Shown here in pieces: positions 1-64,000 of a DNA stretch of 64,000 bases. How positions within the stretch are numbered: the first letter of the stretch is position 1; every line of letters starts with the position of its first letter. The stretch lies in assembly GCA_039794365.1 (NCBI GenBank), contig JBDIVN010000007.1, positions 44,389 through 108,388 on the forward strand, in the 5' to 3' direction. Below the pieces are notes generated by a model, which saw only the letters and a list, made by a program, of their open reading frames with translations, was not told the origin of the DNA and searched no databases. Source of the stretch: Vampirovibrionales bacterium (GTDB lineage Bacteria; Cyanobacteriota; Vampirovibrionia; Vampirovibrionales; Vampirovibrionaceae). Made by a program: the position numbers and the translations under genes.

Positions 1-12
1 AGCGCGGAGCCG

Positions 13-726
13 TTGGGAACCATGCCCACCGCACCGTCTGGAATTCCGGGCACCGTTAAGATCACCTTGGCCAACGGGGAAACTGTCACCCTTCCAGGCT
101 TCCCAGGAAGCACCTCGCAAGCCGTGGAAACCGCCGGCATTAACGGGGCCACGAAAACCCTGCTGGCCAACATGCAAACATTCATTGACAAGCTGGAAAC
201 CGCCGGGGATCTGACCCCTGAGCAGGTGAACATGCTGCGGGATTTGGCCAACGCTGGCCATGAGGTGGCCGAGGTGGAACGGATGCTGGAGGAGGCCGCC
301 ATTGCTTCCGGCGCCGACATCAATGCCTACCGCAACATGACCCTAACCTACAAAGGCGAGACCCACACCGTCACTGAATGGGGCAACTTAATCGGCTATA
401 AGGGCGAAAAAATCGACACCTTTGCGAAAAACCCCTTTGACCGCTCCAAAATGGACTACGCCGACAGCCCCATCGGCATCTTTTCCCTGCGCTATGAAGA
501 GGCCTTGAAAAAAGGCGCCATGGACGACCCTGCCATCAAGACGGTGGTCACTTACCTGGCCAGCGAGATCCTCCTCATTGCCGGGATGGCCGAATACCAA
601 GTGGACAATATGATCACAACCGATGATCTCGCCAGCGGTGCCGCCTCCAAACTGACTCACCTGGATTCCGGCAGCATCTGCAATACCGGCGGCGGCGAAG
701 ACACGGGCGTCTACTGCCCCCAGTAA
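13..726 (+). CDS. hypothetical protein (237 aa ORF; may continue upstream of the window)
   Basis: Long ORF with Ala/Gly/Thr-rich N-terminal part and no recognisable catalytic motif. It starts 12 nt from the window edge, so the true start is uncertain. It is convergent with the minus-strand ORF at 731-1099. Confidence 0.35.
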   Translation: MGTMPTAPSGIPGTVKITLANGETVTLPGFPGSTSQAVETAGINGATKTLLANMQTFIDKLETAGDLTPEQVNMLRDLANAGHEVAEVERMLEEAAIASGADINAYRNMTLTYKGETHTVTEWGNLIGYKGEKIDTFAKNPFDRSKMDYADSPIGIFSLRYEEALKKGAMDDPAIKTVVTYLASEILLIAGMAEYQVDNMITTDDLASGAASKLTHLDSGSICNTGGGEDTGVYCPQ

Positions 727-730
727 ATTA

Positions 731-1099
731 TCAGGCGTTCAGGTACAGGCGCTGGCCCACCGGATTCATCTGACCGCCAAAACCGGGCGCATGGCCCACG
801 TTCTGCGGGTTGGAGATATCCACACCCTTGACCGCCTCCAGGCCGTTGGCCTGGTAGGAACCGAACTTGGTGGACGCCGTGGGTCCGGCGGAAATGCTTT
901 CAAACGGATTGGAGCCGCCTGCAAACGGATTCTGATGGCCGGCCTGATGACTGCCGGTCTGCTGGCCGCCGAAACCAAGTTCGCGGCCCGGCTCCTGCGG
1001 TCTGGCCTGCTGACTCCCGCCCGCCTGCTGCGCACCACCGAGGGCACCCTGAAAGGCGACGTTCAGATCCTGGGGTCTGGGTAAGCCGATTCTTGTCAT
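731..1099 (-). CDS. Gly/Gln/Pro-rich low-complexity hypothetical protein (NPF motifs)
   Basis: 122 aa ORF rich in G/Q/P with repeated NPF and GGxQ motifs and no signal peptide. It overlaps an alternative plus-strand ORF (791-1084), so which frame is coding is unresolved. Confidence 0.3.
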   Translation of the reverse strand: MTRIGLPRPQDLNVAFQGALGGAQQAGGSQQARPQEPGRELGFGGQQTGSHQAGHQNPFAGGSNPFESISAGPTASTKFGSYQANGLEAVKGVDISNPQNVGHAPGFGGQMNPVGQRLYLNA

Positions 1100-1277
1100 T
1101 GTTCCCTCTAATTTCTGTTGCCTTCAACCGCGATATGCGCGTAGCTCCAACTAATAGAATAAAACCCATCATACGGCCCGAATTGTTCTCTACACGCGAG
1201 ATTTAAGATTCCCTTAAGAATGCCTTCAAGATTCTTCAAATTCACCTCAGCCTCCTTGCATTAACACGTTGGGAAAT

Positions 1278-1317
1278 AAAAAAAGGGAAGCCCGTGCCCG
1301 TGAAGGACGGGCTTCCC
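1278..1317 (-). terminator. rho-independent terminator ending the tad operon (minus strand)
   Basis: Perfect 11-bp inverted repeat gggaagcccgt / acgggcttccc with an 11-nt loop. It is preceded on the plus strand by aaaaaaa, which is a T-run on the minus strand just downstream of the stop of the 1378-2262 gene. Confidence 0.6.
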
Positions 1318-1377
1318 TTATGCTTGAGGGGTGTGAACCCTCAAACGGAACGGCATCGTTGTGTGTGGCAAGAGTTC

Positions 1378-2262
1378 TTACGAACTGCTTAGCATTTCCG
1401 ATTCTCCTTGCAGTTCGCGGAGTCTCGCCGTCATCTCCCGGCCCTCCTCGCAGCCCGGCTCCAGGGAGTCGAGCGCCTGACGGACCAGAGAAATCTCTTT
1501 GGACAGCAGGTGGCGCTCCTCCTGCGCCAGGGTCTCGCGCAGACGAATCTTGCGCATTTCCAGGTTCTCAATTTCCAGCAGAAGCTTCAGGTACTGGTGC
1601 GAGCAGGGGTCCACCCCGGCCTGGCGCCGCAGCGCCCCCTGGATCTGATCCTCCAGGATAAAGGCTTCCAAATCTTTCTCGATTCTTCGCCCCTGGCGCA
1701 GCATGTCATAACACCAGAGCAAGGCATCGCGGTGCAGCCGACAGGTTGACGGTCGGGCGCTGGAGAGATCCAGCGATTCCAGATGGGCAATATCCCGGCT
1801 CGTCTGCTGGATGGACTCGCGCACCTTGCGCAGACGGGTCAGCACGCAGACACCGTTAACGTCACGCAGTCCCATTTCCAGGCTCTGACGGCGCTCCTGC
1901 TGCTGAAGCTCCTCCTCTGCCAGCAGCGGCGGATTGGCCGTATCGGCCAAGGCCTCGCCATCGGGCCGGGGCAGGTTCAGATCGTAGGCAATGGCGTCGA
2001 GCAACTCCCCGATGGTGGTGCCAACCTTGGACAGCACCATCTTCAGGGGCGAAGCATCCAGGCCCGCCCGCCGGGCATAGCGCATGGGGACGCCCAGAGG
2101 CGCCAGTTCGGCGCGGCTACCGGAAATACGACCCAGAAACCGGTCCACTTCTTCGCCCAGGTGGACATGGCTGGTTGTAAGTGAAGACAATAGCTGTCCT
2201 CCCCCGACTTGTTGGCCCAAACCGAGTTGCGGGTGCGATTCCCCTTTATTGTGATCCACCAT
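1378..2262 (-). CDS. hypothetical coiled-coil protein, last gene of the tad operon
   Basis: 294 aa ORF with Leu/Glu/Arg-rich predicted coiled-coil C-terminal half and no TM segment. It lies downstream of tadC on the same strand, immediately before the intrinsic terminator. It is neither TPR-like (TadD) nor a peptidase. Confidence 0.45.
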   Translation of the reverse strand: MVDHNKGESHPQLGLGQQVGGGQLLSSLTTSHVHLGEEVDRFLGRISGSRAELAPLGVPMRYARRAGLDASPLKMVLSKVGTTIGELLDAIAYDLNLPRPDGEALADTANPPLLAEEELQQQERRQSLEMGLRDVNGVCVLTRLRKVRESIQQTSRDIAHLESLDLSSARPSTCRLHRDALLWCYDMLRQGRRIEKDLEAFILEDQIQGALRRQAGVDPCSHQYLKLLLEIENLEMRKIRLRETLAQEERHLLSKEISLVRQALDSLEPGCEEGREMTARLRELQGESEMLSSS

Positions 2263-2476
2263 CGTTTGACATCCTTCCCGAAACCTTAACCGTCTCCAAT
2301 TTCCGTCAAGGTCCAGAAGTATGCCGTCGAAAACTCAAACCTGTCTGCTTCTTGATGTCCTCCTTTTGGACATCCTGTCTGCATACCGTGGATGGTAATT
2401 CATACTATACCATCACGCTTGAGGAAAGCCTTCGCATGTTAATGATTTTTTTAAACTTGCCTTCACACAACCGGCT

Positions 2477-3454
2477 TCAGCGCAGCGTGTCCATCCCGCC
2501 GAAGAGGGTGACCACCGTATCGACGAGCACCATGCCGATGGGTCCGAAAATGGTGACGAAGATGGCGGGGAACAGGAAGACGTAGATGGGGATGACCATC
2601 TTGACCGGGATCTTGTTGGCCTTCTCCTCGGCCTTCTGCAGCCGCTTGACCCGCAGGGTGTCCGCCTGCACCCGCAGGGTATGGGCCACGCTGGATCCCA
2701 TCTCGTAGGCCTGCACCAGGGCGTTGATGATGGTGTTGAAGTCATCCACCCCGGTGCGTTTGGCCATGTCCAGCATGGCTTCCTTCCGGGGGCGGCCAAA
2801 AGCCACGTCCTTGTTATAGCGCAACAACTCCTCGCGCAGATAGGTGGAGGTCTTGGCCGTATTCATGTTGGCAATCTTGGAAATGGCCATATCCAGGCCC
2901 AGCCCAGCCTCCACACAGATCACCAGAACATCGAGAAAATCAGGGAGACTTTTCTGGATGCTCTCCTGACGCTTGCCCGCCTGCTGCATCAGCCAGACCA
3001 GGGGCAGGCCGTAACCCGCCAACCCGAAGATCAGGGAAATTGCCACCCCAATGCCCCAGTCTACCCGGCCAATGAGGGTGGTCACCGCAAACAGGAACCC
3101 AAAGATGACAATGCTGGAAAGGAGTTGAATCCCCAGAAACACCTTGGGGTAGTGGGGTTTGAGGAATCCGGCCTGAACCAGCTTCGATTTGACGAACGAC
3201 TTGCTGCCCAGGGGGATGAACTGCTGGGTCTGGTCAAAAATCCGGGTGGCCAGCGGAAAGACGACCCGCTCGGTGAAGGATTTCTCCAGATCCTTCTTGC
3301 GCAGGAGCTTTCGGGCATCTTCCGGCTGGGCGGTACCGCCCAGCTTGCTGACCCGCTCCGCCACCTCCTTGTTCTCACTCTGGTTCAGCACCGCCGCCCC
3401 CACCAGCATGCCAAGGAAGGCGACCACACAGATTACCAGCACTATCATCTCCAT
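2477..3454 (-). CDS. tadC: Flp pilus assembly protein TadC (type II secretion system F-domain inner-membrane protein)
   Basis: Multi-pass membrane protein with GspF/TadC-like domain organisation. Start chosen at the internal MEMIVLV so it sits 4 nt after the tadB stop. Operon context with tadB/cpaF. Confidence 0.85.
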   Translation of the reverse strand: MEMIVLVICVVAFLGMLVGAAVLNQSENKEVAERVSKLGGTAQPEDARKLLRKKDLEKSFTERVVFPLATRIFDQTQQFIPLGSKSFVKSKLVQAGFLKPHYPKVFLGIQLLSSIVIFGFLFAVTTLIGRVDWGIGVAISLIFGLAGYGLPLVWLMQQAGKRQESIQKSLPDFLDVLVICVEAGLGLDMAISKIANMNTAKTSTYLREELLRYNKDVAFGRPRKEAMLDMAKRTGVDDFNTIINALVQAYEMGSSVAHTLRVQADTLRVKRLQKAEEKANKIPVKMVIPIYVFLFPAIFVTIFGPIGMVLVDTVVTLFGGMDTLR

Positions 3455-3458
3455 CGGG

Positions 3459-4436
3459 CTACACCTCGATCTGCACGATTTTGAAAAGGACACAGATGCC
3501 AATAGCCATCCACACCCCAGCGGCAATGAGGATGATGATACCGATGGGGTTGATCACAAACTTGGTGACCGGGTCCGGGAGAAACAGGTAGATGAGTCCC
3601 ATCAGGAAAAAGGGCACACAGGTGACAATGCCGGCGGACAGCTTGCCCTGGGCCGAAATGGCGGATACCTTGCGCTTGAGCTTGTAGCGTTCGCGGATGG
3701 TATGGCTCAGGTTGCCCAGCAACTCGGCCATATTTCCGCCGGTTTCCTTCTGTATGAGCAGCGCCGTCACAAACAGGTCCACGTCGGGGGAGGGAATTCG
3801 CCGCGAAAGGTTGTAGAGGACGGTTTCCTGGTTGGCCCCCAGGTTCATCTCCGCGGCAATCTTGCCGAACTCCGTGCCCCAGGGATCGTCAAAGTTGTCC
3901 GCAATGGTCTGGATGGCCCGGTTAAACCCGAAGCCGGTCTTGAAACAGCTGATAAGCGCATCCAGGATATCGGCAAACTGGGCCGCCGCCTTGCCCATCC
4001 GCAGCCAGATCTTGATGTTGAGCATGGCCACGGGCAGAAAAAGCGCCGCACCGCCGGCAAGAACGGCCACCACCGGGTGCTGGCCCAGAATGAACATGAC
4101 GAAAAGAAACCCCACCACGGCGGTGCCCACGCACATCAGGATAAACTCATTGACCCGGATGGCCATGTTGGCCCGTTCCAGATCCGTTTCGATCCGGTCC
4201 ATGAAGGTTTCATCTTCATCAGGCCGTTTGCGTCGCTTGAGCACCACGTCGTCGTGAGGGCGCATGGAAAGCCCCACACCCTGAACCCGGCCCGTTGGCG
4301 AGGTAATCACCTCCTGCACACGCTCACGCGCCTGCACCGTCCGCTCAAAAAACATCTTGTAAATGCCCATCAGGAACAGAAAAACCGTTCCTGCCACAAT
4401 GAGGATCAGGATGTTATCTGCATTCATAGCACTCAC
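3459..4436 (-). CDS. tadB: Flp pilus assembly protein TadB (T2SS F-domain inner-membrane protein)
   Basis: 325 aa polytopic membrane protein with T2SS-F domain features, immediately downstream of the CpaF/TadA ATPase. Confidence 0.85.
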   Translation of the reverse strand: MSAMNADNILILIVAGTVFLFLMGIYKMFFERTVQARERVQEVITSPTGRVQGVGLSMRPHDDVVLKRRKRPDEDETFMDRIETDLERANMAIRVNEFILMCVGTAVVGFLFVMFILGQHPVVAVLAGGAALFLPVAMLNIKIWLRMGKAAAQFADILDALISCFKTGFGFNRAIQTIADNFDDPWGTEFGKIAAEMNLGANQETVLYNLSRRIPSPDVDLFVTALLIQKETGGNMAELLGNLSHTIRERYKLKRKVSAISAQGKLSAGIVTCVPFFLMGLIYLFLPDPVTKFVINPIGIIILIAAGVWMAIGICVLFKIVQIEV

Positions 4437-4509
4437 TCATACCCGGCAAATTCGGGGCCCTCAATTGTTGTTTTCCACTGCCGCCCGGATTTCAAACCCG
4501 GCTTTGATT

Positions 4510-5946
4510 CTAGATTTCGAACATGGCCATATCGACCTCAACCCCCTCGGCAATGAGGGTTTCCAGAAACTTGGGCCGTACACCCGTATACTTGAACTCA
4601 CCCACAATCTTGCGGTCCTCATCCAGGCCGTACTGCTGGAAGATGAAGATATCCTGCAACAAAACCACGTCGCCCTCCATGCCCACCACCTCGGTGATGT
4701 TCATCACCCGGCGGCTGCCGTCACTGAGACGCGCAGCCTGCACGATGACGTTGACGGCGGAAGCGATCTGCTCCCGAATGGCCTTCTGGGGCAGGTCATA
4801 GCCGGCCATCATCACCATGGTCTCCATACGGCGGATGGCGTCACGCGGGTTGTTGGCGTGAAGCGTCGTCAGCGAACCGTCATGACCCGTGTTCATAGCC
4901 TGAAGCATGTCCAATGCCTCACCGCCACGGCATTCCCCTAGAACAATCCGCTCAGGACGCATACGCAGAGAGTTCTTTACCAGTTCGCGCTGGGTGATCT
5001 CACCCTTGCCCTCGATGTTGGGCGGACGGGTTTCCATTCGGGCCACGTGACGCTGCTGCAGTTGCAGTTCCGCCGTGTCCTCAATGGTGACAATGCGTTC
5101 GCCATCAGGAATAAAACTCGACAGCACGTTCAGCAGGGTGGTTTTACCAGACCCCGTTCCACCAGAGATGACGATATTCAGCCGGGCTTCCACGAAGCCG
5201 CGCAGCAGGGATGCCGCCTGTTCAGTGAGCGTCCCGAAACCGATGAGGTCGTCGATCTTGAAGGGATCTTTCGAGAATTTCCGAATGGTGACCAGGGGGC
5301 CATCCAGGGCCAGCGGCGGAATGACGCAGTTGAAACGCGATCCGTCCTTCAGCCGGGCGTCGCACAGGGGTTGGGTTTCATCCACGCGACGGCCCACGGC
5401 GGACACGATACGGTCAATCACCTGGAGCAGGTGAGCATCGTCCTTGAAACGCACGTCAGACTCGTGGACCTTACCCTTGCGCTCGATGAACACCTGGCGG
5501 GGGCCATTGATCATGATCTCGGTGATGCTGGGATCGCGCAGCAAAGGCTCCAGCGGTCCCAGGCCCATTGTTTCGTTGAGGATCTCCTCCACCAGGCGCT
5601 CCCGGTCGGAGGAGGTCATCAGGGCCTCCTCCTCCATCAGCAGCTGGCTGATGGCGTGCTTGATCTGAAGGCGCAACTGGGCGTCATTCCCCTCGGCGAT
5701 CCGGGTGAGATCGATCTCCTCAATGAGCCGCCGGTGAATCTTCGCCTTGAGGTCCGTTTCCGAATCCTCCTTCACGTCCGCATAGGGGTCCTTCGTCGGC
5801 TTGAAGGTCTCCTTCTTGAGCGGCGGCATGGGAGGAGCCGAAGCAGCGGGTTTTTCCACGGCCTCGGCAGCCGGTGTCTCACCGGATTCCTTGTCGTCAG
5901 GCCCTTTACGGCCCCATTTACCCCAGTTCTGTTTTGCGAATGACAT
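4510..5946 (-). CDS. cpaF: Tad pilus secretion ATPase CpaF/TadA
   Basis: Walker A (GGTGSGKTT), Asp box, Walker B and His box of the VirB11/GspE ATPase superfamily. N-terminal Lys/Pro-rich extension. Start set at MSFAKQNW, giving about 29 nt overlap with the cpaE stop. Confidence 0.9.
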
Positions 5947-7180
5947 CCGTCGGGCTTCCTTTTTTCTTGATACCCGTAAAGAGTTTGCCCAGCAGACCAC
6001 CCTTCTCCTCGGACGGCTCCGCCTGCACGTTTTCACCGCTTACCATCGACGCCAGCTGGCGGATGGCCTTGACCAGCTCGTCGTTGGGCTTCACCTTGGC
6101 CAGGACACAGCCCAGGCTGTTGGCCTCCACGTTGAGTTCCCAATTGTTGGGAAGCCGGGCAAAGATGGGGTAGCCGAACTGCTCCTCCACGCTTTCATTG
6201 CTCATGCCGTAGGCGGCCTTGCGGGTCCAGCGGTTCATCACCAGCTTGACCTTGCCCATGTCCAGGTATTGGCGGGCGAGATCCAGGTACTGGCGCGTCC
6301 GCGACAGGCTGGGAATATCCAGGCTGGCCACCAGCAGGATGAGATCCGAGCGCTCGATCATATACTGGTGGTAGGGGTCCAGCACATGGGTCGGCAAATC
6401 CACCACCACATGGGTATAGTGGTCCGCCAGAAAACTCACCGTCCGCTCCAGCAGTTCCGGAGAAATCATGTCGTGATCGTCAAGAACGCTCTTGCTCCCC
6501 ACCACCACGTGCAGACCGCTTTCGTGAGCCACGGGAATCCGTTTCATCAGCTGGATATCCAGTTCATCGGGGTTGGTGTCCGACAGATCGCCCACGGCAT
6601 AGCTGGGGTTGAGGTTCAGCATCACCGCCGTGTTGCTGAAAACCTGGTCCAGGTCGAAGAGGACCACAGAGGCGCCGTCCTGCTCACCCAACTCGTAAGC
6701 GAGATTCACCGCCACGGTGGAGCAGCCGGACCCGCCCTTGGCTGAGAACACGGTGATGAGCTGCCCCTTCTCCTTCGGCTGGGAGGGTTCCTGCTTGCCC
6801 CGGTTGATCATGGCCAGGTACTTGCGCAGGGCCAGTTCCAGCTTTTCCTCCTCGTCGGGGTACTGGATGAACTCCTTGGCGCCGTTTTTCACCGCATCCA
6901 GAATGGTCTGGTGATCCAGGGTGCGGTGCAGGGCAAAAATCGTGCAGGGACTGTCCGGGTTCATGCTGATGGTCTGCATAAACAGCCCGCCGTCGAGTTC
7001 GCGTCCGGTCAAATCGATAACGATGATATCCGGGGCCGCCTGCTGGCATTTCATGGCTGCGTCGGACAGTTCCAGCACAACACCGTCAAAGTCGATATAG
7101 TCCAGCCCCTGCAACTGCGAATACAGTGCAGATCGTGTCTCCTCAGAGCTTGCGACGGCGACGACCTTCAGGTTCTGCAT
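5918..7180 (-). CDS. cpaE: Pilus assembly protein CpaE/TadZ (receiver-like domain plus ParA/MinD-type ATPase)
   Basis: N-terminal CheY-like domain. C-terminal deviant Walker A (SAKGGSGCSTVAVNLA) typical of MinD/ParA-like TadZ. Sits between secretin and ATPase genes. Confidence 0.85.
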   Translation of the reverse strand: MQNLKVVAVASSEETRSALYSQLQGLDYIDFDGVVLELSDAAMKCQQAAPDIIVIDLTGRELDGGLFMQTISMNPDSPCTIFALHRTLDHQTILDAVKNGAKEFIQYPDEEEKLELALRKYLAMINRGKQEPSQPKEKGQLITVFSAKGGSGCSTVAVNLAYELGEQDGASVVLFDLDQVFSNTAVMLNLNPSYAVGDLSDTNPDELDIQLMKRIPVAHESGLHVVVGSKSVLDDHDMISPELLERTVSFLADHYTHVVVDLPTHVLDPYHQYMIERSDLILLVASLDIPSLSRTRQYLDLARQYLDMGKVKLVMNRWTRKAAYGMSNESVEEQFGYPIFARLPNNWELNVEANSLGCVLAKVKPNDELVKAIRQLASMVSGENVQAEPSEEKGGLLGKLFTGIKKKGSPTDVIRKTELG

Positions 7181-7304
7181 GATGAGTACGACAAAGGTTT
7201 GCTGGCTTCCTCAATAGCGGGATCGAACAGGAACGTTGCTCGAAAAACGCTTAGTATCACTATCGGCAGGGTCCGGCAATTCTTTACCGGACCCTGCCCA
7301 TTCT

Positions 7305-9308
7305 TCATCTGGAAGAGGCGGCTGGCGTATTGGGCACCATCATCACTTCAGGCTGGATGATGACCACCATCTCCCGGTCCCGGCGATCCGACCACTTGTT
7401 GCGGAAAAAGGACCCGATGATCGGGATGGAGCCGATACCCGGAAACTTGCTGGCGGCATCGGTTTCCTCCTGGTTAAACAGGCCGGCCATCACGAAGCTC
7501 TGGCCTTCCTCCAGTTCCACGGTAGTCTGGAAGCGCCGCGTAGCGAAGCCGGGCACCACCACCTGGTTGGTGGAGACGGAGTTGGCGTTGTCCACGCTGC
7601 TGACCTCCGGGGCGATCTGCATATGGATCTTCCCGTCGTCCTTCACGGTGGCCACCAGGTTCAGGCGGATGCCGAACTCGTGGAATTGCACGGAAATCTG
7701 ACCGTTGGTCCCGATGACCGGAATGGGGACCTCACCCCCGGCCAGGAAACTGGACTTCTCGCCGCTGAGCATGGTCAGGACGGGTTCAGCCAGGGTGCGG
7801 GCCTTGCGGCGCTCCACCAGAGCGCTGATGGCCAGAGCATGCTTCTGGTTCAGGGTCAGGAACTGGGTCACCCCGTCACCGAAGATGGGGTTCACCCCCG
7901 CCCCGAAGGAGGCGGTTCGTGAAACGGAGTCCGCTGCAGCATTCCCAGAGGTTCTGTTCAGGGTCTGCCCAATAATGCTGCCCGTATCCTGGGGATCGAA
8001 CGTAGCAATCGGCTTACCCGGAGCGGGTGACTGGGTGCCGCTAAAACTGCCCACGCCCACGTCGCCGTAGTTGGCCAGGTAGTTGGAACCCAGTTGCTTG
8101 AGGGCAGTGCGGCTCACGTCAAGAATCTTGACCCGCGCCCGGATCTGGGGACGGTAGGCCACTTCCAGCATACTCACCACGTTGCCCGACGCATCGGTAA
8201 TAATCGACCCCTGCAGGATGTTGATGTCCATGTTGTCGTTGAATGAGTTGGAACTCTGGAACTGGGCGTTCCCCGTCGGGCGCACCGCGTTGCCGCCGGG
8301 ACCGGTGACCACCTGCAGGCCGGGCTGCCCGTAGAAAATACTGGCCGTGTTCACCGCCTTGCTCACATGGGAAGCCATGCGCACCTTGCCGGTCAGCAGC
8401 ACTTTTTCCACACCGTCCGAACCGGGCACCACCTCCATCTCGATGCTGGGATCAATCTCCTTTAGCATCTCGCGCACGGCCTGGGCCTTGGTGGACGGCT
8501 CGCCCTGGATCTCAATCAGGTTGATGATGTTGGGGGCCGAACCCGGTGTCGCCGTGCCGGGAGACAGGCTGCTCTGCTGAACCGTTCCGGCGGTCCCCGC
8601 GTTTCCCGCAAAGTAGGCCCGCGAGATTTCCACCGCCAGTTGGGACTGTTCGCGCGACTCCGCCATGCCGGTGAGAATGACCGAATCCACCGCCGCCATG
8701 GGCATCACGTTGATGCGCGGATTGATCATGCGGATCTGCTTGGCCAGCACGGAAACATCGCGGTGGACGTTGATGTCAATCACCGCGTACTTGTCCGGCT
8801 CGTTGTTGTCCCAGATGAGCAGGTTGGCCACGCCCACGCTGTTGCCCACGAGCTGGATCTGGGTGGGTGAGATCACCACGACGCTGGCGATCTCAGGGTT
8901 GCTGATCGCGACCCGGCTGGTTGGGTTGTTCAGGTTGATGATGTGCGCCTTGCCCAGAGTGAGGTCCACCTCTTCCAGGGTGGCGGTCAGTCCGCCCTTG
9001 ATGAGGGTTCCCGGCGAGGTCAGGTTTTGGGCTTTCAGGAAGTGCTGGCCCGGCAGCCGGTTGTCGGCGTTGCGATCCATCACCGGCTCAGGGAACTTCT
9101 GCTTGGAGACAGCCGGAATGGCCGCCGTCCTCAATTCTTTCGGTTCAGCCCTCTTTGCCGTTGGCGTCACGACCTCCATTTTGGCCTTGTCCAAAAAGGA
9201 TACCGGAATCTGCTCCTCCTCACCGTACACCATGGTACGGCTGGGTCCCACAGTCATCAGCACCACCAGGCTGCTTAAGAGAAAAGCAGCAAACTTCTTG
9301 CATTTCAT
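7305..9308 (-). CDS. cpaC: Tad secretin CpaC/RcpA (outer-membrane channel)
   Basis: Signal peptide. C-terminal secretin domain motifs (VVPGFATRRF...GQSFVMAGLF...PGIGSIPIIGSFF). At 667 aa it is long for the family and has Gly/Ser/Thr-rich insertions. Confidence 0.85.
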   Translation of the reverse strand: MKCKKFAAFLLSSLVVLMTVGPSRTMVYGEEEQIPVSFLDKAKMEVVTPTAKRAEPKELRTAAIPAVSKQKFPEPVMDRNADNRLPGQHFLKAQNLTSPGTLIKGGLTATLEEVDLTLGKAHIINLNNPTSRVAISNPEIASVVVISPTQIQLVGNSVGVANLLIWDNNEPDKYAVIDINVHRDVSVLAKQIRMINPRINVMPMAAVDSVILTGMAESREQSQLAVEISRAYFAGNAGTAGTVQQSSLSPGTATPGSAPNIINLIEIQGEPSTKAQAVREMLKEIDPSIEMEVVPGSDGVEKVLLTGKVRMASHVSKAVNTASIFYGQPGLQVVTGPGGNAVRPTGNAQFQSSNSFNDNMDINILQGSIITDASGNVVSMLEVAYRPQIRARVKILDVSRTALKQLGSNYLANYGDVGVGSFSGTQSPAPGKPIATFDPQDTGSIIGQTLNRTSGNAAADSVSRTASFGAGVNPIFGDGVTQFLTLNQKHALAISALVERRKARTLAEPVLTMLSGEKSSFLAGGEVPIPVIGTNGQISVQFHEFGIRLNLVATVKDDGKIHMQIAPEVSSVDNANSVSTNQVVVPGFATRRFQTTVELEEGQSFVMAGLFNQEETDAASKFPGIGSIPIIGSFFRNKWSDRRDREMVVIIQPEVMMVPNTPAASSR

Positions 9309-9499
9309 GGGCAGGTATTCCTCAACCTTTTGCTCTCGATCACGAACTATCCGCTCAACAACAATGTCAGTTTATGTCAATCATCGCTAAACACCCGGCA
9401 AAAAAGCTCTCCCTACAGTCCGTCTGTCATTTCAACAACATTTTTTGCCGCTTGAATGATACCTCTTACATTATACAGCCTCCAGGAAGGCTCCCGGCC

Positions 9500-10552
9500 T
9501 CAGAAATTCACGGAGGAACGGGCGGTGCCCTCGATCAGTTCGATATTGACCCCCGGATTTTTTACCAGTGCAGGCGCCGGGGCCGGCGCAGGCTCCGCTG
9601 GTTTCGACGATTCGCCGGAAGGCTCGTCATCCGGTTCATGAAACGGCCATCCGGCCACATCGGTGTCCCCCAGCAGCAGTTGGGCGGAACTGACACCGGG
9701 CGCCTCGGCGATGGATTGATCGCCCTCCGGACGCAGGGCCAGGTGAATCTCCGCCGACTCCTGGGCCAGGGCGATTTTCTCGGCCTGTTCCGGCGTCAGG
9801 GCCAGGGTGACGGACGAGGTCATTTTCGCCCGCTTCTCAGCTTCACGCTTCGCCTTTTCTCGTGCTTTCCGCTCTTTTTCCAGGTCACGGTCCGACTTTT
9901 GCTTCTTCTTTTTTCCGGAGTCGTCGTCTTCAGTGGCCTCGTTGGTCAGGACTTCCGGCTTGTCGATGGCCACATCGGTTTCATCCACCATGGTCTGGGC
10001 CGAAGCCATCACCACCACGTTCTGAACAATGGTTCGGGTCACGTAATGCTTGCCCGACCCCCTGTTGCTGCGGATCTCGAAGGTGGCCATCACGTCCACG
10101 TGGTCCCCCGGCTTCACAAAGCCGGCCACACCCTTGACTTCGCTGACTCCGACGGAAACCGCCCGGTAACCGTCCGGGATCATCACCGGCATACCCACCC
10201 GCGAGTTGTCCCTGGTCAGCTTCTGCTTGTAGACGATTTCGCCGGGAACCAGGTCGGATTTCACCATGCGGCCCACCAGGTCAATCTTGTTTTCGAAGTA
10301 ACTGTTGGGCACGAGGAACTTCTTCGGCCAGTCCACCGTTTTCAACTGGGAGGCCATCAGAACGGTCCCCATCGGCACATATTCCGAAGCAACAATGACC
10401 TTCTGGGTTTCCACGGCCTTGGGCTTCTCAGCGGACGTGGTCTTCATCATGTTGGTAAAGAGCACGGCGGTGACGACAGCCATGACAATGGCACCCAGCA
10501 GAAACAGATGACCCGTCTTGAACGGCATCCCACCACCAGACTTGCGTGGCAT
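9500..10552 (-). CDS. cpaB: Flp pilus assembly protein CpaB/RcpC (SAF-domain periplasmic protein)
   Basis: N-terminal membrane anchor, SAF-like region and CpaB-type beta domain. Carries a Lys/Glu/Arg-rich charged insertion and a Pro-Ala-rich acidic C-terminal tail. GAGG RBS 8 nt upstream of the ATG at 10552. Confidence 0.8.
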   Translation of the reverse strand: MPRKSGGGMPFKTGHLFLLGAIVMAVVTAVLFTNMMKTTSAEKPKAVETQKVIVASEYVPMGTVLMASQLKTVDWPKKFLVPNSYFENKIDLVGRMVKSDLVPGEIVYKQKLTRDNSRVGMPVMIPDGYRAVSVGVSEVKGVAGFVKPGDHVDVMATFEIRSNRGSGKHYVTRTIVQNVVVMASAQTMVDETDVAIDKPEVLTNEATEDDDSGKKKKQKSDRDLEKERKAREKAKREAEKRAKMTSSVTLALTPEQAEKIALAQESAEIHLALRPEGDQSIAEAPGVSSAQLLLGDTDVAGWPFHEPDDEPSGESSKPAEPAPAPAPALVKNPGVNIELIEGTARSSVNF

Positions 10553-10697
10553 AGAACTTTACCTCAACAGTTTGCTCACTAACCGATTTCCGCAGGAAGA
10601 CACCTGCCTCTGCTAACACTCTACCGCGGAGAGGGCCGGAGCCGACTCATCCAGAATCAGGATATTTTCCCGCTGGCGGTCCCTGATCCGCGTCCTG

Positions 10698-11168
10698 TTA
10701 TTCTTCATAGCGCATTGTGGCCGACGCACGGACCGGAATGTTATCCAGCCCGAACTCCCGGTGGGCGAAGCCGGAAAGCATGGCTTCCAGCGGCAGGGGA
10801 TTGGGCATGGCATAGTCGATCTCAACGGTCACCGATCGTTCGCCCACGGCGCCCCCCGGATCGGGCGGCGTTACATCGATGTCATCCGCCGACAGGGTGA
10901 TGCCCGACGTGGATTGCACCAGTTCGATGACATGCTCCTGCACCTCGGCCTCGCCTCCCATGCCGGAGCCAAGATCCGTATTGAGCGAGGCAATCCGGGC
11001 ACCCTCGCGGGCTGCCGTGACCATCGTATGCTGGACGTACAGGTAAGCGCTGATACTGGCAATGGAAACCAGCATCAAGGTAAACATGATCACGCTGAAG
11101 ATCATCTCGATAATCGCCTGACCCTTCGCATGCGCCCGTTTTACCACGAAACTTCTCATAGCGCCCAT
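10698..11168 (-). CDS. tadE: TadE-like pseudopilin (Flp-type class III prepilin N-terminus)
   Basis: N-terminus MGAMRSFVVKRAHAKG/QAIIEMIFSVIMFTLML matches the G/XXXXE[FMY] Flp/TadE processing motif followed by a hydrophobic helix. GGGAG RBS upstream. Start at the internal ATG, not the 214-aa extended ORF. Confidence 0.7.
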   Translation of the reverse strand: MGAMRSFVVKRAHAKGQAIIEMIFSVIMFTLMLVSIASISAYLYVQHTMVTAAREGARIASLNTDLGSGMGGEAEVQEHVIELVQSTSGITLSADDIDVTPPDPGGAVGERSVTVEIDYAMPNPLPLEAMLSGFAHREFGLDNIPVRASATMRYEE

Positions 11169-11241
11169 AAACGCTTTCTCCCTGGGTTTTAAAAGGCGAG
11201 AGGGGGGACCCGTAAGCCCCCCACTCCCGAACAAATCCGAA

Positions 11242-11448
11242 TTAACCAGGCACCTGACCCATGAAGTAGGCCTCAATGGCGTCCAGAATGTTGGTGAAGA
11301 TGTCACCCAGGCCTTCCGGGCCGAGGGCCAGAATACCGGCAACCAGGACAGCGGCTACAACAAGGGCGCCGACGTATTCAACAATCCCTTGGCCTTTGTT
11401 CTTTTTCAAATTTTTCATGCGAGTTTCTCCTTGCTTGCCAACTCTCAC
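11242..11448 (-). CDS. flp: Flp family type IVb pilin (prepilin)
   Basis: Short ORF with Lys-rich leader, then KG/QGIVEYVGALVVAAVLVAGILAL: the canonical Flp G/XXXXEY cleavage motif plus hydrophobic stretch. AGGAGA RBS precedes the ATG at 11448 (alternative start at MKNLKK, 11418). First gene of the tad operon. Confidence 0.8.
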   Translation of the reverse strand: MRVGKQGETRMKNLKKNKGQGIVEYVGALVVAAVLVAGILALGPEGLGDIFTNILDAIEAYFMGQVPG

Positions 11449-11760
11449 TCGAACGACTTTACCGAGGAAAGAATGTAATAACAGGAACTTGTAAGAACAC
11501 TGTCGGCCAACAGCCCAAAATCTTTAATGTCGATCTCCGGGTCTCCCGAACAGTGTGCCTTACACGTAAATAATTCCAACCTGCGGAGAAATCTAAACGA
11601 CTGTCGTAACACTTCTTAAAACTATGGGGGTCACGGATAGGGGCAAAGGGCGGACAACAGCGAATTGATACCCCAACCCACTATTTTTCAGCCTGACCCC
11701 TCCCGCCGGGGCGAAAACGGATTGTGTTAAAATCGCCGTAGTTTTAAGGAGCGACAGGCT

Positions 11761-12720
11761 ATGGCTCAAAAGCAACATTACAAGGTGATGATCATTGGTT
11801 CCGGCCCGGCAGGGTACACAGCGGCATTGTATGCCTCGCGGGCCAACCTGGAACCGGTGGTTTTCGAAGGGCTTCAGCCCGGCGGTCAGCTGACCATCAC
11901 CACCGACGTGGAGAATTACCCTGGCTTCCCCGACGGCATCATGGGACCTGAGCTGATGGAGAAGTTCAAGGCCCAGGCCGAACGTTTCGGCACCACGGTC
12001 CTCAACGAGATGGTCAACGAGGTGGACTTCACCCGGGCGCCCTTTACGGCAAAAACCGACGAAGGCACCTACACCGCCGACACGGTCATCATCGCCACAG
12101 GCGCCTCGGCTCGGTGGCTGAACATTCCGGGCGAGAAGGAGCTGGGCGGCCACGGCGTTTCCGCCTGCGCCACCTGCGACGGCTTTTTCTTCCGCGACAA
12201 GGAGGTGGTGGTCATCGGCGGCGGTGATACCGCCATGGAGGAGGCCAACTTCCTGACCCGTTTCTGCAGGAAGGTCACCGTCATCCATCGCCGCGACGAG
12301 CTGCGGGCCAGCAAGATCATGCAGGACCGCGCCTTCAAGAACCCGAAGATCGAATTCATATGGGACACGGTGGTGGAAGCCGTCAACGGCACCAAGGAAA
12401 CCGGCGTGGAATCCGTCAGCCTGAAAAATGCGAAGACCGGCGAAACCCAGGAGTTCAAAACCGAGGGTGTCTTCGTCGCCATCGGCCACAAGCCCAACAC
12501 GGACATCTTCAAGGGCGAGCTTGAGCTTGAATCCAACGGCTACATCAAGGTGCGCCCCGGCACGGTGAACACCAACATCGAGGGGGTGTTCGCCTGCGGC
12601 GACGTGATGGACCACAAGTACCGCCAAGCGGTCACCGCCGCGGGGACCGGCTGCATGGCCGCCATGGACGCCGAGAAATACCTGGAAGCCAAGGAGTCCA
12701 ACCAGCCGGTTACGGCCTGA
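11761..12720 (+). CDS. trxB: thioredoxin-disulfide reductase
   Basis: FAD-binding GSGPAG, redox-active CATCDG, NADPH-binding GGGDTAME. Length 319 aa is typical. Confidence 0.95.
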   Translation: MAQKQHYKVMIIGSGPAGYTAALYASRANLEPVVFEGLQPGGQLTITTDVENYPGFPDGIMGPELMEKFKAQAERFGTTVLNEMVNEVDFTRAPFTAKTDEGTYTADTVIIATGASARWLNIPGEKELGGHGVSACATCDGFFFRDKEVVVIGGGDTAMEEANFLTRFCRKVTVIHRRDELRASKIMQDRAFKNPKIEFIWDTVVEAVNGTKETGVESVSLKNAKTGETQEFKTEGVFVAIGHKPNTDIFKGELELESNGYIKVRPGTVNTNIEGVFACGDVMDHKYRQAVTAAGTGCMAAMDAEKYLEAKESNQPVTA

Positions 12721-12736
12721 GACGGACCCAACGGTT

Positions 12737-13657
12737 TCAGGCCAGCTGATCGAGGGATGGCTGCCCCGCTTCGTTATAGGCACTGTCGAGTAACGAGGCA
12801 ATGAGCCGGGCGGCCTCGCTCATTCGACGCTCGGCAATGGGTTGCCAGCCGTCACGAAGAGCCTGCCGGTAGGCTTTCTCGTCCAGCTTCCGGTTCCGGG
12901 CATCCCGATCCACCGCCACGATGTCGAACAAGTGGCCATAACCCGCCGTCATGGTCTTCTTCAGCTCGCTCCTGAGGGTGTCCCGGTCCCGGACAGGTGG
13001 CTGGTATCCGTCGTTCTGGGCCTCCCGAATCTCAGCCCTGGCCCAGTCCTGAAGTTCTGACGGAAAAAACAGCCGGTTCTCGAAAAAGGCGTGGCTGTTC
13101 TTGTAAGAGATGGGCAGATGCCAGTTGTAATAGAGGGTCACATGCATGGGTTGGGCGAGATCACCGGCGTAATGAACCAGCCGCCCGATGGCCCCCTCAA
13201 TGGCGGCCTCCTTCTGCGCTCTGGCCCTCTTGCCCATCTGCCTGCCCCCGCTCAGGGACTTCAGCAGCCGGACCAGATCCTCGTAATTCTTCAGGACGGA
13301 CTGGTAGACGTTTTCCGGTTTGCCGCAACAGCCGTCGTCCACCTGGTCCACATGGCGCTCGAACTCGGCCTGGCGCTTTTTCCGCTGAGCGGGCCGGAAC
13401 ACGTCCGCCACCTTGCTGAACTGCCGATCCTTGACCGGCAATTTTTTCGGCAGGTTGTTCTGCCAGTAGTGTTCCGCGTTGAGGAAATGGCCTCTGCCGG
13501 AAAATTGCTTATCCTGCAGGTCGGCGATATCCTGGATTTCCGCCCGGTTCCCATCCACAAAAGCCGCCAGAGGCCCGGCCTGCATCATGCCCCAGGCCGC
13601 GTCATTGATGGCCGCATGGCCACGCAAGGACCATCCGAACCGAACTGTCCCAACCAC
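12737..13657 (-). CDS. S1/P1 nuclease / zinc-dependent phospholipase C superfamily protein
   Basis: Conserved HYAGDLAQPMH motif (the Zn-ligand HxxGDxxQPxH block of P1 nuclease/PLC) plus an N-terminal W..GH block. No obvious signal peptide from the annotated ATG. Confidence 0.6.
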   Translation of the reverse strand: MVGTVRFGWSLRGHAAINDAAWGMMQAGPLAAFVDGNRAEIQDIADLQDKQFSGRGHFLNAEHYWQNNLPKKLPVKDRQFSKVADVFRPAQRKKRQAEFERHVDQVDDGCCGKPENVYQSVLKNYEDLVRLLKSLSGGRQMGKRARAQKEAAIEGAIGRLVHYAGDLAQPMHVTLYYNWHLPISYKNSHAFFENRLFFPSELQDWARAEIREAQNDGYQPPVRDRDTLRSELKKTMTAGYGHLFDIVAVDRDARNRKLDEKAYRQALRDGWQPIAERRMSEAARLIASLLDSAYNEAGQPSLDQLA

Positions 13658-13813
13658 GTCTGTCTTTCCCCCGGTTTTTATTAGATTGTATTATAACATA
13701 AACAATCATTAATCATGCCGGGGATCAAAAAGACAGGCTAAAGAAACCGGTCCTTTGGCCGAATGTATAATAGAATGTCTGATTGGAATGAGACGGCACT
13801 TAAGGATGGGATA

Positions 13814-15421
13814 ATGGCAATTCGGAAAAGTGACAGAGGCGCCACGATCTGGGAATACGCGCTGGGGGTTGGCCTGGTGGCCGGTGCGCTCATTGGCGTG
13901 GCCGCATTCATCCTCCCCAGCGCCCTGAACATCTCATTCGTCAACACGGTCAATGCCACCACGGATAACAACCAGGTCATTGCCCAGTCCTTCGGCACCC
14001 CCACCGACCCCTTCGCCGCCATTGCCGGCTTCCAGAACGAAAACGTCAAGACCATCGTAAGCCAGATGTCCATTGCATGCATCGATACGAGCCAGGTGTG
14101 CTTCCCCTCATTTTCCGAGAACGCCCTGAACGACGAGGACACCCTCGGCGGTCTGGGGGAAACTTCCGGCGGCCTGGGGCAGCAGCAATACCTGGATATG
14201 GCTACCAACTACATCATGACGGCCATCAAGGACATTCTAGGCAAGAAAAACGTCCCCGAATCCCTTAAGGAGAAGTTTCGTGAACTGGCGAACCTCTCCC
14301 AGGAGATGGCCTCAGCCCAGCAACAGCTGGCAGACGCCCTGCGCCGCGGAGACAGCGCACGGGCACGGCAACTGGTCCAGCGAATCAACGGGGGCAGCCA
14401 GGTCTACATCTCGGACAAATGCCTGCCGTCGGCCATTTGCATCGAAGCCGGCGACGGCCTCTTCTACAATATCATTCCCGCCAATGATCCCCTTTCCCTC
14501 ACCGGACAGATTGCCCTGGTCCGGCAGGAAATCGCGGCGGACGAAAATATCGGACAGATCCCCAGTGCCTCTCGCGCCCTGGATACCGTCTTCAGCGCCC
14601 TTGAGGATCGCTCCCGGCGGATTGCCGTCCTGATGGAGGGAGATCCGCCCATTGTAAAAAGATACAGCGAAGTGGACATCCAGGATTTTATCGCCACCCT
14701 GACCACCAACGTGTCCTATCTCAACAGCCTGGTTTCCAGCATGAACCAGGAGAAAAACGCCCGCACCGCCACGGAGGAACTGGCCAAGAGCCTGTACAAG
14801 AACGACAACTACATGGGCTACAGCAACGAGCAGGTGGATTTGACCGTCACCCACCTGATCGAGAAGATCCAGAAAACCCTGCTGGCCGATGAGGCCTTTG
14901 CCCGAAGCCTGATCCGCGGCACCCCGGACATAAAGGAAGCCACCCGGCTGGCCATGAGCGCTTTTGGTGAATTTTTTGCCGAAAACTCCGGGGAAAGCCG
15001 GGAAATCGCCACCAAACTGCGTGATGACGTCCTCAGTGACTCCGAAGCGGGAACCCGCCTCATACAGGCCGCCCTGGAAAACGCCGTTGCCGCACGGACC
15101 ATGGACAGACTGCTGGCCACCATCACCGATACCGCCGAGGACGGTGCCCGGAATCAGGATCTCTACAAATCGGTGGTGGGCATCCTCGCAAAAAATCCGG
15201 AGATCATCTCCGGCCTGCAGGAAATGGCCACCTCCAAACGGATCGATCCCTCCCGCGTGGAGGCCACCTCCCGGTTTCTGGCCGGACAGATCAGCGAAAG
15301 CGCCCGCGAAAGCGAGGCCACGCAGTTGCTGGAAAACAACGCCCGGCATATGCTGAAAGCGGCGGAAATCAGCTGCTCGGCAGGGCGCGGAGAGTTCAGC
15401 AGTGGAAAATGCCTGGGCTAG
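13814..15421 (+). CDS. large Flp/TadE-type prepilin-like protein with ~500-aa helical C-terminal domain (TadG-like minor pilin candidate)
   Basis: Start chosen at MAIRKSDRG/ATIWEYALGVGLVAGALIGVAAFI (AAGGA RBS 9 nt upstream). This is a class III Flp/Tad signal with the G/XXXXEY cleavage motif and a hydrophobic helix, followed by a long Ala/Leu/Glu/Arg-rich region with no vWA motif. Confidence 0.6.
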   Translation: MAIRKSDRGATIWEYALGVGLVAGALIGVAAFILPSALNISFVNTVNATTDNNQVIAQSFGTPTDPFAAIAGFQNENVKTIVSQMSIACIDTSQVCFPSFSENALNDEDTLGGLGETSGGLGQQQYLDMATNYIMTAIKDILGKKNVPESLKEKFRELANLSQEMASAQQQLADALRRGDSARARQLVQRINGGSQVYISDKCLPSAICIEAGDGLFYNIIPANDPLSLTGQIALVRQEIAADENIGQIPSASRALDTVFSALEDRSRRIAVLMEGDPPIVKRYSEVDIQDFIATLTTNVSYLNSLVSSMNQEKNARTATEELAKSLYKNDNYMGYSNEQVDLTVTHLIEKIQKTLLADEAFARSLIRGTPDIKEATRLAMSAFGEFFAENSGESREIATKLRDDVLSDSEAGTRLIQAALENAVAARTMDRLLATITDTAEDGARNQDLYKSVVGILAKNPEIISGLQEMATSKRIDPSRVEATSRFLAGQISESARESEATQLLENNARHMLKAAEISCSAGRGEFSSGKCLG

Positions 15422-15436
15422 CCAGTTCCGGCGAAG

Positions 15437-16123
15437 CTAGTTCAAACTTTCCGCAACCGCCCGCCAGAGCCTCAGAACCGGATGCCGGTTGCTCTCGGCC
15501 AGCGCTTCAATCTGGCGCTGGGTATAGGCGATCTCGTCCATCAACTCCGGAAATTTGCCGCTCTGTCCGTAAATCCCAACGATATCGCGGTTGTACTGCA
15601 GCTTTTCCTCCCTCGACGGCTTGAACCGCTGCCAGAAGCCCTCCCCCTGCTGGCGGTACTCCCGCAGCATGGTGCGCATGTTATGGAGCTTGTCGCTGGC
15701 CGAAATAAGCAGGGCCGTCTCCGGCGCCTCGTTCACCACCCGTTCCAGATAGGCCACCTTGCGCTCGTTGTAGGTTTTGGAGGGGTCATCCCCATAGTCC
15801 GTGCAGTAATCCACCAGCATGGCCACCACCGGGCCAAAGCGGGCCTCGATCCGATCCCGCATGCCCCTACCCCCCTGATCCTCGATGGCATCGTGGAGCA
15901 GGGCCGCGATCACGGCATCCTCCAGGGTAATCCGGACATCAGGCTGACCAGGGCGACGAAAGACTTCGAGCAGGTAGTCCGGGGCGGGCACAAAGCCGTT
16001 ACGCGCATCCTGAATGGGGGCAAATTCGAGCATGATGCTCATGACCCCGATGAGATGGGAGAAATAGGGAACGGATGACCCCTTGCGCAGTTGGGACTGG
16101 TGGATCGCCATGGCAAATTCCAT
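15437..16123 (-). CDS. HD-domain (p)ppGpp hydrolase-like protein (small alarmone hydrolase / SpoT-type HD)
   Basis: Motifs HQSQLRKGSSVPYFSHLIGV and AALLHDAIED match the RelA/SpoT-type HD hydrolase domain. Start placed at the internal MEFAMAIHQ. Confidence 0.65.
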   Translation of the reverse strand: MEFAMAIHQSQLRKGSSVPYFSHLIGVMSIMLEFAPIQDARNGFVPAPDYLLEVFRRPGQPDVRITLEDAVIAALLHDAIEDQGGRGMRDRIEARFGPVVAMLVDYCTDYGDDPSKTYNERKVAYLERVVNEAPETALLISASDKLHNMRTMLREYRQQGEGFWQRFKPSREEKLQYNRDIVGIYGQSGKFPELMDEIAYTQRQIEALAESNRHPVLRLWRAVAESLN

Positions 16124-16408
16124 GGCGTCCCCGATTTTCGTGCTGAAGAAACCGGGCCGTGTCCGTTCTGAAAACCGTGCCTCATCCTGTACCGGGGCCT
16201 GCCGGAACCGGACGGCAGCCGTCCTGCGGCAACTGGAGGCACCCGCCACAGGACGGCAGGAGGCATGGACCAGGGAGGATTGGACCGTCTTCATACGAGG
16301 AGTTGTAACACAAACACTTCAAAAGTGGATTCAGATTTGCTTACCCTGTAAAAAGCCGGTAACACGCCGGCAGCCGCATACCCTAAATACGGAACTTGTA
16401 ATACAATA

Positions 16409-17821
16409 ATGGGGAAAAAATTGCGGGGACTTGGGTCGGTGTCAGCGTTCAAAGCGGTAGTGGAATCTTGGCCGGGCCAGACGGGCGAACCTCTGGAGGC
16501 CCCGCTGCTGCCTTCCCTGTGCGATCTGCTGGTGGCCGCCTCCAAAGCCATTGACCTGCTGGAAGGGCGCAGCCTGCGCCACGGCATCCGGGTCGCGGTC
16601 ATTGCCGGAACCCTGGGGCGCCTGGCCCACTTGCCGGAGCGTGAGCAGACCGCCCTGGTCCTGGCCAGCCTGCTCCATGACGCGGGGCTGGTCCGGGTCG
16701 CGTCGGACGTGGCTATCCGCCTACCTCGCGGCCTGACCGAAAAGGAACTCTTCGGCGTTCACCCCCTGCTGAACCTGGGCCTCGACCCGAATGCCCACTG
16801 GCCGGACAACCTGCGTCTGCCGGAAACCGCCCTGCAGATCCTGAAGGGACACCCCCAGGCCACCGCCGGTTTTCTGGAACCGCTCCAGGTTTCCAGAGGC
16901 GTGGGGGACATCATCACCTCTGGCCATGAGCTGATGGACGGTTCCGGCTATCCGCTGGGCATTGCCGGCGATGCCATTCCTGTCACCTCAAGAATCCTGG
17001 CCCTCGCGGACACGGCGGAAACCCGGATGGATTTCGCGGGCGGACTCAATGCCCGCCGCGACGCACTGGAGCAGTTTCTCGGCCATGAAGCCCCCGGTCG
17101 GTTCGACCCGCAGCTGATCGAGCTTCTTCAGGCCGTCACGATCTCCGCGCCGGACGACACGTTTATGCGCCGCCTCTACACCCGGCAGGCGGAATCCATG
17201 CTGGACGAACTGCTGCCCCATCGCAGACAGCCCCTTGCCGGGGAATCGCTGCGAACGGTATGCCAGACGCTCGGCACCCTGTCCGACGGGCTGCTCCCCC
17301 TCTACACGAAGAATCATTCCTTCCAGACCGCCGATGCCGCCCTGGGCATGGCCCGCCACATCGGCATCCCGGACCACCAGACAGGCCAGTTGGCCATTGC
17401 GGGACTGGTCCATGACCTGGGCATGCTGTCGGTTCCCCTGAACATCCTCCTGCACCCCGAAGCCCTGGGCCGGGAACAGTGGTCGCGGATCTACGATCAT
17501 CCCCGGCACACGATGGATATCCTCAAGGGCGTTCCGGGTTTCGAGGCCATCGGCAACTGGAGCGGCGAGCATCATGAGCGTATGAACGGCAGCGGTTATC
17601 CCGGCGGTAAGAAGGGCATCGAGATCTCCGTGGCCGGAAGAATCCTGGGCATTGCCGACGCCTATTCGGCCCTGATCTCGCCACGCCCCTATCGGACCCA
17701 TGCCTACGAGCCGATGGATGCCCTGCCCGTGCTGGGCCAGGGACGATTCCGGCTCTTCGACAACCCGCTTATCAGTGTGCTTCGCAGCGTAGTGCTGGAA
17801 TCCCAGTACGTCGTCTCCTGA
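16409..17821 (+). CDS. tandem HD-GYP domain protein (putative c-di-GMP phosphodiesterase)
   Basis: Two HD..GYP modules: LLHDAGL...HELMDGSGYP and LVHDLGML...HHERMNGSGYPGG. No sensor or receiver domain is recognisable. Confidence 0.8.
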   Translation: MGKKLRGLGSVSAFKAVVESWPGQTGEPLEAPLLPSLCDLLVAASKAIDLLEGRSLRHGIRVAVIAGTLGRLAHLPEREQTALVLASLLHDAGLVRVASDVAIRLPRGLTEKELFGVHPLLNLGLDPNAHWPDNLRLPETALQILKGHPQATAGFLEPLQVSRGVGDIITSGHELMDGSGYPLGIAGDAIPVTSRILALADTAETRMDFAGGLNARRDALEQFLGHEAPGRFDPQLIELLQAVTISAPDDTFMRRLYTRQAESMLDELLPHRRQPLAGESLRTVCQTLGTLSDGLLPLYTKNHSFQTADAALGMARHIGIPDHQTGQLAIAGLVHDLGMLSVPLNILLHPEALGREQWSRIYDHPRHTMDILKGVPGFEAIGNWSGEHHERMNGSGYPGGKKGIEISVAGRILGIADAYSALISPRPYRTHAYEPMDALPVLGQGRFRLFDNPLISVLRSVVLESQYVVS

Positions 17822-17873
17822 AGCGTCTCCTGGGGGCCTGTATAATAAAGAAAAGGCGAAAAGGAGGCTTACC

Positions 17874-18620
17874 ATGCGCACAGCAAACCCGGCCCTGAGT
17901 GAAAAGGCGTTCCGCTCCCCGGCCCGGACCGGCGAAGGGACCATGACCGTCCAGGGTGCCGTCAACAAAACCGCCATCCTCCTGGCCCTCGCCTTTGCCA
18001 CCGCCATGATCAGCTGGAACATGGTGCTGGCCAACCCGGCGATCTTTCCGTTGCTGATGTGGGGCGGACTCATCGGCGGGTTCATCCTCGCCATGATCAC
18101 CGCCTTCAAACGGGACTGGGCGCCGGCCACCGCCCCGGCCTACGCCCTGGTGGAGGGCGTTTTTCTCGGCAGCATTTCCGTCGCGTTCGAACATTACATG
18201 GGCGATGGCATGGCCGGGATCGTCTTTCAGGCCGTTATTCTCACCTTTGGAACACTGGCTGCCCTACTTCTGGCTTATAGTAGCGGGATGATTAAGGTCA
18301 CCGAGAAGTTTCGGATGGGGGTTTTCGCCGCCACCGGCGCCATCCTGCTCGTCTATATCGTCAATTTCGTGATGAGCTTCTTCGGCATGAACGTGCCCTT
18401 CCTTCATGACACCGGTCCCATCGGGATTGGCATCAGCGTGGTCATTGTCATCGTCGCCGCCCTGAACCTGGTGCTGGACTTCGACTTTTTCGAGCAGGGG
18501 GCACGCCAGGGGGCACCCAAACATATGGAGTGGTACGCCGCCTTCGGACTCATGGTCACCCTGGTCTGGCTCTACCTGGAAATGCTGCGCCTGCTGTACA
18601 AGATTCGCAGCAATCGCTAG
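17874..18620 (+). CDS. Bax inhibitor-1/YccA family membrane protein
   Basis: Seven predicted hydrophobic helices, about 220-aa core and the family's charged C-terminus. Start may be the internal MTVQGAVNKTAILLAL (17943). Confidence 0.55.
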   Translation: MRTANPALSEKAFRSPARTGEGTMTVQGAVNKTAILLALAFATAMISWNMVLANPAIFPLLMWGGLIGGFILAMITAFKRDWAPATAPAYALVEGVFLGSISVAFEHYMGDGMAGIVFQAVILTFGTLAALLLAYSSGMIKVTEKFRMGVFAATGAILLVYIVNFVMSFFGMNVPFLHDTGPIGIGISVVIVIVAALNLVLDFDFFEQGARQGAPKHMEWYAAFGLMVTLVWLYLEMLRLLYKIRSNR

Positions 18621-20221
18621 CGCCCGGAGGAAACGGCGAAGCGGTAGTCCACCGGACCCGGTGGGCGATCCGTTGACTGGGGGCGCGGATTCTGCGGAAC
18701 GGCGCTTTCGGGGGTCCGGGTTTCCAGCGCCTTGATTTTCGCCTTCGCCTTTCTGACCCGTTCGCGGCTGGCGGCATCCTTGTCGTCGCGGGCCAGTTCG
18801 ATGAACCGGTTGAGGGAAGCCACGGCCCGCCGGGGTTCATTGAGATCCGCGTAGATCATCCCCAGGTTGAACTGGATGTTGGCATCCCCGCCCGCCAGCA
18901 GCTCAGCCGCCCGGTAGAGGGTGAGGGCCTCCTGCTGCCGGTTGTCCTCACTCAGCAAACCGGCGTAGTTGATAAGCACATCCGGTTTCAAAGCCCGCAG
19001 ATACGCTTCCGCGGCCCTGATATCATCACCTTCGCGGTGATAGGCATAGCCGAGCGCCTTAAAGGCAGCCAGGTCGTCGGGGTTGGCCAGGATCAGCCGA
19101 CGCAGCTCCACGGCTGCCGAGGCGGGGCGGTTGCGTTTCAGCTCCACAATGGCAAGGCGGTAGTGGGCCAGCAGATGATCCGGGTTCCCGGAAAGCACCG
19201 AAATATAGGTTTTCAATGCCTCGTCCGCCTCCCCCCGCGCTTCCTGGAGCAGTCCGCGGGCGTAGAGGAGTTCGGGATTCTCCGGAAACTCCCGCATTGC
19301 CTGGCGCAACAACTCATCGGTTTCAGGAAAGTTCCCCTCTGACAGGTTCAGCCGGATCAACTCCAGCCACGCGGGCAGGAAGCGCAGGTGCTCCTCGGTG
19401 ACTTTCTGCAGGGCCAGGGTGGCCCGCTGTGTTTCTCCCGAAGCCAGATGCACCAGCCCCAACAGATAACGGCCCACCGGATCATGAGGCTGGCTCCCCA
19501 GCCAAGTTTCCAGGGTCATGCGGGCACTGTCCAAGCGTCCGCCCCGGTAAGCATCCCAAGCCTGGAGGATCTCCGCCGAGAAACCGCTCGATTGACCCGC
19601 CTCCAGGGCATAGATGGAGAAATCCGGTGCCGGTGTCCGCAGCGGGCTAGCCACTTTTGTCACGCCGGGGAAGCCCGCGTCCGATGCCAATGTTTTCGCC
19701 GGGTTTTTCGTCGGATCTTCCAGGGTCACCACGGACAGGGGTTCCGGCTTTTTCACGACCGCCGGCTGTCCCCGGCTAGCACCCACCAATGCAATGCTGA
19801 CCCGGCTTCCCGTGTTGGCACGCACCTGGGGGCGCAGCCGCTTGCTCACCTCCAGAACGATCCGGATGGCATTCTGACCGTCCTTGTGCTGCATCAGGTT
19901 CACCGAGCGCACCTCCCGAATGGTATCAGCCAGGGTCCGGCTGAGCGCGGGGATATTCTCCTGCAAGGCATCGTCAAACCGGACGCCTTCCCCTTCGATG
20001 ACAATACGGAACGTGCCTTTATCCCCTTCTTCCACCCACAAGACCGGATCAAAGACGCCCCCGGAAACTTCCAGCAGAATATCCGTCGTCCCCGGCTCCA
20101 CGGTGATGCCCACAATACGGGCAACGGCAGCGTCAACCTTCTCTCCGGCAAGCACCATCACCGCCAAAAGAACCAGCAGCCCGCCGGTCAGCCCGTTCCG
20201 AAAGCGCCGGAGACTCCCCAT
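18617..20221 (-). CDS. AMIN-domain plus TPR-repeat periplasmic protein
   Basis: Signal peptide (LLVLLAVMVLAG), N-terminal AMIN-like beta domain (IRIVLEV...VSIALVG), Pro/Lys linker, then multiple TPR-like repeats. It starts 4 nt after the stop of the upstream giant gene (operon). Confidence 0.7.
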   Translation of the reverse strand: MGSLRRFRNGLTGGLLVLLAVMVLAGEKVDAAVARIVGITVEPGTTDILLEVSGGVFDPVLWVEEGDKGTFRIVIEGEGVRFDDALQENIPALSRTLADTIREVRSVNLMQHKDGQNAIRIVLEVSKRLRPQVRANTGSRVSIALVGASRGQPAVVKKPEPLSVVTLEDPTKNPAKTLASDAGFPGVTKVASPLRTPAPDFSIYALEAGQSSGFSAEILQAWDAYRGGRLDSARMTLETWLGSQPHDPVGRYLLGLVHLASGETQRATLALQKVTEEHLRFLPAWLELIRLNLSEGNFPETDELLRQAMREFPENPELLYARGLLQEARGEADEALKTYISVLSGNPDHLLAHYRLAIVELKRNRPASAAVELRRLILANPDDLAAFKALGYAYHREGDDIRAAEAYLRALKPDVLINYAGLLSEDNRQQEALTLYRAAELLAGGDANIQFNLGMIYADLNEPRRAVASLNRFIELARDDKDAASRERVRKAKAKIKALETRTPESAVPQNPRPQSTDRPPGPVDYRFAVSSGR

Positions 20222-20225
20222 GACG

Positions 20226-23200
20226 CTATACCCCGCTCTTGAGCTTCTCGACATACTTTCGCACCACATCCGCATTGCTGGCGTTCGGCGAGAGGCTCAG
20301 AAACCGCTCCAGGTGGACGATGGCGTTGGACTTGTCTCCCATCTTGGAGTATATAAGACCCAGGTTGTAGTGGGCCGGACCGAAGTTGGGCCGGATGGAA
20401 AGGGCCTGCTGATAGGCATTCCTGGCTTTCTGCAAATCGTTGGTGGCGTTGTACAGGTTGCCCAGGTTGAAGAGCAGATCGCTGTCATTGGGGTTCAGGG
20501 AGAGGGCTGTCAGGAAGATGCGCTCCGACTCGTCCATACGCCCCAGCTTCTTCAGGGTGGTGGCGTAGTTGTTCAGCACGCTGACGGGAATAGCCATCGC
20601 AAAGGCTTGTTGGGCCTCTTCAAGACGTCCGCTGAGGAGATAGGCCTTCCCCAGAAGGTTATAGCCCTCCAACTCGTAGGGGTTGTTGGTGAGGAAGAGT
20701 TCGAGAATCCGGGTGGCTTCCGCCGGATTGCCGGTCTTGAGCAACCCGTCGGCATACGCCGTCACGTAGCGGGTCACGTCGGACTCCAGCTTGTAGGCGT
20801 CGCGGTACAGCACCGTGGCTTCCACGATCTTGCCGTTGTCCTCCAGCTCTTTTCCGCGGATATAGAACTCTTCGGCACGAGGGTTGGCGCTGGTGGTAGG
20901 CTGGCGCTGCTGCAACCGGCGAAGGGCCTCTTCCAGGGAGGCATTTTTCGCCGCCGCCTGCCGAAGCTCCTCGTTGAGCCGGGCAATCTGGGCATCATTG
21001 CCGCTGGAGCCGCCGGCCTGCGCACGGGCCTGGGAGAGTTGCTGCTGGAGGGTATCGATCTGGGAGCGTGAATCCTGGTAACGGCGGTTGGCTTCCGCCA
21101 GTTCGGACTGCAGACTGGCCAGGCGGCCCTGTTCACCGTCCAGTTGCTGCCGCAGGGCAATGTATTCCGGCGACTGCGTCACGGGCGTATCGTTTGCCGG
21201 ACGGGATTCCAGACTCGCAATCCGTTGCTTCAGGGTGTCATTCTCCCGCAGGGCGGCCTGGTAATTGCGGTTGGCCTCCTCAAGCTGCTGCTCCAGCCGG
21301 GCCAGTTGGGACTGGTAGCCGGTCAGGCGGCTTTCCTGACTGGCCAGTTGCTGCTGCAAAGCGATGTACTCCGGCGACTCCTCCACCGGCGTCTGTTGGG
21401 TCGAATCCGCCTGAAGACCCGCCACCTGCTGCTTCAATGCCTCGTTGCGGGCCACCGCCACTTTATAATTCTCGGCGGTCTCCCGCAATTCCTCGCGCAG
21501 GCGGGAAAGCTGACCCTGCTGATCCTCGAGCTGCCGTTGCAGGGCGATGTACTCCGGCGACTCCTCCACCGGTATCTGTTGGGTCGAATCCGCCTGAAGA
21601 CCCGCCACCTGCTGCTTCAATGCCTCGTTGCGGGCCACCGCCACTTTATAATTCTCGGCGGTCTCCCGCAATTCCTCGCGCAGGCGGGAAAGCTGACCCT
21701 GCTGATCCTCGAGCTGCCGTTGCAGGGCGACGTATTGGGGCGACCCCTCCACCGGCGCCTGTTGGGTCGAATCCGCCTGAAGACCCGCCACCTGCTGCTT
21801 CAATGCCTCATTTTGGGCTGTCGCCATCTTATAATTGCGGGTGGTCGTCTGCAACTCATCCCGCAGGCGGGAGATTTCCTCCTGCTGGCTTGAAAGCTGC
21901 GTTTGCAGGGCAACGTATTCAGGCATCTGCTCCACCGGTGGCCGGTAGGTGCTTTCCGCCTGCAGGGCGGCCACCTGGGACTTCAACACCTGGTTCTGGC
22001 GCTGCACGTCTTCCAGATTACGGATACGGCCCTGCAAATCACCCAGCTGCTTTTCGTATTCAACCAGTCGTGACTTCTGGGCCTGGGTTTGTTCCTGTAA
22101 AGCAAGATACCGGGGAGACTGCTCCACCGGCGTTGGCTTGACCGAAGCCTGGGACTGCATGGCCTTGAGTTCCGCCTGCAAGGCCTCCTTTTCCCGGATC
22201 GCATTCTCATAGTCCCGGCTCAGGGCCAGATACTTGGGATTCTGCTCCAGCGGCGGCGGCGGGATAATCCCATGGGTTCGCGCCGCGCTGAGATCCGCCT
22301 TCAGCTGATCCGCCTCGTTGACCTTGGCGAGATACTTGCGGCTCAGTTCGCCCATCTGCTCCTGAATCTTCTGAGCTTCGGAGATCGCGCCCTGCCGGTC
22401 GGCACGGGCCTGTTGAAGATCACTTCGGACCGAGTCGAGCTGGTCCTGAAGCGCTTTCCTGTCCGTCTCCACGGCATTCAGGGCCGCCTGAACCTCATTC
22501 ACCTTTGCCTGCAGGGTCCGGACCTGATCGCTCTGGGTGGCGCGGGCCTGCTGAAGCTCCTGGCTGGCCTGTTGAAGTGCTTCGCGGGTCTGCCCGAGTT
22601 TTACCTCCATATCGGATTTCTCGGCGCTCAGAGTGTTTTTCTCTTTCTCCGCGGCATTCAGGGTCGACTGAAGCTCCTCCACTTTTGCCTGCAGGGTCCG
22701 AACCTGATCGCTCTGGGTGGCGCGGGCCTGCTGAAGTTCCTGGCTCGCCTGCTGCAACTTCGCCTGCAAATCGGATTTTTCAGTACTCAGGGCCGTCAGG
22801 GAATCCCGCAGGCTTTTGACCTTTTCCTCGGTCGGCCGCTCCGCCAGGGCCTCTTTTAACTGGCTGTTCTCGGAGCGGGCGGTCAGCAGGGCCTCCTCCA
22901 TAGCGTTTTTCGCCTTATGGAGAGCCTCCAGTTGCTCATTCATCGCCGCCAGCGCCCGTTTCAGCCGGGTCAGCTGCTCCTCTCCCTCCTGGCCGTCAGC
23001 CAGCTGCTTGCGCAGGGTATCCACAGACATCCGAAGGCCGGAGTTCTCGGCAGACAGGTTCTTGAGCGCATCCTCCCGCTGGGCCAGACGGGCTTCCGTC
23101 TCCTCCAGCTTCTGGCTTAGCGCCGCCACCTGTTGCCTGGCCGCTGCATCCATCCCCTGACGCACCTCGTTGAGCTGCTCGGTCAACGCGGCGATTTCCT

Positions 23201-25085
23201 TGTTCTGACGGTTGATGGTCTCTACAGACTGGGCCAGGGATTGACGGGCCTTTTCCACCTCGGCCTTCAGGGCATTCAGCCGATCCGGCGGTACGTGGGC
23301 CGACCGGAGCTGGCGATTTTCCGACTCCAGTTCGCCGTACTTGCGGTTAAGCACCGCCAGCGCCTTTTTCATATCCTCGAAGGAGAAGGGGGGCTTCTCG
23401 GCCAGCGCCCGTTCCAGCTGGCTGCGCAAATCCGCATTGGTCCGTTCCAGCAATTGGACCCGCTCCCGGTAGGATGCACTGTCCTGTTGCAGAGCCTGGT
23501 ACTGGGCATTGAGTTCATTATAGCGGCCGGCCAGCGCAGAAGACTGGTCTTGCTGACTGCGCAGGGACTGGACAGCCCGTTCTCCCTCAGCCGCCTGGCT
23601 GCGGGCCTGGGCAAGCTCCCGCTGGAGATCCTGGTTCCGACGCGTCAGGGCGGTCACTTCCTGTTTCAGTCCGTCCAGTTCGGACGGACTCGACGCCTGG
23701 GCACGAAGCTGGGCGAGCTGCTGCTCCAGCTGCTTGTAACGATGGCTCACCTCGGCCAGTTGCTCCTGCAGGGTCCTGACCTGCTGCTGACTGGCGCTGT
23801 AATTCGCGTGAAGGCGACTCAGGCGCTCCTGAAGTCCGGGGTCCTGCTGTTGCTGAGCCTGACGCTGGGCGCTGGCCAGTTCCGCCATCCGGGCCTGAAG
23901 ATCCTGGACCAGCTGCTGGCTGGAACTGTAGCGGTCGGCCAGTTCCTGGTAGCGGCGCTGCAATTCCTCGTACCGGCGCTTCAACTCATCGGACTGCCCA
24001 TCGGGCCGCCCGGAGGCATCCTGGCGAATCTGGCCGAGTTCCCGCTGGCTACTCTGGTAACGCGTCTCAACATCCGCCAGCTGGGATTTCAGGTCCCGGA
24101 TAACGGTTTCCTGCCGGGCGAGACGACTCGCCAGATCTCCGGACTGGCCTTGCTGTTCCATAAGCTGGCGGTAACGGGCCTTGAGTCGCTCATAATCATC
24201 CTTGAGGCCGGACACATCGCCCTGCTGGCTCATCAGGATCTGGTTTCGCTCGGCCAGCTGGGACACCTGAGCCTGAAGCTCCTGCACCCGGCGCTGGCTC
24301 TGCTGGTATTCGCTGCTCAAGGCCGAATAACGCGACTCCGCATCGGAGAGACGGGATCGAGCCTGGGTGGCCTGCTCGTAGCGGCTGTTGACGTCCTGCA
24401 ACTGAAGCTGCAGGCTGCGGACCTGCTCCCGCAAGCTCTCCACCTGAAGCAGCTTGTCCCCCACCTGCCCCAACCGGACACGCAGATCGTCAAGCTCGCG
24501 CTTCTGCTGTTCAATGGTATTAAGGGCACGCTGGTACTCCAGCGGACTCACGTTGCCAGGCTCCCGATGCGGCTCAGGCGTCAGGGGGCGCAGCTCGTTC
24601 CGGAGAACCGGCGGATCGGCAGCAACGGGACGGGCCGCACTGACCGGCTCCACCCGCAACTCAAGGGAACCCCCCGCCCCCTCCACCAGACGGGCATTAT
24701 AGCTGTCTCCGACCAGGTCGATGAGTATCCGGACAACAGGGCGTGCCCCGCCAAACTGGTTGATGGAGACGTTCTGGACGGCAGACCACTGGGACTGGAG
24801 CCTGGAGAGCAACTCCCCCTCGCGTGGCAGGGCCAGCCCCACACCGGCATTTTCGATATCAAGGATCAGGCGTTTGTTTCCGTTGACCGTCGTGGCGTTG
24901 AACGACGACCTCACTGGACCGGAACTGGACACGGTAAAGCTTTGACGCAGCGGATTGTACTGGATGCCCTCAACCACGCCCTCGGCGGACCAGGCCAGGG
25001 TGGGGGCAAACATGGTCTCAAACAGGAATATGGAACCCCCAACCAAAGTCAGGGCAACAGTATGGAACTGCTTCTTAACTCTCAT
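20226..25085 (-). CDS. giant (1619 aa) secreted AMIN-domain / repetitive coiled-coil / C-terminal TPR protein
   Basis: Signal peptide MRVKKQFHTVALTLVGGSIFLFETMFAPTLAWSA. AMIN-like domain (RLILDIEN...VVRILIDLVGDSY). About 1,200 aa of heptad-rich Gln/Leu/Glu/Arg/Ala sequence, including roughly 8 copies of a 60-aa repeat (PVE.SPEY[IV]ALQ.QL...LKQQVAGLQADSTQQ). C-terminal TPR repeats. No TM segment after the signal peptide. Confidence 0.8.
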   Translation of the reverse strand: MRVKKQFHTVALTLVGGSIFLFETMFAPTLAWSAEGVVEGIQYNPLRQSFTVSSSGPVRSSFNATTVNGNKRLILDIENAGVGLALPREGELLSRLQSQWSAVQNVSINQFGGARPVVRILIDLVGDSYNARLVEGAGGSLELRVEPVSAARPVAADPPVLRNELRPLTPEPHREPGNVSPLEYQRALNTIEQQKRELDDLRVRLGQVGDKLLQVESLREQVRSLQLQLQDVNSRYEQATQARSRLSDAESRYSALSSEYQQSQRRVQELQAQVSQLAERNQILMSQQGDVSGLKDDYERLKARYRQLMEQQGQSGDLASRLARQETVIRDLKSQLADVETRYQSSQRELGQIRQDASGRPDGQSDELKRRYEELQRRYQELADRYSSSQQLVQDLQARMAELASAQRQAQQQQDPGLQERLSRLHANYSASQQQVRTLQEQLAEVSHRYKQLEQQLAQLRAQASSPSELDGLKQEVTALTRRNQDLQRELAQARSQAAEGERAVQSLRSQQDQSSALAGRYNELNAQYQALQQDSASYRERVQLLERTNADLRSQLERALAEKPPFSFEDMKKALAVLNRKYGELESENRQLRSAHVPPDRLNALKAEVEKARQSLAQSVETINRQNKEIAALTEQLNEVRQGMDAAARQQVAALSQKLEETEARLAQREDALKNLSAENSGLRMSVDTLRKQLADGQEGEEQLTRLKRALAAMNEQLEALHKAKNAMEEALLTARSENSQLKEALAERPTEEKVKSLRDSLTALSTEKSDLQAKLQQASQELQQARATQSDQVRTLQAKVEELQSTLNAAEKEKNTLSAEKSDMEVKLGQTREALQQASQELQQARATQSDQVRTLQAKVNEVQAALNAVETDRKALQDQLDSVRSDLQQARADRQGAISEAQKIQEQMGELSRKYLAKVNEADQLKADLSAARTHGIIPPPPLEQNPKYLALSRDYENAIREKEALQAELKAMQSQASVKPTPVEQSPRYLALQEQTQAQKSRLVEYEKQLGDLQGRIRNLEDVQRQNQVLKSQVAALQAESTYRPPVEQMPEYVALQTQLSSQQEEISRLRDELQTTTRNYKMATAQNEALKQQVAGLQADSTQQAPVEGSPQYVALQRQLEDQQGQLSRLREELRETAENYKVAVARNEALKQQVAGLQADSTQQIPVEESPEYIALQRQLEDQQGQLSRLREELRETAENYKVAVARNEALKQQVAGLQADSTQQTPVEESPEYIALQQQLASQESRLTGYQSQLARLEQQLEEANRNYQAALRENDTLKQRIASLESRPANDTPVTQSPEYIALRQQLDGEQGRLASLQSELAEANRRYQDSRSQIDTLQQQLSQARAQAGGSSGNDAQIARLNEELRQAAAKNASLEEALRRLQQRQPTTSANPRAEEFYIRGKELEDNGKIVEATVLYRDAYKLESDVTRYVTAYADGLLKTGNPAEATRILELFLTNNPYELEGYNLLGKAYLLSGRLEEAQQAFAMAIPVSVLNNYATTLKKLGRMDESERIFLTALSLNPNDSDLLFNLGNLYNATNDLQKARNAYQQALSIRPNFGPAHYNLGLIYSKMGDKSNAIVHLERFLSLSPNASNADVVRKYVEKLKSGV
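21190..22270 (-). repeat. intragenic tandem repeat array, period ~180 nt (about 6 copies; two near-identical at ~21361-21720)
   Basis: Segments starting at about 21361 and 21541 are almost identical over 180 nt (ctccaccgg[c/t][g/a]tctgttgggtcgaatccgcctgaagacccgccacctgctgcttcaatgcctcgttgcgggccaccgccactttataattctcggcggtctcccgcaattcctcgcgcaggcgggaaagctgaccctgctgatcctcgagctgccgttgcagggc). Flanking copies are progressively diverged. They encode the 60-aa coiled-coil repeat. Confidence 0.7.
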
Positions 25086-25329
25086 TCGCTAGAAAAGACC
25101 CTTCCGGTCTGTACCCGATGAGCAGGGTGTCAACGCCTGTGTCCAAGATACTCTACAAGCAAAAGTATACCACGCCCTTCCCGTTTGGGGGTCAACCGAT
25201 CACCACGGATATTCCAAATTTTCATTAAGCGCCCATCCCCATAAACAACGGCAGCGTTTCAAAACCGGAAATAATCCCCGGATCTGCTGGGATACCGGGG
25301 ATGGAAGATTCCTGGATCGCCGTGAAAGG

Positions 25330-26448
25330 CTAGGCCAGTTTCAGGGCTGGCCCTGACGGCAGCGGGATCGTTTTCCCGGACAGGGCCTCTTCGGCCAGTC
25401 GCTTGAGATCCGGGTTGGGCTTGTTGAAGAAGTTGAACCAGCCTTTGCCCGCCGCATTTTTCAGAACCTTTTTCATTTCCTTGTCGTCCTGGCGGTTGAT
25501 CACCTGCCACGCCTGGATGGCGGCAGCACGGACGTCCGGGTTCTCGTTCTTGTCCTGGACCACCTGCTTGATCACATCCAGGCCGGGAAGATTCTTGGTG
25601 GGCACACTGGCATTCTGGGAGGCATTCAGCATACCCAGGGTCCAGAGGGCCGCCTGGCGGACGTAATTGGCATCATCCTTGGCCTGTCCCTGCAAATGGC
25701 TGGTGTCGGCCAGGGCCTCACGCTTCAGAAGATCGTAGGTTTGGGCGGTTCCATAACCCCGAACACCGATCTCCTCCATCGCATCCACCCGCTCCTGCAG
25801 GGTGGAGGGTTGGTCAATCAGAGCGTTGAGCTGCTCTACATCCGCCGTCTTCAGGCCGGGCTGCTGGGGTTGCTGCGGCGGCTGAGGCTGCTGCGGATAC
25901 TGATCCACGGGCGGCTGGGGCTGCTGTGGGTATTGATCCTGCGGGTACTGGGGATACTGGGCATACGGGTCAGGGTACTGTCCCGGATACTGCGGATATT
26001 GCCCAGGATACGGGTAGGCCCACGGATTGGGCTGAGCCTGGAACGGACTCGGATAAGGCTGTTGCTGTTGATAGAAGGGAATCTGCTGCTGGAAAGCGGT
26101 CGCGTTCATCTGGTTCGCCAGGTTCAAATAGGAATTTCTCGCCTGTTCAGCCAGATTCTTGGCATTCAGCGCCTCGGCATACGCATTCTGAAGCGCCTGC
26201 TGCGGGTTCATCGACGGGAACATGTTGTTGTAGTTCGCCGGATAGGCCGCAGGGGCGGAACTGGCCGGGGCGCCATAAACGGAAGCCGGCGGCGCGGCAG
26301 CGGGGCCGTAAGGCGATGCATAGGGCGACGGAGCCGCAGCAGGACCAATCTGGCCAGGGACGGCGCCGCCCGGAAAGTTCTTCGGCTCGATGATCTGGAT
26401 ATTCACCGCCGACGAAGTTTGAGGTAATTGAGGATAAGCTGTGACCAT
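25330..26448 (-). CDS. Pro/Gln/Tyr-rich low-complexity protein with C-terminal HEAT-like repeats
   Basis: N-terminal ~200 aa dominated by QYPQYPGQYP / QPQPPQQPQQ repeats and AAPxxYG motifs. C-terminal ~150 aa has HEAT/PBS-lyase-like helical repeats (YVRQAALWTLG, DVRAAAIQAW). First gene of the AMIN/TPR cluster. Confidence 0.55.
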   Translation of the reverse strand: MVTAYPQLPQTSSAVNIQIIEPKNFPGGAVPGQIGPAAAPSPYASPYGPAAAPPASVYGAPASSAPAAYPANYNNMFPSMNPQQALQNAYAEALNAKNLAEQARNSYLNLANQMNATAFQQQIPFYQQQQPYPSPFQAQPNPWAYPYPGQYPQYPGQYPDPYAQYPQYPQDQYPQQPQPPVDQYPQQPQPPQQPQQPGLKTADVEQLNALIDQPSTLQERVDAMEEIGVRGYGTAQTYDLLKREALADTSHLQGQAKDDANYVRQAALWTLGMLNASQNASVPTKNLPGLDVIKQVVQDKNENPDVRAAAIQAWQVINRQDDKEMKKVLKNAAGKGWFNFFNKPNPDLKRLAEEALSGKTIPLPSGPALKLA

Positions 26449-26767
26449 TTGCTGCCTTGACCCCTTCTGTTATAGAAAGCTGGATTGAAATATTTGCTCT
26501 GGAATTGAATCTACACGTTAAAGACCGATGAACCTGCCATGTTGCTATCCGCCCCTATGAATATTAATTTTTTGTTACACGCCGAAAGTGTTCCTTGTTT
26601 CGGGACGATGACGGGAAAGCCATGCCGACGGCTGGAGAGCACCACCTGAGACGTACCGAACATGCCTCATCCCTGGCAATACAGAATCACAAAGTCGAAT
26701 TTCAATCAATCCATGAACCTTCCCCGCCCTCTGACGCAGTAGCTCTTAAAAAAACCTTAAGGAACCT

Positions 26768-26794
26768 GTGACGCCTGAAAATGGCTGCTATAAT
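26768..26794 (+). promoter_or_regulatory. candidate sigma70-type promoter upstream of grpE
   Basis: Perfect TATAAT at 26789-26794 with an imperfect -35 (GTGACG/TGTGAC) 15-16 nt upstream, about 80 nt before the grpE ATG. No CIRCE inverted repeat is visible. Confidence 0.3.
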
Positions 26795-26871
26795 GAGGTT
26801 GCCCAAAGCTGCACCTGAACAGTGGCAAAGGCTCCCCCGCATGTCACGTCCGGGCCTTGAAAAGGATTTGA

Positions 26872-27498
26872 TTGCCGATGGCACAGGAACAACAACAGGA
26901 GACGGTACCGCAACCTTCAGAAACGAAGGGGCCGCACGAAACGCAAGAAGCGGAAACAGACGTCCATGAGGAGCTGCCGCCTTCGGGCAACAGCCTGCAG
27001 GAGCGGTTCGACGTGCTGCAGGATCAGCACATGCGCCTGGCGGCGGATTTCGAGAATTTCCGCAAGCGGGTCCTCCAGGAGCGGGAAGCCCTGCTGAAAT
27101 ACGGAGCCGAAAATACCATCCAGTCGCTTCTGCCCATCCTTGACAACCTGGAGCGGGCCTCATCCAGCCTGTCCGAAGGATCGGACCCGGCCATGCTCTA
27201 CAAGAGCTTCGAACTGCTGAGCAAACAGCTGATGGACACTCTGGCCTCCCAGGGGCTGAAGAAGATTGAAACCGTGGGCCAGCCTTTTGATCCTAATTTC
27301 CATGAGGCCACCGGCCAGATGGAAACCGATGAATATCCGGAGAACACGGTTGCCCTTGAGGTCCAGCCCGGCTTCCAGCTCCATGACCGGGTGCTTCGCC
27401 CGGCGCTCGTGATGGTGGCCTCCAGCGGCAGCGGCGAGGAAAACCCAGCCCCCTCCGAAGCCGACAGCCGGGAGAACCCGTTCGCCCAGTCCGAATAG
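26872..27498 (+). CDS. grpE: nucleotide exchange factor GrpE
   Basis: GrpE signature region LQERFDVLQDQHMRLAADFENFRKRVLQEREALLKYGAENTIQSLLPILDNLERA. Typical length with an acidic C-terminal tail. Confidence 0.9.
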   Translation: MPMAQEQQQETVPQPSETKGPHETQEAETDVHEELPPSGNSLQERFDVLQDQHMRLAADFENFRKRVLQEREALLKYGAENTIQSLLPILDNLERASSSLSEGSDPAMLYKSFELLSKQLMDTLASQGLKKIETVGQPFDPNFHEATGQMETDEYPENTVALEVQPGFQLHDRVLRPALVMVASSGSGEENPAPSEADSRENPFAQSE

Positions 27499-27543
27499 CA
27501 GACGCCCCCGAAAGGCCACAGAAAGCATAACAGGCAACTATCA

Positions 27544-28701
27544 TTGATGAGCACCGCCAAACGCGACTATTACGAAATCCTCGGCGTACAGCGCAACGCC
27601 ACCGCGGAGGAAATCAAGAAGGCTTTCCGCCGCAAGGCGAAGGAATATCACCCGGACGTGAACAAGAGTCCGGACGCCGAAGGACTGTTCAAGGAACTCG
27701 GCGAAGCCTTCGACGTGCTCAGCGACGACCAGAAACGACAGGTCTACGACACCTACGGCCATGATGGCCTGCGTTCCGGCGGCTACCAGACCAACTGGGA
27801 CTTCATGCAGGGCTTTCCGGATCTCAACGATCTGTTCGCCTCCTTCTTTGGCGGCGATTTCGGCTTTGCCGCCAGCCGGCGCCAAGGCCCCCACCAGGGG
27901 GACGACCTGCGTTTCGATATCGAACTCGACTTCATGGAAGCGGTTTTTGGCGCGAAGAAAGAGGTGGAAATCCAACGCCTGAACCGGTGTGCTCCTTGCA
28001 GCGGCACCGGCTCAACGCCGGGGTCAGGTGCCAGCATCTGCCAGACCTGTGGCGGCGGCGGCCAGATCCGTCAGACCACCCAGACCATCATCGGCCACTT
28101 CACCCAGATCACGGTCTGCCCGCGCTGCCAGGGGCAAGGACAGGTGATTACGGACCCTTGCAAGGACTGTCACGGCCAAGGCCGGCTCCAGGGCGCCAAA
28201 AAGCTCACCATCAACATTCCTGCCGGTGTGGACCGGGGCACCCGGCTCCGGGTGGCCGGCGAGGGCAACGCCGGGTATCTGGGAGGCCCCAACGGGGACC
28301 TCTACGTGGTGGTCAACGTCAAGCCCCATCCGGTATTTAACCGGGAAGCGTACAACCTGATGTCCGTCCAGAACGTCCCCTACTCCATGATGGTTCTGGG
28401 CGGCGAGGTGGAGGTGCCGGTTCTGGAAGGTACGTCCCGGATCAAAATCCCGGCAGGCACCCAGAACGGCCACGTTTTTACCCTGAAACAGCAGGGGGTT
28501 CCCCACCTGAACAATCCCAGCCGACGCGGCGATCATTTCATCCAGGTGCAGGTCAACATTCCCACCCGCCTCAGCGGCGAGGAAAAAAAGCTGCTGGAGC
28601 GTCTCAACGAGATCGATCGGGAAAAACAGCGCCAGGAAGACCGCCATGCGGCCTCGACGCTGTTCGACCGGTTCAAGGACGCCCTCTCCGGGAGTGCCTA
28701 A
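27544..28701 (+). CDS. dnaJ: molecular chaperone DnaJ
   Basis: J domain (DYYEILGV...HPD), G/F region and four CxxCxGxG zinc-finger repeats, with C-terminal domains. Confidence 0.95.
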
Positions 28702-28709
28702 GTTAGCTG

Positions 28710-29402
28710 ATGGGTAGGTTCAAATGCCGTTTTGCTGTAGGAAGCCCAACAGGCTTACGGTCAGGGGCGTTCACAGTTTGGACAAGCAGGAATGATATTT
28801 ATATTGCGGGCCGTAATATCGGCGGCTCTATGAAAACTAGTCTGCACGAGTCAGGCAAACGCCACAGTGGTTTAACTAGCACATTTTTTCAAGAGCCTGG
28901 AACTTTGGAAATGTGGGGCCTTGCCAATAGACATGCTGATGAATGGATAGGGGGTTATCAAATTAGCGAAACTACAACTTTGGAATTTGCCATAGCATTT
29001 CCAAAGTCTGATCTTCGGCTTTTCAGCGACCCAAAACTCAATCCAAACAAAATCAAATGGCTACCTGAACCTCCCCAAGGCTGTCATCTTGAAGTAGCTT
29101 TGTTGATAGAAACTGAGCCTTCAGATACAGAAGAGTGGCCTGGAAAAACTATAATGGGGACTCAATTCTTAGACAGCTATGTTTTGCCCGATGGGAGGAT
29201 CCTATGGCTCGTGTATCATTCGATCCCAGAATCGCCCACTCCCAAATCTATACACGAGGAACTTAAACTCGTCATTAAAAAATCTATGCAAGCAAACCCC
29301 AACATGCAATTTACGGGCGGACACAGACTAATTGTGGGCCAAATAAGCGATGACGGAGTCAGGTGCTACGTTGACCTTGCAGCGGATAGATATAATAACT
29401 AA
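28710..29402 (+). CDS. orphan hypothetical protein encoded in a low-GC insertion
   Basis: 230-aa ORF (possible start at MKTSLHESG, ~28830) in a ~0.7 kb segment markedly AT-richer than its flanks. No recognisable motif. Confidence 0.4.
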   Translation: MGRFKCRFAVGSPTGLRSGAFTVWTSRNDIYIAGRNIGGSMKTSLHESGKRHSGLTSTFFQEPGTLEMWGLANRHADEWIGGYQISETTTLEFAIAFPKSDLRLFSDPKLNPNKIKWLPEPPQGCHLEVALLIETEPSDTEEWPGKTIMGTQFLDSYVLPDGRILWLVYHSIPESPTPKSIHEELKLVIKKSMQANPNMQFTGGHRLIVGQISDDGVRCYVDLAADRYNN

Positions 29403-29419
29403 CCGCTTCGGGAAATTTT

Positions 29420-30190
29420 CTACTCGGCGGGCAGGTTGAAAGCGCCGCCGAAGTCGATGTTCACCGTATCGCCCGGCTCAATGGTGGCAGACTCACCCTT
29501 GCCCACGAGGGCCATCACGCTTTTCCCCGCCGTCACCGCGGTTCCCGCAAAAACTCCGCCCACCACGGCAGCCGGCACCGTGACGATCTTGCCCGCCCCC
29601 CCGGCAAGGTCCTCGCCCGCCTGGGAACCGGCATCCTTGAAACGGCCCAGGGTATTCACGCCACTCTCAAAACTCTTGTGGATCTTGTACCCGACACCGG
29701 GATCGTCGTAAAGGGCAAACTCCGCCTCGCGGGTTCCCGGCCTTCTCACCCGCCTGACGGCATCGTTTTTGGCGGAGAGGTCCAGATCCAGCGGCATGAG
29801 ATCGCCGGTGGGCAGCACCACGTGGTCAAAGGTCAGCAGGATGGTTCCGCCCCGGCTGAAGAGGCCGGGCTTTTTCACGGCATCCACCCGTCCCCGGACC
29901 AGGGTGCCCCGCGGCAGGATCACCCGCGAATCCCCGTCCAGGCCGGGGGCCTTGAAGTCCTGCTGGATAAATGCGGTAAAAGGCTCCCCTTCCGTGGAAA
30001 TACGCGAATCCAGCTCCGAGTTGAACCGGACCGTCAGCATGGTCCCCGCCGGCACCTTCTGGGACCGGGTGTCCAGTTTCAACGACGTGGTCGGCAGGGC
30101 ATCCTGGCCCCAACCCGGTGTAATCCCCGCCAGGAGACACACTGCCACCGATGCAATCATCAAACGCCGTCCAGGGTTCCACATGCGCAT
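29420..30190 (-). CDS. secreted hypothetical protein (signal peptide)
   Basis: N-terminus MRMWNPGRRLMIASVAVCLLAGITPGWG is signal-peptide-like. Mature protein is beta-rich and Gly/Val-rich with no known motif. Confidence 0.5.
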   Translation of the reverse strand: MRMWNPGRRLMIASVAVCLLAGITPGWGQDALPTTSLKLDTRSQKVPAGTMLTVRFNSELDSRISTEGEPFTAFIQQDFKAPGLDGDSRVILPRGTLVRGRVDAVKKPGLFSRGGTILLTFDHVVLPTGDLMPLDLDLSAKNDAVRRVRRPGTREAEFALYDDPGVGYKIHKSFESGVNTLGRFKDAGSQAGEDLAGGAGKIVTVPAAVVGGVFAGTAVTAGKSVMALVGKGESATIEPGDTVNIDFGGAFNLPAE

Positions 30191-30235
30191 TATCCTCTCA
30201 ACTCGTATCTCTCTTATTGTACAGGACAATTCCGC

Positions 30236-31963
30236 TCAGGTAATCTTGGACTCGTTGATGTCGCTGGACATGGCCGCTTCACGGTAGAACTCGCACATTT
30301 CGAGATACCGGCGGCGCATGATTTCAAGCACCTGGTCAAAACGCGGACGCTCCTGGGGGCTGGCAGCCAGCTTGGTGTACTCCCGCCATGTTTCAATTTC
30401 AAGCACCCGGCGGCGCAGTTCGTCCACGTCGGTCTGGGTGGGCGTATAGCGGTGGCTCTGATGAAATTCGGTAAGCCGGTCGACGCCGGTCAAATCCTGG
30501 GCAGCCTTGAGGATGCAGATAAAAATGGAACGCTGCCATGACAAGGCGCTTTCCCGCGAGGCCTTGGGAAGATCGTTGATATTGCTGTCGAGGGAGCCGA
30601 TATAGGACTTGAGCCGGTCCAGCAGGGTCTCCTTTTCGGGACGGACCTCCAACACCTTGTGAGGACTGAGCAGCAGGGGGTCCGAATTGACCAGGGAAAG
30701 GGCCGCCACCTGGGCATAGCGAGCCACTTCATCATGATGGCTGAAGAGGTGCAAACCGTTGACCCCCCATTCCACAGCCACTTCCTTGGTGAGGGCCTGC
30801 TTTTCCAGCAGGTAGTCGCTGACCTTGTCCACCGCGGCACGATCCGGATATTCACCCTCCACCATCCGGTGATAAAGCGCTTCCGGCGGTTCCTGAAGCC
30901 CCGTCTCCCGGCAGGCTTCCTCCCAGGCTGCCTTGCGGATGCCGAACATGCCGCTGTCCAGATGGGTTTTTGAAATGGCCTCAACCAGGCTGGGAGGGAA
31001 GGGCAGAGGAGCCACACCCTTGGACGGAGCAGCCAGGCGCTGCTGATGCCGGTCCCAAAGTTTTTCCCTGAGCTGCGTGCCGAGATCCTCGCCATACTGC
31101 TGGACGATCTGCAGGGCCACCTGGTCATAAATAAAGCGTTCCGAGACAAAACGCGAATCGTTATTGACCGAGAGGGCCTCCACAATCCCTGAAGCGAAGG
31201 TTCGCGGACCGAACCCGCTGCCCTGGACGTAGTTGGCTATGCGGGTGCGAAACTCCGGCTCGTTAAGAATATGCCACGCAATGGCGCTGCCCATGATGGG
31301 ATGGGTGGACAGGTTATCGATGGACAGGGTGGTCTCGAACTTGGGATCGTGCAGCCAGCCGACAAGAGCCGACTGCAGCACCTCAGGCCGGCAGGCGTTC
31401 TCATCCATGGCCTTGACCACGCACAGACGGCTGACCTGCGAGGAGTGGTGGACCACGTCCGGGTAGCCCATAGAATAGAGGGCCTTGACGGTGCGGGCGA
31501 CGAACTGCTCGTAGATACCCGCCTCATCTTCGGAAAAACCGAAGAATTTCCGGAAAAAGTTGACCGTGACCGTATGCTGGCCCTGCAGTTCCATGAGAAA
31601 CAACTTGGCCTCGTCCATGTAGGCGTCCGCCGGTCGGTTCTCGATGATGACCCGTGGCAGCTTCTTGGCCAGGGCAAAGTGGTTCATCACCCGCGCCTTG
31701 GCCAGGGCCAGGCTGCGGATGAGCTTTTGCACGTCACGATCACCTAATACCTTGTCTTCCAACTCTTCCGGCGTAAATCCGATCTCTGCCATCCGTCGGC
31801 AGAGTGCAAACAGCGCAATAAACTGCCGGACCATCTCGCGGTCCGCAAAAAAGCCGGGGGCATAGTAGTCGGTTAGCTGACTACCGCCTGCCAAGCCTCT
31901 TCGCAGATGCTCCAACGTCCTAAGCTTTGGCGTGTATAAACCATGGAATCTCGGATGAGCCAT
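30236..31963 (-). CDS. hypothetical protein (575 aa; possible degenerate HD-type fold)
   Basis: Long ORF with clean coding appearance. The HH....(30 aa)...WLHD spacing resembles HD-domain metal ligands, but the match is weak. Confidence 0.45.
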   Translation of the reverse strand: MAHPRFHGLYTPKLRTLEHLRRGLAGGSQLTDYYAPGFFADREMVRQFIALFALCRRMAEIGFTPEELEDKVLGDRDVQKLIRSLALAKARVMNHFALAKKLPRVIIENRPADAYMDEAKLFLMELQGQHTVTVNFFRKFFGFSEDEAGIYEQFVARTVKALYSMGYPDVVHHSSQVSRLCVVKAMDENACRPEVLQSALVGWLHDPKFETTLSIDNLSTHPIMGSAIAWHILNEPEFRTRIANYVQGSGFGPRTFASGIVEALSVNNDSRFVSERFIYDQVALQIVQQYGEDLGTQLREKLWDRHQQRLAAPSKGVAPLPFPPSLVEAISKTHLDSGMFGIRKAAWEEACRETGLQEPPEALYHRMVEGEYPDRAAVDKVSDYLLEKQALTKEVAVEWGVNGLHLFSHHDEVARYAQVAALSLVNSDPLLLSPHKVLEVRPEKETLLDRLKSYIGSLDSNINDLPKASRESALSWQRSIFICILKAAQDLTGVDRLTEFHQSHRYTPTQTDVDELRRRVLEIETWREYTKLAASPQERPRFDQVLEIMRRRYLEMCEFYREAAMSSDINESKIT

Positions 31964-32115
31964 TTAATTCTGTACCGAAAACGGCGGCTACTTTATTAAT
32001 TTACCACCAGATTCGCTTGGGGACGAGCCTGTTTCTGCGTATCTCCTTCGAATACGGGAGAAACCCGGCCTTCTGCAACTGAGAATCCTCAAAGGAAAAT
32101 CCGCCGGGGATTTGA

Positions 32116-33621
<1,506 letters not shown>

Positions 33622-33625
33622 CACC

Positions 33626-34027
33626 ATGCATCTGAGAATCCTGACCCCGGAAAGAATCGTTCTGGACGAGGAAAACGTGGACGGCGTCACCGCCCGCTCT
33701 ACCCACGGTGAGTTCGGGGTGCTGCCCCGGCACCTGCCCCTGGTCGCCCCGCTCGATATCGCCCTGCTGACCTATAAAATGGACGGCAAGCACTACACGG
33801 CGGCGGTGATGGGCGGCATGTTCAGCACCGACGGCCAGAAAATCACCGTGTTAAGCGACGCAGCGGAACTCAGCGACGAAATCGACACCACACGGGCCAA
33901 GCATGCCCGCGAACGTGCCGAAGCCCGCCTGCGCGAAAAGGTTGAAGACGTGGACACCGCCCGCGCCGAACTGGCCCTAACACGCGCCGTGGCCCGCTTG
34001 AAAGCCGCCGAACGCGAATCCATGTGA
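33626..34027 (+). CDS. atpC: F0F1 ATP synthase subunit epsilon
   Basis: 133 aa, starts 5 nt after atpD, with an epsilon-subunit beta-sandwich N-terminal pattern and a helical C-terminus. Confidence 0.9.
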   Translation: MHLRILTPERIVLDEENVDGVTARSTHGEFGVLPRHLPLVAPLDIALLTYKMDGKHYTAAVMGGMFSTDGQKITVLSDAAELSDEIDTTRAKHARERAEARLREKVEDVDTARAELALTRAVARLKAAERESM

Positions 34028-34033
34028 ATAGAG

Positions 34034-34477
34034 CTAACCGCTCAGATCAATCCGGCGCTGGTCACCTGCGGTGATCCCGCCCAGGATGAGTCCGTCGGCA
34101 CCCTGCTTTATGGGGGCGATATCCAGGGTATCCACCTGGTCACGGGAACCGACAAAACTGCGCTTGAGGTTTTCCAGCGTATTCTGGCGCATCTGCTGGG
34201 TCAGCGGGTCCGGGTTCGCCTCAGGGAACAGGGCCTCCACACCGGCACGAATCCCTCTCCAGTCGGCGGCGTCCTGAAACGTCAGGTAATAGAACCGGGT
34301 CTGTAGGGCTTTCTTTGCCGTCTCCCCAGGAGCATCCACCTCTTCGTCCGCCGAGAACCAGTCCGCTACCTGGTTAGGGTGCGCCTTGACCGCCTCCTCA
34401 CAGAATTTTTTCACATGATTCCCATCCAGGCCCACAACCCGGTAGGCTTTTCCGAAATGAATGGCTCCCACGTTCAT
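34034..34477 (-). CDS. hypothetical protein (147 aa)
   Basis: ORF with a strong RBS (AAAGGGGAG) upstream of the ATG. No recognisable motif. Confidence 0.5.
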   Translation of the reverse strand: MNVGAIHFGKAYRVVGLDGNHVKKFCEEAVKAHPNQVADWFSADEEVDAPGETAKKALQTRFYYLTFQDAADWRGIRAGVEALFPEANPDPLTQQMRQNTLENLKRSFVGSRDQVDTLDIAPIKQGADGLILGGITAGDQRRIDLSG

Positions 34478-34571
34478 GGAGAACTCCCCTTTCTACACTC
34501 ACTTAACACTCGCGTTTCCCGAAACAAAACAACGACCCGGCGGAAATTGCCCCGGCGGGTCACCAGTAAAG

Positions 34572-35840
34572 CTAGTAGCCGATTTTCTCGTTGACCAGCA
34601 CTTCGGCGGCGACTTTGGCCTCCGGGAAGAACTGTTCATGAATCACGCGGATGGCGTCTTCGGCCTGATCTTTGGCCACCAGGCAACTGATCTTGATTTC
34701 ACTGGTGGAGATCATCTTGATGTTGATACTCGCCGATGCCAGGGCGCGGAACATGTCCGCCGCGATGCCGGGACGGTCAATCATGCCCGCCCCCACGATG
34801 CTGACCTTCGCGATGTCCGTGTCGGATAGGACCTCGCGGGCGCCGATACGGGCCTTGACCTCTTCGAGAACACCCATCGCCGCATGGAGATCCGTCAGGC
34901 TCACGGTAAAGGCGATGTCGTTGGTGCGTTCGGCGTCTTCCGTGTACAGCGACTGGATGATCATATCCACGCTGATGTTCTGGGTGGCAAGACTGCCGAA
35001 GACTTCGGCGGCGATGCCGGGGCGGTCCGGGACGCCGGTGAGCGCCAGCCGGGCCTGATTCTTGTCACAGGCAATCCCTGCCACACTGCGATCCAATTCC
35101 ATGGTGTCCACTCCTAAAACCATTGTGCCTGGGTCATCCAGATCGAACGTACTTCTGACGCAAACCGTGACGTTGGCCTGCCGGGCGGTTTCCACGGCCC
35201 GCGGATGCAGTACCTTGGCCCCTACGCGGGCCAGCTCCAGCATCTCGATGTAGGCCATCCGGTCCTGCTTGACGGCTTCAGGCACGATGCGCGGATCGGT
35301 GGAAAACACGCCGCGCACGTCGGTGAAGATATCGCAGCGATCCGCCCCCAGGGCACCAGCCACCGCCACGGCAGAGGTATCCGACCCGCCCCGGCCCAGA
35401 GTCGTAATGCTGCCCTGGCTGTCAACCCCCTGGAAACCGGTAATGATGACAATTGCCCCGTCATCCAGGTATTTTTTGACAATATCCGTCTTGATCTCCA
35501 GCACACGGGCCCGATTGAAGAGGTCCTCGGTAATGATTCCGGCCTGGCCACCGTTGAGGCCGACGGCCTTATAGCCCATACTGTTCAGGGTCATGGCCAT
35601 CAGGGCCGTGGTCACCATCTCGCCGGTGGCGAGCAACGCGTCGTATTCGCGTCCGCACGGATTTTCACAAACCTGGTTCGCCAGCGCCACCAAACCGTCA
35701 GTCGTCTTGCCCATGGCCGACACCACCGCCACCACCTGGTTACCCTGATCGTAGGTATCACTGATGATGCGGGCCACGTTACGGATTTTCTCCACGTCGC
35801 CCACGGAGGTTCCGCCGAATTTCTGAACGACTAGCGCCAT
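34572..35840 (-). CDS. lysC: aspartate kinase (monofunctional, with C-terminal ACT domains)
   Basis: N-terminal VQKFGGTSVG kinase signature, two C-terminal ACT repeats. RBS GAAAGGCGG before MALVVQKFGG. Confidence 0.93.
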   Translation of the reverse strand: MALVVQKFGGTSVGDVEKIRNVARIISDTYDQGNQVVAVVSAMGKTTDGLVALANQVCENPCGREYDALLATGEMVTTALMAMTLNSMGYKAVGLNGGQAGIITEDLFNRARVLEIKTDIVKKYLDDGAIVIITGFQGVDSQGSITTLGRGGSDTSAVAVAGALGADRCDIFTDVRGVFSTDPRIVPEAVKQDRMAYIEMLELARVGAKVLHPRAVETARQANVTVCVRSTFDLDDPGTMVLGVDTMELDRSVAGIACDKNQARLALTGVPDRPGIAAEVFGSLATQNISVDMIIQSLYTEDAERTNDIAFTVSLTDLHAAMGVLEEVKARIGAREVLSDTDIAKVSIVGAGMIDRPGIAADMFRALASASINIKMISTSEIKISCLVAKDQAEDAIRVIHEQFFPEAKVAAEVLVNEKIGY

Positions 35841-36025
35841 GAGTCCGCCTTTCATATCTGGAAGAGAGGAGGCCAGAGATTACACCTTGCCGGCATCGGA
35901 GTAAAAACCGAAACTGCCGCCGGATTGCCCGTGTCGCGCCGGAATCTTGCGACAGTGCGGGATTAAGATAACAGGATTTGCCCCGCGAGGCAAGCCTCGC
36001 GTTGGAAGGTCCCATCCGCCCCTGG

Positions 36026-36553
36026 TCAGGCCCGCGCCGTCAAACGCGTAAAAGCCGGAGGCGGCGGCGCCGGTGCCGCGTTCCGTCCTGCCTCAGCCAG
36101 CGCCGTCGGCGGCACGCCGCTCAATCCACCACCGGACTTCGCCCCTCGGAACACCTGGGCAATGCCAAGGCCGCCTTCGCCCATGCCGCCCGTTTCGGGC
36201 AGGTGGTCTTCGCCCTCACCGCCCGGATCGGCATTGAGCATATCCAGCGTATCCTGAATGGCGGCCTGCAGGCTTTGCAGGCTGCTTCGCCTATCGGCGC
36301 CCCGATCGCTCATGATGCTCTGCAGGCTGGACTGGTAAGCCCCCTGCAAACCGGCGGGCAGCTGTGCGATGAGGGAATCCACCGCAGACACCTCAGACTG
36401 GGTATCTCCCGCGCCGTGGCCCCGACGACCGCCATGACCACCGAATTTCTGCTTCTGGTCGGGTCCCTGGGCGCTTTTCGTGCCCGAACCCGAAGGGGCC
36501 GCCCTGCGAACTGGCGATCCGGCATTGAATTCGGCCTGTGGGATATTTCCCAT
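36026..36553 (-). CDS. Gly/Ala/Ser-rich hypothetical protein
   Basis: 175-aa ORF with an AAAGG RBS about 8 nt upstream. Low complexity. An overlapping Arg-rich plus-strand ORF looks less protein-like. Coding status uncertain. Confidence 0.3.
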   Translation of the reverse strand: MGNIPQAEFNAGSPVRRAAPSGSGTKSAQGPDQKQKFGGHGGRRGHGAGDTQSEVSAVDSLIAQLPAGLQGAYQSSLQSIMSDRGADRRSSLQSLQAAIQDTLDMLNADPGGEGEDHLPETGGMGEGGLGIAQVFRGAKSGGGLSGVPPTALAEAGRNAAPAPPPPAFTRLTARA

Positions 36554-36716
36554 GAAATGACCTTTTTATTGCATTGCGCGACCCGAAAAACCACCGCAGA
36601 AAAATCTATATATATAAAAACAGTTTCATGGACTTTATTGCCGGTCTGTTTTCCTGGTTGTTGCATACAGAATCCGGAGGACTGAAACCGGGGAACGGAT
36701 CAGCTATACTACAAGT

Positions 36717-37133
36717 ATGGCAAAGTTTGCACACGACCGGGGTCGCTTTCTGCCGCCCGCCATCCAACGGGCGAAAAAACTGGCGTGGTTGCTGGACGAG
36801 GCCTTCACCGTCCCGGTGATCCGCAAGAGAATCGGCCTGGACCCCATTGTCAGCGCCATCCCCGGTGGCGGCGACGCGCTGATGCTGCTGTTTTCCTGCT
36901 ATATCCTCTGGGTGGCCTGGGATCTGAAGCTTCCCCATGACAAACTCGTTCGCATGGCGGTGAACATCGGCATCGACTACCTGGTGGGCCTGGTGCCGGT
37001 GGCCGGAGACCTGCTGGATTTCGCCTGGAAAGCCAACACCATGAACGTGGAAATGCTGGAAGCGTGGTATCTCGAAGGCGAACGCCGCCCCTACCAGCCT
37101 TCGGTGGTGGATATCAGCACCGCGGAAGCCTAG
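36717..37133 (+). CDS. DUF4112-like small membrane protein
   Basis: 138 aa with GLDPIVSAIPGGGD...GLVPVAGDLLDF duplicated motif and two hydrophobic helices, characteristic of the DUF4112 family. Confidence 0.5.
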   Translation: MAKFAHDRGRFLPPAIQRAKKLAWLLDEAFTVPVIRKRIGLDPIVSAIPGGGDALMLLFSCYILWVAWDLKLPHDKLVRMAVNIGIDYLVGLVPVAGDLLDFAWKANTMNVEMLEAWYLEGERRPYQPSVVDISTAEA

Positions 37134-38647
37134 AGAATCCCAATAGACGACTTCACCGCTTCGCCGATGGTGAAGAACTTGATCATGTTGGTGGCCCCCA
37201 GGATGTGGGTCTGGCCGGCGCAGAACAGCACATCGTCACCGATGGTGAGCAGCTTGTGCTTAAGAAGCTGCTCCTCGCCCCGGTTGAGGGTTTCTTCCGT
37301 CGTTTCGGCAAACGGGATTTTCAGCGGCAGCACGCCCCACAGCAGGCTCATGCGGTTGCAGACCGCATCAGTCTGGGTGAGGGCCACGATAGGCGGGGGC
37401 GGTTTGAGCTTGGAGATCCGCTGGGCCATGCTGCCGGAGTTGGACAGCACCACGATGGCCTTCACGTTCGCCTTGATGGACGCGTAACTGGCCGCATGGG
37501 CGATGGTGTGGTGGAAGTGGGGCGACTGGATGGAGCTGGCCTCGTGGGGACGGCTCTGCAGGCTCTGGTAATGCTTCTCGGACTCCTCGATGACCTGGCG
37601 CATCATGTTGACGACTTCCACCGGGTGCTGACCCACGGCGGTCTCGCCGGAGAGCATCAGGGCATCCGCCCCGTCGAAGACGGCATTGGCCACGTCACTG
37701 ACCTCGGCCCGCGAGGGATGCAGGGAGGTGATCATGGACTCCAACATTTGGGTGGCCACGATGATGGGCTTTTCCTGGTACGTGGCCTTTTCAATGAGCC
37801 GTTTCTGAATCACCGGCACCCGCTCGGCGGAAAGTTCCACGCCGAGGTCGCCGCGGGCGACCATGAGGGCGAAGGATTCCTCCAGAATCCGGTCAATATC
37901 GTCAAGGGCCTGAGGTTTCTCGATCTTGGCAATGATGGGCGGGACCTCGAAACGGTTTTCGGTGATAAACGTCTTGAGATCCTGGATGTCTTCGGCACAG
38001 CGCACGAAGGAGAGGGCCACAAAGTCCACCTGCTCGCGCAGGGCGAAGAGGACGTCTTCCTTGTCCTTGTCCGTAAGCGCCCGGAAGGTTAGCGGGGTGT
38101 CCGGCACGTTGATGCCCTTGCGCTCGTTCAGCTCGCCACCCTGAATCACCTCGCAAAGCACCGTGTCGCCAGACGGCTTTTCCGTCACCTTGAGCCGCAG
38201 CATCCCGTCGTTGATGAGCACCGACGAACCGGGGATCAGGGCCTCGATAAGTTCATGAGAGTCGGTGGTGATGGTGTTGGCCGTGCCGGGTTCTTCAGAG
38301 GCCTTGAGGGCCACGGTGGCCCCCTCTTCGAGGAGGACGGGAACATGGTCCACCAGTTCGCCCGTCCGCAATTTCGGGCCTTGCAGGTCCGCCATAATCC
38401 CGATGGCCCGATCAGACTCCCCGGCAATCGTACGCACCCGCCGGATATTGGCCTGGTGGGTCTCATGATCCCCGTGGGACATGTTGAGCCGGAACACGCT
38501 GACTCCGGCGGCGATCATGTCGCGGATGACGGCATCCGAGCAGGAGGCGGGTCCCAAGGTGGCAATGATTTTGGCCCGGTTGCGGACGATGGGATTAGTG
38601 GGCATTGCGCCCAGGTTCTGTCGCTTGGGTTCCTTCACGGTGGTCAA
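37130..38647 (-). CDS. pyk: pyruvate kinase
   Basis: KIIATLGP N-terminal motif, the MVARGDLG active-site region and a C-terminal allosteric domain. 505 aa (start may be the internal MPTNPIV, 38605). Confidence 0.93.
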   Translation of the reverse strand: MTTVKEPKRQNLGAMPTNPIVRNRAKIIATLGPASCSDAVIRDMIAAGVSVFRLNMSHGDHETHQANIRRVRTIAGESDRAIGIMADLQGPKLRTGELVDHVPVLLEEGATVALKASEEPGTANTITTDSHELIEALIPGSSVLINDGMLRLKVTEKPSGDTVLCEVIQGGELNERKGINVPDTPLTFRALTDKDKEDVLFALREQVDFVALSFVRCAEDIQDLKTFITENRFEVPPIIAKIEKPQALDDIDRILEESFALMVARGDLGVELSAERVPVIQKRLIEKATYQEKPIIVATQMLESMITSLHPSRAEVSDVANAVFDGADALMLSGETAVGQHPVEVVNMMRQVIEESEKHYQSLQSRPHEASSIQSPHFHHTIAHAASYASIKANVKAIVVLSNSGSMAQRISKLKPPPPIVALTQTDAVCNRMSLLWGVLPLKIPFAETTEETLNRGEEQLLKHKLLTIGDDVLFCAGQTHILGATNMIKFFTIGEAVKSSIGIL

Positions 38648-39182
38648 GGATCTCTACCTCGGAATCACTGAACGGGTAAGTCTCATCATACGGAATATAG
38701 CGGATTTCGTATTCGTCCAGGCTGGCATCTTCCGGCACCTGGTAAACCAGTTCCTTCTTGATGGTGAAGCCCGGATGGACGACCTCCTCCTTGTCAAAAA
38801 GACGGGTCATGGCCTCCTGGCCGAACTGAAGCTGGTAATGCAGGTTCACATTCTGCTCAACCTTCTGCTCAAAGGGCTGGGGGTTGGCCTCAGTGGGAAC
38901 TTTGCGAATGACGAATTCGTGGGGGCGGAACTTCTGATCCTCTTTGGATATGTTGTTGATGGCCACGGTGGCAATCAGGTACTGTCCGCCGTTGCTGACG
39001 TTCTTGTGCAGTTTCTTGTACTGGTCCAGCCTGACGAGGCGGATATTGGCGTTCGGCTGCTCCTCCTTGGACGATGACGAACCGCCTCCGGCGCAGGCCG
39101 TCAGAAAAACCAGGCCGCCCGCAAGCACGACCGCCAGAAACCCCTGCATAAAAGTAGAAATTGTTTTGTTCATCGCAGACAC
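38595..39182 (-). CDS. lipoprotein (LTAC lipobox), function unknown
   Basis: Signal peptide MSAMNKTISTFMQGFLAVVLAGGLVFLTAC with a lipobox Cys, then a Ser-rich linker and a beta-rich domain. Confidence 0.55.
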   Translation of the reverse strand: MSAMNKTISTFMQGFLAVVLAGGLVFLTACAGGGSSSSKEEQPNANIRLVRLDQYKKLHKNVSNGGQYLIATVAINNISKEDQKFRPHEFVIRKVPTEANPQPFEQKVEQNVNLHYQLQFGQEAMTRLFDKEEVVHPGFTIKKELVYQVPEDASLDEYEIRYIPYDETYPFSDSEVEILDHREGTQATEPGRNAH

Positions 39183-39240
39183 GCCCTTTTCTCCAATGCC
39201 ATATCATCTGTTGCCACAATCTGTGCCTCTCAATTATACG

Positions 39241-40194
39241 TCAGCTTGTCAGCATTTTCTCGCCGTGTGCGCAACCGGTCAAGGCACCGAGTCGCGCCAG
39301 TTCCTCCGTCTGACAGTATTGCCGCAGGTCCTCGCGGATTTTCCGGAAAACCGCCGGGTCCCGAAAACAACTGGTTCCCACCTGAACCAGGGAAGCCCCG
39401 GCCATCAGGAACTCCAGGACATCGGCGGCATCTGCAATGCCGCCCACCCCGATAATGGGGGTGTCGGGAAAATGCCGGTGAATCTGCCAGATGGCATGGA
39501 TGGCGATGGGTTTGATGCCCGGCCCGCTGTAGCCGCCGGACACCCGGCGCAGGTGGGGCCTTTTCGCCCGGATATCAATGGCGCTGCCCAGTACCGTGTT
39601 GATGGCGGTCAGCGCATGCGCCCCGCCCTCGATGGCCGCCTCCGCTACAGGCAGAATGCTGGTGACGTTGGGGGTCAGCTTGGCAAAAACCGGACGGTCA
39701 AAGGTCTGCGCCACAATCCGGGTGCAGTCGCGCACGGTTTGCGGCGCGTTGCCGAAATCCACCCCGCCCTTGGCGATGTTGGGACAGGAAAGGTTGACCT
39801 CGATGGCCTTCACCCCGTCCCCATGGGGGTGTTCCATCACGAACCGGGCCATCTCGCCGAACTCATCAACGGAACGGGCGGAGATGCTGAGCACCACCGG
39901 CAGATGATACTGCGCCAGTTCCAGGATTTCCCGATCGAGAAAATCGTCAAGCCCCGGATTCTGCAGGCCGATGCTGTTAAGCATCCCGACACCCGGCAGC
40001 TCCACCGTGCGCTGCTGGGGGTTTCCCGGCGTGGGCTGGCGGGTCACCGTCTTGGTTACGATGCCGCCAAGACACGTCTCCAGCGGCGTCACCCGGTGAA
40101 ACAGGGACGGGTTGAAGCAGCCGGAGGCGTTGAGAATCAGGCTGGGGAAGCGCAGCCCCCCAATCTCCACACCGAGATCTACGTCGTCGCGCAT
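39241..40194 (-). CDS. pyrD: dihydroorotate dehydrogenase catalytic subunit (class 1B)
   Basis: TIM-barrel DHOD motifs (NASGCF, GGI), 317 aa. Located directly downstream of pyrK, which is the class 1B arrangement. Confidence 0.9.
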   Translation of the reverse strand: MRDDVDLGVEIGGLRFPSLILNASGCFNPSLFHRVTPLETCLGGIVTKTVTRQPTPGNPQQRTVELPGVGMLNSIGLQNPGLDDFLDREILELAQYHLPVVLSISARSVDEFGEMARFVMEHPHGDGVKAIEVNLSCPNIAKGGVDFGNAPQTVRDCTRIVAQTFDRPVFAKLTPNVTSILPVAEAAIEGGAHALTAINTVLGSAIDIRAKRPHLRRVSGGYSGPGIKPIAIHAIWQIHRHFPDTPIIGVGGIADAADVLEFLMAGASLVQVGTSCFRDPAVFRKIREDLRQYCQTEELARLGALTGCAHGEKMLTS

Positions 40195-41054
40195 GCGGCT
40201 GCCTCCGCGTTGCCGCCCCTGGGAAAGGGGTCATCGGTGGGCCAAACGATACTCTCTACCGGAAACACCGGTCCCTCCACACACGTCTTGGAGGGCAGCA
40301 GACGGTCCGTGCGAAACACCACGCAGCCGGTGCAGGCGCCTGTGCCACAGGGCATATGCTCCTCCAGGGAAACCTCCGTTCGGATGGCCGGATTCAGGGT
40401 TTTCAGCAGGGTGGACGCCGCTTTCATCATTACCGTCGGCCCGCAGATGTAAGCCTCCTTTGCCTGCCGGATGGCCGACTCATGCAGGTTCAGCAGGTGG
40501 CAGACATTGCCCGGCGTTCCGCAGGAGCCGTCATCGGTGGCGATATGCAGGCAGTCGCCGAAAACTTGTGTCAGGGGTTCGAGGAGGCCAATTTCGCGCT
40601 GGGAGCGCACACCGTAATAGCACGAGGGAACCGGCTGGCCCGACTCCTTCAGGGCTTTTCCCAGAAAGTACAAGGGGGCAATGCCGATGCCGCCCCCGAC
40701 GAGCAGAGCCGAGTCCGGGTCTGCGGGCAGGGAAAAGGTATTGCCCAACGGCCCCAGGACATTCAGCTCGTCCCCCGGCTGTAGTTCCGCCATCATGGCG
40801 GTGCCCCTGCCGTGGATCTTGTAGAAAATCTCGAACACCCCGCTCTCGTAGGTGGTCAGCACGCTCATGGGACGACGGAAGTGGAATACCGGCGTTGGCA
40901 GATCAATCATGACGAACTGGCCCGCCTCGCAATGAAACTCCGGATCACCTGGGGCATAAACCGGGCGCAGTGTCAGGAGCTTCAACCGGTTGCCTACCGT
41001 GCGGTGATCCAGCACGTGGCAGTGATAGTCCAGAAGCGGGGTGTCACAGGGCAT
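40179..41054 (-). CDS. pyrK: dihydroorotate dehydrogenase electron-transfer subunit
   Basis: FAD/NAD-binding FNR-like fold and C-terminal 2Fe-2S Cys cluster (CGTGACTGC). Overlaps pyrD start by 16 nt. Confidence 0.85.
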   Translation of the reverse strand: MPCDTPLLDYHCHVLDHRTVGNRLKLLTLRPVYAPGDPEFHCEAGQFVMIDLPTPVFHFRRPMSVLTTYESGVFEIFYKIHGRGTAMMAELQPGDELNVLGPLGNTFSLPADPDSALLVGGGIGIAPLYFLGKALKESGQPVPSCYYGVRSQREIGLLEPLTQVFGDCLHIATDDGSCGTPGNVCHLLNLHESAIRQAKEAYICGPTVMMKAASTLLKTLNPAIRTEVSLEEHMPCGTGACTGCVVFRTDRLLPSKTCVEGPVFPVESIVWPTDDPFPRGGNAEAAACATT

Positions 41055-42019
41055 CAGCGGGGAACCGGGATCTTGTTCAGGGTCTGCTTGACGATATCAT
41101 CAGGGGTCAGTCCGTCCAACTCGGCTTCGGCAGTCAGGATCAGGCGATGCCGGATGATGGCCGGCGCCACCGCCTTCACGTTGTCCGGGGTCACGAAGTC
41201 GGAGCCATAGATGGCCGCATGGGTCCGGCTCGCCGACATCAGCGCCAGAGCCGCCCGCGGACTGCACCCCAGCTCCAGGTTGGGGTTGTCGCGGGTATCA
41301 TGGACCACCTGGAGAATATAGTCCAGAATGCTCTCGTCAATCCGAATGGTGTTGAGCTGCTGGCGGCAGGTCAGGATTTCGTCCCGGCTGGTAATCGGTT
41401 CCAGCGTCTGCTGGTGCATAAAGCGGGTACTGGAGTGTCCGGAAAAGGCGTCCAGCATCTGCCGCTCCGCCTGCCTCTCCGGGTAGGAGACGAGGATTTT
41501 CATCATGAAGCGGTCCAACTGGGCTTCAGGCAAGGGATAGGTCCCCTCGAACTCAATGGGGTTCAGGGTGGCCACCACCGTAAAGAGGGGCGACAATTCG
41601 TAACGGGTGCCGTCCGCCGTCACCTGGTGCTCTTCCATGGCCTCCAGCAGGGCCGCCTGGGTTTTGGGCGGGGTCCGGTTGATTTCATCCGCCAGCAGCA
41701 GATCCGTAAACACCGGTCCCTTCCGGAAGGAAAAGCTCCGGGTGTTCAGGTCGTAGACGCTGGTGCCGATGATCTCGGCGGGCAGCATGTCCGGGGTCAG
41801 TTGGACACGGCGAAACTCCAGCCGGGTCAACTGGGCCAGGGTCTTGACAAGGGTCGTCTTGGCGGTGCCGGGAATGCCTTCGAGCAGGATATGCCCCTCG
41901 GACAACAGGCCCACCACCAGCATCTCGATCACGTCCTGCTGCCCGTATATCACATCGGTCAGCCGCCGGGTAAGGGCCTGGGCCACTGACTCAAGGGTTT
42001 TGCCGTTTGCGGAGGCCAT
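41054..42019 (-). CDS. MoxR-family AAA+ ATPase
   Basis: Walker A GIPGTAKT, Walker B DEINR, 321 aa. Typical MoxR. Its stop overlaps the pyrK start codon. Confidence 0.9.
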   Translation of the reverse strand: MASANGKTLESVAQALTRRLTDVIYGQQDVIEMLVVGLLSEGHILLEGIPGTAKTTLVKTLAQLTRLEFRRVQLTPDMLPAEIIGTSVYDLNTRSFSFRKGPVFTDLLLADEINRTPPKTQAALLEAMEEHQVTADGTRYELSPLFTVVATLNPIEFEGTYPLPEAQLDRFMMKILVSYPERQAERQMLDAFSGHSSTRFMHQQTLEPITSRDEILTCRQQLNTIRIDESILDYILQVVHDTRDNPNLELGCSPRAALALMSASRTHAAIYGSDFVTPDNVKAVAPAIIRHRLILTAEAELDGLTPDDIVKQTLNKIPVPR

Positions 42020-43337
42020 AGTCCAGCCTTTCCTGTATTAACGAGAGTTGCCGGGAAAGTTTCACCAGATCGTCCTGCGGAATCCGCAGACGCCGGTTTA
42101 CCACCTGCCGCCCTTTCCGAATGGCATCGAGCGCCACCTGGCCGTGTTGACTATCATAATCGGCAAAGAGGTTCTCTAGCAAGTAGGCGAGCTTTTGATG
42201 ATCTTCGGGCGCATCCGGCTCGATCCGGTAGCGCCGCCGCAGGGTCTGCTCAATGGCGCCCATCTGTGGACCGACGGCCAGCGACGCCGCGTTGGCTCGA
42301 AGGTAGATTCCCGCCATTGACTGGACGAATTCGCGCATGGTCACGCCGTCAAGCTCCTCGGATTCCCGCCGGATCGGTCTCCAGGGCAGGAAGCTGAACC
42401 ACAGCAGCACGAAAAACAGGAAAACCAGCTGGAACAGCACGTGGCTCAGGGGAGTTTTCATGTAGTAGGAGAAGAGATCCGGGTCCTGCAGGTAGCCGTG
42501 GACAAACTCGTTGACCAGAATGGCCTTGCGCTCGGCGGTGACCAGATTGGTGAAAAACTGAAAGTTGTCGTTGTCCTCGCCGAAGAGATAATGGTTGCTG
42601 GCCAAATCAGGCACCGTTCCCAGGATCAGCCTGCCGTTACCCAGCTGGCGCCGCTCGATCAGGGGGCGCCCCTGCATGTCCCGCAGGAGCACCTCCGTGG
42701 AGACCGGCTTGAGCCGCAAATCACTGCGGGAACGAATGGCTTCGCGGATATGGCGATGCAGGTAGTCCTCCGCCTCCTCCGGCACTTTCAGCCGGTAAAC
42801 CGGCCCGTCCGACACCAGAAACTGCTCCTCGTCCTTGTCGAGGTCCACCAGTTCCGCCTGCAACAGCAGCCGTTTCCCCGTCTTGTCGTTGAAGTCGTCG
42901 AAAAAGACCAGGGTGTTGCCCTCTTCCACCCATTCGATGAGCTGCTCGACGCTCTTTTCGGTCATGGGACGGCGGATGCCGCCGAAACCCGAATCCCGCA
43001 TGGTTTCCCTGGGGGCGATAATAATCATCGTGGCCCGCACGGGAATCTCCCCCAGCCGGTCAAAGTCCGACCGCCAGATGCTGACCTTCAGGCCGGCCTT
43101 CTCCATGGTCTTCATCCACCCCTTGTATCCGGAGGGACGGGCATTGTAGACGGACGGATCGGGACGCTCCTCCTTCACCGCCTGGCGCCGCTCGAAGAGC
43201 AGGGTGACGGAGGACAGGACGGCAAGCACCACCAGCACCCCCACCATCATCCACATGAAGCGGCGGTTGGACATCAGGCGACCTGACCTTCCTTCACCTG
43301 GAGCCGTTCCGACAGCCGGTCGAAGCGATCCTCGCAA
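41991..43337 (-). CDS. DUF4350-like membrane protein (MoxR-associated)
   Basis: N-terminal TM, large extracytoplasmic domain, second TM (FLFFVLLWFSFLPW) and a C-terminal cytoplasmic region. Its position upstream of MoxR matches the DUF4129-DUF4350-MoxR cluster. Assignment is by architecture and context, not a verified search. Confidence 0.45.
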   Translation of the reverse strand: MRGSLRPAVGTAPGEGRSGRLMSNRRFMWMMVGVLVVLAVLSSVTLLFERRQAVKEERPDPSVYNARPSGYKGWMKTMEKAGLKVSIWRSDFDRLGEIPVRATMIIIAPRETMRDSGFGGIRRPMTEKSVEQLIEWVEEGNTLVFFDDFNDKTGKRLLLQAELVDLDKDEEQFLVSDGPVYRLKVPEEAEDYLHRHIREAIRSRSDLRLKPVSTEVLLRDMQGRPLIERRQLGNGRLILGTVPDLASNHYLFGEDNDNFQFFTNLVTAERKAILVNEFVHGYLQDPDLFSYYMKTPLSHVLFQLVFLFFVLLWFSFLPWRPIRRESEELDGVTMREFVQSMAGIYLRANAASLAVGPQMGAIEQTLRRRYRIEPDAPEDHQKLAYLLENLFADYDSQHGQVALDAIRKGRQVVNRRLRIPQDDLVKLSRQLSLIQERLDYGLRKRQNP

Positions 43338-44035
43338 TGGCGGTATCCGCTGACATCAGCGCTTCGCCCGCCGTAACGAACCGCCTCGAAGGTCCGGGCC
43401 AGTTCGCCGAAGCCGGATTGCAGCAGGTCCCGCACTTCTCCCGTCATCTCCAGGGACCGGATGCGCCGCAGGTACTCCAGGTTGGTGCGGTTAGTCTCGA
43501 AGGGAACCACGTCCGTTTCATCCAGCAGGCAGAGCAGGGCCATGTAGAGTTCGCGGACCGCCGCCTCGTACTGGCCCGCCTGAGCCAGGCGGCGAGCTTC
43601 ATCGCGGTGCCGGCGGGCGCTTTTTAGCGGCGTGCCGTCCAGCGTTCTCAGGGTTTCTCCGGCGGGACGTCCCGCCCGGGCCTTCCACCAACGCCGGACA
43701 AGGATCAGCCCCATGTAAATGGCCACGAGGGTCAGGACAACCGTGGCTCCCATCAGCGCGTACTTGATCAAAAGGGCCCACGGACCAGCAAAGTCAATCC
43801 CCGACAGGCCGGAATCCTGTGGCAGAATACCCTTAAGGAACTCATAGAACTGGTCCATCGCCTTGTCCAGCTTCTCTTTCTGTTCCTCCAGCCACCGGGC
43901 GAGTTCGGGGGGAAGTTTATCCAGCCAGTCGTCCGGGCGTTGACGCTGAAATTCGTCCATCTGACGAACCTCTGACAGGGCGTCATGGATATCAACAGGC
44001 TGCTTTGACGGGTTTAAAGGCCGGTTTATGGACAT
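43274..44035 (-). CDS. DUF4129-like membrane protein (MoxR-associated)
   Basis: One TM helix (LLIKYALMGATVVLTLVAIYMGLILV) followed by a helical C-terminal domain. First gene of the MoxR cluster. Confidence 0.45.
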   Translation of the reverse strand: MSINRPLNPSKQPVDIHDALSEVRQMDEFQRQRPDDWLDKLPPELARWLEEQKEKLDKAMDQFYEFLKGILPQDSGLSGIDFAGPWALLIKYALMGATVVLTLVAIYMGLILVRRWWKARAGRPAGETLRTLDGTPLKSARRHRDEARRLAQAGQYEAAVRELYMALLCLLDETDVVPFETNRTNLEYLRRIRSLEMTGEVRDLLQSGFGELARTFEAVRYGGRSADVSGYRHCEDRFDRLSERLQVKEGQVA

Positions 44036-44137
44036 AGGGGTAAAAAATCCTGAAGGATTAGGCTATAATCAAGTATAGACCAATCTGACCCAGCAACAAG
44101 CAAGGAACAGTGGAAGCAAGAGAAAGGCCCCTTTCCC

Positions 44138-44701
44138 GTGGCAATTCTGAAAGTTGTCGAATACGGCGATCCCGTCCTTCGCCAGCCAACAGAGAAAGTG
44201 CATAAGGTATCGGCCAAGATCAAGAAGATCGTGGGCGATATGTTCGATACGATGTACGCCTACAACGGGGTTGGCCTGGCCGCGCCGCAGGTGGGCATCC
44301 TCAAGCGGATTTTCATCCTGGACTGCACCACGGACGAAGGCCCCATGCCTCAGATGGTCTTTATCAACCCGGTCATCGTGCAGAAGTCCGGTGCCATTTA
44401 CAGCAAGGAAGGCTGCCTGAGCTTTCCGGGCGTCTTTACGGAGGTCAAGCGCTACGAGAGCGTAACCGTGCGCTACATGGACCTGGACGGCAAACGCCGC
44501 GAAATGACCGTGGAAGGGGGCGGCCTGCTGTCACGGGCCATCCAGCACGAGTATGACCACCTCGAAGGCATCCTCTTCGTCGATCACGTCATCGACCGCT
44601 TCGGTACCGACGAACAGCTCAGGGAGCATCACCTGCCCCCCATCAATCCGGATTTCATCCTCGAAGAGCCGGATCTCGACAAGATCCTCGTCGGCTTCTA
44701 G
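44138..44701 (+). CDS. def: peptide deformylase
   Basis: Motifs GVGLAAPQVG, EGCLSFPG, HEYDHLEG. Confidence 0.95.
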   Translation: MAILKVVEYGDPVLRQPTEKVHKVSAKIKKIVGDMFDTMYAYNGVGLAAPQVGILKRIFILDCTTDEGPMPQMVFINPVIVQKSGAIYSKEGCLSFPGVFTEVKRYESVTVRYMDLDGKRREMTVEGGGLLSRAIQHEYDHLEGILFVDHVIDRFGTDEQLREHHLPPINPDFILEEPDLDKILVGF

Positions 44702-44734
44702 CGTTTTATAGCGTCTGTTCGGACTGAGCGCCGC

Positions 44735-45706
44735 GTGTCCATCTCCATCGTCTTTCTAGGAACCCCGGTTTTTTCCGTGCCTTGTCTCAAGGCGCTGCTT
44801 TCAGCCGGGGATATCCAGGTACTTGGCGTTATCACCCAGCCGGATCGCCCGGCGGGACGGGGCCAGCGGCTGACACCGCCCCCGGTCAAAATTCTGGCCG
44901 AGAGCGCCCATCTGCCCGTCTTTCAGCCCAAATCCCTGCGCAGGGACAACGACCTGCTGAACTGGCTGCGGCAGCAGCAGCCGGATTTTCTCGTCACCAT
45001 CGCCTTCGGCCAGATTCTATCCCAGGAGGTGCTGGATATTCCGAAAAAGGGGACGGTGAACGTTCATGCGTCCCTGCTGCCCGAATACCGAGGCCCCAAC
45101 CCCATCCAGAAGGCTATCGTCGACGGAAAGACGGAGACCGGGCTGACCACCATGCTCACCGACATCGGCGTGGACACGGGGGATATGCTCTTGAAGACCG
45201 TCGTGCCCATCACGCCGGATCTCAACGCCCAGGAGCTTCACGATATGCTCTCCGAAGCCGCAGGCCCCTTGCTGCTTGACACCCTGCGCGGCCTGGCGGA
45301 CGGCAGCATACGCCCCGAACCGCAGGACCCCGCCCAGGCCACCCATGCCCCCAAGGCCCAGAAGGAGGACGCGCTCATCGACTGGTCCCAACCGGCCCAA
45401 CGGCTCCACGACCGGATTCGCGGCCAGCAACCCTGGCCCGGCGCCGTCACCTGGCTCGACGGCCAGCCGGTCAAGATTCTGCGTAGCCGGGTGGCCGAGG
45501 CCCTGTCGTCCCAGGACGAACCGGGCCGGGTCCTGGAAACCACCGCCGACGGGCTTATGGTACAGACCGGCCAGGGGGCGCTGCTGCTGCTCGACGTCCA
45601 GCCCGCCGGCAAAAGAGTCATGAACGCCCGCGACTGGGCCAACGGCGCCCTGCGGGATCGTACGGACATCCGTTTTGAAATGCCGGGCCGAACCCTCAAT
45701 GTCTGA
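44735..45706 (+). CDS. fmt: methionyl-tRNA formyltransferase
   Basis: N-terminal formyltransferase domain (HASLLPEYRGPNPIQ) plus a C-terminal domain. Follows def. Confidence 0.95.
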   Translation: MSISIVFLGTPVFSVPCLKALLSAGDIQVLGVITQPDRPAGRGQRLTPPPVKILAESAHLPVFQPKSLRRDNDLLNWLRQQQPDFLVTIAFGQILSQEVLDIPKKGTVNVHASLLPEYRGPNPIQKAIVDGKTETGLTTMLTDIGVDTGDMLLKTVVPITPDLNAQELHDMLSEAAGPLLLDTLRGLADGSIRPEPQDPAQATHAPKAQKEDALIDWSQPAQRLHDRIRGQQPWPGAVTWLDGQPVKILRSRVAEALSSQDEPGRVLETTADGLMVQTGQGALLLLDVQPAGKRVMNARDWANGALRDRTDIRFEMPGRTLNV

Positions 45707-47045
45707 GAAGACGGAGACCCGCTCCGCCCGCCATGCCGCCCTGCTGGTTCTGGAGCGTTTCGAAAAAAAACGGCCTCCCGGCCACCTGAAGGCGGACCGG
45801 CTGATCCACGAGGCGCTGGAGAAACCGGCGGCGCAGGCTTGGCCGGAAGCGGATCGCCGCCTGCTGACCACCCTGGTTTACGGTGTTCTGCGCCGGTGGT
45901 TTCTGCTGGAGGCCCTGCTGGAAACCCTGAGCCGTTTTCCCGTCGGCAAGATCCAACCGCGGGTCCGCACCCTGTTGCGCCTGGGCCTGTTCCAGATGCG
46001 TTTTCTCGATGACGTACCCGACTACGCCGCCATCGACACCACTGTGTCGATGGCCCGCCAGCTCAAGGTTTCCGCGAAGACCACCGGATTCATCAACGGC
46101 CTGCTGAGGGAGTATCAGCGCCGGGGCAAGGCCATTCCCTTTCCCGATCCGGTGGACGATCCCGAAGGCTATCTGTCCAGCGAGGGGTCGCTGCCCCGGT
46201 GGTTCGCCCGGCGCCTTCTGGTCCAGTATCCCACGGAAGACGTGTTGGCGATGGCCGCCATGATCAATATCCCACCCCCACTGACGCTGCGGGCAAACAC
46301 CCTGAAGACCTCTCCGGAGGACTATGCCCGGCGCCTCACCGAGGCCGGAATCCTCTTCCACACCTCGGAAGAGGCACCGGAAGCGCTGGTACTCGAAGGT
46401 TTCTACGGCTCCCCGGCCAGGCTGCCCGGTTTCGGGGAGGGCCTTTTTTACGTCCAGGACATCAGCTCCATGCGGGTCGCCCATTGGCTGGAGGCCCGCC
46501 CCCATGAAACCGTTATCGATCTCTGCGCTGCCCCCGGCTCCAAGACGACCCATATCGCGGCCCTGATGGGCAACACAGGCAGGGTCATCGCCATCGACCC
46601 CTCCCCCCAGCGCCTGGAGATGCTTCATCAGAATCTGGAGCGCCTAGGCATCAGCACCGTAACAGTCAGCGACCGGAAGGCCGAAAATTTTTTCCTGCCC
46701 GACGGGGAACTGGCGGACCGGGTCCTGGTGGACGCCCCCTGCTCCGGTTTGGGCACGGTGCGCAGGCACCCGGAAATCCTGCGGCAAGTGCAGGAAACCG
46801 ATTTAAAGACCTACCCGCCCCTTCAGAAAAAACTCCTGAAAAAGGCCCTGACCCTGCTCAAGCCGGGAGGAATCCTGGTGTACAGCACCTGCAGCCTGGA
46901 GGAAAGCGAAAACGCCGCCGTGGTGCAGGCGCTGGTGCAGGAACACCCGGATCTCTCCCTGGAAAGGGAAACCCGCCGACTGATCACCTTTGACAGCGAC
47001 GGTTTCTATATTGCCCGGCTTAGAAAAGCCCGAAAAGAAACCTAG
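45696..47045 (+). CDS. rsmB: 16S rRNA (cytosine967-C5)-methyltransferase RsmB
   Basis: NusB-like N-terminal domain, SAM motif DLCAAPGSKT and the catalytic PCSGLG / TCS cysteines. Follows fmt. Confidence 0.9.
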   Translation, partial: SMSEKTETRSARHAALLVLERFEKKRPPGHLKADRLIHEALEKPAAQAWPEADRRLLTTLVYGVLRRWFLLEALLETLSRFPVGKIQPRVRTLLRLGLFQMRFLDDVPDYAAIDTTVSMARQLKVSAKTTGFINGLLREYQRRGKAIPFPDPVDDPEGYLSSEGSLPRWFARRLLVQYPTEDVLAMAAMINIPPPLTLRANTLKTSPEDYARRLTEAGILFHTSEEAPEALVLEGFYGSPARLPGFGEGLFYVQDISSMRVAHWLEARPHETVIDLCAAPGSKTTHIAALMGNTGRVIAIDPSPQRLEMLHQNLERLGISTVTVSDRKAENFFLPDGELADRVLVDAPCSGLGTVRRHPEILRQVQETDLKTYPPLQKKLLKKALTLLKPGGILVYSTCSLEESENAAVVQALVQEHPDLSLERETRRLITFDSDGFYIARLRKARKET

Positions 47046-47307
47046 GTTGAATCGACATTGAAACCTGAAACATTTGCCGTCATCCCCGTCCCTGCCTTCG
47101 CAGGGATAAATTCCAATGGGAATCCATTCCGATTCTTCCGGTCAATGAATTCCGGCTCACCCCCATCCCTTGTTCAAGGATCCTCATCGCTAACGCTCGT
47201 TCCTCGCGAAGCGCTGAAGACCGTACAGCTCGGCTTTGGCCTCGCTTACGGCTATCGGCGTCCGGAATGACAGGGCGCTTCTCACTAGGGTCAAATGCCG
47301 ATTCTAC

Positions 47308-48420
47308 CTAAGCCTCCGGCTTGACATCCACCACCTGGTTGGCGGGGGGTTTCTTGCCGGACTTGGCATTCTCCTCGCGCTCGTCTATCCAGCGGACCCA
47401 GGCGGTCTGCACGAACATCAGCAGCATGGTGACCACGAGATAGAGAATGACCCCGGCGGGGATGGGGAAGAAGATGAGAAAACCCACGAACATCAGGGGC
47501 ATCAGCTTCATCATCTGGGCCTGCGGCCCTTCCATCGGCGCGGCGCCTTTCTGCATCACCTTCTGGTAGAGAACCGTGACCAGGGCATAGATGAGAATCA
47601 GGTACAGAACGCCCCAGTGAATTCCCAACTCGCCCTTCTCGGTGGGAATCGTGCTGGAGAGCATCCAGGAAGGCGCATTGGGACTCTCCGCCGTAGCCCC
47701 CGACGCCTGTGCCGGAGCAAAGGTCATCCGCTCCAGCTCCTTGGTGGACTCGTTCACCACCACCATGCTGGCCTCCGCAATGTCCTGCACGAAGGATTCG
47801 GAGAACCCCTCACTTCCCAGGTACTGGGGATTCAGACTGATGGTCATCGGTTCACCGGGAACCAGCGGCTGGGGTTCGATTTGCAGCACTTTTTTCACGT
47901 CACGCACGGGATAGTCCACCACGGTGCCGCTCTTGCGCACCACCGTCACGTGCTTGGCGGTGACGAACTGGTCCTTGGACTCGATGCTGAAACGCTGGTC
48001 CATCGGCTCCCCCGCATGGCTGTACAGGGTGTGGGAGAGGTTGTCGATGAAGAAGAACCGCTCGGTGCCCGCGGCGGCCAGGAAGTCCGGGCTGACCAGC
48101 ATCCCGTAGAGGCCGATGAAGATGGGCAGTTGGACGAGCATGGGCAGGCAGCCCGCCAGCGGGTTGAACTTGTTCTCGCTGTAGAACTTCATCAGCTGTT
48201 CCTGCATCTTCTGGGGATCGCCCTTGTAACGGTCCTGAAGGGCTTTGATCTTGGGCTGCAGCTCCTGCATCTTTTTCATGGAACGGGTCTGGGCCGTGTT
48301 GAGGGGCCACAGGACTACCCGGATCAGGGCCGTCAGGGCAATAATCGCCAGGGCATAACCGCCCACCACCCCTTTGATGAGGTTCAGCAGGAAAAACATG
48401 AAGTTATAGATGATGTCCAC
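47308..48420 (-). CDS. yidC: membrane protein insertase YidC (atypical: no N-terminal P1 domain, ~150-aa internal insertion)
   Basis: Conserved YidC/Oxa1 core (LIRVVLWPLNTAQTRSMKKMQELQPKIKALQDRY...NPLAGCLPMLVQLPIFIGLY) lies at the very N-terminus. A ~150-aa hydrophilic insertion precedes the last three TM helices. Lys-rich C-tail. Confidence 0.88.
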   Translation of the reverse strand: MDIIYNFMFFLLNLIKGVVGGYALAIIALTALIRVVLWPLNTAQTRSMKKMQELQPKIKALQDRYKGDPQKMQEQLMKFYSENKFNPLAGCLPMLVQLPIFIGLYGMLVSPDFLAAAGTERFFFIDNLSHTLYSHAGEPMDQRFSIESKDQFVTAKHVTVVRKSGTVVDYPVRDVKKVLQIEPQPLVPGEPMTISLNPQYLGSEGFSESFVQDIAEASMVVVNESTKELERMTFAPAQASGATAESPNAPSWMLSSTIPTEKGELGIHWGVLYLILIYALVTVLYQKVMQKGAAPMEGPQAQMMKLMPLMFVGFLIFFPIPAGVILYLVVTMLLMFVQTAWVRWIDEREENAKSGKKPPANQVVDVKPEA

Positions 48421-48436
48421 GGGATGGGGAACTCCT

Positions 48437-48664
48437 TTAATGTTTCGCGGTGAGGGGAGGAACCGGGTCCAGGCCGCCGGAACTCAACGGGTGGCAGCGG
48501 CAAATCCGCCGGATGCCCAGCCAGACCCCCTTGCCGGTACCGTGGGTTTTCACGGCCTCCACCATATAGTTGGAGCAGCTCGGATAATACCGGCACACGC
48601 CGGGAAGAAACCAGGTGGTCTTCTGGTACAGCCTTATTAAACCAAGAACAAGGGCTTTCATCAT
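48437..48664 (-). CDS. yidD: membrane protein insertion efficiency factor YidD
   Basis: Motif [21 protein letters not shown] with conserved Cys residues. Lies between rnpA and yidC. Start set at MMKALV. Confidence 0.8.
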
Positions 48665-49038
48665 GAGGTCTTTGCAATTCGTTGCCGGGGACGGAAACAA
48701 CCGGTGAGCCGGGTCTGCATATCCGGAAACGAGGCCTTCAGACATCCGGAACGGGCAATGATGACAACGGCCCGGTATTCGCGCAGGCGCTCAGGATAGC
48801 GGGGAATCAGAACAGTCCGGATGATTTCACGAATCCGGCGCTTGATCCGGTTGCGGCGGGTGGCCCGCTTGTCCACCTTCTTGCTGACAATCAGGCCGAA
48901 CCGGGGCAGCGCCCCATCCTGCAATGCATGCCGGGGCAGGCCGTAAACGACGAAACAGTCGTTATGGCAAATTCGCCGGCCATTCATGGCCTGCCTGAAC
49001 AACGCCGGAGACTTGAGACGGAAAGACTTCCTGAGCAC
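48661..49038 (-). CDS. rnpA: ribonuclease P protein component
   Basis: Basic 125-aa protein with the RNR motif region ([19 protein letters not shown]). Sits immediately downstream of rpmH. Confidence 0.85.
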
Positions 49039-49047
49039 GAGGCAAGG

Positions 49048-49182
49048 TCAGATTGCGATCCGGTGCCGTCCCTTGGCCCGGCGGCGGCTGAGAGTGCGCC
49101 GCCCGCCAACGGTCTGCATCCGGGTCCGGAAACCGCTGACACGTCTTCTTTTGCGTTGGGTACCTTCTAATGTCCGTTTCAT
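49048..49182 (-). CDS. rpmH: 50S ribosomal protein L34
   Basis: Hand-translated 44-aa ORF absent from the ORF track: [44 protein letters not shown], the L34 signature. Confidence 0.9.
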
Positions 49183-49442
49183 GTTGGAAAACTCCGCAAG
49201 GGATGGGATTCCTCTTGGTTATACCGAAAATCTTCATCAAATGCAAAATATCGACAAAAAATTTAATGTAAAAGCTTTGAAATGCAACGAATGTCGTAGA
49301 GGGGGACTATGCTAGACTCAATTACCCGGCAAGATTCAGAGGCCGGTGCCCGGACAGCAAACGCTCCGCTTTGTATCAGGGCTTTCCAGTTAATGCACGC
49401 AGAATAGAAATCAAGTCTTTAAGGGAAAGAGAGTCTCAAGGA
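49183..49442. promoter_or_regulatory. rpmH-dnaA intergenic region: candidate oriC/DUE and dnaA promoter
   Basis: 260-nt intergenic segment between divergent rpmH and dnaA with a clearly AT-rich core (atcaaatgcaaaatatcgacaaaaaatttaatgtaaaagctttgaaatgcaacgaatg). I could not identify consensus TTATCCACA DnaA boxes by eye. Confidence 0.4.
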
Positions 49443-50828
49443 ATGGTTAGTGCCCTCTCCCAGTCGGACCATGACGACATTTGGTCCGCTGTCCAGGAAG
49501 TGTTGAAAAGCCGCATGACGGCGCCCAGCTTCGAAACGTGGATCAGCCCCCTGGTTATCGCCGAAGTCCGCGACGACACCGTCTGCCTCAAGACCGAAAG
49601 CACTTTCAAGCGGGACTGGGTGGTGCGGCATTACCGGGACGACCTGCAGAACGCCTTCTGCGCCGTTCTGGGTACCGAAACCTGCGATCTTCGGGTTGTC
49701 GTCGCCGACCGTTCCGAGATTGAGACGGCCTTGCCCGATCCGGCCTCAGCCGACGCCCGCCGCAATGAGAACGTCGCCCGGTCGGAACGTCCCTGGACCC
49801 CCAGAACCACCCGAAGCAACCTGAACCCCAAATATACCTTCGAGAACTTCGTGGTCGGCCAGCACAACCAGTTCTGCCACGCGGCGGCTCTGGCCGTGGC
49901 AGAAAATCCGGCCCAAAGCTACAACCCCTTCTTCATCCACGGCGGTGTGGGGCTGGGCAAGACCCATCTGATTCAAGCCATCGGCCATTTCATCCTGGCC
50001 CACAACAGCGACGTGAAGGTGAAGTACGTCACCTCGGAGCAGTTCACCAACGAGTTGATCCACGCCCTCTCCAAGAAGGAGTGGACCCCGTTCCGGGACC
50101 GCTACCGCAAGATCGACGTTCTGATCATCGACGATATTCAATTCCTGGGCGGCAAGGACCGGACCCAGCAGGAACTGTTCCACACCTTCAACACCCTGCA
50201 CGAGTCGGGCAAACAGATTATCCTGTCGAGCGACAGCCCGCCGAAGCACTTGGCAGACCTGGAAGACCGGCTGCGCAGCCGCTTCGAATGGGGTCTGATC
50301 GCCGACATCCAGCCGCCGGACGTGGAGACCCGCCTCGCCATCCTTCAGCACAAGGCGAAGCTGGACAACATTGAACTGCCGCCGGACGTGCTGGCCTTTA
50401 TCGCCGAGGCCCACCCCCACAATATCCGCGAACTCGAAGGCGCCCTGAAAAAGGTTTCCGCCTACGCCATGCTCACTCACACCCCCGTCAGCCTACCGGT
50501 GGCCCAGCGGGTGCTGGGGTATCAGGGCGATCCGAAACGCATTTCGCTGGACCGGATCATTGAGGTCGTCGCCCAGTACTATCACCTGCGCCCCACGGAT
50601 CTCAAGAGCACCTCGCGGGCAAAAGACATTTCCTTCGCCCGGCAGGTGACGGTCTACATGCTGCGCACCCTGACGGATGCCAGCTTCCCCAAAATCGGCC
50701 AGGTTCTCGGCGGACGCAAGCATACGACGGTGCTGTACGCCCACGAGAAGATCGTCGGCGAACTCGACGCCCACCCGGTGCTGAGCCAGCAAATCCGCGA
50801 AATCACCGCCCGGATTAAAGCCCTGTAA
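49443..50828 (+). CDS. dnaA: chromosomal replication initiator protein DnaA
   Basis: AAA+ Walker A GGVGLGKTHL, Walker B LIIDDIQF, sensor motifs and a C-terminal DNA-binding domain. Start placed at MVSALSQ. Confidence 0.95.
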   Translation: MVSALSQSDHDDIWSAVQEVLKSRMTAPSFETWISPLVIAEVRDDTVCLKTESTFKRDWVVRHYRDDLQNAFCAVLGTETCDLRVVVADRSEIETALPDPASADARRNENVARSERPWTPRTTRSNLNPKYTFENFVVGQHNQFCHAAALAVAENPAQSYNPFFIHGGVGLGKTHLIQAIGHFILAHNSDVKVKYVTSEQFTNELIHALSKKEWTPFRDRYRKIDVLIIDDIQFLGGKDRTQQELFHTFNTLHESGKQIILSSDSPPKHLADLEDRLRSRFEWGLIADIQPPDVETRLAILQHKAKLDNIELPPDVLAFIAEAHPHNIRELEGALKKVSAYAMLTHTPVSLPVAQRVLGYQGDPKRISLDRIIEVVAQYYHLRPTDLKSTSRAKDISFARQVTVYMLRTLTDASFPKIGQVLGGRKHTTVLYAHEKIVGELDAHPVLSQQIREITARIKAL

Positions 50829-50835
50829 AAAAGCC

Positions 50836-52110
50836 CTATAGCTCCTGCAGCCGGTCAACAGCCCTTTCCAGCGCCAGGCGGGTGTGGGCATAGGTCAGCC
50901 CCCCCTGGAGGTACACGGCGTAGGGTTCGCGCAGCGGGCCGTCGGCGGAGAGTTCCAGCGTGGCCCCTTGGATGAACGTCCCCCCGGCCATCACCACCGG
51001 GTCCGCATAACCGGGCACGGGGGAGGGGATAGGCCTTACCGCCGAATTGACCGGACTGAGGGCCTGCAGGATCTCGCAGAAAGCCACCAGCCTGTCGGCA
51101 TCACCCAGGGTGATCACCTGGATGATGTCGCCGCGAACGTCCTGCCAGTGAGGCCGGGTTTCGTAGCCCAGGGACTCGAACACGTGGGCCGCCAGGGTCA
51201 TGCCTTTGAGGGCCTCTTTTACCGCGCCGGGGGCCAGATACAGCCCTTGCAACACAAGGCGTGTCAGATCAAAGGTATAACCGCCCCCAGTGCCAATACC
51301 CGGCGCGGTGAGCACTCCGGCGCAAGTTTCCACCAGATCCGCACGCCCGGCCAGGTAGCCGCCGGTGGGGACGATGCCGCCGCCGGGGTTCTTGATGAGG
51401 GAACCGGCGATGAGATCCGCCCCCACGGCGGTCGGCTCCCGATCCTCGGTGAACTCGCCGTAGCAGTTGTCCACCAGGATAACGGCTCCCGGATTCAGAC
51501 GGCGCACCCAGGCGCAGAGTTGCTCCAGCTGGGCGATGGTCAGCGTTGGCCGCAGACTGTAGCCACGGGAACGCTGGATGTAGGCCATGGCCGAGCGCCT
51601 GATTCTGCCCTCGACTTCGGGGGTTGAGGGCAGGGCGAATGTGCCGCCTTCCAGCACGTCGATGGCATCGTAATGAACGCCGCGTGCCTTGAGGGAATGG
51701 GGATGAGCGCCCCGGATGCCGATGACCTCCTCCAGCGTGTCATAGGGCGCACCGGTGAGCGACAGCATGGTATCGCCCGCTCGCAGGGCGCCGCCTAACG
51801 CCACGGCCAGGGCATGGGTGCCGGAGACAAACTGCATGCGCACCAGGGCAGCCTCGGCCTGAAGGGCGTGGGCAAAGACCTTGTCCGTCACCGTCCGGCC
51901 CAGATCATCATGGCCGTACCCGGTCACCGAGGAAAAATGCTCCTCGCCCACCCGATGCCGGGCAAAGCCTTCCAGCACACGCTCAAAGACGGCATACTGA
52001 ACGGCCTCCAGCGCGGGCCAGCAGGTGTCTTTCAGCACAGCCTCGGCACCCTGGATGCGCTGGCCTCCGGGGAGAGCCGGCGAGGAAGTCGGATGGGACG
52101 CAAAACTCAT
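50836..52110 (-). CDS. methionine gamma-lyase family / YnbB-like PLP-dependent protein (aluminium-resistance protein family)
   Basis: 424 aa. The N-terminal region HFSSVTGYGHDDLGRTVTDKVFAHALQAEAALVRMQFVSGTHA resembles the YnbB/Cys-Met-metabolism PLP enzyme family. Confidence 0.6.
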   Translation of the reverse strand: MSFASHPTSSPALPGGQRIQGAEAVLKDTCWPALEAVQYAVFERVLEGFARHRVGEEHFSSVTGYGHDDLGRTVTDKVFAHALQAEAALVRMQFVSGTHALAVALGGALRAGDTMLSLTGAPYDTLEEVIGIRGAHPHSLKARGVHYDAIDVLEGGTFALPSTPEVEGRIRRSAMAYIQRSRGYSLRPTLTIAQLEQLCAWVRRLNPGAVILVDNCYGEFTEDREPTAVGADLIAGSLIKNPGGGIVPTGGYLAGRADLVETCAGVLTAPGIGTGGGYTFDLTRLVLQGLYLAPGAVKEALKGMTLAAHVFESLGYETRPHWQDVRGDIIQVITLGDADRLVAFCEILQALSPVNSAVRPIPSPVPGYADPVVMAGGTFIQGATLELSADGPLREPYAVYLQGGLTYAHTRLALERAVDRLQEL

Positions 52111-52126
52111 GCGGGGATTATACGTA

Positions 52127-52165
52127 AAAAACCGGCCTTTTTCCGAGGCCGGTTTCTGGAGGAGG
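52127..52165 (-). terminator. rho-independent terminator (minus strand)
   Basis: On the minus strand: AACCGGCC-tcggaaaaa-GGCCGGTT followed by TTTTTT, directly downstream of the small ORF at 52200-52355. Confidence 0.6.
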
Positions 52166-52199
52166 AGGTTTGAAATCTGATATCAAGAAACGGTGCGGG

Positions 52200-52355
52200 T
52201 TACTTGACGCACACCAGTTTGGGAATGACCCCCAGTTCGCGTTGCAGGGTCTTGGCCCGCAGATAGGCGAGACTCCGGCGTTTTTCAGCGCCCTTGATCA
52301 CGAAATGGATGGCAAACGACGTGTTGCGGGCGGGCTTTCTCTCTGATTTGTTCAT
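52200..52355 (-). CDS. small hypothetical protein (51 aa)
   Basis: Hand-translated: MNKSERKPARNTSFAIHFVIKGAEKRRSLAYLRAKTLQRELGVIPKLVCVK. Followed by a strong intrinsic terminator. Confidence 0.35.
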   Translation of the reverse strand: MNKSERKPARNTSFAIHFVIKGAEKRRSLAYLRAKTLQRELGVIPKLVCVK

Positions 52356-52679
52356 TCAACACAACTCCGGGCTCTTGAACTCTCTGGAGGTGTTATCGAC
52401 GTGCGTACGCAAACCTTTAAAAAAACTGACAAACCCCCTTCAAATAAATTAATATTAAAGAGGATGACAGATTGCAGGCGAGGCTTTGCTTTGGACGCAA
52501 AGGCGTTATAGAATCTCTCAAGGCCCTTGCGAACAGGCCCGCAGGGCTTTGTCTCATCCAAACAACCGGAGTCTTCCCCGAAATGATTGAGTTTTTCAGG
52601 CAGAACGCACGGTGGATCGCCCTTTTTACATTGATCATGGCGGCGTTTTTCTTCATCCTCGGAGGCCTTCTATAGGTTT

Positions 52680-53852
52680 ATGATCGCCGCGGTCGCAAGA
52701 CGGATGCTGACCCTTTTGTCCGCCCTGCTCCTGATTGGAATGCTGGCGGGGAACCCGCCTGTGGCAGCCGAGAAAAAGGAGCAGGAACTCCAGAAGCTCG
52801 AAAGCAAGAGCGAGTCCCTTGAGGCCAAGCGCCGGGCGATCCAGCAGAAGAAGAACGAGAAGCTGCGCGAAGCCAACAAGATGACGTCGCAGATCGTCCA
52901 CAACCAGCGCAAGCTCAACCAGGCCCAGAGCGAGCTGTACTATGCCCAGAACCGGCTGACCCAGACCCGCCGGACCCTCACCGGCCTGACGGAGGAAATC
53001 GACCGGACCATCGGGGAGACCTCCCGCCTCAACGAGGATGCCTCCAAACGTCTTCGGCAACTCTACATGGGCGGGCGGGTCAACATGCTCCAGATGATCC
53101 TCGAAGCCGAGGACATCGCCACTTTCCTGGACCGGATTTATTACAAGCAGCGAATTGTGGCCCATGACAAAAAGGTGCTCAACGATCTGCGCCGCAAGTC
53201 AGAGCAGCTCAAACACCAGCGCGAGGAGCTGGCCCGGCAGCAGCAGTATCTGGGCCAGGCTATCAACAACATCGAGGGGCTCCGGACCAATATCCACAGC
53301 CGCCTGGTCCATGACAAGCGGCTGCGGGACCGTTACTGGAAAGATGCCCAGTATTACGAGCAGGCCGAGCGGGAACTTCTCGCCGAATCGGCCCGGATCA
53401 CCAGCGAGATCCAGCGGCTGACCGGCGGCAGCAACACCACCGTCGCCAGCAGCACCGGCTCCTTTGCCTGGCCCGTCATCGGACGCATCACCTCCAACTT
53501 CGGCTACCGGAGCCACCCCATCCATCGCAAGCGCCTGATGCATACCGGCCTTGACATTGCCCAGGGCAACGGGCACCCGATCAAGGCCGCCGACGGCGGG
53601 ACGGTTATCTTCAGCGGCTGGCGGGGCGGGTACGGCCAGGCGGTGATCATCAACCACGGCAACCGGGGGGGCAAGAACCTGGTCACCCTCTACGGCCATA
53701 TGTCCGCCCGCAGCGTCTCTAACGGACAGACCGTCTCCAAGGGGCAGGTCATCGGGCGGGTCGGCTCCACCGGCACCGCCACCGGCCCCCACCTCCACTT
53801 CGAGATCCGCGTCAACGGCGCCCCGGTCGATCCCCGCCCCTATCTGAACTAA
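52680..53852 (+). CDS. M23 family metallopeptidase with N-terminal coiled coil (EnvC-like murein hydrolase activator/endopeptidase)
   Basis: Signal peptide and ~230-aa coiled coil. C-terminal LytM/M23 domain with HxxxD (HTGLDIA) and HxH (HLHFEIR) motifs. Confidence 0.85.
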   Translation: MIAAVARRMLTLLSALLLIGMLAGNPPVAAEKKEQELQKLESKSESLEAKRRAIQQKKNEKLREANKMTSQIVHNQRKLNQAQSELYYAQNRLTQTRRTLTGLTEEIDRTIGETSRLNEDASKRLRQLYMGGRVNMLQMILEAEDIATFLDRIYYKQRIVAHDKKVLNDLRRKSEQLKHQREELARQQQYLGQAINNIEGLRTNIHSRLVHDKRLRDRYWKDAQYYEQAERELLAESARITSEIQRLTGGSNTTVASSTGSFAWPVIGRITSNFGYRSHPIHRKRLMHTGLDIAQGNGHPIKAADGGTVIFSGWRGGYGQAVIINHGNRGGKNLVTLYGHMSARSVSNGQTVSKGQVIGRVGSTGTATGPHLHFEIRVNGAPVDPRPYLN

Positions 53853-54031
53853 GTCCTCCTCTGAGCGATCTCCTTTGCTACAATGGACGGGTGTGATAAA
53901 GAAGATATTAAAATCAGATAAGCAGTTTTTAATAAGATCGATTCTCTTTCACCGGATTTCGGTTTATGATCTTTGATTCCCGGTGTGTGCCCCCGAACAA
54001 AACAGCCCTGCAATTCTAAGGAGTCTCCGGC

Positions 54032-56167
54032 TTGTTACATCAGCTGCTCCAACGAAAATTCTCCCTCTGCCTCTCACTCAGCTGCCTCCTGATGCTCAGC
54101 GCCTCCGCAGACCCCCAGCCCGGTCCGGCGGAAAACGAGGTCTGGCAGGCAACATCCGCCCTTGAGGCAAAAGAGGGGGCGAAAAGCCCGAAAGCCGGCA
54201 AAAACGGCGCGAAAGCTCCGCAACTGACCCCCAAGGTTCCCCAACTGGAGATGGAAGATCTGGGCGCCGAACCGCCGCGCAAGCCGGCCCCGGCACTGGG
54301 CAGCCCCATGCAACCCCTGGAAGCCAAGGCCGTGGTGGTGGATATTGTCAGCGACACGCTGGAGTACGATACGGAGAAGAACCTCTACATCGCCGTGGGC
54401 GGGGTTCACGTCATCGTCTCCGAGCAGAACACGGATCTCGAAGCCGACAAGGTCATCTATGACCCCAAGCAGGAGCTGATGATCGCCGAAGGCAACGTCA
54501 TCATCTCCAACAAGGGGGAGAAAACCTTCGGCACCTACGCCAAGATCGATCTCACCCGCAAATCGGCCCTCATCAACGATCCCATTACCAGCCTGGAGGA
54601 AGTGCGGGTCAAGGCGAAACAGGCTTTCGTCACTGACAGGTATCTGGAACTGGAAAACGGCAAGCTGGTCATACCACCCAAAAACCAGGCAAGCACCGCT
54701 GCCGGTTACCAGTATGACGAGGCGCAGCACGGCGAATTGTCCCAGCTGGCATTGGCCAACCCGCTGCGGGCCAGTGACCCCTATGAAAATTCCATCGTCG
54801 AAGAATACATGAACATGGACTGGGACCAGGAACAGGGCGGCTGGCGCAACAAGTTCCGCATCCACTCCAGCGAGATCGAGGTTCACCGCAGCAGGGACGG
54901 CTACGACGAGATCAACCTCAAGAACCCCAAGCTGAAGTTCGGCAACTTTACCCTCATGAAGTTGCCTCAGATGGATTTTGCCCACTTCGGAGAAACCGGT
55001 GACGTGGAGTACCTGGGGCCGGACATCGGTATTGACCCGGATCTCGGCGGCTTCTACATGGGTCCCGGCCTGGATTTCCGTCTCGGCAAGGGCGTGGTCC
55101 GGTTTTCTCCCCTGCTCAGCTATGGGGCGGGCAGACGCCGCAGCCGCCGGGGACAGGTGCTGGAAAGCGCCGATGGGGCCGGGTTTGGCGGCTTGCTGAA
55201 CTACATGTCCCATGACACCAAGGTTCGCCTCGGCTACACCCACAAGATCGGCACCCCGGTCATTTATGCCCGCCACAACCTGTTCGGCACCACCCGGACC
55301 CGTGCCATCATCGCCGCCAACGAGGACTACAACCAGGGTTACCTGGGCTGGGAGCGCCCCAAATATATCGCCCAGATCACGGACAGCCGGAAACTCTTTG
55401 AAAAGGCCAACATCCGGGCGACCTCCTTCAGCAGCATCGGCGTGGCCCACGACGAATTCTTTCCCACGAATGACGAGAACTATTTCGTCCAGCCCAAAAG
55501 CTCGGACGCCGAGCCGGTCACCGCGGGCCGGGTCCAGCTCCAGACCGAATTCCGCAACGTGCTGCCCCTGCTAACCGTGGGCAGCGAAAAACACTACGCC
55601 AACTTCGGCGTCTCAGGCCAGGTGGCCCTGTCTGGCTACACCACCGGCGACTTTGTCGGCATCCTCCGCGCCGGTCCCAACGTCCGGATGCAGATGGGCG
55701 ACCGGTTTTCCTCCTACGTCCGGTATTTCTACGCCGCCAGCGCCGGGGAATCCCCCTTTGTCTTCGACACCTATTACCGCGGCAGAAACAGTGTGCTGTC
55801 CGTCAACCAGGTCCGGATCAACAAGTACGTGACCATGGGAATGCGGACCAACGTGAGCCTGGCCCGCGACAACGCCACCAGTTCCCTGTTTACGGGAAAC
55901 TCCATCTTCCTGTTGCTTGGGCCGGATGACGTCAAGCTTAACCTCGCCTACGATTTCATTCGCCAGCGTTCCTTTTTTGGGATAAACTATATCCCCGGTA
56001 ATGAAAGAAAGACCCTTCATTACGATCGCATGAAAATCTACCAGCCCGCCGATTTCGAAGGCAACCCCATGGACACCGTCAACCCCAACAGCCCGATGGC
56101 CATGCCGGGTAATCCCATGCTCGATGTTCAGGACGTTGGCATGATGAACGGCAACCGGGCACGCTGA
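54032..56167 (+). CDS. lptD: outer-membrane protein with OstA/LptA-like N-terminal domain (LptD-like)
   Basis: Signal peptide and Lys/Ala/Pro-rich linker. OstA-N-like beta-jellyroll repeats (VVVDIVSDTLEYDTEKNLYIAVGGVHVI...LEADKVIYDPKQELMIAEGNVII). Long beta-rich C-terminal region compatible with a barrel. No terminal aromatic residue. Confidence 0.5.
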   Translation: MLHQLLQRKFSLCLSLSCLLMLSASADPQPGPAENEVWQATSALEAKEGAKSPKAGKNGAKAPQLTPKVPQLEMEDLGAEPPRKPAPALGSPMQPLEAKAVVVDIVSDTLEYDTEKNLYIAVGGVHVIVSEQNTDLEADKVIYDPKQELMIAEGNVIISNKGEKTFGTYAKIDLTRKSALINDPITSLEEVRVKAKQAFVTDRYLELENGKLVIPPKNQASTAAGYQYDEAQHGELSQLALANPLRASDPYENSIVEEYMNMDWDQEQGGWRNKFRIHSSEIEVHRSRDGYDEINLKNPKLKFGNFTLMKLPQMDFAHFGETGDVEYLGPDIGIDPDLGGFYMGPGLDFRLGKGVVRFSPLLSYGAGRRRSRRGQVLESADGAGFGGLLNYMSHDTKVRLGYTHKIGTPVIYARHNLFGTTRTRAIIAANEDYNQGYLGWERPKYIAQITDSRKLFEKANIRATSFSSIGVAHDEFFPTNDENYFVQPKSSDAEPVTAGRVQLQTEFRNVLPLLTVGSEKHYANFGVSGQVALSGYTTGDFVGILRAGPNVRMQMGDRFSSYVRYFYAASAGESPFVFDTYYRGRNSVLSVNQVRINKYVTMGMRTNVSLARDNATSSLFTGNSIFLLLGPDDVKLNLAYDFIRQRSFFGINYIPGNERKTLHYDRMKIYQPADFEGNPMDTVNPNSPMAMPGNPMLDVQDVGMMNGNRAR

Positions 56168-56192
56168 CCGCACCCGCCGGGCAAATCAGATA

Positions 56193-57164
56193 TTGAACAA
56201 GGATGACACCATGTCACTTCGCGACTGGTTCGCCTCCAAAAAGAAAAACAAAGCCAACAAGCAACTCGACGCCAACGCGGTGAACAGCAAGCTTAGCGAC
56301 GAGGAGTTGGGACGGCTGTGGCTGCGGTGCTACAGCTGCAACGCCAACCTGCCCCGCAAGGAGTTCGAAACCAACCTGATGATCTGTCCCCAGTGCGGCT
56401 ACCATATCCGCATTGGCGCACCGGAACGCATCAAGCAGCTTCTCTCCGGCGAGGACGATCACTTTGAGGAGCTGGATCGGCTGCTCATCCCGGCGGACCC
56501 CCTGTCTTTCACCGATACCCAGAAGTATGCCGACCGCCAGAAGGAGGCCCACGAGAAAACCGGCCTCAACGAAGCCGTTATCACCGGCATCGCCACCATG
56601 GGCGAGGAGAAGCTGGCGCTGGGCGTGATGGACTTCACCTACATGGGTGGCAGCATGGGCAGCGTGGTGGGCGAAAAGGTCACCCGGCTCATCGAGGCGG
56701 CCCTGGAGCAGAACCTGCCGCTGGTCATCTTCAGCGCTTCGGGCGGTGCCCGGATGCAGGAAGGCACCTTTTCGCTGATGCAGATGGTGAAAACCGGCGC
56801 GGCACTAGCCCGTTTCCACGAGAAAGGGCTGTTCTACATCAGCGTACTGACGGAACCCACCTTTGGCGGCGTCACCGCCAGCTTCGGAACCCTGGGGGAC
56901 ATCCTCATCGCCGAGCAAGGCTCGCGCATCGGCTTTGCCGGACGGCGCGTCATCGAGCAGACCATCCGCCAGAAACTGCCGCCGGATTTCCAGACCGCCG
57001 GTTACCTGCTGAACTACGGCCAGGTGGACATGGTTGTGCCCCGCCCGGCCCTTCGGCAACGTCTCATCGATCTGATCCGCCTGCACCGGGTCGCTTCCGG
57101 CATCGGGCCGGGACGCCGCGGCGCCTCCGGTCGCAAGCGGGAAAAAGCGTCCAGTGAGGTATAA
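56193..57164 (+). CDS. accD: acetyl-CoA carboxylase carboxyltransferase subunit beta
   Basis: N-terminal Zn-ribbon CxxC...CxxC (CYSCNANL...CPQCGYH) and the carboxyltransferase domain. Confidence 0.93.
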   Translation: MNKDDTMSLRDWFASKKKNKANKQLDANAVNSKLSDEELGRLWLRCYSCNANLPRKEFETNLMICPQCGYHIRIGAPERIKQLLSGEDDHFEELDRLLIPADPLSFTDTQKYADRQKEAHEKTGLNEAVITGIATMGEEKLALGVMDFTYMGGSMGSVVGEKVTRLIEAALEQNLPLVIFSASGGARMQEGTFSLMQMVKTGAALARFHEKGLFYISVLTEPTFGGVTASFGTLGDILIAEQGSRIGFAGRRVIEQTIRQKLPPDFQTAGYLLNYGQVDMVVPRPALRQRLIDLIRLHRVASGIGPGRRGASGRKREKASSEV

Positions 57165-57169
57165 GCGCC

Positions 57170-58168
57170 GTGAGCAAGCAGAAAATCCATCCGCTGGAAT
57201 TTGAAAAGCCGCTCATCGCGATGGAAGAAAAAATTGAAGAGTTGGTGACCATGAGCCAGAAAATGGGTTTGGACTTTGAAGATGAAATCGACAAGCTGCG
57301 ACAGCAGGCAGAAGACGTGAAGTCCAAGCTCTACGAAAACCTGTCTCCGGCCAACCGGCTGCAGATTGCCCGCCATCCCCAGCGGCCCAACTTCCTGGAA
57401 ATTGTGCAGATGCTCTCGCCCGACACTTGGATCGAGCTGCATGGCGACCGCGGCGGCGCCGACGACCGGGCCATCATCGGCGGGCTGATTGAGATGGATG
57501 GCCAGCCGGTCATGATCGTGGGCACCCAGAAGGGCCGGGGCATGAAGGAAAACCTCGTCCACAATTTCGGCATGGCCAACCCCGAAGGCTACCGCAAGGC
57601 GTTGCGCCTGTTCTACCACGCGGAAAAATTCAACATGCCGGTCATCACCGTCATCGACACTCCCGGCGCCTATCCGGGCCTGGAGGGGGAGCAACACGGT
57701 ATCGGCCAGGCCATCGCCTTCAACATCCGTGAAATGGCCCGGCTGCGGGTGCCCATCTTGTCCCTGGTCATTGGCGAGGCCAGCTCCGGTGGCGCCCTGG
57801 GCATCGGCGTGGCCAACCGGATCTACATGCTGGAACACGCCCTTTACACGGTCATCTCGCCGGAAGGCTGCGCCTCCATTCTTTGGCGCAGCGCCGAATA
57901 CGCCTCCCAAGCGGCGGAAGCCCTGAAGATCACTGCCCAGGACCTGAAGGGCTTCGGTATCATCGACGCCATCATTGAGGAACCCCAGGGCGGCGCCCAC
58001 CGCGACCCGGAAGCCGCCGGCAAACGCATCCGCAAGGCGCTGCTCACCGGCCTGGCGGATCTGTCGGACCAGGACCCCGACACCCTGCTGGAATCCCGGT
58101 ACGAAAAGTTCCGAAAAATCGGGGCTTTCCAGGAGAAGAAAGAGGCGGCCGCCCGCGCCGGACGGTAG
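57170..58168 (+). CDS. accA: acetyl-CoA carboxylase carboxyltransferase subunit alpha
   Basis: Typical AccA sequence (ARHPQRPNFLE...TPGAYPG...SGGALG), 6 nt after accD. Confidence 0.95.
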   Translation: MSKQKIHPLEFEKPLIAMEEKIEELVTMSQKMGLDFEDEIDKLRQQAEDVKSKLYENLSPANRLQIARHPQRPNFLEIVQMLSPDTWIELHGDRGGADDRAIIGGLIEMDGQPVMIVGTQKGRGMKENLVHNFGMANPEGYRKALRLFYHAEKFNMPVITVIDTPGAYPGLEGEQHGIGQAIAFNIREMARLRVPILSLVIGEASSGGALGIGVANRIYMLEHALYTVISPEGCASILWRSAEYASQAAEALKITAQDLKGFGIIDAIIEEPQGGAHRDPEAAGKRIRKALLTGLADLSDQDPDTLLESRYEKFRKIGAFQEKKEAAARAGR

Positions 58169-58332
58169 TATTTATTAAGCTTTGTAACAAGTTTGCATGT
58201 TTCGTCATGCCGGCTAGCATCAAAATTGTTTGACGCCTTTAATACTCACAGATGGAACACAGCCATCGCCCCCTCGACAAAAACGATCAGGTATCGTGTG
58301 TGTAACGTTGGTGATGAGGACCCAGTAGAGCC

Positions 58333-58611
58333 ATGACAAAAACATTGACCCCAGAGATTAACATTGACGCCATTGCGGACCATGAAGACATCGAGCGACG
58401 TTTTACGGGCAGTTTTGATGAATTCGTCCGCAGCAAGAAGCTGACTGCCGCGGTTGAGGCGGCCCACAGCGAGCTTTCCGGCACGAAAATCGCGCACAAC
58501 GAGGATTTTATTGGCCGCATTGCCGAGGCCATCGACGATGAGGCCATTGTCGAGAAGCGGTTCATCTTCATCTCCGTAAACCGCGAGTATATCGAGTCCA
58601 TCGGCAACTAG
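58333..58611 (+). CDS. small acidic hypothetical protein (92 aa)
   Basis: ORF followed by two hairpin+T-run terminator candidates. No motif recognised. Confidence 0.4.
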   Translation: MTKTLTPEINIDAIADHEDIERRFTGSFDEFVRSKKLTAAVEAAHSELSGTKIAHNEDFIGRIAEAIDDEAIVEKRFIFISVNREYIESIGN

Positions 58612-58722
58612 ACCGTCTTTCCAGGCGATCCGACGCACACGCAAGCCGCGTTTTGCCTCCTGGCTTTTTTGCCGGGCTTTACAGACTTCTTTCTAACTGC
58701 CCTGTTGCAGAGTGTTGTTCTC

Positions 58723-58770
58723 CAGGTCAGGCGCTCCTTAAAAAAGCGACCTGGCTTTTTCTTTTGACGA
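58723..58770 (+). terminator. rho-independent terminator candidate
   Basis: caggtc-aggcgctccttaaaaaagc-gacctg stem-loop followed by gctttttctttt. A second weaker hairpin+TTTTTT lies at about 58622-58670. Confidence 0.5.
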
Positions 58771-58839
58771 TGTTTGTCGTAACATGACCGGCGTCAAGTT
58801 TTGACAGGGTGTCTAATTATTTTAAGAAGGGGATAATCT

Positions 58840-59931
58840 ATGGAACGCGTTGCAGGGATCGGACCCGCCGCCGCATGGCCATTCGAACAGAAAGCACCGG
58901 AGAGCCGGTTCGCAGGCAGGTCGGGCAACCATGCCGGAGCCGGCACGGTTCGCTTTGAGGGAGGACTGGTGGGCAGCCCGCCGGAACCACAAAAACCCAG
59001 CCGGTTAGGCCGGCTCATAAAGACTCTTGCCCTGGTAGGGATGGGCGCCTTGGGCGGCTATTTCTACGGCGCCTCCGGCCAGTCGCCGGTTCGGGAACCC
59101 GTCGTGGCTGAGCGACCGGCGCCCCAAGTTCAGCCTCCTGCCGAAACGGCAAAACGGATGCCGACTATCCGCCAGCACCAACCGAAGAACCCCCATTCCA
59201 CAGCCATCTATCAGGCCTTCCAACGGCCCGGTATCGATCTGGCCGTGGTGGAAAGCCATCTGGACGAGGGCGGGGACCTGGCCGACAGATTCGGAGGCCA
59301 CACCCTGTTTGCCAACGGGATGCTCAGCGCCGCCCGCAACGGGAACGAGGCCCTTGCCGACTTCCTGCTGGATCGCGCCACGCCGGAGATGCTGGCCGAG
59401 CGGACATCCAACGGCATGAACCTCCTGAAGCGGATGGCCGCCAGTACGACTGACGGCGGAGTCCGGGTGTTCGAAAAGACCCTGAACGCCATGAAGGAGG
59501 CAGGCATAGAGGACATTGCCAAACCAGATGTCTATGATTGGCACCTGGCCCATAGCCTGGCTTTTTTCGGCAACCATGGGGCGCTTCAGATCGTCATCAA
59601 CGATACGGAAACCTTCGGCAATCCCCAAACGTACCTGATCGCGGTGACAAGGCCCTATGACAACGGCCAGGAAGGCCGGTCGCACAGCGTCACTCCCGGC
59701 AAAACGCCGCTCCAGATTGCCCAACGCCAGCTGGACAGCACCGTTGAAGGGTCCAACATCGTTGTGGACAAGAAAAAACAGGCGCTGTGCGAAGGGGTGG
59801 ACATCCCCGCCGAATCGCAGGAAATCTGTGCCGAGCTGGACGCCGATCTCGCCGGGGCCGCCGAGCGCATCCAGGCCAAACGCACCCGGTTGGAGGCCAC
59901 CATCCGGTTGATTCAGGAAACCCTCGGTTAA
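58840..59931 (+). CDS. hypothetical protein (363 aa)
   Basis: AAGGGG RBS. N-terminal Pro/Gly-rich region with one hydrophobic segment (LALVGMGALGGYFYG), then a helical-repeat-like domain. Confidence 0.45.
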   Translation: MERVAGIGPAAAWPFEQKAPESRFAGRSGNHAGAGTVRFEGGLVGSPPEPQKPSRLGRLIKTLALVGMGALGGYFYGASGQSPVREPVVAERPAPQVQPPAETAKRMPTIRQHQPKNPHSTAIYQAFQRPGIDLAVVESHLDEGGDLADRFGGHTLFANGMLSAARNGNEALADFLLDRATPEMLAERTSNGMNLLKRMAASTTDGGVRVFEKTLNAMKEAGIEDIAKPDVYDWHLAHSLAFFGNHGALQIVINDTETFGNPQTYLIAVTRPYDNGQEGRSHSVTPGKTPLQIAQRQLDSTVEGSNIVVDKKKQALCEGVDIPAESQEICAELDADLAGAAERIQAKRTRLEATIRLIQETLG

Positions 59932-59996
59932 ACCCGGCCCCGGCAATCTGACATAAACGGGCGTTTTCGTTATGATAGCGTCACGGAGATGATGTC

Positions 59997-60797
59997 ATGA
60001 CCTCAATGCCCCACGTCCAGCCCCTTGCCGACGCGGCTGCCTCGCAGCAGACGCCGCAGGCACTGCTACAGGAAGTCTTCTCGTCCGTCCAGGGGGAAGG
60101 TATCCATGTGGGCAGGCGGCAGGTCTTCGTGCGCTTCGCCCACTGCCACCTCAAGTGCCGCTACTGCGACACGGCCATGAGCAGCGAAGACGGGCGGCTG
60201 CACGTGGAGACCATGCCGGGTCAAGGCAAAGACCTGGTCCTCGACAACCCGGTTTCCCCTGAGGATTTGCTGAACGTCATCGACGGGCTGCTGACGCAGG
60301 CCCGGCACCACAGCGTGAGCTTCACCGGCGGCGAACCGCTGCTCTACCACCGTTTTCTCAGGCACGTTTTTCCGGAGATTCAGAAACGCAGCCGGACCTA
60401 TCTGGAAACCAGCGGCACCCAGCCGGAATTTCTCGCCGAAGTGCTGCCCTGGACCGACATCATCGCGATGGACATCAAGCTCCCGTCGGCCACCGGCGAG
60501 CGGGCCTATTTCGACGAGCACCGGGCCTTTCTGGACGTGGCGGCAAGCCGCCCGGAAACGGCGGTCTTCCTCAAGCTGGTCTTCGGCCCGGATATCACTG
60601 AAAGTGAGATGGCTGCCATAGAGGCTGCCATTCCAGACTGCCGCCTGCCCCTGATTCTCCAGCCGGTGACGTCGCTCACCGACCGCCAGGTGCATCTCGA
60701 CCCCCGGCGCCTCTTCGCCATCGAGCAGCGCCTGTCCCAAACCTTCAAGGACGTCCGCGTCATTCCCCAGACCCACAAGATGCTCAACATTCTTTAA
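59997..60797 (+). CDS. queE: 7-carboxy-7-deazaguanine synthase (radical SAM)
   Basis: EVFSSVQGEG N-terminus, radical-SAM cluster motif CHLKCRYCDT and GGEPLL. Confidence 0.8.
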   Translation: MTSMPHVQPLADAAASQQTPQALLQEVFSSVQGEGIHVGRRQVFVRFAHCHLKCRYCDTAMSSEDGRLHVETMPGQGKDLVLDNPVSPEDLLNVIDGLLTQARHHSVSFTGGEPLLYHRFLRHVFPEIQKRSRTYLETSGTQPEFLAEVLPWTDIIAMDIKLPSATGERAYFDEHRAFLDVAASRPETAVFLKLVFGPDITESEMAAIEAAIPDCRLPLILQPVTSLTDRQVHLDPRRLFAIEQRLSQTFKDVRVIPQTHKMLNIL

Positions 60798-60919
60798 GGA
60801 AGAGGAAGAAGTTTGTTTGAACGGGTCCGTTCTAACCAAAGGTCATCCGCCTCCGTAAGGCTCCTTTGTCGCCAACGGATGCAGACCTCCCCGTCCCCTT
60901 CCTATATGGAGTGAGGGGT

Positions 60920-62344
60920 CTAGGCGTTGTAGAACAAAGGACGGCGCTGCTGCTGCTGCTGGTGTTGCTGTTGCTGCTGGGACTGGCCGCCGCCGAAGCC
61001 GAAGAAGTCGCCGCCGGGCTGCTGCTGGCCGGCGCCGTCGCCGCCCATGCGGAAGGGAATGTAGCCGCCGCTGCCCTTTTTCTCCATGGTGTCCGGGTTC
61101 AGGCCCATCCCGGCATCCCGGGAAAGACCGGCGAAGCCGATGGATTCTGTGGCAGGTTTGGACGGGGCAGGCAGGGACGGGGCCATCGGGATGCTGCCGG
61201 TCAGTTCGGCGGCATGTTTGGCCGGGGAGTACAGGTGACCCTGCTGGATGGCGGCGTTTTGCAGGCCCTTGAGATTGCGGGCGAAACTGTCGCTGACGTT
61301 GACGTCGAACTTGGCCTTGTTGGCGGCAATCTGGCGGGCGGTCGTCAGATCCACCTCGGAGTCCGCCCCGGCCACGGCAATGCCCGTCTCCTGGGGCTGA
61401 AGCGCTTTGAGGCGATCCAGCACCGGATTGGTCTGGAGGTTGAAGGCGAAGGGATTGGCGTTCTCCAGCGGGTTGACGGTCTGCTGGCGGCCAAACAGGC
61501 CCTGGAGCTTCTCCTGCCCCTGCAGTTCCTGGAGCTGCCGGGTCAGGAAGTCCTGGATGTCCAGACGATTGGCCGGCTGGTTGGGGTTGATGCCGTCGCG
61601 TCCGGCGATCTCACGGGCCGGAACCGGGTTCACCGTAAAGGTCGCGCCGTTGGTGATGTCAAAGCGGTTGGACAGGCCGAAGTTGTCCGCCGTGGCGCCG
61701 AACCGGGGCAGGCGACCCTGGGCGGAGGGGGAGGTTTCAATGCGGTCGATGTTGCCCGCCCCGTCGGTAAAGACCTTGAAGCCCATGCCGTTCTGCGGGA
61801 TGCGGAACTCCGGCTGGTTGCGCAGGGTGTCGAAATTAGCATCGGAAATGGAGAAATACTGGATGCGCTCCTGGTATGCCGCGGGCACTTCCGGGGCCAC
61901 GGCAGGCACTTGGCCGGTGGTGATGTGGGGACGAAAACCGTTGCTGCTGGCCGGGGCATAGCCGATGTTGAGGGGCCGGTTGAAATTTTCGGCCTCGCTG
62001 ACCGGACGGCTTTCAATGGGAGAAGGGTTTCGCAGGAAACGCGTGTCCGGGCGGATGGCCAGGTAATGGCCATAGTCGATCGGACGGGTCGGCGGCTTGT
62101 TCACGTCATAGGCGGGGGTAAACTCCGTTGCCGGAATGGTGAACGACGAATTGGCGTTCAGGCTGCCATTCGTCGCCTGGGTCCGGTTTCCGCTGACCGA
62201 AAAGAACTGCAGGTTCGGCTGCGGCTGCTCCAGGTAACGCCGGGTCATACCGTTGAATCGGTTCAGGTTGATTCCGCCAATGGCCAAGGTCAAAACTCCA
62301 ACGCTCTTTATCCTCTCTATAGGCTTCGACCGGATGTCGTCCAA
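60920..62344 (-). CDS. Gln/Asn/Gly-rich hypothetical protein with N-terminal hydrophobic anchor
   Basis: 474-aa ORF with one N-terminal hydrophobic segment (VGVLTLAIGGI), long N/Q/P/G-rich low complexity and a poly-Gln C-terminus (QSQQQQQHQQQQQRRP). Confidence 0.4.
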   Translation of the reverse strand: MDDIRSKPIERIKSVGVLTLAIGGINLNRFNGMTRRYLEQPQPNLQFFSVSGNRTQATNGSLNANSSFTIPATEFTPAYDVNKPPTRPIDYGHYLAIRPDTRFLRNPSPIESRPVSEAENFNRPLNIGYAPASSNGFRPHITTGQVPAVAPEVPAAYQERIQYFSISDANFDTLRNQPEFRIPQNGMGFKVFTDGAGNIDRIETSPSAQGRLPRFGATADNFGLSNRFDITNGATFTVNPVPAREIAGRDGINPNQPANRLDIQDFLTRQLQELQGQEKLQGLFGRQQTVNPLENANPFAFNLQTNPVLDRLKALQPQETGIAVAGADSEVDLTTARQIAANKAKFDVNVSDSFARNLKGLQNAAIQQGHLYSPAKHAAELTGSIPMAPSLPAPSKPATESIGFAGLSRDAGMGLNPDTMEKKGSGGYIPFRMGGDGAGQQQPGGDFFGFGGGQSQQQQQHQQQQQRRPLFYNA

Positions 62345-62545
62345 TCTTCAATACCAGTATACCGAATCGATATATCTTTTTTACAAAATTTTACAAACAC
62401 GCCCGGATGCAGTAACTTTAAGTGGATACTGACCCGGCGCCCCAGGGAACCCCCCGGCTTTTCCGGCGTCAGTTTGCAGTAAACAGGCAATTCAGGCATA
62501 ACCCAAGGGAGTCCCAGCTTTGGCAAAGCGGCTGTTTTACGGATT

Positions 62546-64000
62546 CATGGCATTTCTGGCAATCGCCATCGGCTTTTTGATTAGTGGGGGCGGCATCAGC
62601 GGCACCGCCTTCGGGCAGGTGGCCTATACGGTGGAAAGCGCCGGCGGCGAAAACCTCCACGTCACCCTGCGGGACCAGTCCCGCCCGGACAACACTATCG
62701 TGCTGTACACGCCGGAGTATGGCCCGAAAACCCGCACCAACCCCTACGGCGTGGAAGTGATTGCCGAGGAAACGAAGCGGGACGGCGAATACGTGGTGCG
62801 CAGGGTCACCAGCGTGTTCGAATGCCAGAAGGGCGAGTTGCGGGCCTGCGGCAACGCGGAGATCCCCGCAAAAGGCATCGTGCTGTCGGCCAGCGGCGCC
62901 ATGCGAAGCCCCCTGCTTGAGGCCCTGCGCCCCGGTGACCCTTTCGTCCTGAGGCCCCAGTGGTTCCAGAGCAAGACCGTGCCCATCACCGTCATCAACC
63001 CGAACATGAGCAACAACGCGCCGTCCTGCGGCTTTCCCGGCTGCCGCGGGGGGAACCAGATGGTGATCTACAACCGCGATTACGGCAAACCCAAAACCGG
63101 CACCAACGAGTTCGGCTTCGAGGTCACCGTGGTGGACGGCATGGTGGTGGCCCACGAGGGGGCCGACTCGACGATCCCGGAAACCGGCTACGTCATCAGC
63201 GGGCACGGCAAGGCCCGCGACTGGCTGGTGGCCAACGCCCCGCTGGGCGCCAGAATCTCCGTCAACGAGGACGGCACTGCGCTGACCAGCACCGTGGACG
63301 TTTGGACCTACCGATATCAGCTGGCCCGACGAATCGAAGACGCCCAATGCACCGTACCCGTTGGCGTCTGCCGGGGAATTAGCGATGCCGAGTTTCAGAT
63401 CGAGCAGCTGCAGCAGCGGGGACGTGATGAGGATGCCGCCCAACTGGCGGTCGCCGCCCTGGAAGGCCTGAACAAGAGCCTGTGGAAGGAATACCCCAGC
63501 TTTGATCCCCAGGCCGTCCGCGCCATCTGGCACCGCCCCGTGGAAACCTCGCGCCATGACGTGATCCAGACCCTGGAATTTTTACAGGAGTCCGGCATCA
63601 ACACGGTATATCTCGAAACGTTTTTCCATGGCTACACCATCTTTCCCTCGGAAACCTACAGGGCCTACGACCTGCCCGCGCAGTACCCCAAATTCGCCCC
63701 GGCGGGAGACCTGCTTCAAATCTGGATTGACGAAGCGCATCAGAGGGACATCAAAGTCGGGGTCTGGTTCCAGACCTTCTATGCCGGAAACAGGCAGGCC
63801 TACAACGGCAGCATCCCGGACGAAGGGCCGATCCTGAGCAAATACCCCGACTGGGCGAACATCCAGTACTCGGCCAAGGACAAGAGCAAGCTCATCCCCT
63901 CCACCCTGGAGTCCGGCGGCTATTTCCTGGACCCGGCCAATCCGCGTGCCCGCGGATTCCTGCTACAGCTGGCCGAGGAGATTGTCCGGCGTTACGATGT
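62546..64000 (+). CDS. glycoside hydrolase family 10-like (GHL10/DUF187-type) protein, 3'-truncated by window end
   Basis: Hand-translated open frame not in the ORF track (no stop within the window). N-terminal hydrophobic segment MAFLAIAIGFLISGG, duplicated beta domains, then a TIM-barrel-like region with GINTVYLETFFHGYTIFPS and DIKVGVWFQTFYAG. A TTG start at 62519 is also possible. Confidence 0.5.

What the first reader, a model, noticed from the sequence alone, without database searches (positions are those of the whole stretch)
18617..26448. Three-gene cluster encoding a 1619-aa periplasmic AMIN-anchored giant coiled-coil/TPR protein with partner proteins
Three co-directional minus-strand genes have 4-nt and 244-nt spacers. 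Gene 1 (26448-25330) is a Pro/Gln/Tyr-rich disordered protein with HEAT-like repeats. Gene 2 (25085-20226) has a signal peptide, an AMIN domain, about 1,200 aa of uninterrupted heptad-rich coiled coil built from a ~60-aa repeat, C-terminal TPRs and no membrane anchor. Gene 3 (20221-18617) has a signal peptide, an AMIN domain and TPRs. AMIN domains are the peptidoglycan/septum-targeting modules of PilQ and AmiC. A fully extended 1,200-aa coiled coil would be far longer than the periplasm is wide. So this looks like a peptidoglycan-anchored periplasmic filament or scaffold (periskeletal element, polar landmark or ruler) rather than an enzyme. I cannot map it to a described system. FimV/HubP share the peptidoglycan-binding plus acidic repeats plus TPR logic, but use LysM and a TM segment.
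Basis: partly seen in the sequence, partly recalled or inferred. Interest (0 to 1): 0.8.

Follow-up and report, generated by a model that had tools for sequence, protein, structure and literature searches.

The report
Wall-anchored periplasmic coiled-coil scaffold genes
Three neighbouring genes of a Vampirovibrionales-like bacterium (a non-photosynthetic relative of cyanobacteria) encode an undescribed but conserved family of exported proteins. Each has a cell-wall-targeting AMIN domain and a TPR docking domain, joined in the largest protein by a very long, length-variable coiled-coil rod, so they probably form a structural scaffold between the two membranes rather than an enzyme.

Summary

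One detail is wrong. The rod is not uninterrupted, and it is not built throughout from a 60-aa repeat. It has two long heptad segments, a family-conserved island (residues 562-675) and seven proline-punctuated units of 41-68 aa.

Gene 2 is not an orphan. An exhaustive HMMER scan found about 40 clusters with the same architecture, 529-1782 aa long. The block g1-[NAGPA glycosidase]-g2-g3 recurs in seven loci, including one where it is inverted relative to grpE-dnaJ. The only named relative is a Vampirovibrionales MAG. Genes 2 and 3 are tandem paralogues.

SMC, FimV/HubP, CpoB and TadD membership all fail. The best reading is an undescribed, peptidoglycan-tethered periplasmic scaffold. Its function is inferred, not shown. 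The variable rod length argues against a fixed ruler.

The parts
25330..26448 (-). g1: 372-aa protein with no signal peptide. It has a conserved N-terminal motif (MVTxYPxLPxTSSAVNIQI), a P/Q/Y-rich low-complexity region containing one conserved helix, and a C-terminal HEAT-repeat domain (residues ~200-370).
   Evidence: HEAT_2 at 32.1 bits, above the 27.7 cut-off; no hydrophobic segment; C-terminus 61-64% identical in L001/L009/L010/L011 and 31% in L014; composition.
25086..25329 (-). g1-g2 spacer of 244 nt. In five related loci (four with DNA held, plus the contig carrying P0049) a NAGPA phosphodiester-glycosidase gene sits between g1 and g2; here it is absent. The spacer contains a CCCCGG...CCGGGG hairpin followed by a T-rich run, and a TTGACC...TATACT pair. 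Neither was flagged by the consensus scan.
   Evidence: tblastn of NAGPA against the window found nothing.
20226..25085 (-). g2: 1619-aa exported protein with the architecture AMIN - coiled-coil rod - TPR.
24987..25085 (-). g2 signal peptide (residues 1-33, predicted cleavage AWS|AE).
   Evidence: 42 of 44 family members (43 search hits plus g2) have an N-terminal hydrophobic 12-mer with KD of 1.8 or more, most of them followed by an A-x-A-type site, typically AWA|ADG. None has another TM-like segment.
24636..24986 (-). g2 AMIN domain (residues ~34-150).
23403..24530 (-). g2 rod segment 1 (residues ~186-561). It is heptad-rich and poorly conserved in sequence and length.
23061..23402 (-). g2 conserved island inside the rod (residues 562-675). 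It holds the motifs FSFEDMKKALAVLNRKY..EN and SVETINRQNKEI...D.AARQQ. It is present in essentially all family members and is a candidate interaction or oligomerisation site.
   Evidence: 52% identity to L001. Alignment occupancy about 1.0 with top-residue frequency up to 0.67. Motif hits across the family.
22263..23060 (-). g2 rod segment 2 (residues ~676-941). It is heptad-rich and includes a duplicated block of about 55 aa.
20961..22262 (-). g2 proline-punctuated repeat region (residues 942-1375). It has seven units of 41-68 aa, each starting PVExSPEY[IV]AL. Three near-identical 61-aa units correspond to the 183-bp tandem repeat at 21361-21938.
   Evidence: motif found 7 times against 0.05 expected; the motif is confined to the closest subclade.
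20229..20903 (-). g2 C-terminal TPR domain (residues ~1395-1619). It is the most conserved part of the protein and resembles consensus TPR.
   Evidence: (70-92% identity).
18617..20221 (-). g3: 534-aa exported AMIN-TPR protein. Signal peptide at residues 1-31 (20129-20221), AMIN at residues ~32-150 (19772-20128) and TPR at residues ~215-500 (18722-19579). It is a paralogue of g2 without the rod.
   Evidence: hhalign of AMIN against AMIN gives probability 96.2%, E 2e-9. TPR against TPR gives 31% identity, E 1e-11, hhalign probability 99.2%.

Best explanation
g2 and g3 are tandem paralogues of an undescribed envelope protein family. Its only named carrier is a Vampirovibrionales genome.

Proposed mechanism, step by step:
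1. Both proteins are exported by Sec and released into the periplasm. This is inferred from A-x-A signal peptides and the absence of a lipobox, a TM segment or a barrel.
2. Their N-terminal AMIN domains tether them to peptidoglycan. This is inferred from AmiC and PilQ, whose AMIN domains bind septal or polar peptidoglycan.
3. Their C-terminal TPR domains are protein-docking platforms.
4. In g2 the two ends are separated by a helical rod of about 1,200 aa. If extended as a coiled coil, the two heptad segments would each be about 50 nm long. That exceeds the width of the periplasm, so the rod must lie along the wall or fold back.
5. The g2-g3 pair is therefore most likely a non-enzymatic, wall-anchored structural scaffold or tether. 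It would position partner proteins, or build a periplasmic 'periskeletal' layer, probably at septa or poles.
6. A conserved island inside the rod (residues 562-675) probably mediates oligomerisation or partner binding.
7. Rod length evolves quickly through repeat gain and loss, so the rod acts as a spacer or polymer rather than a precise ruler.
8. g1 (IDR + HEAT, no signal peptide) and, in most relatives, an exported NAGPA glycosidase belong to the same conserved gene block. g1 is probably the cytoplasmic or regulatory member.

Shown here: gene structure, domains and folds, paralogy, family extent, and synteny.
Inferred: localisation, peptidoglycan binding, oligomerisation, and function.
For: - ORFs and spacers.
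- Export signals and no other TM segment across 44 family members.
- AMIN by Pfam, above the cut-off for g2 and the L001 homologue.
- TPRs.
- Heptad periodicity above shuffles.
- Family of 36 clusters at E<=1e-10 (44 hits at E<=1e-3) with the same N-terminal domain position, and for most of them the same C-terminal TPR motif, in 1.84 billion representatives.
- Conserved modules against a variable rod.
- g2-g3 adjacency in nine loci, and the g1-[NAGPA]-g2-g3 block in seven loci, including L014 where the block is inverted relative to grpE-dnaJ.
- g2/g3 paralogy.
- AMIN domains of PilQ bind septal and polar peptidoglycan and drive localisation: PMC10653833, PMC5285504.
- AMIN is found only in exported proteins and is predicted to be a localisation module: PMC2572700.
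- A wall-glycan-type enzyme (NAGPA) sits in the block in most relatives.
Against: - There is no experimental or structural evidence for peptidoglycan binding, oligomerisation or filament formation in this family.
- The signal peptides were judged by hydropathy and the -3/-1 rule only, because SignalP was not available.
- The AF2 models rest on alignments of only 2 and 4 sequences.
- g3's AMIN domain is 0.7 bits under the Pfam cut-off.
- g1 lacks an export signal, so a direct g1-g2 contact is unlikely unless g1 is exported in a non-classical way.
- The whole region (aspartokinase, atpD/atpC, dnaJ, grpE) is syntenic across these genomes. Part of the apparent co-conservation is therefore background synteny.
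- One short, distant family member (L013) has no adjacent g3-like gene.
- The TPR domains resemble consensus TPR and say nothing about which partners they bind.
Confidence: 0.45

Rival explanations
1. A CpoB-like regulator rather than a structural element. AMIN would bring the protein to septal peptidoglycan, and the TPR domain would bind and modulate peptidoglycan synthases or outer-membrane constriction factors. This would coordinate wall synthesis with envelope invagination in a lineage where no tol-pal genes are seen next to the locus.
For: - E. coli CpoB is a periplasmic protein made of a trimeric coiled coil plus TPRs. It regulates PBP1B at the septum (PMC7391070). g2 has the same order, signal peptide then coil then TPR.
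- AMIN targets septal peptidoglycan in AmiC and PilQ (PMC10653833).
- g3 gives a weak TIGR02795 (YbgF) hit over its TPRs.
Against: - The TIGR02795 score is 22.6 bits against a cut-off of 90.1 for g3, and there is no hit for g2.
- CpoB is 28 kDa, and a rod of 1,200 aa is not needed for such a role.
- No tol-pal or PBP genes lie in the window neighbourhood or in the related loci.
- CpoB has no AMIN domain.
Confidence: 0.17
2. An accessory of a pilus or secretin machine. The TPR domains would act as a pilotin or alignment factor, like Tgl, PilF/PilW, TadD, TsaP or FimV, and AMIN would place the machine at the poles.
For: - AMIN is best known from PilQ.
- NCBIfam gives weak TPR-level hits to PilW, Tgl and GltE.
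- JGI auto-named one family member 'Flp pilus assembly protein TadD'.
- A Tad/Flp pilus cluster lies at 2477-11342 in the window.
Against: - All these hits are far below their cut-offs, for example PilW at 40.7 against 154 bits.
- Pilotins are lipoproteins, and neither g2 nor g3 has a lipobox cysteine.
- The Tad cluster is about 7 kb away. It is not next to the locus in L001, L010, L011 or L014.
- The Tad secretin here has no AMIN hit.
Confidence: 0.1
3. A cell-surface or extracellular fibre. The rod would be displayed outside the cell, for example as an adhesin or attachment structure of a predatory Vampirovibrio-type cell, with AMIN anchoring its base.
For: - Long, repeat-expanding, fast-evolving coiled-coil rods are typical of surface fibrils (established knowledge).
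- Rod length and repeat number vary strongly between close relatives.
- Vampirovibrionales include epibiotic predators (established knowledge).
Against: - There is no outer-membrane translocation or sorting signal, no autotransporter or beta-barrel domain, and no C-terminal sorting domain. The C-terminus is a conserved TPR domain.
- AMIN and TPR are periplasmic modules in all characterised cases (PMC2572700).
Confidence: 0.1
4. g2 is a cytoplasmic SMC/Rad50-like protein, or a FimV/HubP orthologue with a missed TM segment. These are the first reader's own refutation scenarios.
For: - NCBIfam lists ASRP, SMC and Rad50 at E 1e-35 to 1e-16.
- JGI named one family member 'chromosome segregation ATPase'.
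- FimV and HubP share the general plan of a peptidoglycan-binding domain, a repetitive region and TPRs.
Against: - All these hits cover only coil segments and score 5- to 10-fold below their cut-offs (120 against 300, 104 against 567).
- There is no ATPase head and no hinge. The termini are AMIN and TPR.
- There is no LysM hit and no hydrophobic 19-mer beyond the signal peptide in any of 44 members.
Confidence: 0.02

Closest known systems
AMIN-domain periplasmic proteins (AmiC amidase, PilQ secretin; Pfam PF11741)
   Same: - An N-terminal AMIN beta-sandwich directly follows a signal peptide.
- Pfam score above the cut-off for g2.
- By analogy, targeting to septal or polar peptidoglycan.
   Different: - No amidase or secretin domain follows the AMIN domain.
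- The g2-type AMIN is a distinct subfamily. An exhaustive scan with its profile recovered only 44 proteins, not the generic AmiC and PilQ AMIN domains.
AMIN+TPR and AMIN+TolA-like coiled-coil architectures catalogued by de Souza et al. 2008 (PMC2572700, classes viii and ix)
   Same: - g3 has the AMIN+TPR architecture.
- g2 combines AMIN with a long charged helical region.
   Different: - Those classes were reported from alpha- and delta-proteobacteria and firmicutes, and were never characterised.
- A combination of AMIN, a coil of up to about 1,400 aa and TPRs in one chain was not listed.
- The tandem-paralogue arrangement and the g1/NAGPA block were not listed either.
CpoB/YbgF (Tol-Pal-associated periplasmic coiled coil + TPR)
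   Same: An exported protein with an N-terminal coiled coil followed by a C-terminal TPR domain, acting at the septal wall.
   Different: - CpoB is 28 kDa and has no AMIN domain.
- It sits in the tol-pal operon.
- The sequence model is not matched (22.6 against 90.1 bits for g3, nothing for g2).
CrvA/CrvB periskeletal polymer of Vibrio cholerae
   Same: Exported, coiled-coil-rich, non-enzymatic proteins thought to assemble in the periplasm of a curved bacterium. Two paralogous genes act together (PMC8938487, PMC11369160).
   Different: - From memory, CrvA/CrvB are much shorter and have no AMIN or TPR domains.
- Polymer formation by g2 is untested.
FimV/HubP polar landmark proteins
   Same: The same general plan: a peptidoglycan-binding module, a long repetitive low-complexity or helical region, and TPR-like repeats.
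   Different: - FimV and HubP use LysM and a TM helix, and much of the protein is cytoplasmic.
- g2 has AMIN, no LysM and no TM segment.
PflA/PflB periplasmic flagellar-motor scaffold of Campylobacterota
   Different: - There is no coil.
- No flagellar genes lie nearby.

Membership tests
AMIN domain (PF11741) | Pfam HMM score at or above the gathering cut-off (20.5 bits) | tested here: met
   g2 isolated N-terminus scores 23.3 bits and the L001 homologue 21.5 bits. Full-length g2 scores 19.7 bits. g3 scores 19.8 bits, just below the cut-off, so this row is met for g2 only.
AMIN domain (PF11741) | AMIN beta-sandwich fold as in AmiC (4bin) and PilQ (4aqz, 3jc8) | tested here: met
   [not shown]
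AMIN domain (PF11741) | N-terminal position in an exported protein | tested here: met
   The domain starts directly after the predicted signal peptide in g2, in g3 and in 42 of 44 family members.
AMIN domain (PF11741) | Binding to (septal) peptidoglycan | not testable with these tools
   Needs sacculus pull-down and localisation experiments.
SMC/Rad50/ASRP | N- and C-terminal ABC-ATPase head halves plus a hinge or zinc hook; model score above the cut-off | tested here: not met
   Scores are 120 against 300, 104 against 567 and 75 against 700 bits, with matches only inside the coil. The termini are AMIN and TPR.
FimV/HubP | LysM peptidoglycan-binding domain | tested here: not met
   No LysM hit in Pfam at E<=0.1.
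FimV/HubP | Single transmembrane helix separating periplasmic and cytoplasmic parts | tested here: not met
   No 19-mer with KD>=1.6 beyond residue 80 in g2 or in any of the 43 relatives.
CpoB/YbgF (TIGR02795) | Model score >=90.1 bits | tested here: not met
   g3 scores 22.6 bits; g2 is not listed.
CpoB/YbgF (TIGR02795) | Periplasmic coiled coil followed by TPRs | tested here: met
   g2 has this order at the architecture level only.
CpoB/YbgF (TIGR02795) | Location in a tol-pal operon | tested here: not met
   The neighbours are grpE, dnaJ, a BaxI-family gene and HD-domain genes. No tol-pal genes occur in any locus examined.
Pilotin-type TPR lipoproteins (TadD, PilF/PilW, Tgl) | Lipobox cysteine and a model score above the cut-off | tested here: not met
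   There is no cysteine at the cleavage sites of g2 and g3 in this window (AWS|AE, VDA|A). PilW scores 40.7 against 154 bits and Tgl 26-29 against 225 bits.
CrvA/CrvB periskeletal polymers | Sequence homology to CrvA or CrvB | not tested
   No CrvA or CrvB sequence or model was available in the tools used. The resemblance is architectural only (PMC8938487).
CrvA/CrvB periskeletal polymers | Self-assembly into periplasmic filaments | not testable with these tools
   Needs in vitro polymerisation or cryo-ET.
New family: signal peptide-AMIN-coil-TPR (g2-type) | g2-type AMIN at residues ~25-165, a conserved rod island, and a C-terminal TPR with the FNLGNLY motif about 80 residues from the end | tested here: met
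   36 clusters match at E<=1e-10. 31 of the 39 other members over 500 aa have the TPR motif, usually 78-84 residues from the C-terminus. The island is conserved in a 40-sequence alignment.

The most novel reading that the evidence does not exclude
The g2-g3 pair builds a true periplasmic cytoskeleton ('periskeleton') in Vampirovibrionales-like bacteria. In this reading AMIN-anchored coiled-coil rods polymerise or cross-link through their TPR ends along the inner face of the wall. The PxY[ILV]xL repeats may serve as multivalent TPR ligands. The resulting structure would set cell curvature, mark the poles or mark a prey-attachment site. Its dimensions would be tuned over evolution by repeat expansion. 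g1 and the NAGPA glycosidase would act as cytoplasmic and wall-modifying partners.
Probability: 0.2. Interest if true: 0.8.

Novelty: new variant of a known kind. Interest (0 to 1): 0.55.

Why it matters
Very few non-enzymatic structural elements of the periplasm are known; examples are Lpp, CrvAB and the flagellar scaffolds. Almost nothing is known about envelope organisation in Vampirovibrionia, the non-photosynthetic sister group of the cyanobacteria.

This work defines a concrete, conserved gene block: a HEAT/IDR protein, usually a NAGPA glycosidase, an AMIN-coil-TPR giant, and an AMIN-TPR paralogue. It comes with clear domain boundaries, a conserved rod island, and natural length variants from about 530 to 1,780 aa. 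That makes several questions directly testable:
- whether AMIN can anchor a long coiled-coil polymer to the wall;
- what the TPR ends recruit;
- whether rod length matters.

It also shows how automatic names for this family, such as 'chromosome segregation ATPase' and 'TadD', mislead.

Tried and rejected
- The word-indexed search with full-length g2 returned only g2 itself plus generic TPR proteins. Coiled-coil and TPR words swamped the candidate list, so g2 looked like an orphan.
- The same tool with the g2 N-terminus (residues 1-185) returned nothing, not even g2 itself. The exhaustive HMMER scan corrected the picture.
- PDB sequence searches with both AMIN regions gave only noise.
- SMC, Rad50, ASRP, tropomyosin, intermediate-filament and ATG16 hits were rejected as coiled-coil composition matches below their cut-offs.
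- I tested whether the neighbouring NAGPA and the extra ~650-aa TPR proteins in related loci also start with AMIN domains. The family HMMs do not match them. Pfam gives only 18.4 bits for one NAGPA. No AMIN claim is made for them.
- A link to the Tad pilus cluster was rejected because the cluster is not syntenic with the locus in other genomes.
- The promoter and terminator scan found nothing on the minus strand.
- Rfam and tRNA scans of the window were empty.
- The genome-collection scan found only one species representative, and the metagenome scan added no new full-length homologue. These scans need exact peptide patterns, so they under-report.
- ATP synthase beta against the PDB did not resolve the taxonomy.
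- The primary CrvA/CrvB papers are not in the held library.

Full report
1. Observation

- g1: 26448-25330, 372 aa.
- g2: 25085-20226, 1619 aa.
- g3: 20221-18617, 534 aa. An in-frame ATG at 20275 would add 18 residues, but the homologues support the shorter start.

The spacers are 244 nt and 4 nt (TAG-CGTC-ATG). GC3 is 0.72-0.76, as in the neighbouring housekeeping genes, and all three proteins have homologues. They are real genes.

The cluster is bounded upstream by divergent grpE (26872+) and dnaJ (27544+). Downstream it meets a convergent BaxI-family gene (17874-18620+).

2. Anatomy

g1:
- No hydrophobic segment.
- A conserved N-terminal motif, MVTxYPxLPxTSSAVNIQI.
- A region of about 170 aa that is P 20%, Q 18%, A 15% and Y 10%. 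It contains one conserved helix.
- A C-terminal HEAT domain, HEAT_2 at 32.1 bits against a cut-off of 27.7.

g2 and g3 export signals:
- Each has one N-terminal hydrophobic segment followed by a signal-peptidase-I-type site (AWS|AE, VDA|A).
- Neither has a lipobox cysteine or any other TM-like segment.
- Across 44 relatives of g2 (43 search hits plus g2), most cleavage sites are A-x-A-type, typically AWA|ADG. None has a second hydrophobic segment.

AMIN domains:
- Pfam AMIN is sub-threshold in full-length g2 (19.7 bits) but passes for the isolated N-terminus (23.3 bits). The L001 homologue scores 21.5 bits. The cut-off is 20.5.
- g3 scores 19.8 bits.
- AF2 models of both N-terminal domains have pLDDT 83.6 and 87.5. 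The alignments were shallow, with 2 and 4 sequences. Both models have the same strand-helix-strand topology.
- Profile-profile comparison shows the two domains are homologous to each other: probability 96.2%, E 2e-9.

TPR domains:
- The C-terminal TPR domains of g2 and g3 align at 31% identity over 172 residues (E 1e-11; hhalign 99.2%).
- The alignment includes a shared irregular 'P..VL.NYA' segment.
- g2 and g3 therefore look like tandem paralogues. g3 is AMIN-TPR, and g2 is the same protein with a giant rod inserted.

The rod (residues ~186-1395):
- It is Q/L/A/E/R-rich.
- A heptad score beats composition-matched shuffles strongly in residues 200-550 and 600-940. It is weaker in 940-1400.
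- It is not uninterrupted. Prolines break it at about 10 places.
- Residues 942-1375 consist of seven units of 41-68 aa, each opening with PVExSPEY[IV]AL.
- Three units are near-identical and correspond to a 183-bp tandem repeat at 21361-21938 with 87-91% matches.
- A non-repetitive island at residues 562-675 is conserved across the family.

3. Relatives

The word-indexed protein search made g2 look like an orphan. The same tool found three full-length homologues of g3, at 62, 43 and 41% identity.

Their contigs show the same arrangement:
- L001 carries DnaJ-GrpE, divergent from a HEAT protein (360 aa), then a giant (1782 aa), a g3-like gene (554 aa), and a convergent BaxI gene.
- L003 and L004 carry truncated giants followed by g3 and BaxI.

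L001 is titled 'MAG: Vampirovibrionales bacterium OFTM381'. The window's flanking proteins are 58-69% identical to those of L001 and 74-88% identical to those of L003. The window organism is therefore a relative.

An exhaustive HMMER scan of 1.84 billion representatives used the g2 AMIN profile.
- It returned only 44 proteins at E<=1e-3, and 36 at E<=1e-10.
- Most of the 36 are 750-1,780 aa long and carry the domain at residues ~25-165.
- Most family members also have the C-terminal TPR motif FNLGNLY about 80 residues from the end, and many match the rod-island motifs.
- Lengths run from 529 to 1782 aa with a median of 958. The rod therefore varies from about 150 to about 1,400 aa.
- Only the AMIN domain, the island and the TPR domain are conserved.

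Contexts of five more members show GrpE/DnaJ, a g1-like HEAT protein, a NAGPA (PF09992) glycosidase, sometimes an extra TPR protein, the giant, and a g3-like gene.

In the most distant locus, L014, the block g1-like, NAGPA, giant, g3-like is intact. However, grpE-dnaJ now lies downstream in the same orientation. The block is therefore kept together beyond background synteny. NAGPA is missing from the window and from L001.

4. Mechanism

Shown here:
- exported-type signals;
- AMIN folds;
- TPR ends;
- heptad rods;
- paralogy of g2 and g3;
- a conserved island in the rod;
- rapid change in rod length;
- a conserved gene block.

Taken from the literature:
- AMIN domains occur only in exported proteins and were predicted to localise periplasmic complexes (PMC2572700).

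Inferred:
- g2 and g3 are periplasmic and tethered to the wall through AMIN.
- They present TPR platforms.
- At about 0.15 nm per residue in a coiled coil, each long heptad segment would be about 50 nm. That is longer than the periplasm is wide, so the rod must run along the wall or fold back.

I therefore favour a non-enzymatic, wall-anchored scaffold or tether, possibly a polymer, probably at septa or poles (confidence 0.45). The 10-fold natural variation in rod length argues against a precise ruler.

g1 lacks an export signal. It is probably a cytoplasmic or regulatory member of the block, so 'partner protein' is unproven for it.

5. Comparison with known systems

- SMC, Rad50 and ASRP hits are coiled-coil artefacts far below their cut-offs, and the termini are not ATPase heads.
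- FimV and HubP require LysM and a TM helix. Both are absent.
- CpoB shares the order signal peptide, coil, TPR and a septal role (PMC7391070). However, its model is not matched, there is no tol-pal context, and CpoB is 28 kDa.
- Pilotins (TadD, PilW, Tgl) are lipoproteins, and their models are not matched. The Tad cluster at 2477-11342 is not syntenic with the locus elsewhere.
- CrvAB of Vibrio is the closest functional analogue: a periplasmic coiled-coil 'periskeletal' polymer encoded by two paralogues (PMC8938487, PMC11369160). Homology could not be tested.
- AMIN+TPR and AMIN+TolA-like architectures were listed in 2008 and never characterised (PMC2572700).
- NCBIfam has no model for the family. 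The source annotations 'TadD' and 'chromosome segregation ATPase' are generic.
- No paper links Melainabacteria or Vampirovibrio with AMIN or coiled-coil envelope proteins.

6. Verdict

The description of the coiled coil needs correcting.
- The family is undescribed. It combines known modules in a new way (AMIN, a giant variable rod and TPRs) and comes with a paralogous AMIN-TPR partner and a conserved HEAT/NAGPA block. Its only named carrier is a Vampirovibrionales MAG.
- I rate it a new variant of a known kind, namely AMIN-targeted periplasmic proteins, with interest 0.55.
- The most novel reading still open is a true periplasmic cytoskeleton whose dimensions are tuned by repeat expansion (probability about 0.2).

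Noticed in passing
window 2477-11342 (minus strand): A complete-looking Tad/Flp pilus cluster. It has two TadB/C-type T2SSF proteins, a CpaF/TadA ATPase, a CpaE/TadZ-like ParA protein with an N-terminal receiver domain, an RcpA/CpaC secretin, RcpC/CpaB and a TadE-like pseudopilin. It is not adjacent to the g1-g3 block in related genomes.
   Followed up: partly
window 25086-25329; L009 1817-3265, L010 8303-9766, L011 3678-5135, L014 6238-7794: In most related loci an exported NAGPA (phosphodiester glycosidase, PF09992) gene sits between g1 and g2. The window and L001 lack it and have only a 244-296-nt spacer. tblastn finds no remnant anywhere in the window. The gene was either lost or relocated in this subclade.
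   Followed up: partly
window g2 residues 942-1311 (about 21150-22262); L003, L009 (P0047), L001, L004: The short motif P-x-Y-[ILV]-x-L at the start of helical units occurs 7 times in the window, at least 4 times in L003, 3 times in P0047 and once each in L001 and L004. It is absent from the 35 other family members, against about 0.05 expected per protein. It is a subclade-specific element that varies in copy number and could be a linear peptide ligand, for example for TPRs.
   Followed up: partly
window 26350-26448 (g1 N-terminus) and homologues in L001, L009, L010, L011, L014: The first ~30 residues of the HEAT/IDR protein (MVTxYPxLPxTSSAVNIQIIxPxNFPxGA) are conserved across all loci, although the following P/Q/Y-rich region is not. 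There is no signal-peptide character. The function of the motif is unknown.
   Followed up: no
window 12737-15421: Two ORFs with no Pfam or NCBIfam match (306 aa on the minus strand, 552 aa on the plus strand) lie between the thioredoxin-reductase-like gene and the HD-domain genes. In the closest relative, L003, those two flanking genes are directly adjacent. This about 2.7 kb therefore looks like a lineage-specific insertion.
   Followed up: no
window 28710-31963: Three further ORFs have no family match: 230 aa (plus strand), 269 aa with an N-terminal hydrophobic segment (minus strand), and 575 aa (minus strand). They lie between dnaJ and atpD. L010 has two unannotated genes in the same position.
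   Followed up: no
window 27544-35855 compared with L010 1-5852: The order aspartokinase, small ORF, atpC, atpD, two orphan ORFs, dnaJ, grpE, g1 is conserved between the window and L010, where AtpD is 86% and DnaJ 64% identical. Background synteny in this clade is high and must be discounted when arguing for functional linkage.
   Followed up: yes
tool behaviour: The word-indexed protein search missed every true homologue of g2. With the N-terminal 185 residues as the query it did not even recover the identical parent protein. The exhaustive scan found 44 relatives. Coiled-coil and TPR proteins can look like orphans in that index.
   Followed up: yes
L015 3311-4612: Next to a short family member (P0087) lies an SLH-domain protein. 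SLH domains are the outer-membrane-to-wall tether module typical of cyanobacteria-like diderms, which fits the envelope type inferred for these organisms.
   Followed up: no

What the first reader, a model, noticed from the sequence alone, without database searches (positions are those of the whole stretch)
21190..22270. Near-identical 180-nt tandem repeats inside the giant coiled-coil gene: a copy-number-variable length module
Two adjacent 180-nt units (~21361-21540 and ~21541-21720) differ at only a few positions. They are flanked by progressively diverged copies, about 8 repeats at protein level. Such arrays undergo slipped-strand and recombinational expansion or contraction. Each unit adds 60 aa, roughly 9 nm of coiled coil, so the length of this rod could be tuned between strains. 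The repeats are also a classic site of assembly collapse.
Basis: seen in the sequence. Interest (0 to 1): 0.5.

Follow-up and report, generated by a model that had tools for sequence, protein, structure and literature searches.

The report
Tandem 61-residue repeats in envelope protein
A very long, exported, rod-like bacterial protein contains seven head-to-tail copies of a 61-amino-acid "helix plus proline hinge" module, two of them almost identical; this is an ordinary product of recent DNA duplication, and whether it tunes the protein's length cannot be checked yet.

Summary
The repeats are real, but the period is 183 nt (61 aa), not 180. Window 21361-21547 and 21544-21730 match at 185 of 187 bases, including a 156-nt exact run. 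A third copy is 77% identical and shares a 51-nt exact tract. A profile finds seven units (aa 944-1360, window 21006-22256), not eight. A separate pair with a true 180-nt period lies at 22466-22574 / 22646-22754.

The gene (20226-25085, minus strand, 1619 aa) encodes a signal peptide, an AMIN domain, about 1,200 aa of heptad coiled coil and a C-terminal TPR domain. A short AMIN-TPR paralogue starts 4 nt after its stop codon.

Each unit is one helix of about 51 residues plus a hinge of about 10 residues. The hinge carries the best-conserved motif, P-V-E-x-S-P-x-Y-[ILV]-A-L. The array is therefore a segmented, hinged spacer rather than a continuous rod.

The mosaic of identity points to recent unequal crossing-over or gene conversion. 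An independent k=31 assembly of one sequencing run breaks 30 nt into each repeat.

Copy-number polymorphism could not be tested. No orthologue, strain or repeat homologue was found, and even the ATP synthase beta subunit is a singleton at 90% identity.

Verdict: an ordinary coding tandem repeat in an orphan AMIN-coiled-coil-TPR protein. Interest is low to moderate.

The parts
20226..25085 (-). Giant gene, 1619 aa. Order of parts: signal peptide, AMIN domain, coiled coil of about 1,200 aa (with two internal repeat families), TPR domain.
   Evidence: ORF list and translation. Pfam hits to TPR at E = 1e-22 and to AMIN. Heptad periodicity at lag 7, z = 6.6. Both flanks are confirmed at 100% identity by independent Logan contigs.
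24984..25085 (-). Predicted Sec signal peptide, aa 1-34: MRVKKQFH, then a hydrophobic stretch, then AWSA|E. There is no lipobox cysteine.
   Evidence: Read from the translation; inference only, no predictor was run.
24621..24986 (-). AMIN domain (aa 34-155), an all-beta peptidoglycan-targeting module.
   Evidence: Pfam PF11741 scores 22.9 bits against a cut-off of 20.5 when the N-terminus is scanned alone, and 19.7 bits in the whole-protein scan. AlphaFold2 model has pLDDT 78. The best PDB fold matches are AmiC 4BIN (E = 4.8e-4), M. xanthus PilQ 3JC8 (TM 0.62) and PilQ B2 4AQZ.
22263..24542 (-). N-terminal coiled-coil rod, aa 182-941. It has few prolines, with proline-free runs up to 190 aa.
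   Evidence: Proline map. Autocorrelation peaks at lag 7 and its multiples.
22466..22754 (-). Second intragenic repeat pair, with a true 180-nt (60-aa) period. 22466-22574 vs 22646-22754 are 90% identical (aa 778-813 / 838-873, LQQASQELQQARATQSDQVRTLQAKV).
   Evidence: the repeat finder family D7. Self-blastn at lag 180. A 35-nt exact run, 22522-22556 = 22702-22736. One Logan contig ends at 22707.
22134..22256 (-). Unit U1 (aa 944-984, 41 aa, truncated): PPLEQNPKYLALS...
   Evidence: Motif scan and profile domain, 29 bits.
21942..22133 (-). Unit U2 (aa 985-1048, 64 aa).
   Evidence: Profile domain, 84 bits.
21759..21941 (-). Unit U3 (aa 1049-1109, 61 aa). It is 77% nt identical to U4 and U5. 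Its last 51 nt (21759-21809) are identical to theirs, which marks a conversion tract.
21576..21758 (-). Unit U4 (aa 1110-1170, 61 aa). Codons 11-61 are identical to those of U5.
   Evidence: Codon-by-codon comparison.
21393..21575 (-). Unit U5 (aa 1171-1231, 61 aa). The best register is 21361-21547 vs 21544-21730, 185/187 identical.
21189..21392 (-). Unit U6 (aa 1232-1299, 68 aa). Its first 10 codons are almost identical to those of U5 (differing only at codon 1); the rest has diverged and carries a 7-aa insertion.
21006..21188 (-). Unit U7 (aa 1300-1360, 61 aa), diverged.
   Evidence: Profile domain, 87 bits.
20229..20885 (-). C-terminal TPR domain (aa about 1401-1619).
   Evidence: Pfam TPR_1/2/8 at E = 1e-22. 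It is 31% identical to the TPR domain of the downstream paralogue.
18617..20221 (-). Downstream gene, probably co-transcribed (534 aa): signal peptide, AMIN domain, proline-rich linker, TPR domain. It is the 'short' paralogue of the giant protein. Its ATG lies 4 nt after the giant gene's TAG.
   Evidence: Sequence at the junction. AMIN at 21.1 bits against a cut-off of 20.5. TPR hits. The Logan gene call of 534 aa agrees.

Best explanation
The feature is an in-frame tandem array of seven 'helix plus hinge' modules (41-68 aa, modal 61 aa). It lies in the C-terminal third of the coiled-coil spacer of an exported AMIN-coiled-coil-TPR protein.

**Shown.**
- The array grew by successive tandem duplications, since outer units have diverged and central ones are young.
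- It was reshaped very recently by unequal crossing-over or gene conversion between units. This left a 183-nt duplicate with 2 differences and a 51-nt conversion tract in the next unit.
- Each module is predicted to be one helix of about 51 residues in a constant heptad register.
- Each helix is followed by about 10 non-helical residues that carry the conserved head motif P-V-E-x-S-P-x-Y-[ILV]-A-L. Five of the six invariant columns of the unit alignment lie in this motif.

**Inferred.**
- The protein is exported to the periplasm of a two-membrane (diderm) cell; a secretin gene lies in the same window.
- Its AMIN domain holds the N-terminus on peptidoglycan, and its TPR domain binds a partner.
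- The coiled coil acts as a long tether. The repeat array forms the jointed, extensible end next to the TPR domain.
- Adding or losing a module would change the reach by up to about 8-11 nm and change the number of hinges.
- Whether copy number actually varies, or is selected, is unknown.
For: - **Repeat anatomy and significance:**
- **Mosaic of identity:** the U4 and U5 bodies are 153/153 nt identical, their first 10 codons differ at 8 nt, and the last 51 nt of U3 are identical to those of U4 and U5. Between-unit dS ranges from 0.06 to above 1.2.
- **Hinged segmentation:** proline pairs recur every 61 aa, leaving proline-free runs of 55-57 aa, against runs of up to 190 aa in the N-terminal rod. 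The heptad phase is constant within a unit and shifts between units.
- **Structure model:** AlphaFold2 of U3-U6 gives four helices of 51, 51, 51 and 56 residues. They are separated by low-confidence linkers of about 10 residues at the motif.
- **Motif conservation:** the invariant columns are P2, P7, Y9, A11, L12 and L47.
- **Constraint:** dN/dS between units is 0.4-0.6.
- **Domain ends:** AMIN is supported; TPR.
- **Short paralogue:** an AMIN-TPR gene starts 4 nt downstream.
- **Diderm envelope:** secretin, CpaB, CpaF and TadE genes lie in the window.
- **Known architectures:** AMIN+TPR and AMIN+TolA-like coiled-coil combinations are described in PMC2572700.
Against: - No orthologue or second strain exists in the collections searched. 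Neither polymorphism nor conservation of the array is shown.
- Location, oligomeric state and partners are inferred from domains only.
- About 1,200 helical residues would span roughly 180 nm if straight. That is far more than a typical periplasm is wide, so a simple perpendicular 'ruler' is unlikely.
- The AlphaFold2 model has pTM 0.45, so the relative orientation of the helices is undetermined.
- The strong conservation of the hinge motif is more than a passive hinge would need.
- The number of near-identical copies in the deposited contig is only the minimal path through the repeat if the assembly was short-read.
Confidence: 0.6

Rival explanations
1. The modules are multivalent docking sites. 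The conserved head motif P-V-E-x-S-P-x-Y-[ILV]-A-L, displayed seven times between helical spacers, would be a short linear ligand. Its receptor would be a TPR domain, either the protein's own or that of the adjacent AMIN-TPR paralogue. Copy number would then set valency, and the proteins would build a peptidoglycan-anchored meshwork.
For: Five of the six invariant columns lie in the first 12 residues of the unit, while the helical body diverges freely. Two TPR domains are encoded in the same apparent operon. TPR domains commonly bind short extended peptides (general knowledge). Motif-like strings precede both TPR domains; this is a weak observation.
Against: S-P-E-x and N-P-x-Y are ordinary helix N-capping signals. 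That could explain the conservation without any binding role. No interaction was modelled or tested. The exhaustive profile search found no other protein carrying the motif.
Confidence: 0.12
2. The helices fold back on each other. Consecutive 51-residue helices joined by 10-residue loops would form an antiparallel bundle or zig-zag, spectrin-like. Adding a unit would then thicken or re-phase the structure rather than lengthen a rod.
For: The linkers are short and contain proline, which is typical of helix-turn-helix reversals. AlphaFold2 predicts discrete helices with undefined mutual orientation, pTM 0.45.
Against: Each helix has one continuous heptad register with Asn at core positions, as in parallel in-register dimers (the link to parallel dimers is inference). 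The fold search of the model gave no significant bundle match; all hits had E > 0.1. The unit lengths vary (41-68 aa), which fits poorly with a regular bundle.
Confidence: 0.18
3. The array has no length-tuning role. It would be a neutral by-product of recombination in low-complexity coiled-coil DNA. Alternatively, the copy number in the record is an assembly artefact, either collapsed or spuriously duplicated.
For: Coiled-coil genes tolerate in-frame duplications (general knowledge). dN/dS of 0.4-0.6 indicates only moderate constraint. The 156-nt exact run exceeds common short-read k-mers, and a k=31 assembly breaks exactly there.
Against: The diverged units U1, U2, U6 and U7 show that the array is old and retained. 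The variant first 10 codons of U4, U5 and U6 require at least two copies of the identical body in any assembly path. The head motif is conserved across all seven units.
Confidence: 0.1

Closest known systems
Intragenic tandem repeats of fibrillar coiled-coil surface proteins, e.g. streptococcal M proteins, where size variants are said to arise by homologous recombination between repeats (Hollingshead, Fischetti & Scott 1987; recalled from memory, not read here)
   Same: In-frame head-to-tail repeats inside an alpha-helical coiled-coil envelope protein. The central copies are near-identical and the outer ones diverged. There is a clear signature of unequal crossing-over or gene conversion.
   Different: There is no LPXTG wall anchor and no sequence similarity. 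The protein is from a diderm and has AMIN and TPR end domains. Its units are separated by proline hinges. Size variation has not been shown here.
AMIN-TPR and AMIN-TolA-like coiled-coil architectures catalogued by de Souza et al. 2008 (PMC2572700)
   Same: An N-terminal AMIN domain after a signal peptide, combined with C-terminal TPR repeats. The downstream 534-aa paralogue has the AMIN-plus-TPR combination. AMIN fused to a long charged helical region is also described there.
   Different: The giant protein combines both features, with about 1,200 aa of coiled coil inserted between AMIN and TPR. It also carries a lineage-specific 61-aa repeat array. No sequence relative was retrievable.
FimV / HubP polar hub proteins: a peptidoglycan-binding LysM domain, a long repetitive acidic region and C-terminal TPR-like motifs. 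HubP is said to carry about ten 46-aa repeats (Yamaichi et al. 2012; recalled from memory).
   Same: The same logic: a peptidoglycan-binding module, a long repetitive spacer and a TPR-type interaction module.
   Different: The domain here is AMIN, not LysM. There is no transmembrane segment after the signal peptide, so the spacer is predicted to be periplasmic rather than cytoplasmic. No FimV models were hit.
Periplasmic coiled-coil spacers that set envelope dimensions, e.g. Braun's lipoprotein Lpp and OmpM/SlpA stalks (Asmar 2017 and Cohen 2017; recalled from memory)
   Same: A helical coiled coil in the periplasm attached to peptidoglycan at one end. Its length could in principle matter mechanically.
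   Different: Those spacers are 50-100 residues long and span the periplasm perpendicularly. This protein is more than ten times longer, is hinged, and has no outer-membrane anchor.

Membership tests
Coding tandem-repeat array (in-frame minisatellite) | Head-to-tail copies with a constant period that is a multiple of 3 | tested here: met
   The period is 183 nt. The units are 123, 192, 183, 183, 183, 204 and 183 nt long.
Coding tandem-repeat array (in-frame minisatellite) | Signature of recent recombination or homogenisation between units | tested here: met
   185/187 identity between the youngest copies, a 156-nt exact run, and a 51-nt exact tract inside a 77%-identical unit.
Coding tandem-repeat array (in-frame minisatellite) | Copy-number polymorphism between strains or orthologues | not testable with these tools
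   No relative was found. All ten window proteins looked up are singleton or near-singleton 90% clusters, seen in one NCBI contig and one Logan run. The searches found no orthologue.
AMIN domain (Pfam PF11741) | Score at or above the Pfam gathering threshold (20.5 bits) | tested here: inconclusive
   22.9 bits when aa 1-185 are scanned alone, but 19.7 bits in the whole-protein scan.
AMIN domain (Pfam PF11741) | AMIN beta-sandwich fold | tested here: met
   AlphaFold2 model with pLDDT 78. The top PDB matches are AmiC 4BIN (E = 4.8e-4, probability 1.00), PilQ 3JC8 (TM 0.62) and PilQ B2 4AQZ.
AMIN domain (Pfam PF11741) | Binding to (septal) peptidoglycan | not testable with these tools
   This needs biochemistry or localisation experiments.
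TPR repeat proteins | Several 34-residue TPR motifs above the Pfam thresholds | tested here: met
   TPR_8, TPR_1 and TPR_2 at 77-79 bits against cut-offs of 26-28, with E = 1e-22.
Coiled coil | Heptad periodicity and long uninterrupted helices | tested here: met
   Lag-7 autocorrelation at z = 6.6, with multiples of 7 also enriched. A/d-position occupancy of 0.75-1.0 within units. AlphaFold2 helices of 51-56 residues. The oligomeric state was not tested.
FimV / HubP family | N-terminal LysM domain, a transmembrane segment and the FimV C-terminal motif | tested here: not met
   No LysM or FimV model appears among the Pfam or NCBIfam hits. The only hydrophobic segment is the signal peptide.
Streptococcal M / M-like proteins | LPXTG sorting signal and M-protein repeat families | tested here: not met
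   There is no LPXTG in the translation and no M-protein Pfam hit. A secretin gene in the window indicates a diderm host.

The most novel reading that the evidence does not exclude
The seven conserved P-V-E-x-S-P-x-Y-[ILV]-A-L heads may be docking sites rather than mere hinges. Their receptors would be the TPR domains of the giant protein and of its co-transcribed short AMIN-TPR paralogue. The pair would then polymerise into a peptidoglycan-anchored periplasmic lattice (a 'periskeleton'). Repeat copy number would set the valency and mesh size of that lattice, in a deeply branching, almost unsampled diderm lineage.
Probability: 0.07. Interest if true: 0.6.

Novelty: new member of a known kind. 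Interest (0 to 1): 0.25.

Why it matters
If the array really varies in copy number, it would be a natural experiment on how the reach or valency of a peptidoglycan-anchored periplasmic tether is tuned. The protein is also an unusually long AMIN-coiled-coil-TPR combination from a lineage with no sequenced relatives.

As it stands, the practical value is narrower. The report corrects the anatomy of the repeat: a 183-nt period, seven units and a hinged architecture. It also flags two places in the gene (21392-21730 and 22522-22736) where short-read assemblies break. At the first of these, the deposited copy number is only a lower bound.

Tried and rejected
- **Word-indexed homologue searches.** Three searches were run: the whole protein, the repeat-unit alignment and the N-terminal 185 aa. 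They returned only the protein itself plus one TPR hit, or nothing. Searches did not even recover the source protein, so they are uninformative rather than negative. A local hmmsearch shows the profile scores the source protein at 496 bits.
- **Exhaustive profile search.** The search covered 1.84 billion representative proteins. It gave 0 hits at E<1e-10. The 22 weak hits are generic coiled-coil repeat proteins that match only the helical body. The source protein itself was not returned, which remains unexplained.
- **Genome-contig scan.** It found only unrelated TPR proteins. Two of them were inspected and are plain TPR proteins without AMIN or coiled coil.
- **Metagenome motif scan.** It gave two hits. 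The one inspected (L006) falls in a non-coding frame of a high-GC contig and is spurious; the other was not examined.
- **tblastn against plasmids.** It returned TPR hits only.
- **PDB sequence search with the N-terminus.** It found nothing; the fold search was needed instead.
- **Fold search of the four-unit model.** It gave no significant match.
- **Organism identification.** This failed. Rfam found no RNA gene in the window. The ATP synthase beta subunit was equally close to Firmicutes and chloroplast sequences in PDB. No paper mentions the run accession.
- **Rejected readings.** The array is not an M-protein or FimV/HubP family member, because defining features are absent. It is not a frame-shifting phase-variation switch, because every unit length is a multiple of 3. 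It is not a chance similarity.
Full report
**1. The observation**

Tandem Repeats Finder reports a single strong array in the 15-30 kb region. It lies at 21361-21872/21938, with period 183 nt, 2.8-3.2 copies, 87-91% matches and no indels. The repeat finder gives 21346-21528 vs 21529-21711 at 96% and a third copy at 77%. Weaker copies follow at spacings of 204, 183, 183, 183 and 192 nt.

A lag-183 comparison shows that 21361-21547 and 21544-21730 differ at two adjacent positions only, so 185 of 187 bases match. The exact run is 156 nt (21392-21547 = 21575-21730). A further 51-nt exact run links 21576-21626 to 21759-21809.

The period, however, is 183 nt (61 codons), not 180.

A pair with a genuine 180-nt period does exist in the same gene, about 0.9 kb away. 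It lies at 22466-22574 vs 22646-22754 and is 90% identical. This may be the source of the '180'.

At protein level, the motif P-x-Y-[ILV]-A-L occurs seven times. A profile built from the units finds exactly seven domains, aa 944-1360, scoring 29-102 bits. Nothing else in the protein scores above 5.4 bits. The count is therefore seven units of 41, 64, 61, 61, 61, 68 and 61 aa, spanning window 21006-22256, rather than 'about 8'. Protein autocorrelation peaks at lag 61 (z = 23) in the array and at lag 60 (z = 10) in the second pair.

**2. The gene**

The repeats lie in a 1619-aa ORF on the minus strand, 20226-25085.

The N-terminus reads as a Sec signal peptide: MRVKKQFH, a hydrophobic stretch, then AWSA|E. 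This is inference from the sequence.

Residues 34-155 form an AMIN domain.
- Pfam PF11741 scores 22.9 bits against a cut-off of 20.5 when the N-terminus is scanned alone, and 19.7 bits in the whole-protein scan.
- A single-sequence AlphaFold2 model has pLDDT 78 and is all-beta.
- Its best PDB matches are E. coli AmiC 4BIN (E = 4.8e-4), the M. xanthus PilQ model 3JC8 (TM 0.62) and the N. meningitidis PilQ B2 domain 4AQZ.

The C-terminal 220 aa or so are TPR repeats (E = 1e-22).

Between the two end domains lie about 1,200 residues with heptad periodicity (lag 7, z = 6.6). This stretch gives only generic coiled-coil hits to SMC, Rad50, intermediate filaments and tropomyosin, all far below family cut-offs.

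**3. Context**

- The next gene downstream starts at ATG 20221, 4 nt after the giant gene's TAG.
- It encodes a 534-aa protein with a signal peptide, an AMIN domain (21.1 bits against 20.5) and TPR repeats. Its TPR domain is 31% identical to the giant's. The giant protein thus looks like this short AMIN-TPR protein with a very long helical spacer inserted.
- Upstream lies a HEAT-repeat protein with a Q/P/Y-rich low-complexity region.
- A Tad/Flp pilus cluster, including a secretin, lies at 4.5-15.4 kb. The host therefore has an outer membrane.
- de Souza et al. 2008 list AMIN+TPR architectures and AMIN fused to TolA-like coiled coils. They propose that AMIN targets periplasmic proteins to particular wall regions (PMC2572700).

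**4. Anatomy of a unit**

In the N-terminal rod (aa 182-941), prolines are rare and proline-free runs reach 190 aa. From aa 942 onward a pair of prolines recurs every 61 aa, leaving proline-free runs of 55-57 aa.

Within a unit the heptad phase is constant. Between units it shifts by +2 in each 61-aa step (61 = 63 - 2).

AlphaFold2 of U3-U6 has mean pLDDT 84 and predicts four single helices of 51, 51, 51 and 56 residues. They are separated by low-confidence, non-helical linkers of about 10 residues that coincide with ...S-T-Q-Q-x-P-V-E-x-S-P... The pTM of 0.45 means the relative orientation of the helices is undefined. A fold search of the model found nothing significant.

The unit alignment has six invariant columns: P2, P7, Y9, A11, L12 and L47. 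Five of them lie in the head motif P-V-E-x-S-P-x-Y-[ILV]-A-L, while the helical body diverges freely.

The array is therefore a chain of seven helical segments joined by conserved proline hinges, not a continuous rod. By standard helix geometry, one unit is about 7.6 nm of helix plus a linker of up to about 3.5 nm (inference).

**5. How the array arose**

- U4 and U5 are identical over codons 11-61 (153 nt) and differ at 8 nt in codons 1-10.
- The first 10 codons of U5 and U6 differ only at codon 1.
- U3 is 77% identical to U4 and U5 overall, yet its last 51 nt are identical to theirs. The probability of that by chance is about 2e-6.
- Between-unit dS rises from 0.06 (U4/U5) to 0.47 (U3/U4) and above 1.2 (U7 against the others). 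dN/dS is 0.4-0.6.

This is the expected picture for old tandem duplications overlain by a very recent unequal crossover, whose breakpoints fall around codon 10. A gene-conversion tract accounts for the U3 identity.

**6. Assembly**

Looking up neighbouring proteins recovered two contigs of a Logan (k = 31) assembly of run SRR28812184. Both match the window at 100% identity: 14015-21421 and 22707-30125.

The only stretches of the gene that hold repeated 30-mers are 21392-21547 / 21575-21730 / 21759-21809 and 22522-22556 / 22702-22736. The two contigs end 30 nt into these runs, as a de Bruijn graph must.

This confirms independently that both flanks of the gene are correct and that the repeats are assembly breakpoints. 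It does not confirm the middle of the gene or the copy number.

The variant first 10 codons of U4, U5 and U6 force at least two copies of the identical body. Extra U5-type copies could not be excluded without read depth or long reads (inference).

**7. Relatives**

None were found.
- The whole-protein word search returned only the protein itself.
- The two sub-query word searches did not even return the source protein and are uninformative.
- The exhaustive profile search of 1.84 billion representatives gave no hit at E<1e-10. Its 22 weak hits are generic coiled-coil repeat proteins that match only the helical body.
- Genome, metagenome and plasmid scans gave only unrelated TPR proteins or hits judged spurious.
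- All ten window proteins looked up, including ATP synthase beta and DnaJ, are singleton or near-singleton clusters at 90% identity. They are seen only in one 169-kb NCBI contig and that one Logan run.

The organism therefore belongs to a very poorly sampled lineage. The organism's identity could not be established.

**8. Interpretation**

*Best supported (confidence 0.6).* The feature is a lineage-specific, in-frame tandem array of helix-plus-hinge modules. It forms the jointed, TPR-proximal part of a long periplasmic tether whose N-terminus is held on peptidoglycan by AMIN. The repeat structure and its recombinational history are shown. The location, tether function and length effect are inferred.

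*Rivals.*
- The conserved heads are multivalent docking motifs for the two TPR domains (0.12).
- The helices fold back into a bundle, so that copy number does not change length (0.18).
- The array is neutral or mis-counted by assembly (0.10).

A straight rod of about 180 nm cannot stand across a normal periplasm, which argues against a simple perpendicular ruler (inference).

**9. Comparison and novelty**

Tandem, recombining, in-frame repeats in coiled-coil envelope proteins are well known; M proteins are one example (recalled from memory). AMIN+TPR and AMIN+coiled-coil architectures were catalogued in 2008. The logic of FimV/HubP (wall-binding domain, repetitive spacer, TPR) is similar, but the defining features of that family are absent here.

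This is a new member of a known kind: an orphan protein with an ordinary type of repeat. Interest is low to moderate (0.25). It would rise only if copy-number variation, or a docking role for the conserved motif, were demonstrated.

Noticed in passing
window 22466-22574 and 22646-22754 (minus-strand gene, aa 778-813 / 838-873): There is a second, independent intragenic repeat pair with a true 180-nt (60-aa) period, 90% identical and with a 35-nt exact core. A k=31 contig also ends here, at 22707.
   Followed up: yes
window 18617-20221 (-): The downstream gene starts 4 nt after the giant gene's stop codon. It encodes a 534-aa protein with a signal peptide, an AMIN domain and a TPR domain, i.e. 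a short paralogue of the giant protein without the coiled coil. The two are probably co-transcribed.
   Followed up: partly
window 14015-21421 and 22707-30125 (loci L008/L009, L010): Two contigs from the Logan assembly of run SRR28812184 are 100% identical to the window. They stop inside the giant gene, 30 nt into its two repeat families. This is the only other public occurrence of the locus that was found.
   Followed up: yes
whole window (e.g. atpD 32185-33621, dnaJ 27547-28701): Ten proteins, including ATP synthase beta and DnaJ, are singleton or near-singleton clusters at 90% identity among about 15 billion proteins. Many large ORFs have no Pfam or NCBIfam hit (e.g. 30236-31963, 54032-56167, 13763-15421). 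The source is a very poorly sampled lineage, and the organism was not identified.
   Followed up: partly
window 4510-15421: A Tad/Flp pilus cluster lies about 5 kb from the giant gene. It includes the CpaF ATPase (4510-6036), the secretin (7305-9308), CpaB/RcpC (9500-10552) and a TadE-like protein (10698-11342). A functional link to the AMIN-TPR pair is possible but was not examined.
   Followed up: no
window 25330-26448 (-), tandem repeats at 25859-26002: The upstream gene encodes a HEAT-repeat protein. Its N-terminal half is a Q/P/Y-rich low-complexity region (QYPQ-type) encoded by short 9/18/33-nt tandem repeats. This is another potentially length-variable segment.
   Followed up: no
giant protein aa ~1401-1412 (window ~20850-20885) and partner protein 'TPAPDFSIYALEAG' (within window 18617-20221): The strings just before both TPR domains (NPRAEEFYIRG and TPAPDFSIYALEAG) loosely resemble the repeat head TPVEESPEYIALQ. 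This could be a shared helix-start signal or a coincidence.
   Followed up: no
window 49371-50828 (+): This ORF is dnaA (TIGR00362, 519 bits), so the window probably lies close to the chromosomal replication origin.
   Followed up: no
search tools: The word-indexed searches with sub-sequences, and the exhaustive representative search, did not return the source protein itself. A local hmmsearch scores it at 496 bits with the same profile. Negative results from those calls should be read with that caveat.
   Followed up: partly

What the first reader, a model, noticed from the sequence alone, without database searches (positions are those of the whole stretch)
28702..29419. About 0.7 kb low-GC insertion carrying an orphan ORF immediately after dnaJ
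Base composition drops sharply to under 50% GC (tta/aaa/ata-rich codons) exactly between the dnaJ stop (28701) and the stop of the convergent gene at 29420, against a ~62% GC background. The single ORF (up to 230 aa) has no recognisable motif. This pattern is typical of a recently acquired orphan gene, small toxin/immunity remnant or miniature island.
Basis: seen in the sequence. Interest (0 to 1): 0.55.

Follow-up and report, generated by a model that had tools for sequence, protein, structure and literature searches.

The report
Foreign single gene inserted after dnaJ
A single, intact, recently imported gene of about 0.7 kb sits exactly between the chaperone gene dnaJ and its neighbour in a Vampirovibrio-like bacterium; it belongs to a large uncharacterised protein family that elsewhere lies beside anti-phage defence genes, making it a candidate new defence gene rather than an orphan or a remnant.

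Summary
Window 28702-29419 has 45% GC against about 60% and is the lowest stretch in 64 kb. ORF230 (28710-29402, +) has GC3 0.41 against 0.74 ± 0.075 in 41 other ORFs.

It is a true insertion. Three relatives (DnaJ 87%, 69% and 59% identical) have only 17, 10 and 5 nt between the convergent dnaJ and 269-aa-gene stops. Nucleotide homology to the closest relative breaks at 28696 and resumes at 29421. An independent assembly reproduces both junctions.

In 8 of 10 genomic contexts, homologues sit in defence islands or mobile elements: CBASS with Hachiman, pAgo, type IIG R-M, E1-E2/JAB, an integrase element, and a temperate Gordonia phage.

No transposon ends, tRNA, promoter or terminator were found. 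The gene starts 8 nt after the dnaJ stop, so it is probably co-transcribed with grpE-dnaJ.

Most likely this is a recently acquired stand-alone conflict or defence gene; its biochemical mechanism is unknown.

The parts
28697..29420 (.). Inserted segment: the maximal interval with no homology to the closest relative. The net insertion is about 701 nt.
   Evidence: blastn of L090 against the window gives homology blocks that end at 28696 and restart at 29421. That leaves 724 nt in the window against 23 nt in L090. Empty sites of 17, 10 and 5 nt are seen in L090, L091 and L002. GC is 0.45.
28702..28709 (+). 8-nt leader (GTTAGCTG) between the dnaJ stop codon and the ORF230 start. It has no room for a promoter and no well-spaced Shine-Dalgarno sequence.
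   Evidence: Sequence. The only promoter-like hit (28770-28799) lies inside the ORF, and no terminator-like site lies between dnaJ and the ORF.
28710..29402 (+). ORF230: an intact 230-aa member of a large uncharacterised family. Near-invariant residues are K42, S44, H46, R74, W79, Y31 and P98.
   Evidence: ORF. 924 homologous representatives align from residue 3-6, which validates the ATG at 28710. Alignments A1 and A2 and conservation over 150 sequences. AF2 pLDDT 94.2, pTM 0.90. GC3 0.407.
29403..29419 (.). 17-nt spacer between the ORF230 stop and the stop of the convergent gene. It has the same length as the whole intergenic spacer in the closest relative and may be the ancestral spacer.
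   Evidence: Sequence and alignment with L090/L091. No terminator-like site here.
27544..28701 (+). dnaJ, the left flank. It is intact and is the probable source of transcription into ORF230.
   Evidence: ORF. Pfam DnaJ/DnaJ_C/DnaJ_CXXCXGXG on the identical gene in L001. The C-terminus is conserved with L090...DALSGSA* against ...DALSGSV*.
26872..27498 (+). grpE, the first gene of the grpE-dnaJ(-ORF230) co-directional block.
   Evidence: ORF and Pfam GrpE in L001. The same grpE-dnaJ order is seen in L002 and L091.
29420..30229 (-). Convergent 269-aa (or 254-aa) lineage-specific gene, the right flank. It is intact.
   Evidence: ORF. 78 homologues, named Vampirovibrio/Vampirovibrionales where a name is given, with no Pfam domain. 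The C-terminus ...LPAE* is conserved in L090 and L002.

Best explanation
SHOWN. A segment of about 701 nt, consisting of essentially one gene, was inserted by horizontal transfer into the 5-17-nt spacer between the convergent stop codons of dnaJ and a lineage-specific 269-aa gene. This happened in a ~60%-GC Vampirovibrionales bacterium after its split from its closest sampled relative. The gene (ORF230) is intact. It belongs to a large, sporadically distributed family of ~230-aa soluble proteins. That family has no model in Pfam, NCBIfam, PHROGs or PADLOC and no solved structural relative. The donor had a much lower GC content, and the codon usage has not yet adjusted to the host.

INFERRED. 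(1) In other genomes family members lie next to confirmed defence systems, on integrative elements, or in the accessory region of a temperate phage. The gene is therefore most likely a stand-alone conflict gene of the anti-phage defence or abortive-infection type. (2) The gene has no promoter of its own, starts 8 nt after the dnaJ stop, and has no intervening terminator. It is therefore most likely transcribed by read-through from the grpE-dnaJ operon and translated by re-initiation or coupling. (3) The near-invariant D29/Y31/R35/K42/S44/H46/R74 residues sit on neighbouring strands of the N-terminal beta-sheet, there are several invariant Trp residues, and the family is basic (median pI 9.2). 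Together these suggest a site that binds or cleaves a phosphate-bearing ligand (a nucleic acid or nucleotide) without a metal-chelating acidic cluster. (4) No transposon or integrase hallmarks were found, so the insertion probably arose by illegitimate recombination of a short fragment, or by trimming of a larger insert.
For: Insertion and foreignness:
- Composition and codon statistics.
- Empty sites in L090 (DnaJ 87%, 269-aa gene 83%, 575-aa gene 80% identical), L091 (DnaJ 69%) and L002 (DnaJ 59%), with otherwise conserved synteny.
- Homology breakpoints at 28696 and 29421.
- Both flanking genes end at the same residues as in relatives.
- The independent Logan assembly L001 is 100% identical over 7,419 nt across both junctions.
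- Other family members have host-like GC, so low GC is not a property of the family.

Real gene and family:
- 924 / 298 / 9 representatives at E <= 1e-3 / 1e-10 / 1e-30, mostly full length.
- Signature residues.
- AF2 pLDDT 94.2.
- No library model.

Conflict context:
- L084 lies between CBASS (cyclase 1e-115, 4TM effector 2e-100) and Hachiman (HamA 1e-88, HamB E = 0).
- L082/L083 lie beside an IS110 transposase, YaaC, patatin and an E1-E2/JAB gene (8e-71).
- L085 lies beside an ABC ATPase and a PDC-S45 protease, with an AlpA-type gene nearby.
- L088 lies directly after a pAgo fragment (1e-63).
- L094 lies between a type IIG R-M gene (2e-132) and an RmrA/CapP-like gene.
- P0002 lies on an integrase/Prim-Pol/Fic/DUF2326 element.
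- L086 lies after a VWA-PP2C-kinase triad.
- Gordonia phage BeeGee gp32 lies between the tail genes and the integrase. Comparable central regions of actinobacteriophages carry prophage defence genes (PMC9262239).

Expression: no promoter or terminator between dnaJ and the ORF.

No mobility hallmarks.
Against: - No function has been demonstrated for any member of the family.
Two of them (L093 and the window itself) are uninformative.
- The window's copy sits in a housekeeping operon and not in a defence island.
- Phage and mobile-element contexts are equally compatible with an anti-defence role.
- No PADLOC model matches, although PADLOC includes many candidate systems.
- The window's protein is not basic (pI 6.4, against a family median of 9.2).
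- The proposed ligand site is deduced from the sequence and the secondary-structure register only, because model coordinates could not be inspected.
- Co-transcription with dnaJ is inferred from spacing alone.
Confidence: 0.6

Rival explanations
1. The gene is an anti-defence or other fitness gene of mobile elements (for example a phage-derived inhibitor or a sponge for immune signals) that happened to land in this chromosome. On this view it does not defend the host.
For: One member is carried by a temperate phage. One lies on an integrase/Prim-Pol element. The protein is a small single-domain protein with no known domains. Conserved Arg, Lys, His and Trp residues could equally bind a nucleotide signal.
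Against: The family is nearly absent from sequenced phages (1 of 50,697 records) and absent from 72,556 plasmids with three divergent queries. It was not found in IMG/VR with the window protein. Most contexts are chromosomal defence islands beside complete defence systems.
Confidence: 0.2
2. The gene is an ordinary accessory gene unrelated to conflict, for example a stress-related or metabolic protein that benefits from co-expression with grpE-dnaJ.
For: The window's copy is embedded in a heat-shock operon. L093 has transporter-type and housekeeping neighbours.
Against: None of 80 other dnaJ loci carries a family member, so there is no functional link to dnaJ. 8 of 10 contexts are defence or mobile-element contexts. 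The sporadic, singleton-rich distribution is typical of mobile cargo.
Confidence: 0.1
3. The gene is a selfish, homing-type free-standing gene that inserts itself precisely into intergenic spacers.
For: The insertion is almost exactly one ORF, sits in a 5-17-nt spacer between conserved genes, and has no repeats or duplication.
Against: No nuclease or other homing-endonuclease domain is found in any of 62 members, and there is no PDB fold match. Homing needs a donor with homologous flanks, which conflicts with the strongly foreign codon usage. Family members occupy unrelated sites elsewhere.
Confidence: 0.05
4. The gene is ancestral and was lost from relatives, or the locus is an assembly chimera or binning artefact.
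For: Only three comparator genomes exist and all are MAGs or metagenome contigs. The closest is still only about 80% identical at the nucleotide level.
Against: GC3 is 0.41 against 0.74. Loss would require three independent, exact excisions that leave both stop codons in place. Host genes flank the insert on both sides within single contigs in two assemblies, one of 169 kb from NCBI and one of 7.4 kb from Logan, and these are identical over 7,419 nt.
Confidence: 0.04

Closest known systems
Single-gene cargo of defence islands and prophage 'morons' (stand-alone anti-phage genes found by guilt by association)
   Same: It is a small, sporadically distributed gene that is compositionally foreign here. 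Homologues lie beside CBASS, Hachiman, pAgo, type IIG R-M and E1-E2/JAB genes, on an integrative element, and in the accessory region of a temperate phage.
   Different: It has no homology to any PADLOC v2 model, candidates included, and no phenotype is known. The window's copy is not in an island; it is inserted alone at the 3' end of a chaperone operon.
Bacterial gasdermin-like effectors paired with a protease (~250-aa, beta-rich)
   Same: The size and beta-rich architecture are similar. A subset of members sits next to serine proteases: BeeGee gp31 and the L094 SDH_protease gene are 42% identical to each other, and L085 has a trypsin-like PDC-S45 gene.
Metal-independent RNase toxins of the BECR type (Barnase-EndoU-ColicinE5/D-RelE), which have Lys/Arg/His/Ser/Tyr active sites
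   Same: The near-invariant polar set is K, S, H, R, Y and R with no acidic metal-binding cluster, and the family is basic. This resemblance comes from general knowledge and is not a tested match.
   Different: There is no sequence or fold match. The protein is larger (230 aa, two sub-domains). No antitoxin or immunity gene is adjacent.
Insertion sequences, MITEs and integron cassettes
   Same: It is a discrete insert of about 0.7 kb in an intergenic spacer.
   Different: There is no transposase, there are no terminal inverted repeats and no target-site duplication. Only 17 nt lie downstream, too few for an attC site. No tRNA or integrase lies nearby.

Membership tests
Any curated protein family (Pfam-A 2025, NCBIfam 20.0, PHROGs v4, PADLOC-DB 2.0.0) | A significant HMM match for the protein or for its homologues | tested here: not met
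   The window protein has 0 hits at E <= 1 in all four libraries. Among 62 family members there are 0 Pfam and 0 NCBIfam hits, and only single chance-level hits in PADLOC (GajB, 0.0053) and PHROGs (0.0095).
Horizontally acquired genomic islet | Composition and codon usage deviate from the host genome | tested here: met
   GC 0.447 against 0.599 (z = -4.6). GC3 0.407 against 0.739 ± 0.075 (z = -4.4). CAI 0.376 against 0.691.
Horizontally acquired genomic islet | An empty site in related genomes with conserved flanks | tested here: met
   L090, L091 and L002 have 17, 10 and 5 nt between the convergent stops, with synteny conserved on both sides.
Defence-island-associated gene family (guilt by association) | Homologues are recurrently located next to known defence systems or on mobile elements | tested here: met
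   5 loci have PADLOC-confirmed defence genes within three genes (L082, L084, L085, L088, L094). 2 are mobile elements (the P0002 element and phage BeeGee). 1 follows a VWA-PP2C-kinase triad. 2 are uninformative. The sample is small and no systematic score was computed.
Anti-phage defence system | Protection against phage infection when expressed | not testable with these tools
   This requires plaque or efficiency-of-plating assays.
Insertion sequence / MITE | A transposase, or terminal inverted repeats with a target-site duplication | tested here: not met
   No inverted or direct repeat lies at the borders. The longest border-spanning pair (I1) sits inside dnaJ and the 269-aa gene. No transposase domain was found.
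Toxin-antitoxin module | Two adjacent co-directional small genes (toxin plus antitoxin) | tested here: not met
   The insert holds one ORF. The other ORFs of at least 40 aa inside it are short overlapping frames. No conserved partner was found across 9 loci, apart from a protease in 2-3 of them.
PD-(D/E)xK nuclease | A D...(D/E)xK motif on an alpha-beta-beta-beta-alpha-beta core | tested here: not met
Bacterial gasdermin | A gasdermin fold and an adjacent protease | tested here: not met
   No PDB structural match above noise. No Pfam Gasdermin hit. A protease is adjacent in only 2-3 of 10 loci, and not in the window.
Homing endonuclease gene | A LAGLIDADG, GIY-YIG, HNH or His-Cys box domain | tested here: not met
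   None of 62 members has a Pfam match.

The most novel reading that the evidence does not exclude
ORF230 represents a new family of stand-alone anti-phage defence proteins. On this reading the family (at least 900 clusters at 50% identity) has a fold not seen in any solved structure, and its active or ligand-binding site is built from a beta-strand K-x-S-x-H motif plus conserved Arg, Tyr and Trp residues. A subset may work together with an SDH/ClpP-type or trypsin-like protease.
Probability: 0.35. Interest if true: 0.7.

Novelty: new variant of a known kind. Interest (0 to 1): 0.5.

Why it matters
The insertion itself is an ordinary horizontal-transfer event, although an unusually clean one: a single gene dropped into a spacer of 5-17 nt, with a documented empty site. 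The value lies in the gene. It flags a large, completely unannotated protein family. The family has a confidently predicted fold that matches no solved structure, a sharp conserved polar signature, and a neighbourhood pattern dominated by known anti-phage systems. That combination is the profile from which new defence systems have repeatedly been validated. If a defence role is confirmed, it would add a new single-gene immune protein and probably a new biochemical activity. The window's copy would also be a rare example of such a gene wired into a heat-shock operon in a predatory or parasitic Vampirovibrionales lineage.

Tried and rejected
- The word-indexed homologue search with the ORF found only the protein itself. 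With the 62-sequence profile it found only 15 proteins. The exhaustive HMMER search was needed.
- The search for related loci failed with the family alignments A1 and A2, because no stretch is conserved enough.
- The single ORF found nothing in metagenome contigs or viral contigs.
- The 269-aa neighbour found nothing in metagenome contigs.
- The afdb50 fold library was unavailable, so no comparison with the AlphaFold database was possible.
- tblastn against plasmids with three divergent members found no match.
- A second phage search found only BeeGee again.
- Rfam found nothing on either strand of 28400-29700. There are no tRNAs in the window.
- No CIRCE heat-shock operator is present in the window, so heat-shock regulation of the operon could not be supported.
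- Border repeats: none are meaningful.
- N-terminal extensions of longer members carry no Pfam domain. Two members have a CxxC...CxxC zinc-ribbon-like segment.
- The idea of a conserved 185-aa upstream partner (L094 and L088) was rejected, because the two proteins are unrelated. One of them turned out to be a pAgo fragment.
- The other GC dips in the window (58.2-58.8 kb and 11.0-11.7 kb) are intergenic or host-like.
- The literature probe for a protease plus unknown-protein defence pair found nothing.

Full report
1. THE OBSERVATION

The composition drop is real and sharply bounded.
- In 300-bp windows, GC falls from about 0.61 to 0.43-0.45 between about 28700 and 29400, then returns to 0.63.
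- In 700-bp windows tiled across the whole 64 kb, 28701-29400 is the minimum at 0.449. The next lowest is 0.511.
- Among 693-bp windows the mean is 0.599 (sd 0.033); the ORF itself gives z = -4.6.
- One ORF fills the interval: 28710..29402, + strand, 230 aa, ATG start. dnaJ stops at 28701 and the convergent gene stops at 29420-29422.

The shift is a codon-usage shift.
- ORF230 has GC3 of 0.407. The 41 other non-overlapping ORFs of at least 150 aa have 0.739 ± 0.075, with a minimum of 0.581 (z = -4.4).
- Its window-trained CAI is 0.376, against 0.691 ± 0.074 for the others.
- The other GC dips in the window are normal intergenic regions or host-like small ORFs.

2. IT IS AN INSERTION

The window comes from a ~60%-GC member of the Vampirovibrionales.
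- The nearest genome by DnaJ is a Vampirovibrio MAG.
- Where a source names the organism, homologues of the 269-aa neighbour are labelled Vampirovibrio or Vampirovibrionales, with two labelled cyanobacterial families.

Three relatives keep the same synteny (HEAT/PQ-rich gene, grpE, dnaJ, convergent ~260-aa gene, 575-aa gene, ATP synthase) but have no gene after dnaJ.

| Locus | Identity to window | Gap between the convergent stops |
|---|---|---|
| L090 | DnaJ 87%, 269-aa gene 83%, 575-aa gene 80% | 17 nt |
| L091 (GCA_029262635.1) | DnaJ 69% | 10 nt |
| L002 | DnaJ 59% | 5 nt |

- At the nucleotide level, homology with L090 ends at window 28696 and resumes at 29421. That is 724 nt in the window against 23 nt in L090, a net insertion of about 701 nt.
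- Both flanking genes end at the same residues as in the relatives.
- The window's right-hand spacer (29403-29419) is 17 nt, the same length as the whole spacer in L090.
- An independent Logan assembly (L001) is 100% identical over 7,419 nt and spans both junctions. This argues against an assembly chimera.
- Loss from relatives is rejected, because of the foreign codon usage and because it would need three exact excisions.

3. NO MOBILITY OR RNA HALLMARKS

- No terminal inverted repeats or target-site duplication.
- No Rfam family on either strand.
- No tRNA anywhere in the window.
- No transposase or integrase domain.
- The insert is one ORF plus an 8-nt leader. How it was inserted therefore remains an inference: either illegitimate recombination of a short fragment, or trimming of a larger insert.

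4. THE GENE IS REAL AND IS NOT AN ORPHAN

- The word-indexed search found only the protein itself.
- The exhaustive HMMER search over 1.84 billion representatives found 924 at E <= 1e-3, 298 at E <= 1e-10 and 9 at E <= 1e-30. Most are 220-260 aa and align from query residue 3-6 to about 225.
- This validates the ATG at 28710. An internal start at M41 would remove conserved residues.
- The best hit is only 41% identical, and no closer relative exists in the metagenome or IMG/VR scans. The donor is therefore unknown.
- Across 150 representatives the signature is K42 and H46 (99% each); S44, R74 and W79 (97% each); Y31 and P98 (95% each); G49, P144 and W117 (90-91%); and D29, R35, W24, R7 and F8 (84-87%). 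numbers the positions one lower because the first residue was trimmed.
- There is no hydrophobic segment. The family's median pI is 9.2, while the window's copy has pI 6.4.
- Family members in other loci have GC close to their flanks, at 0.53-0.63. Low GC is therefore specific to this recent transfer and is not a property of the family.

5. NO KNOWN FAMILY OR FOLD

- No Pfam, NCBIfam, PHROGs or PADLOC model matches the window protein.
- None matches any of 62 members, apart from two isolated chance-level hits.
- A family profile finds nothing among PDB sequences.
- AlphaFold2 with the 62-sequence alignment gives a very confident model: pLDDT 94.2, pTM 0.90. It has a beta-rich N-terminal part (strands 5-11, 21-26, 29-34, 41-45, 50-55, 75-80, 89-98, 125-134) and a beta-beta-alpha-beta-beta C-terminal part with a long helix at 179-195.
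- Foldseek against the PDB gives only noise, with TM <= 0.21.
- In the viral structure library the single real hit is A0A8A5LJB3 (212 aa, E = 1.4e-16, TM 0.73/0.79). Its length equals that of Gordonia phage BeeGee gp32. gp32 is also the only tblastn hit among 50,697 phage records, and it matches the family HMM at E = 3e-36.
- The AlphaFold-database library was unavailable.

6. WHERE THE HOMOLOGUES LIVE

Ten independent contexts were examined.

| Context | Neighbours |
|---|---|
| L084 | Between a CBASS pair (cyclase 1e-115, 4TM effector 2e-100) and Hachiman (HamA 1e-88, HamB E = 0) |
| L082/L083 | After an IS110 transposase; followed by a YaaC-family gene; near patatin and an E1-E2/JAB fusion (8e-71) |
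| L085 | Near an ABC-type ATPase (Ppl/LmuB-like), HATPase_c/TCAD9 genes, a trypsin-like PDC-S45 protease (9e-19) and an AlpA-type regulator |
| L088 | Directly after the C-terminal part of a pAgo (1e-63), cut by the contig edge |
| L094 | Between a type IIG R-M enzyme (2e-132) and an RmrA/CapP-like gene (7e-25) |
| P0002 contig | Integrase, Prim-Pol, AAA_25, Fic, DUF2326 element |
| L086/L087 | After a VWA-PP2C-Ser/Thr-kinase triad |
| Phage BeeGee (L089) | Between the minor tail protein and the tyrosine integrase |
| L093 | Noisy contig; copy frameshifted; uninformative |
| The window | Housekeeping grpE-dnaJ operon |

- For BeeGee, the Hatfull review notes that Cluster N mycobacteriophages carry prophage-mediated defence genes in the variable central region next to the immunity and integration genes (PMC9262239). 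BeeGee gp32 lies in a comparable position; this is an analogy.
- Eight of the ten contexts are defence or mobile-element contexts.
- An all-against-all comparison of neighbours found no universal partner.
- The only recurring neighbour is a serine protease. BeeGee gp31 and the L094 SDH_protease-family gene are 42% identical (E = 1e-90), and L085 has a trypsin-like gene.
- None of 80 dnaJ loci from other genomes carries a family member, so there is no functional link to dnaJ.
- The family is absent from 72,556 plasmids with three divergent queries.
- Most clusters are metagenomic singletons labelled 'hypothetical protein'.

7. HOW IT MOST LIKELY WORKS

Shown: ORF230 is an intact, foreign, single-gene insertion from a large unannotated family that co-locates with defence systems.

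Inferred:
- (a) Role. It is most likely a stand-alone conflict or defence gene. I put this at about 0.4-0.45, in line with my recollection of the validation rates of earlier guilt-by-association screens (general knowledge, not checked here).
- (b) Expression. The start codon lies 8 nt after the dnaJ stop. No promoter-like or terminator-like site lies between them; the only promoter-like hit (28770-28799) is inside the ORF. There is no well-spaced Shine-Dalgarno sequence: GGGAG ends 15 nt upstream of the ATG. The gene is therefore probably transcribed with grpE-dnaJ and translated by coupling or re-initiation. No CIRCE operator was found, so heat-shock control is not established.
- (c) Chemistry. 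K42, S44 and H46 alternate on strand 41-45 and should face one side of the sheet. In the hairpin with strand 29-34, D29 and Y31 should be their cross-strand neighbours, and R35 and R74 lie at adjacent strand ends. This constellation of Lys, Ser, His, Arg, Tyr and Asp, with no acidic metal-binding cluster, several invariant Trp residues and a basic family pI, suggests binding or metal-independent cleavage of a phosphate-bearing ligand (RNA, DNA or a nucleotide). This is the weakest step, at about 0.25. It rests on sequence register only, because model coordinates could not be inspected.

8. COMPARISON WITH KNOWN SYSTEMS, AND NOVELTY

- In kind, this resembles the single-gene cargo of defence islands and prophage morons.
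- It is not a member of any curated family, of any PADLOC system or candidate, or of any of the following classes: insertion sequence or MITE, toxin-antitoxin module, PD-(D/E)xK nuclease, gasdermin, or homing endonuclease. Each was tested and the defining features were not met (see the membership table).
- The insertion event is ordinary. The family is uncharacterised and structurally unmatched.
- I rate it a new variant of a known kind, with interest 0.5.
- The most novel reading not excluded is a new stand-alone defence protein with a new fold and a K-x-S-x-H/R site: probability about 0.35, interest 0.7 if true.

'Recently acquired' is correct and is now documented by empty sites.
- 'Orphan' and 'remnant' are wrong. 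The gene is intact and belongs to a family of at least 900 clusters at 50% identity.

Noticed in passing
L089 3890-4852 (Gordonia phage BeeGee gp31) and L094 6386-7366: The genes adjacent to the family member in a Gordonia phage and in an unrelated metagenome contig are 42% identical over 322 aa (E = 1e-90). The L094 gene is Pfam SDH_protease (PF01972), and neither gene has a PADLOC match. L085 also has a trypsin-like protease (PDC-S45) two genes away from its family member. A protease may be a partner for a subset of the family.
   Followed up: partly
L088 216-773: The ORF directly upstream of family member P0004 is the C-terminal part of a prokaryotic Argonaute (PADLOC pAgo_II, 1e-63, profile positions 603-724 of 724), truncated by the contig edge. 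The family member could be a pAgo-associated gene at this locus.
   Followed up: partly
P0100 and P0153 (family members of 308 and 309 aa): Two members carry an N-terminal extension of about 80 aa with CxxC...CxxC spacing that looks like a zinc ribbon. P0153 has only a weak Zn_ribbon_InsA hit (E = 0.0038). Other 'long' members look like mis-called starts.
   Followed up: partly
window 30236-31963 (-): A 575-aa protein with no Pfam or NCBIfam match is conserved in relatives (80% identity in L090, 51% in L091). It always lies between the 269-aa gene and the ATP synthase beta/epsilon genes. It appears to be a lineage-specific conserved gene of unknown function.
   Followed up: no
window 29420-30229 (-): The convergent 269-aa gene belongs to a family of at least 78 clusters with no Pfam domain. 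Where a source names the organism they are mostly Vampirovibrio or Vampirovibrionales. The N-terminus is hydrophobic and signal-like and the C-terminal part is Gly/Ala-rich. The annotated start differs between sources (254 aa in NCBI against 269 aa for the longest ORF).
   Followed up: no
window 25330-26448 (-): A 372-aa protein has a long Pro/Gln/Tyr-rich low-complexity N-terminal half and C-terminal HEAT repeats (HEAT_2, 1.4e-7). It is conserved upstream of grpE in L002 and L091.
   Followed up: no
L093 7998-8698: The family member on this contig is split into two overlapping HMM hits (7998-8465 and 8399-8698). This is either a frameshifted pseudogene or a long-read assembly error; the contig has many short ORFs.
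   Followed up: no
window 22527-22571 and 22707-22751: A 45-nt direct repeat (95.6% identity, 180 nt apart) showed up when L001 was aligned with the window. It lies inside the large minus-strand gene upstream of the HEAT-repeat gene and probably reflects an internal protein repeat.
   Followed up: no
window 26786-26794: An extended -10-like TGCTATAAT lies about 80 nt upstream of grpE, in a 420-nt low-GC intergenic region. The consensus scan called no sigma-70 promoter there, and no CIRCE element is present.
   Followed up: partly
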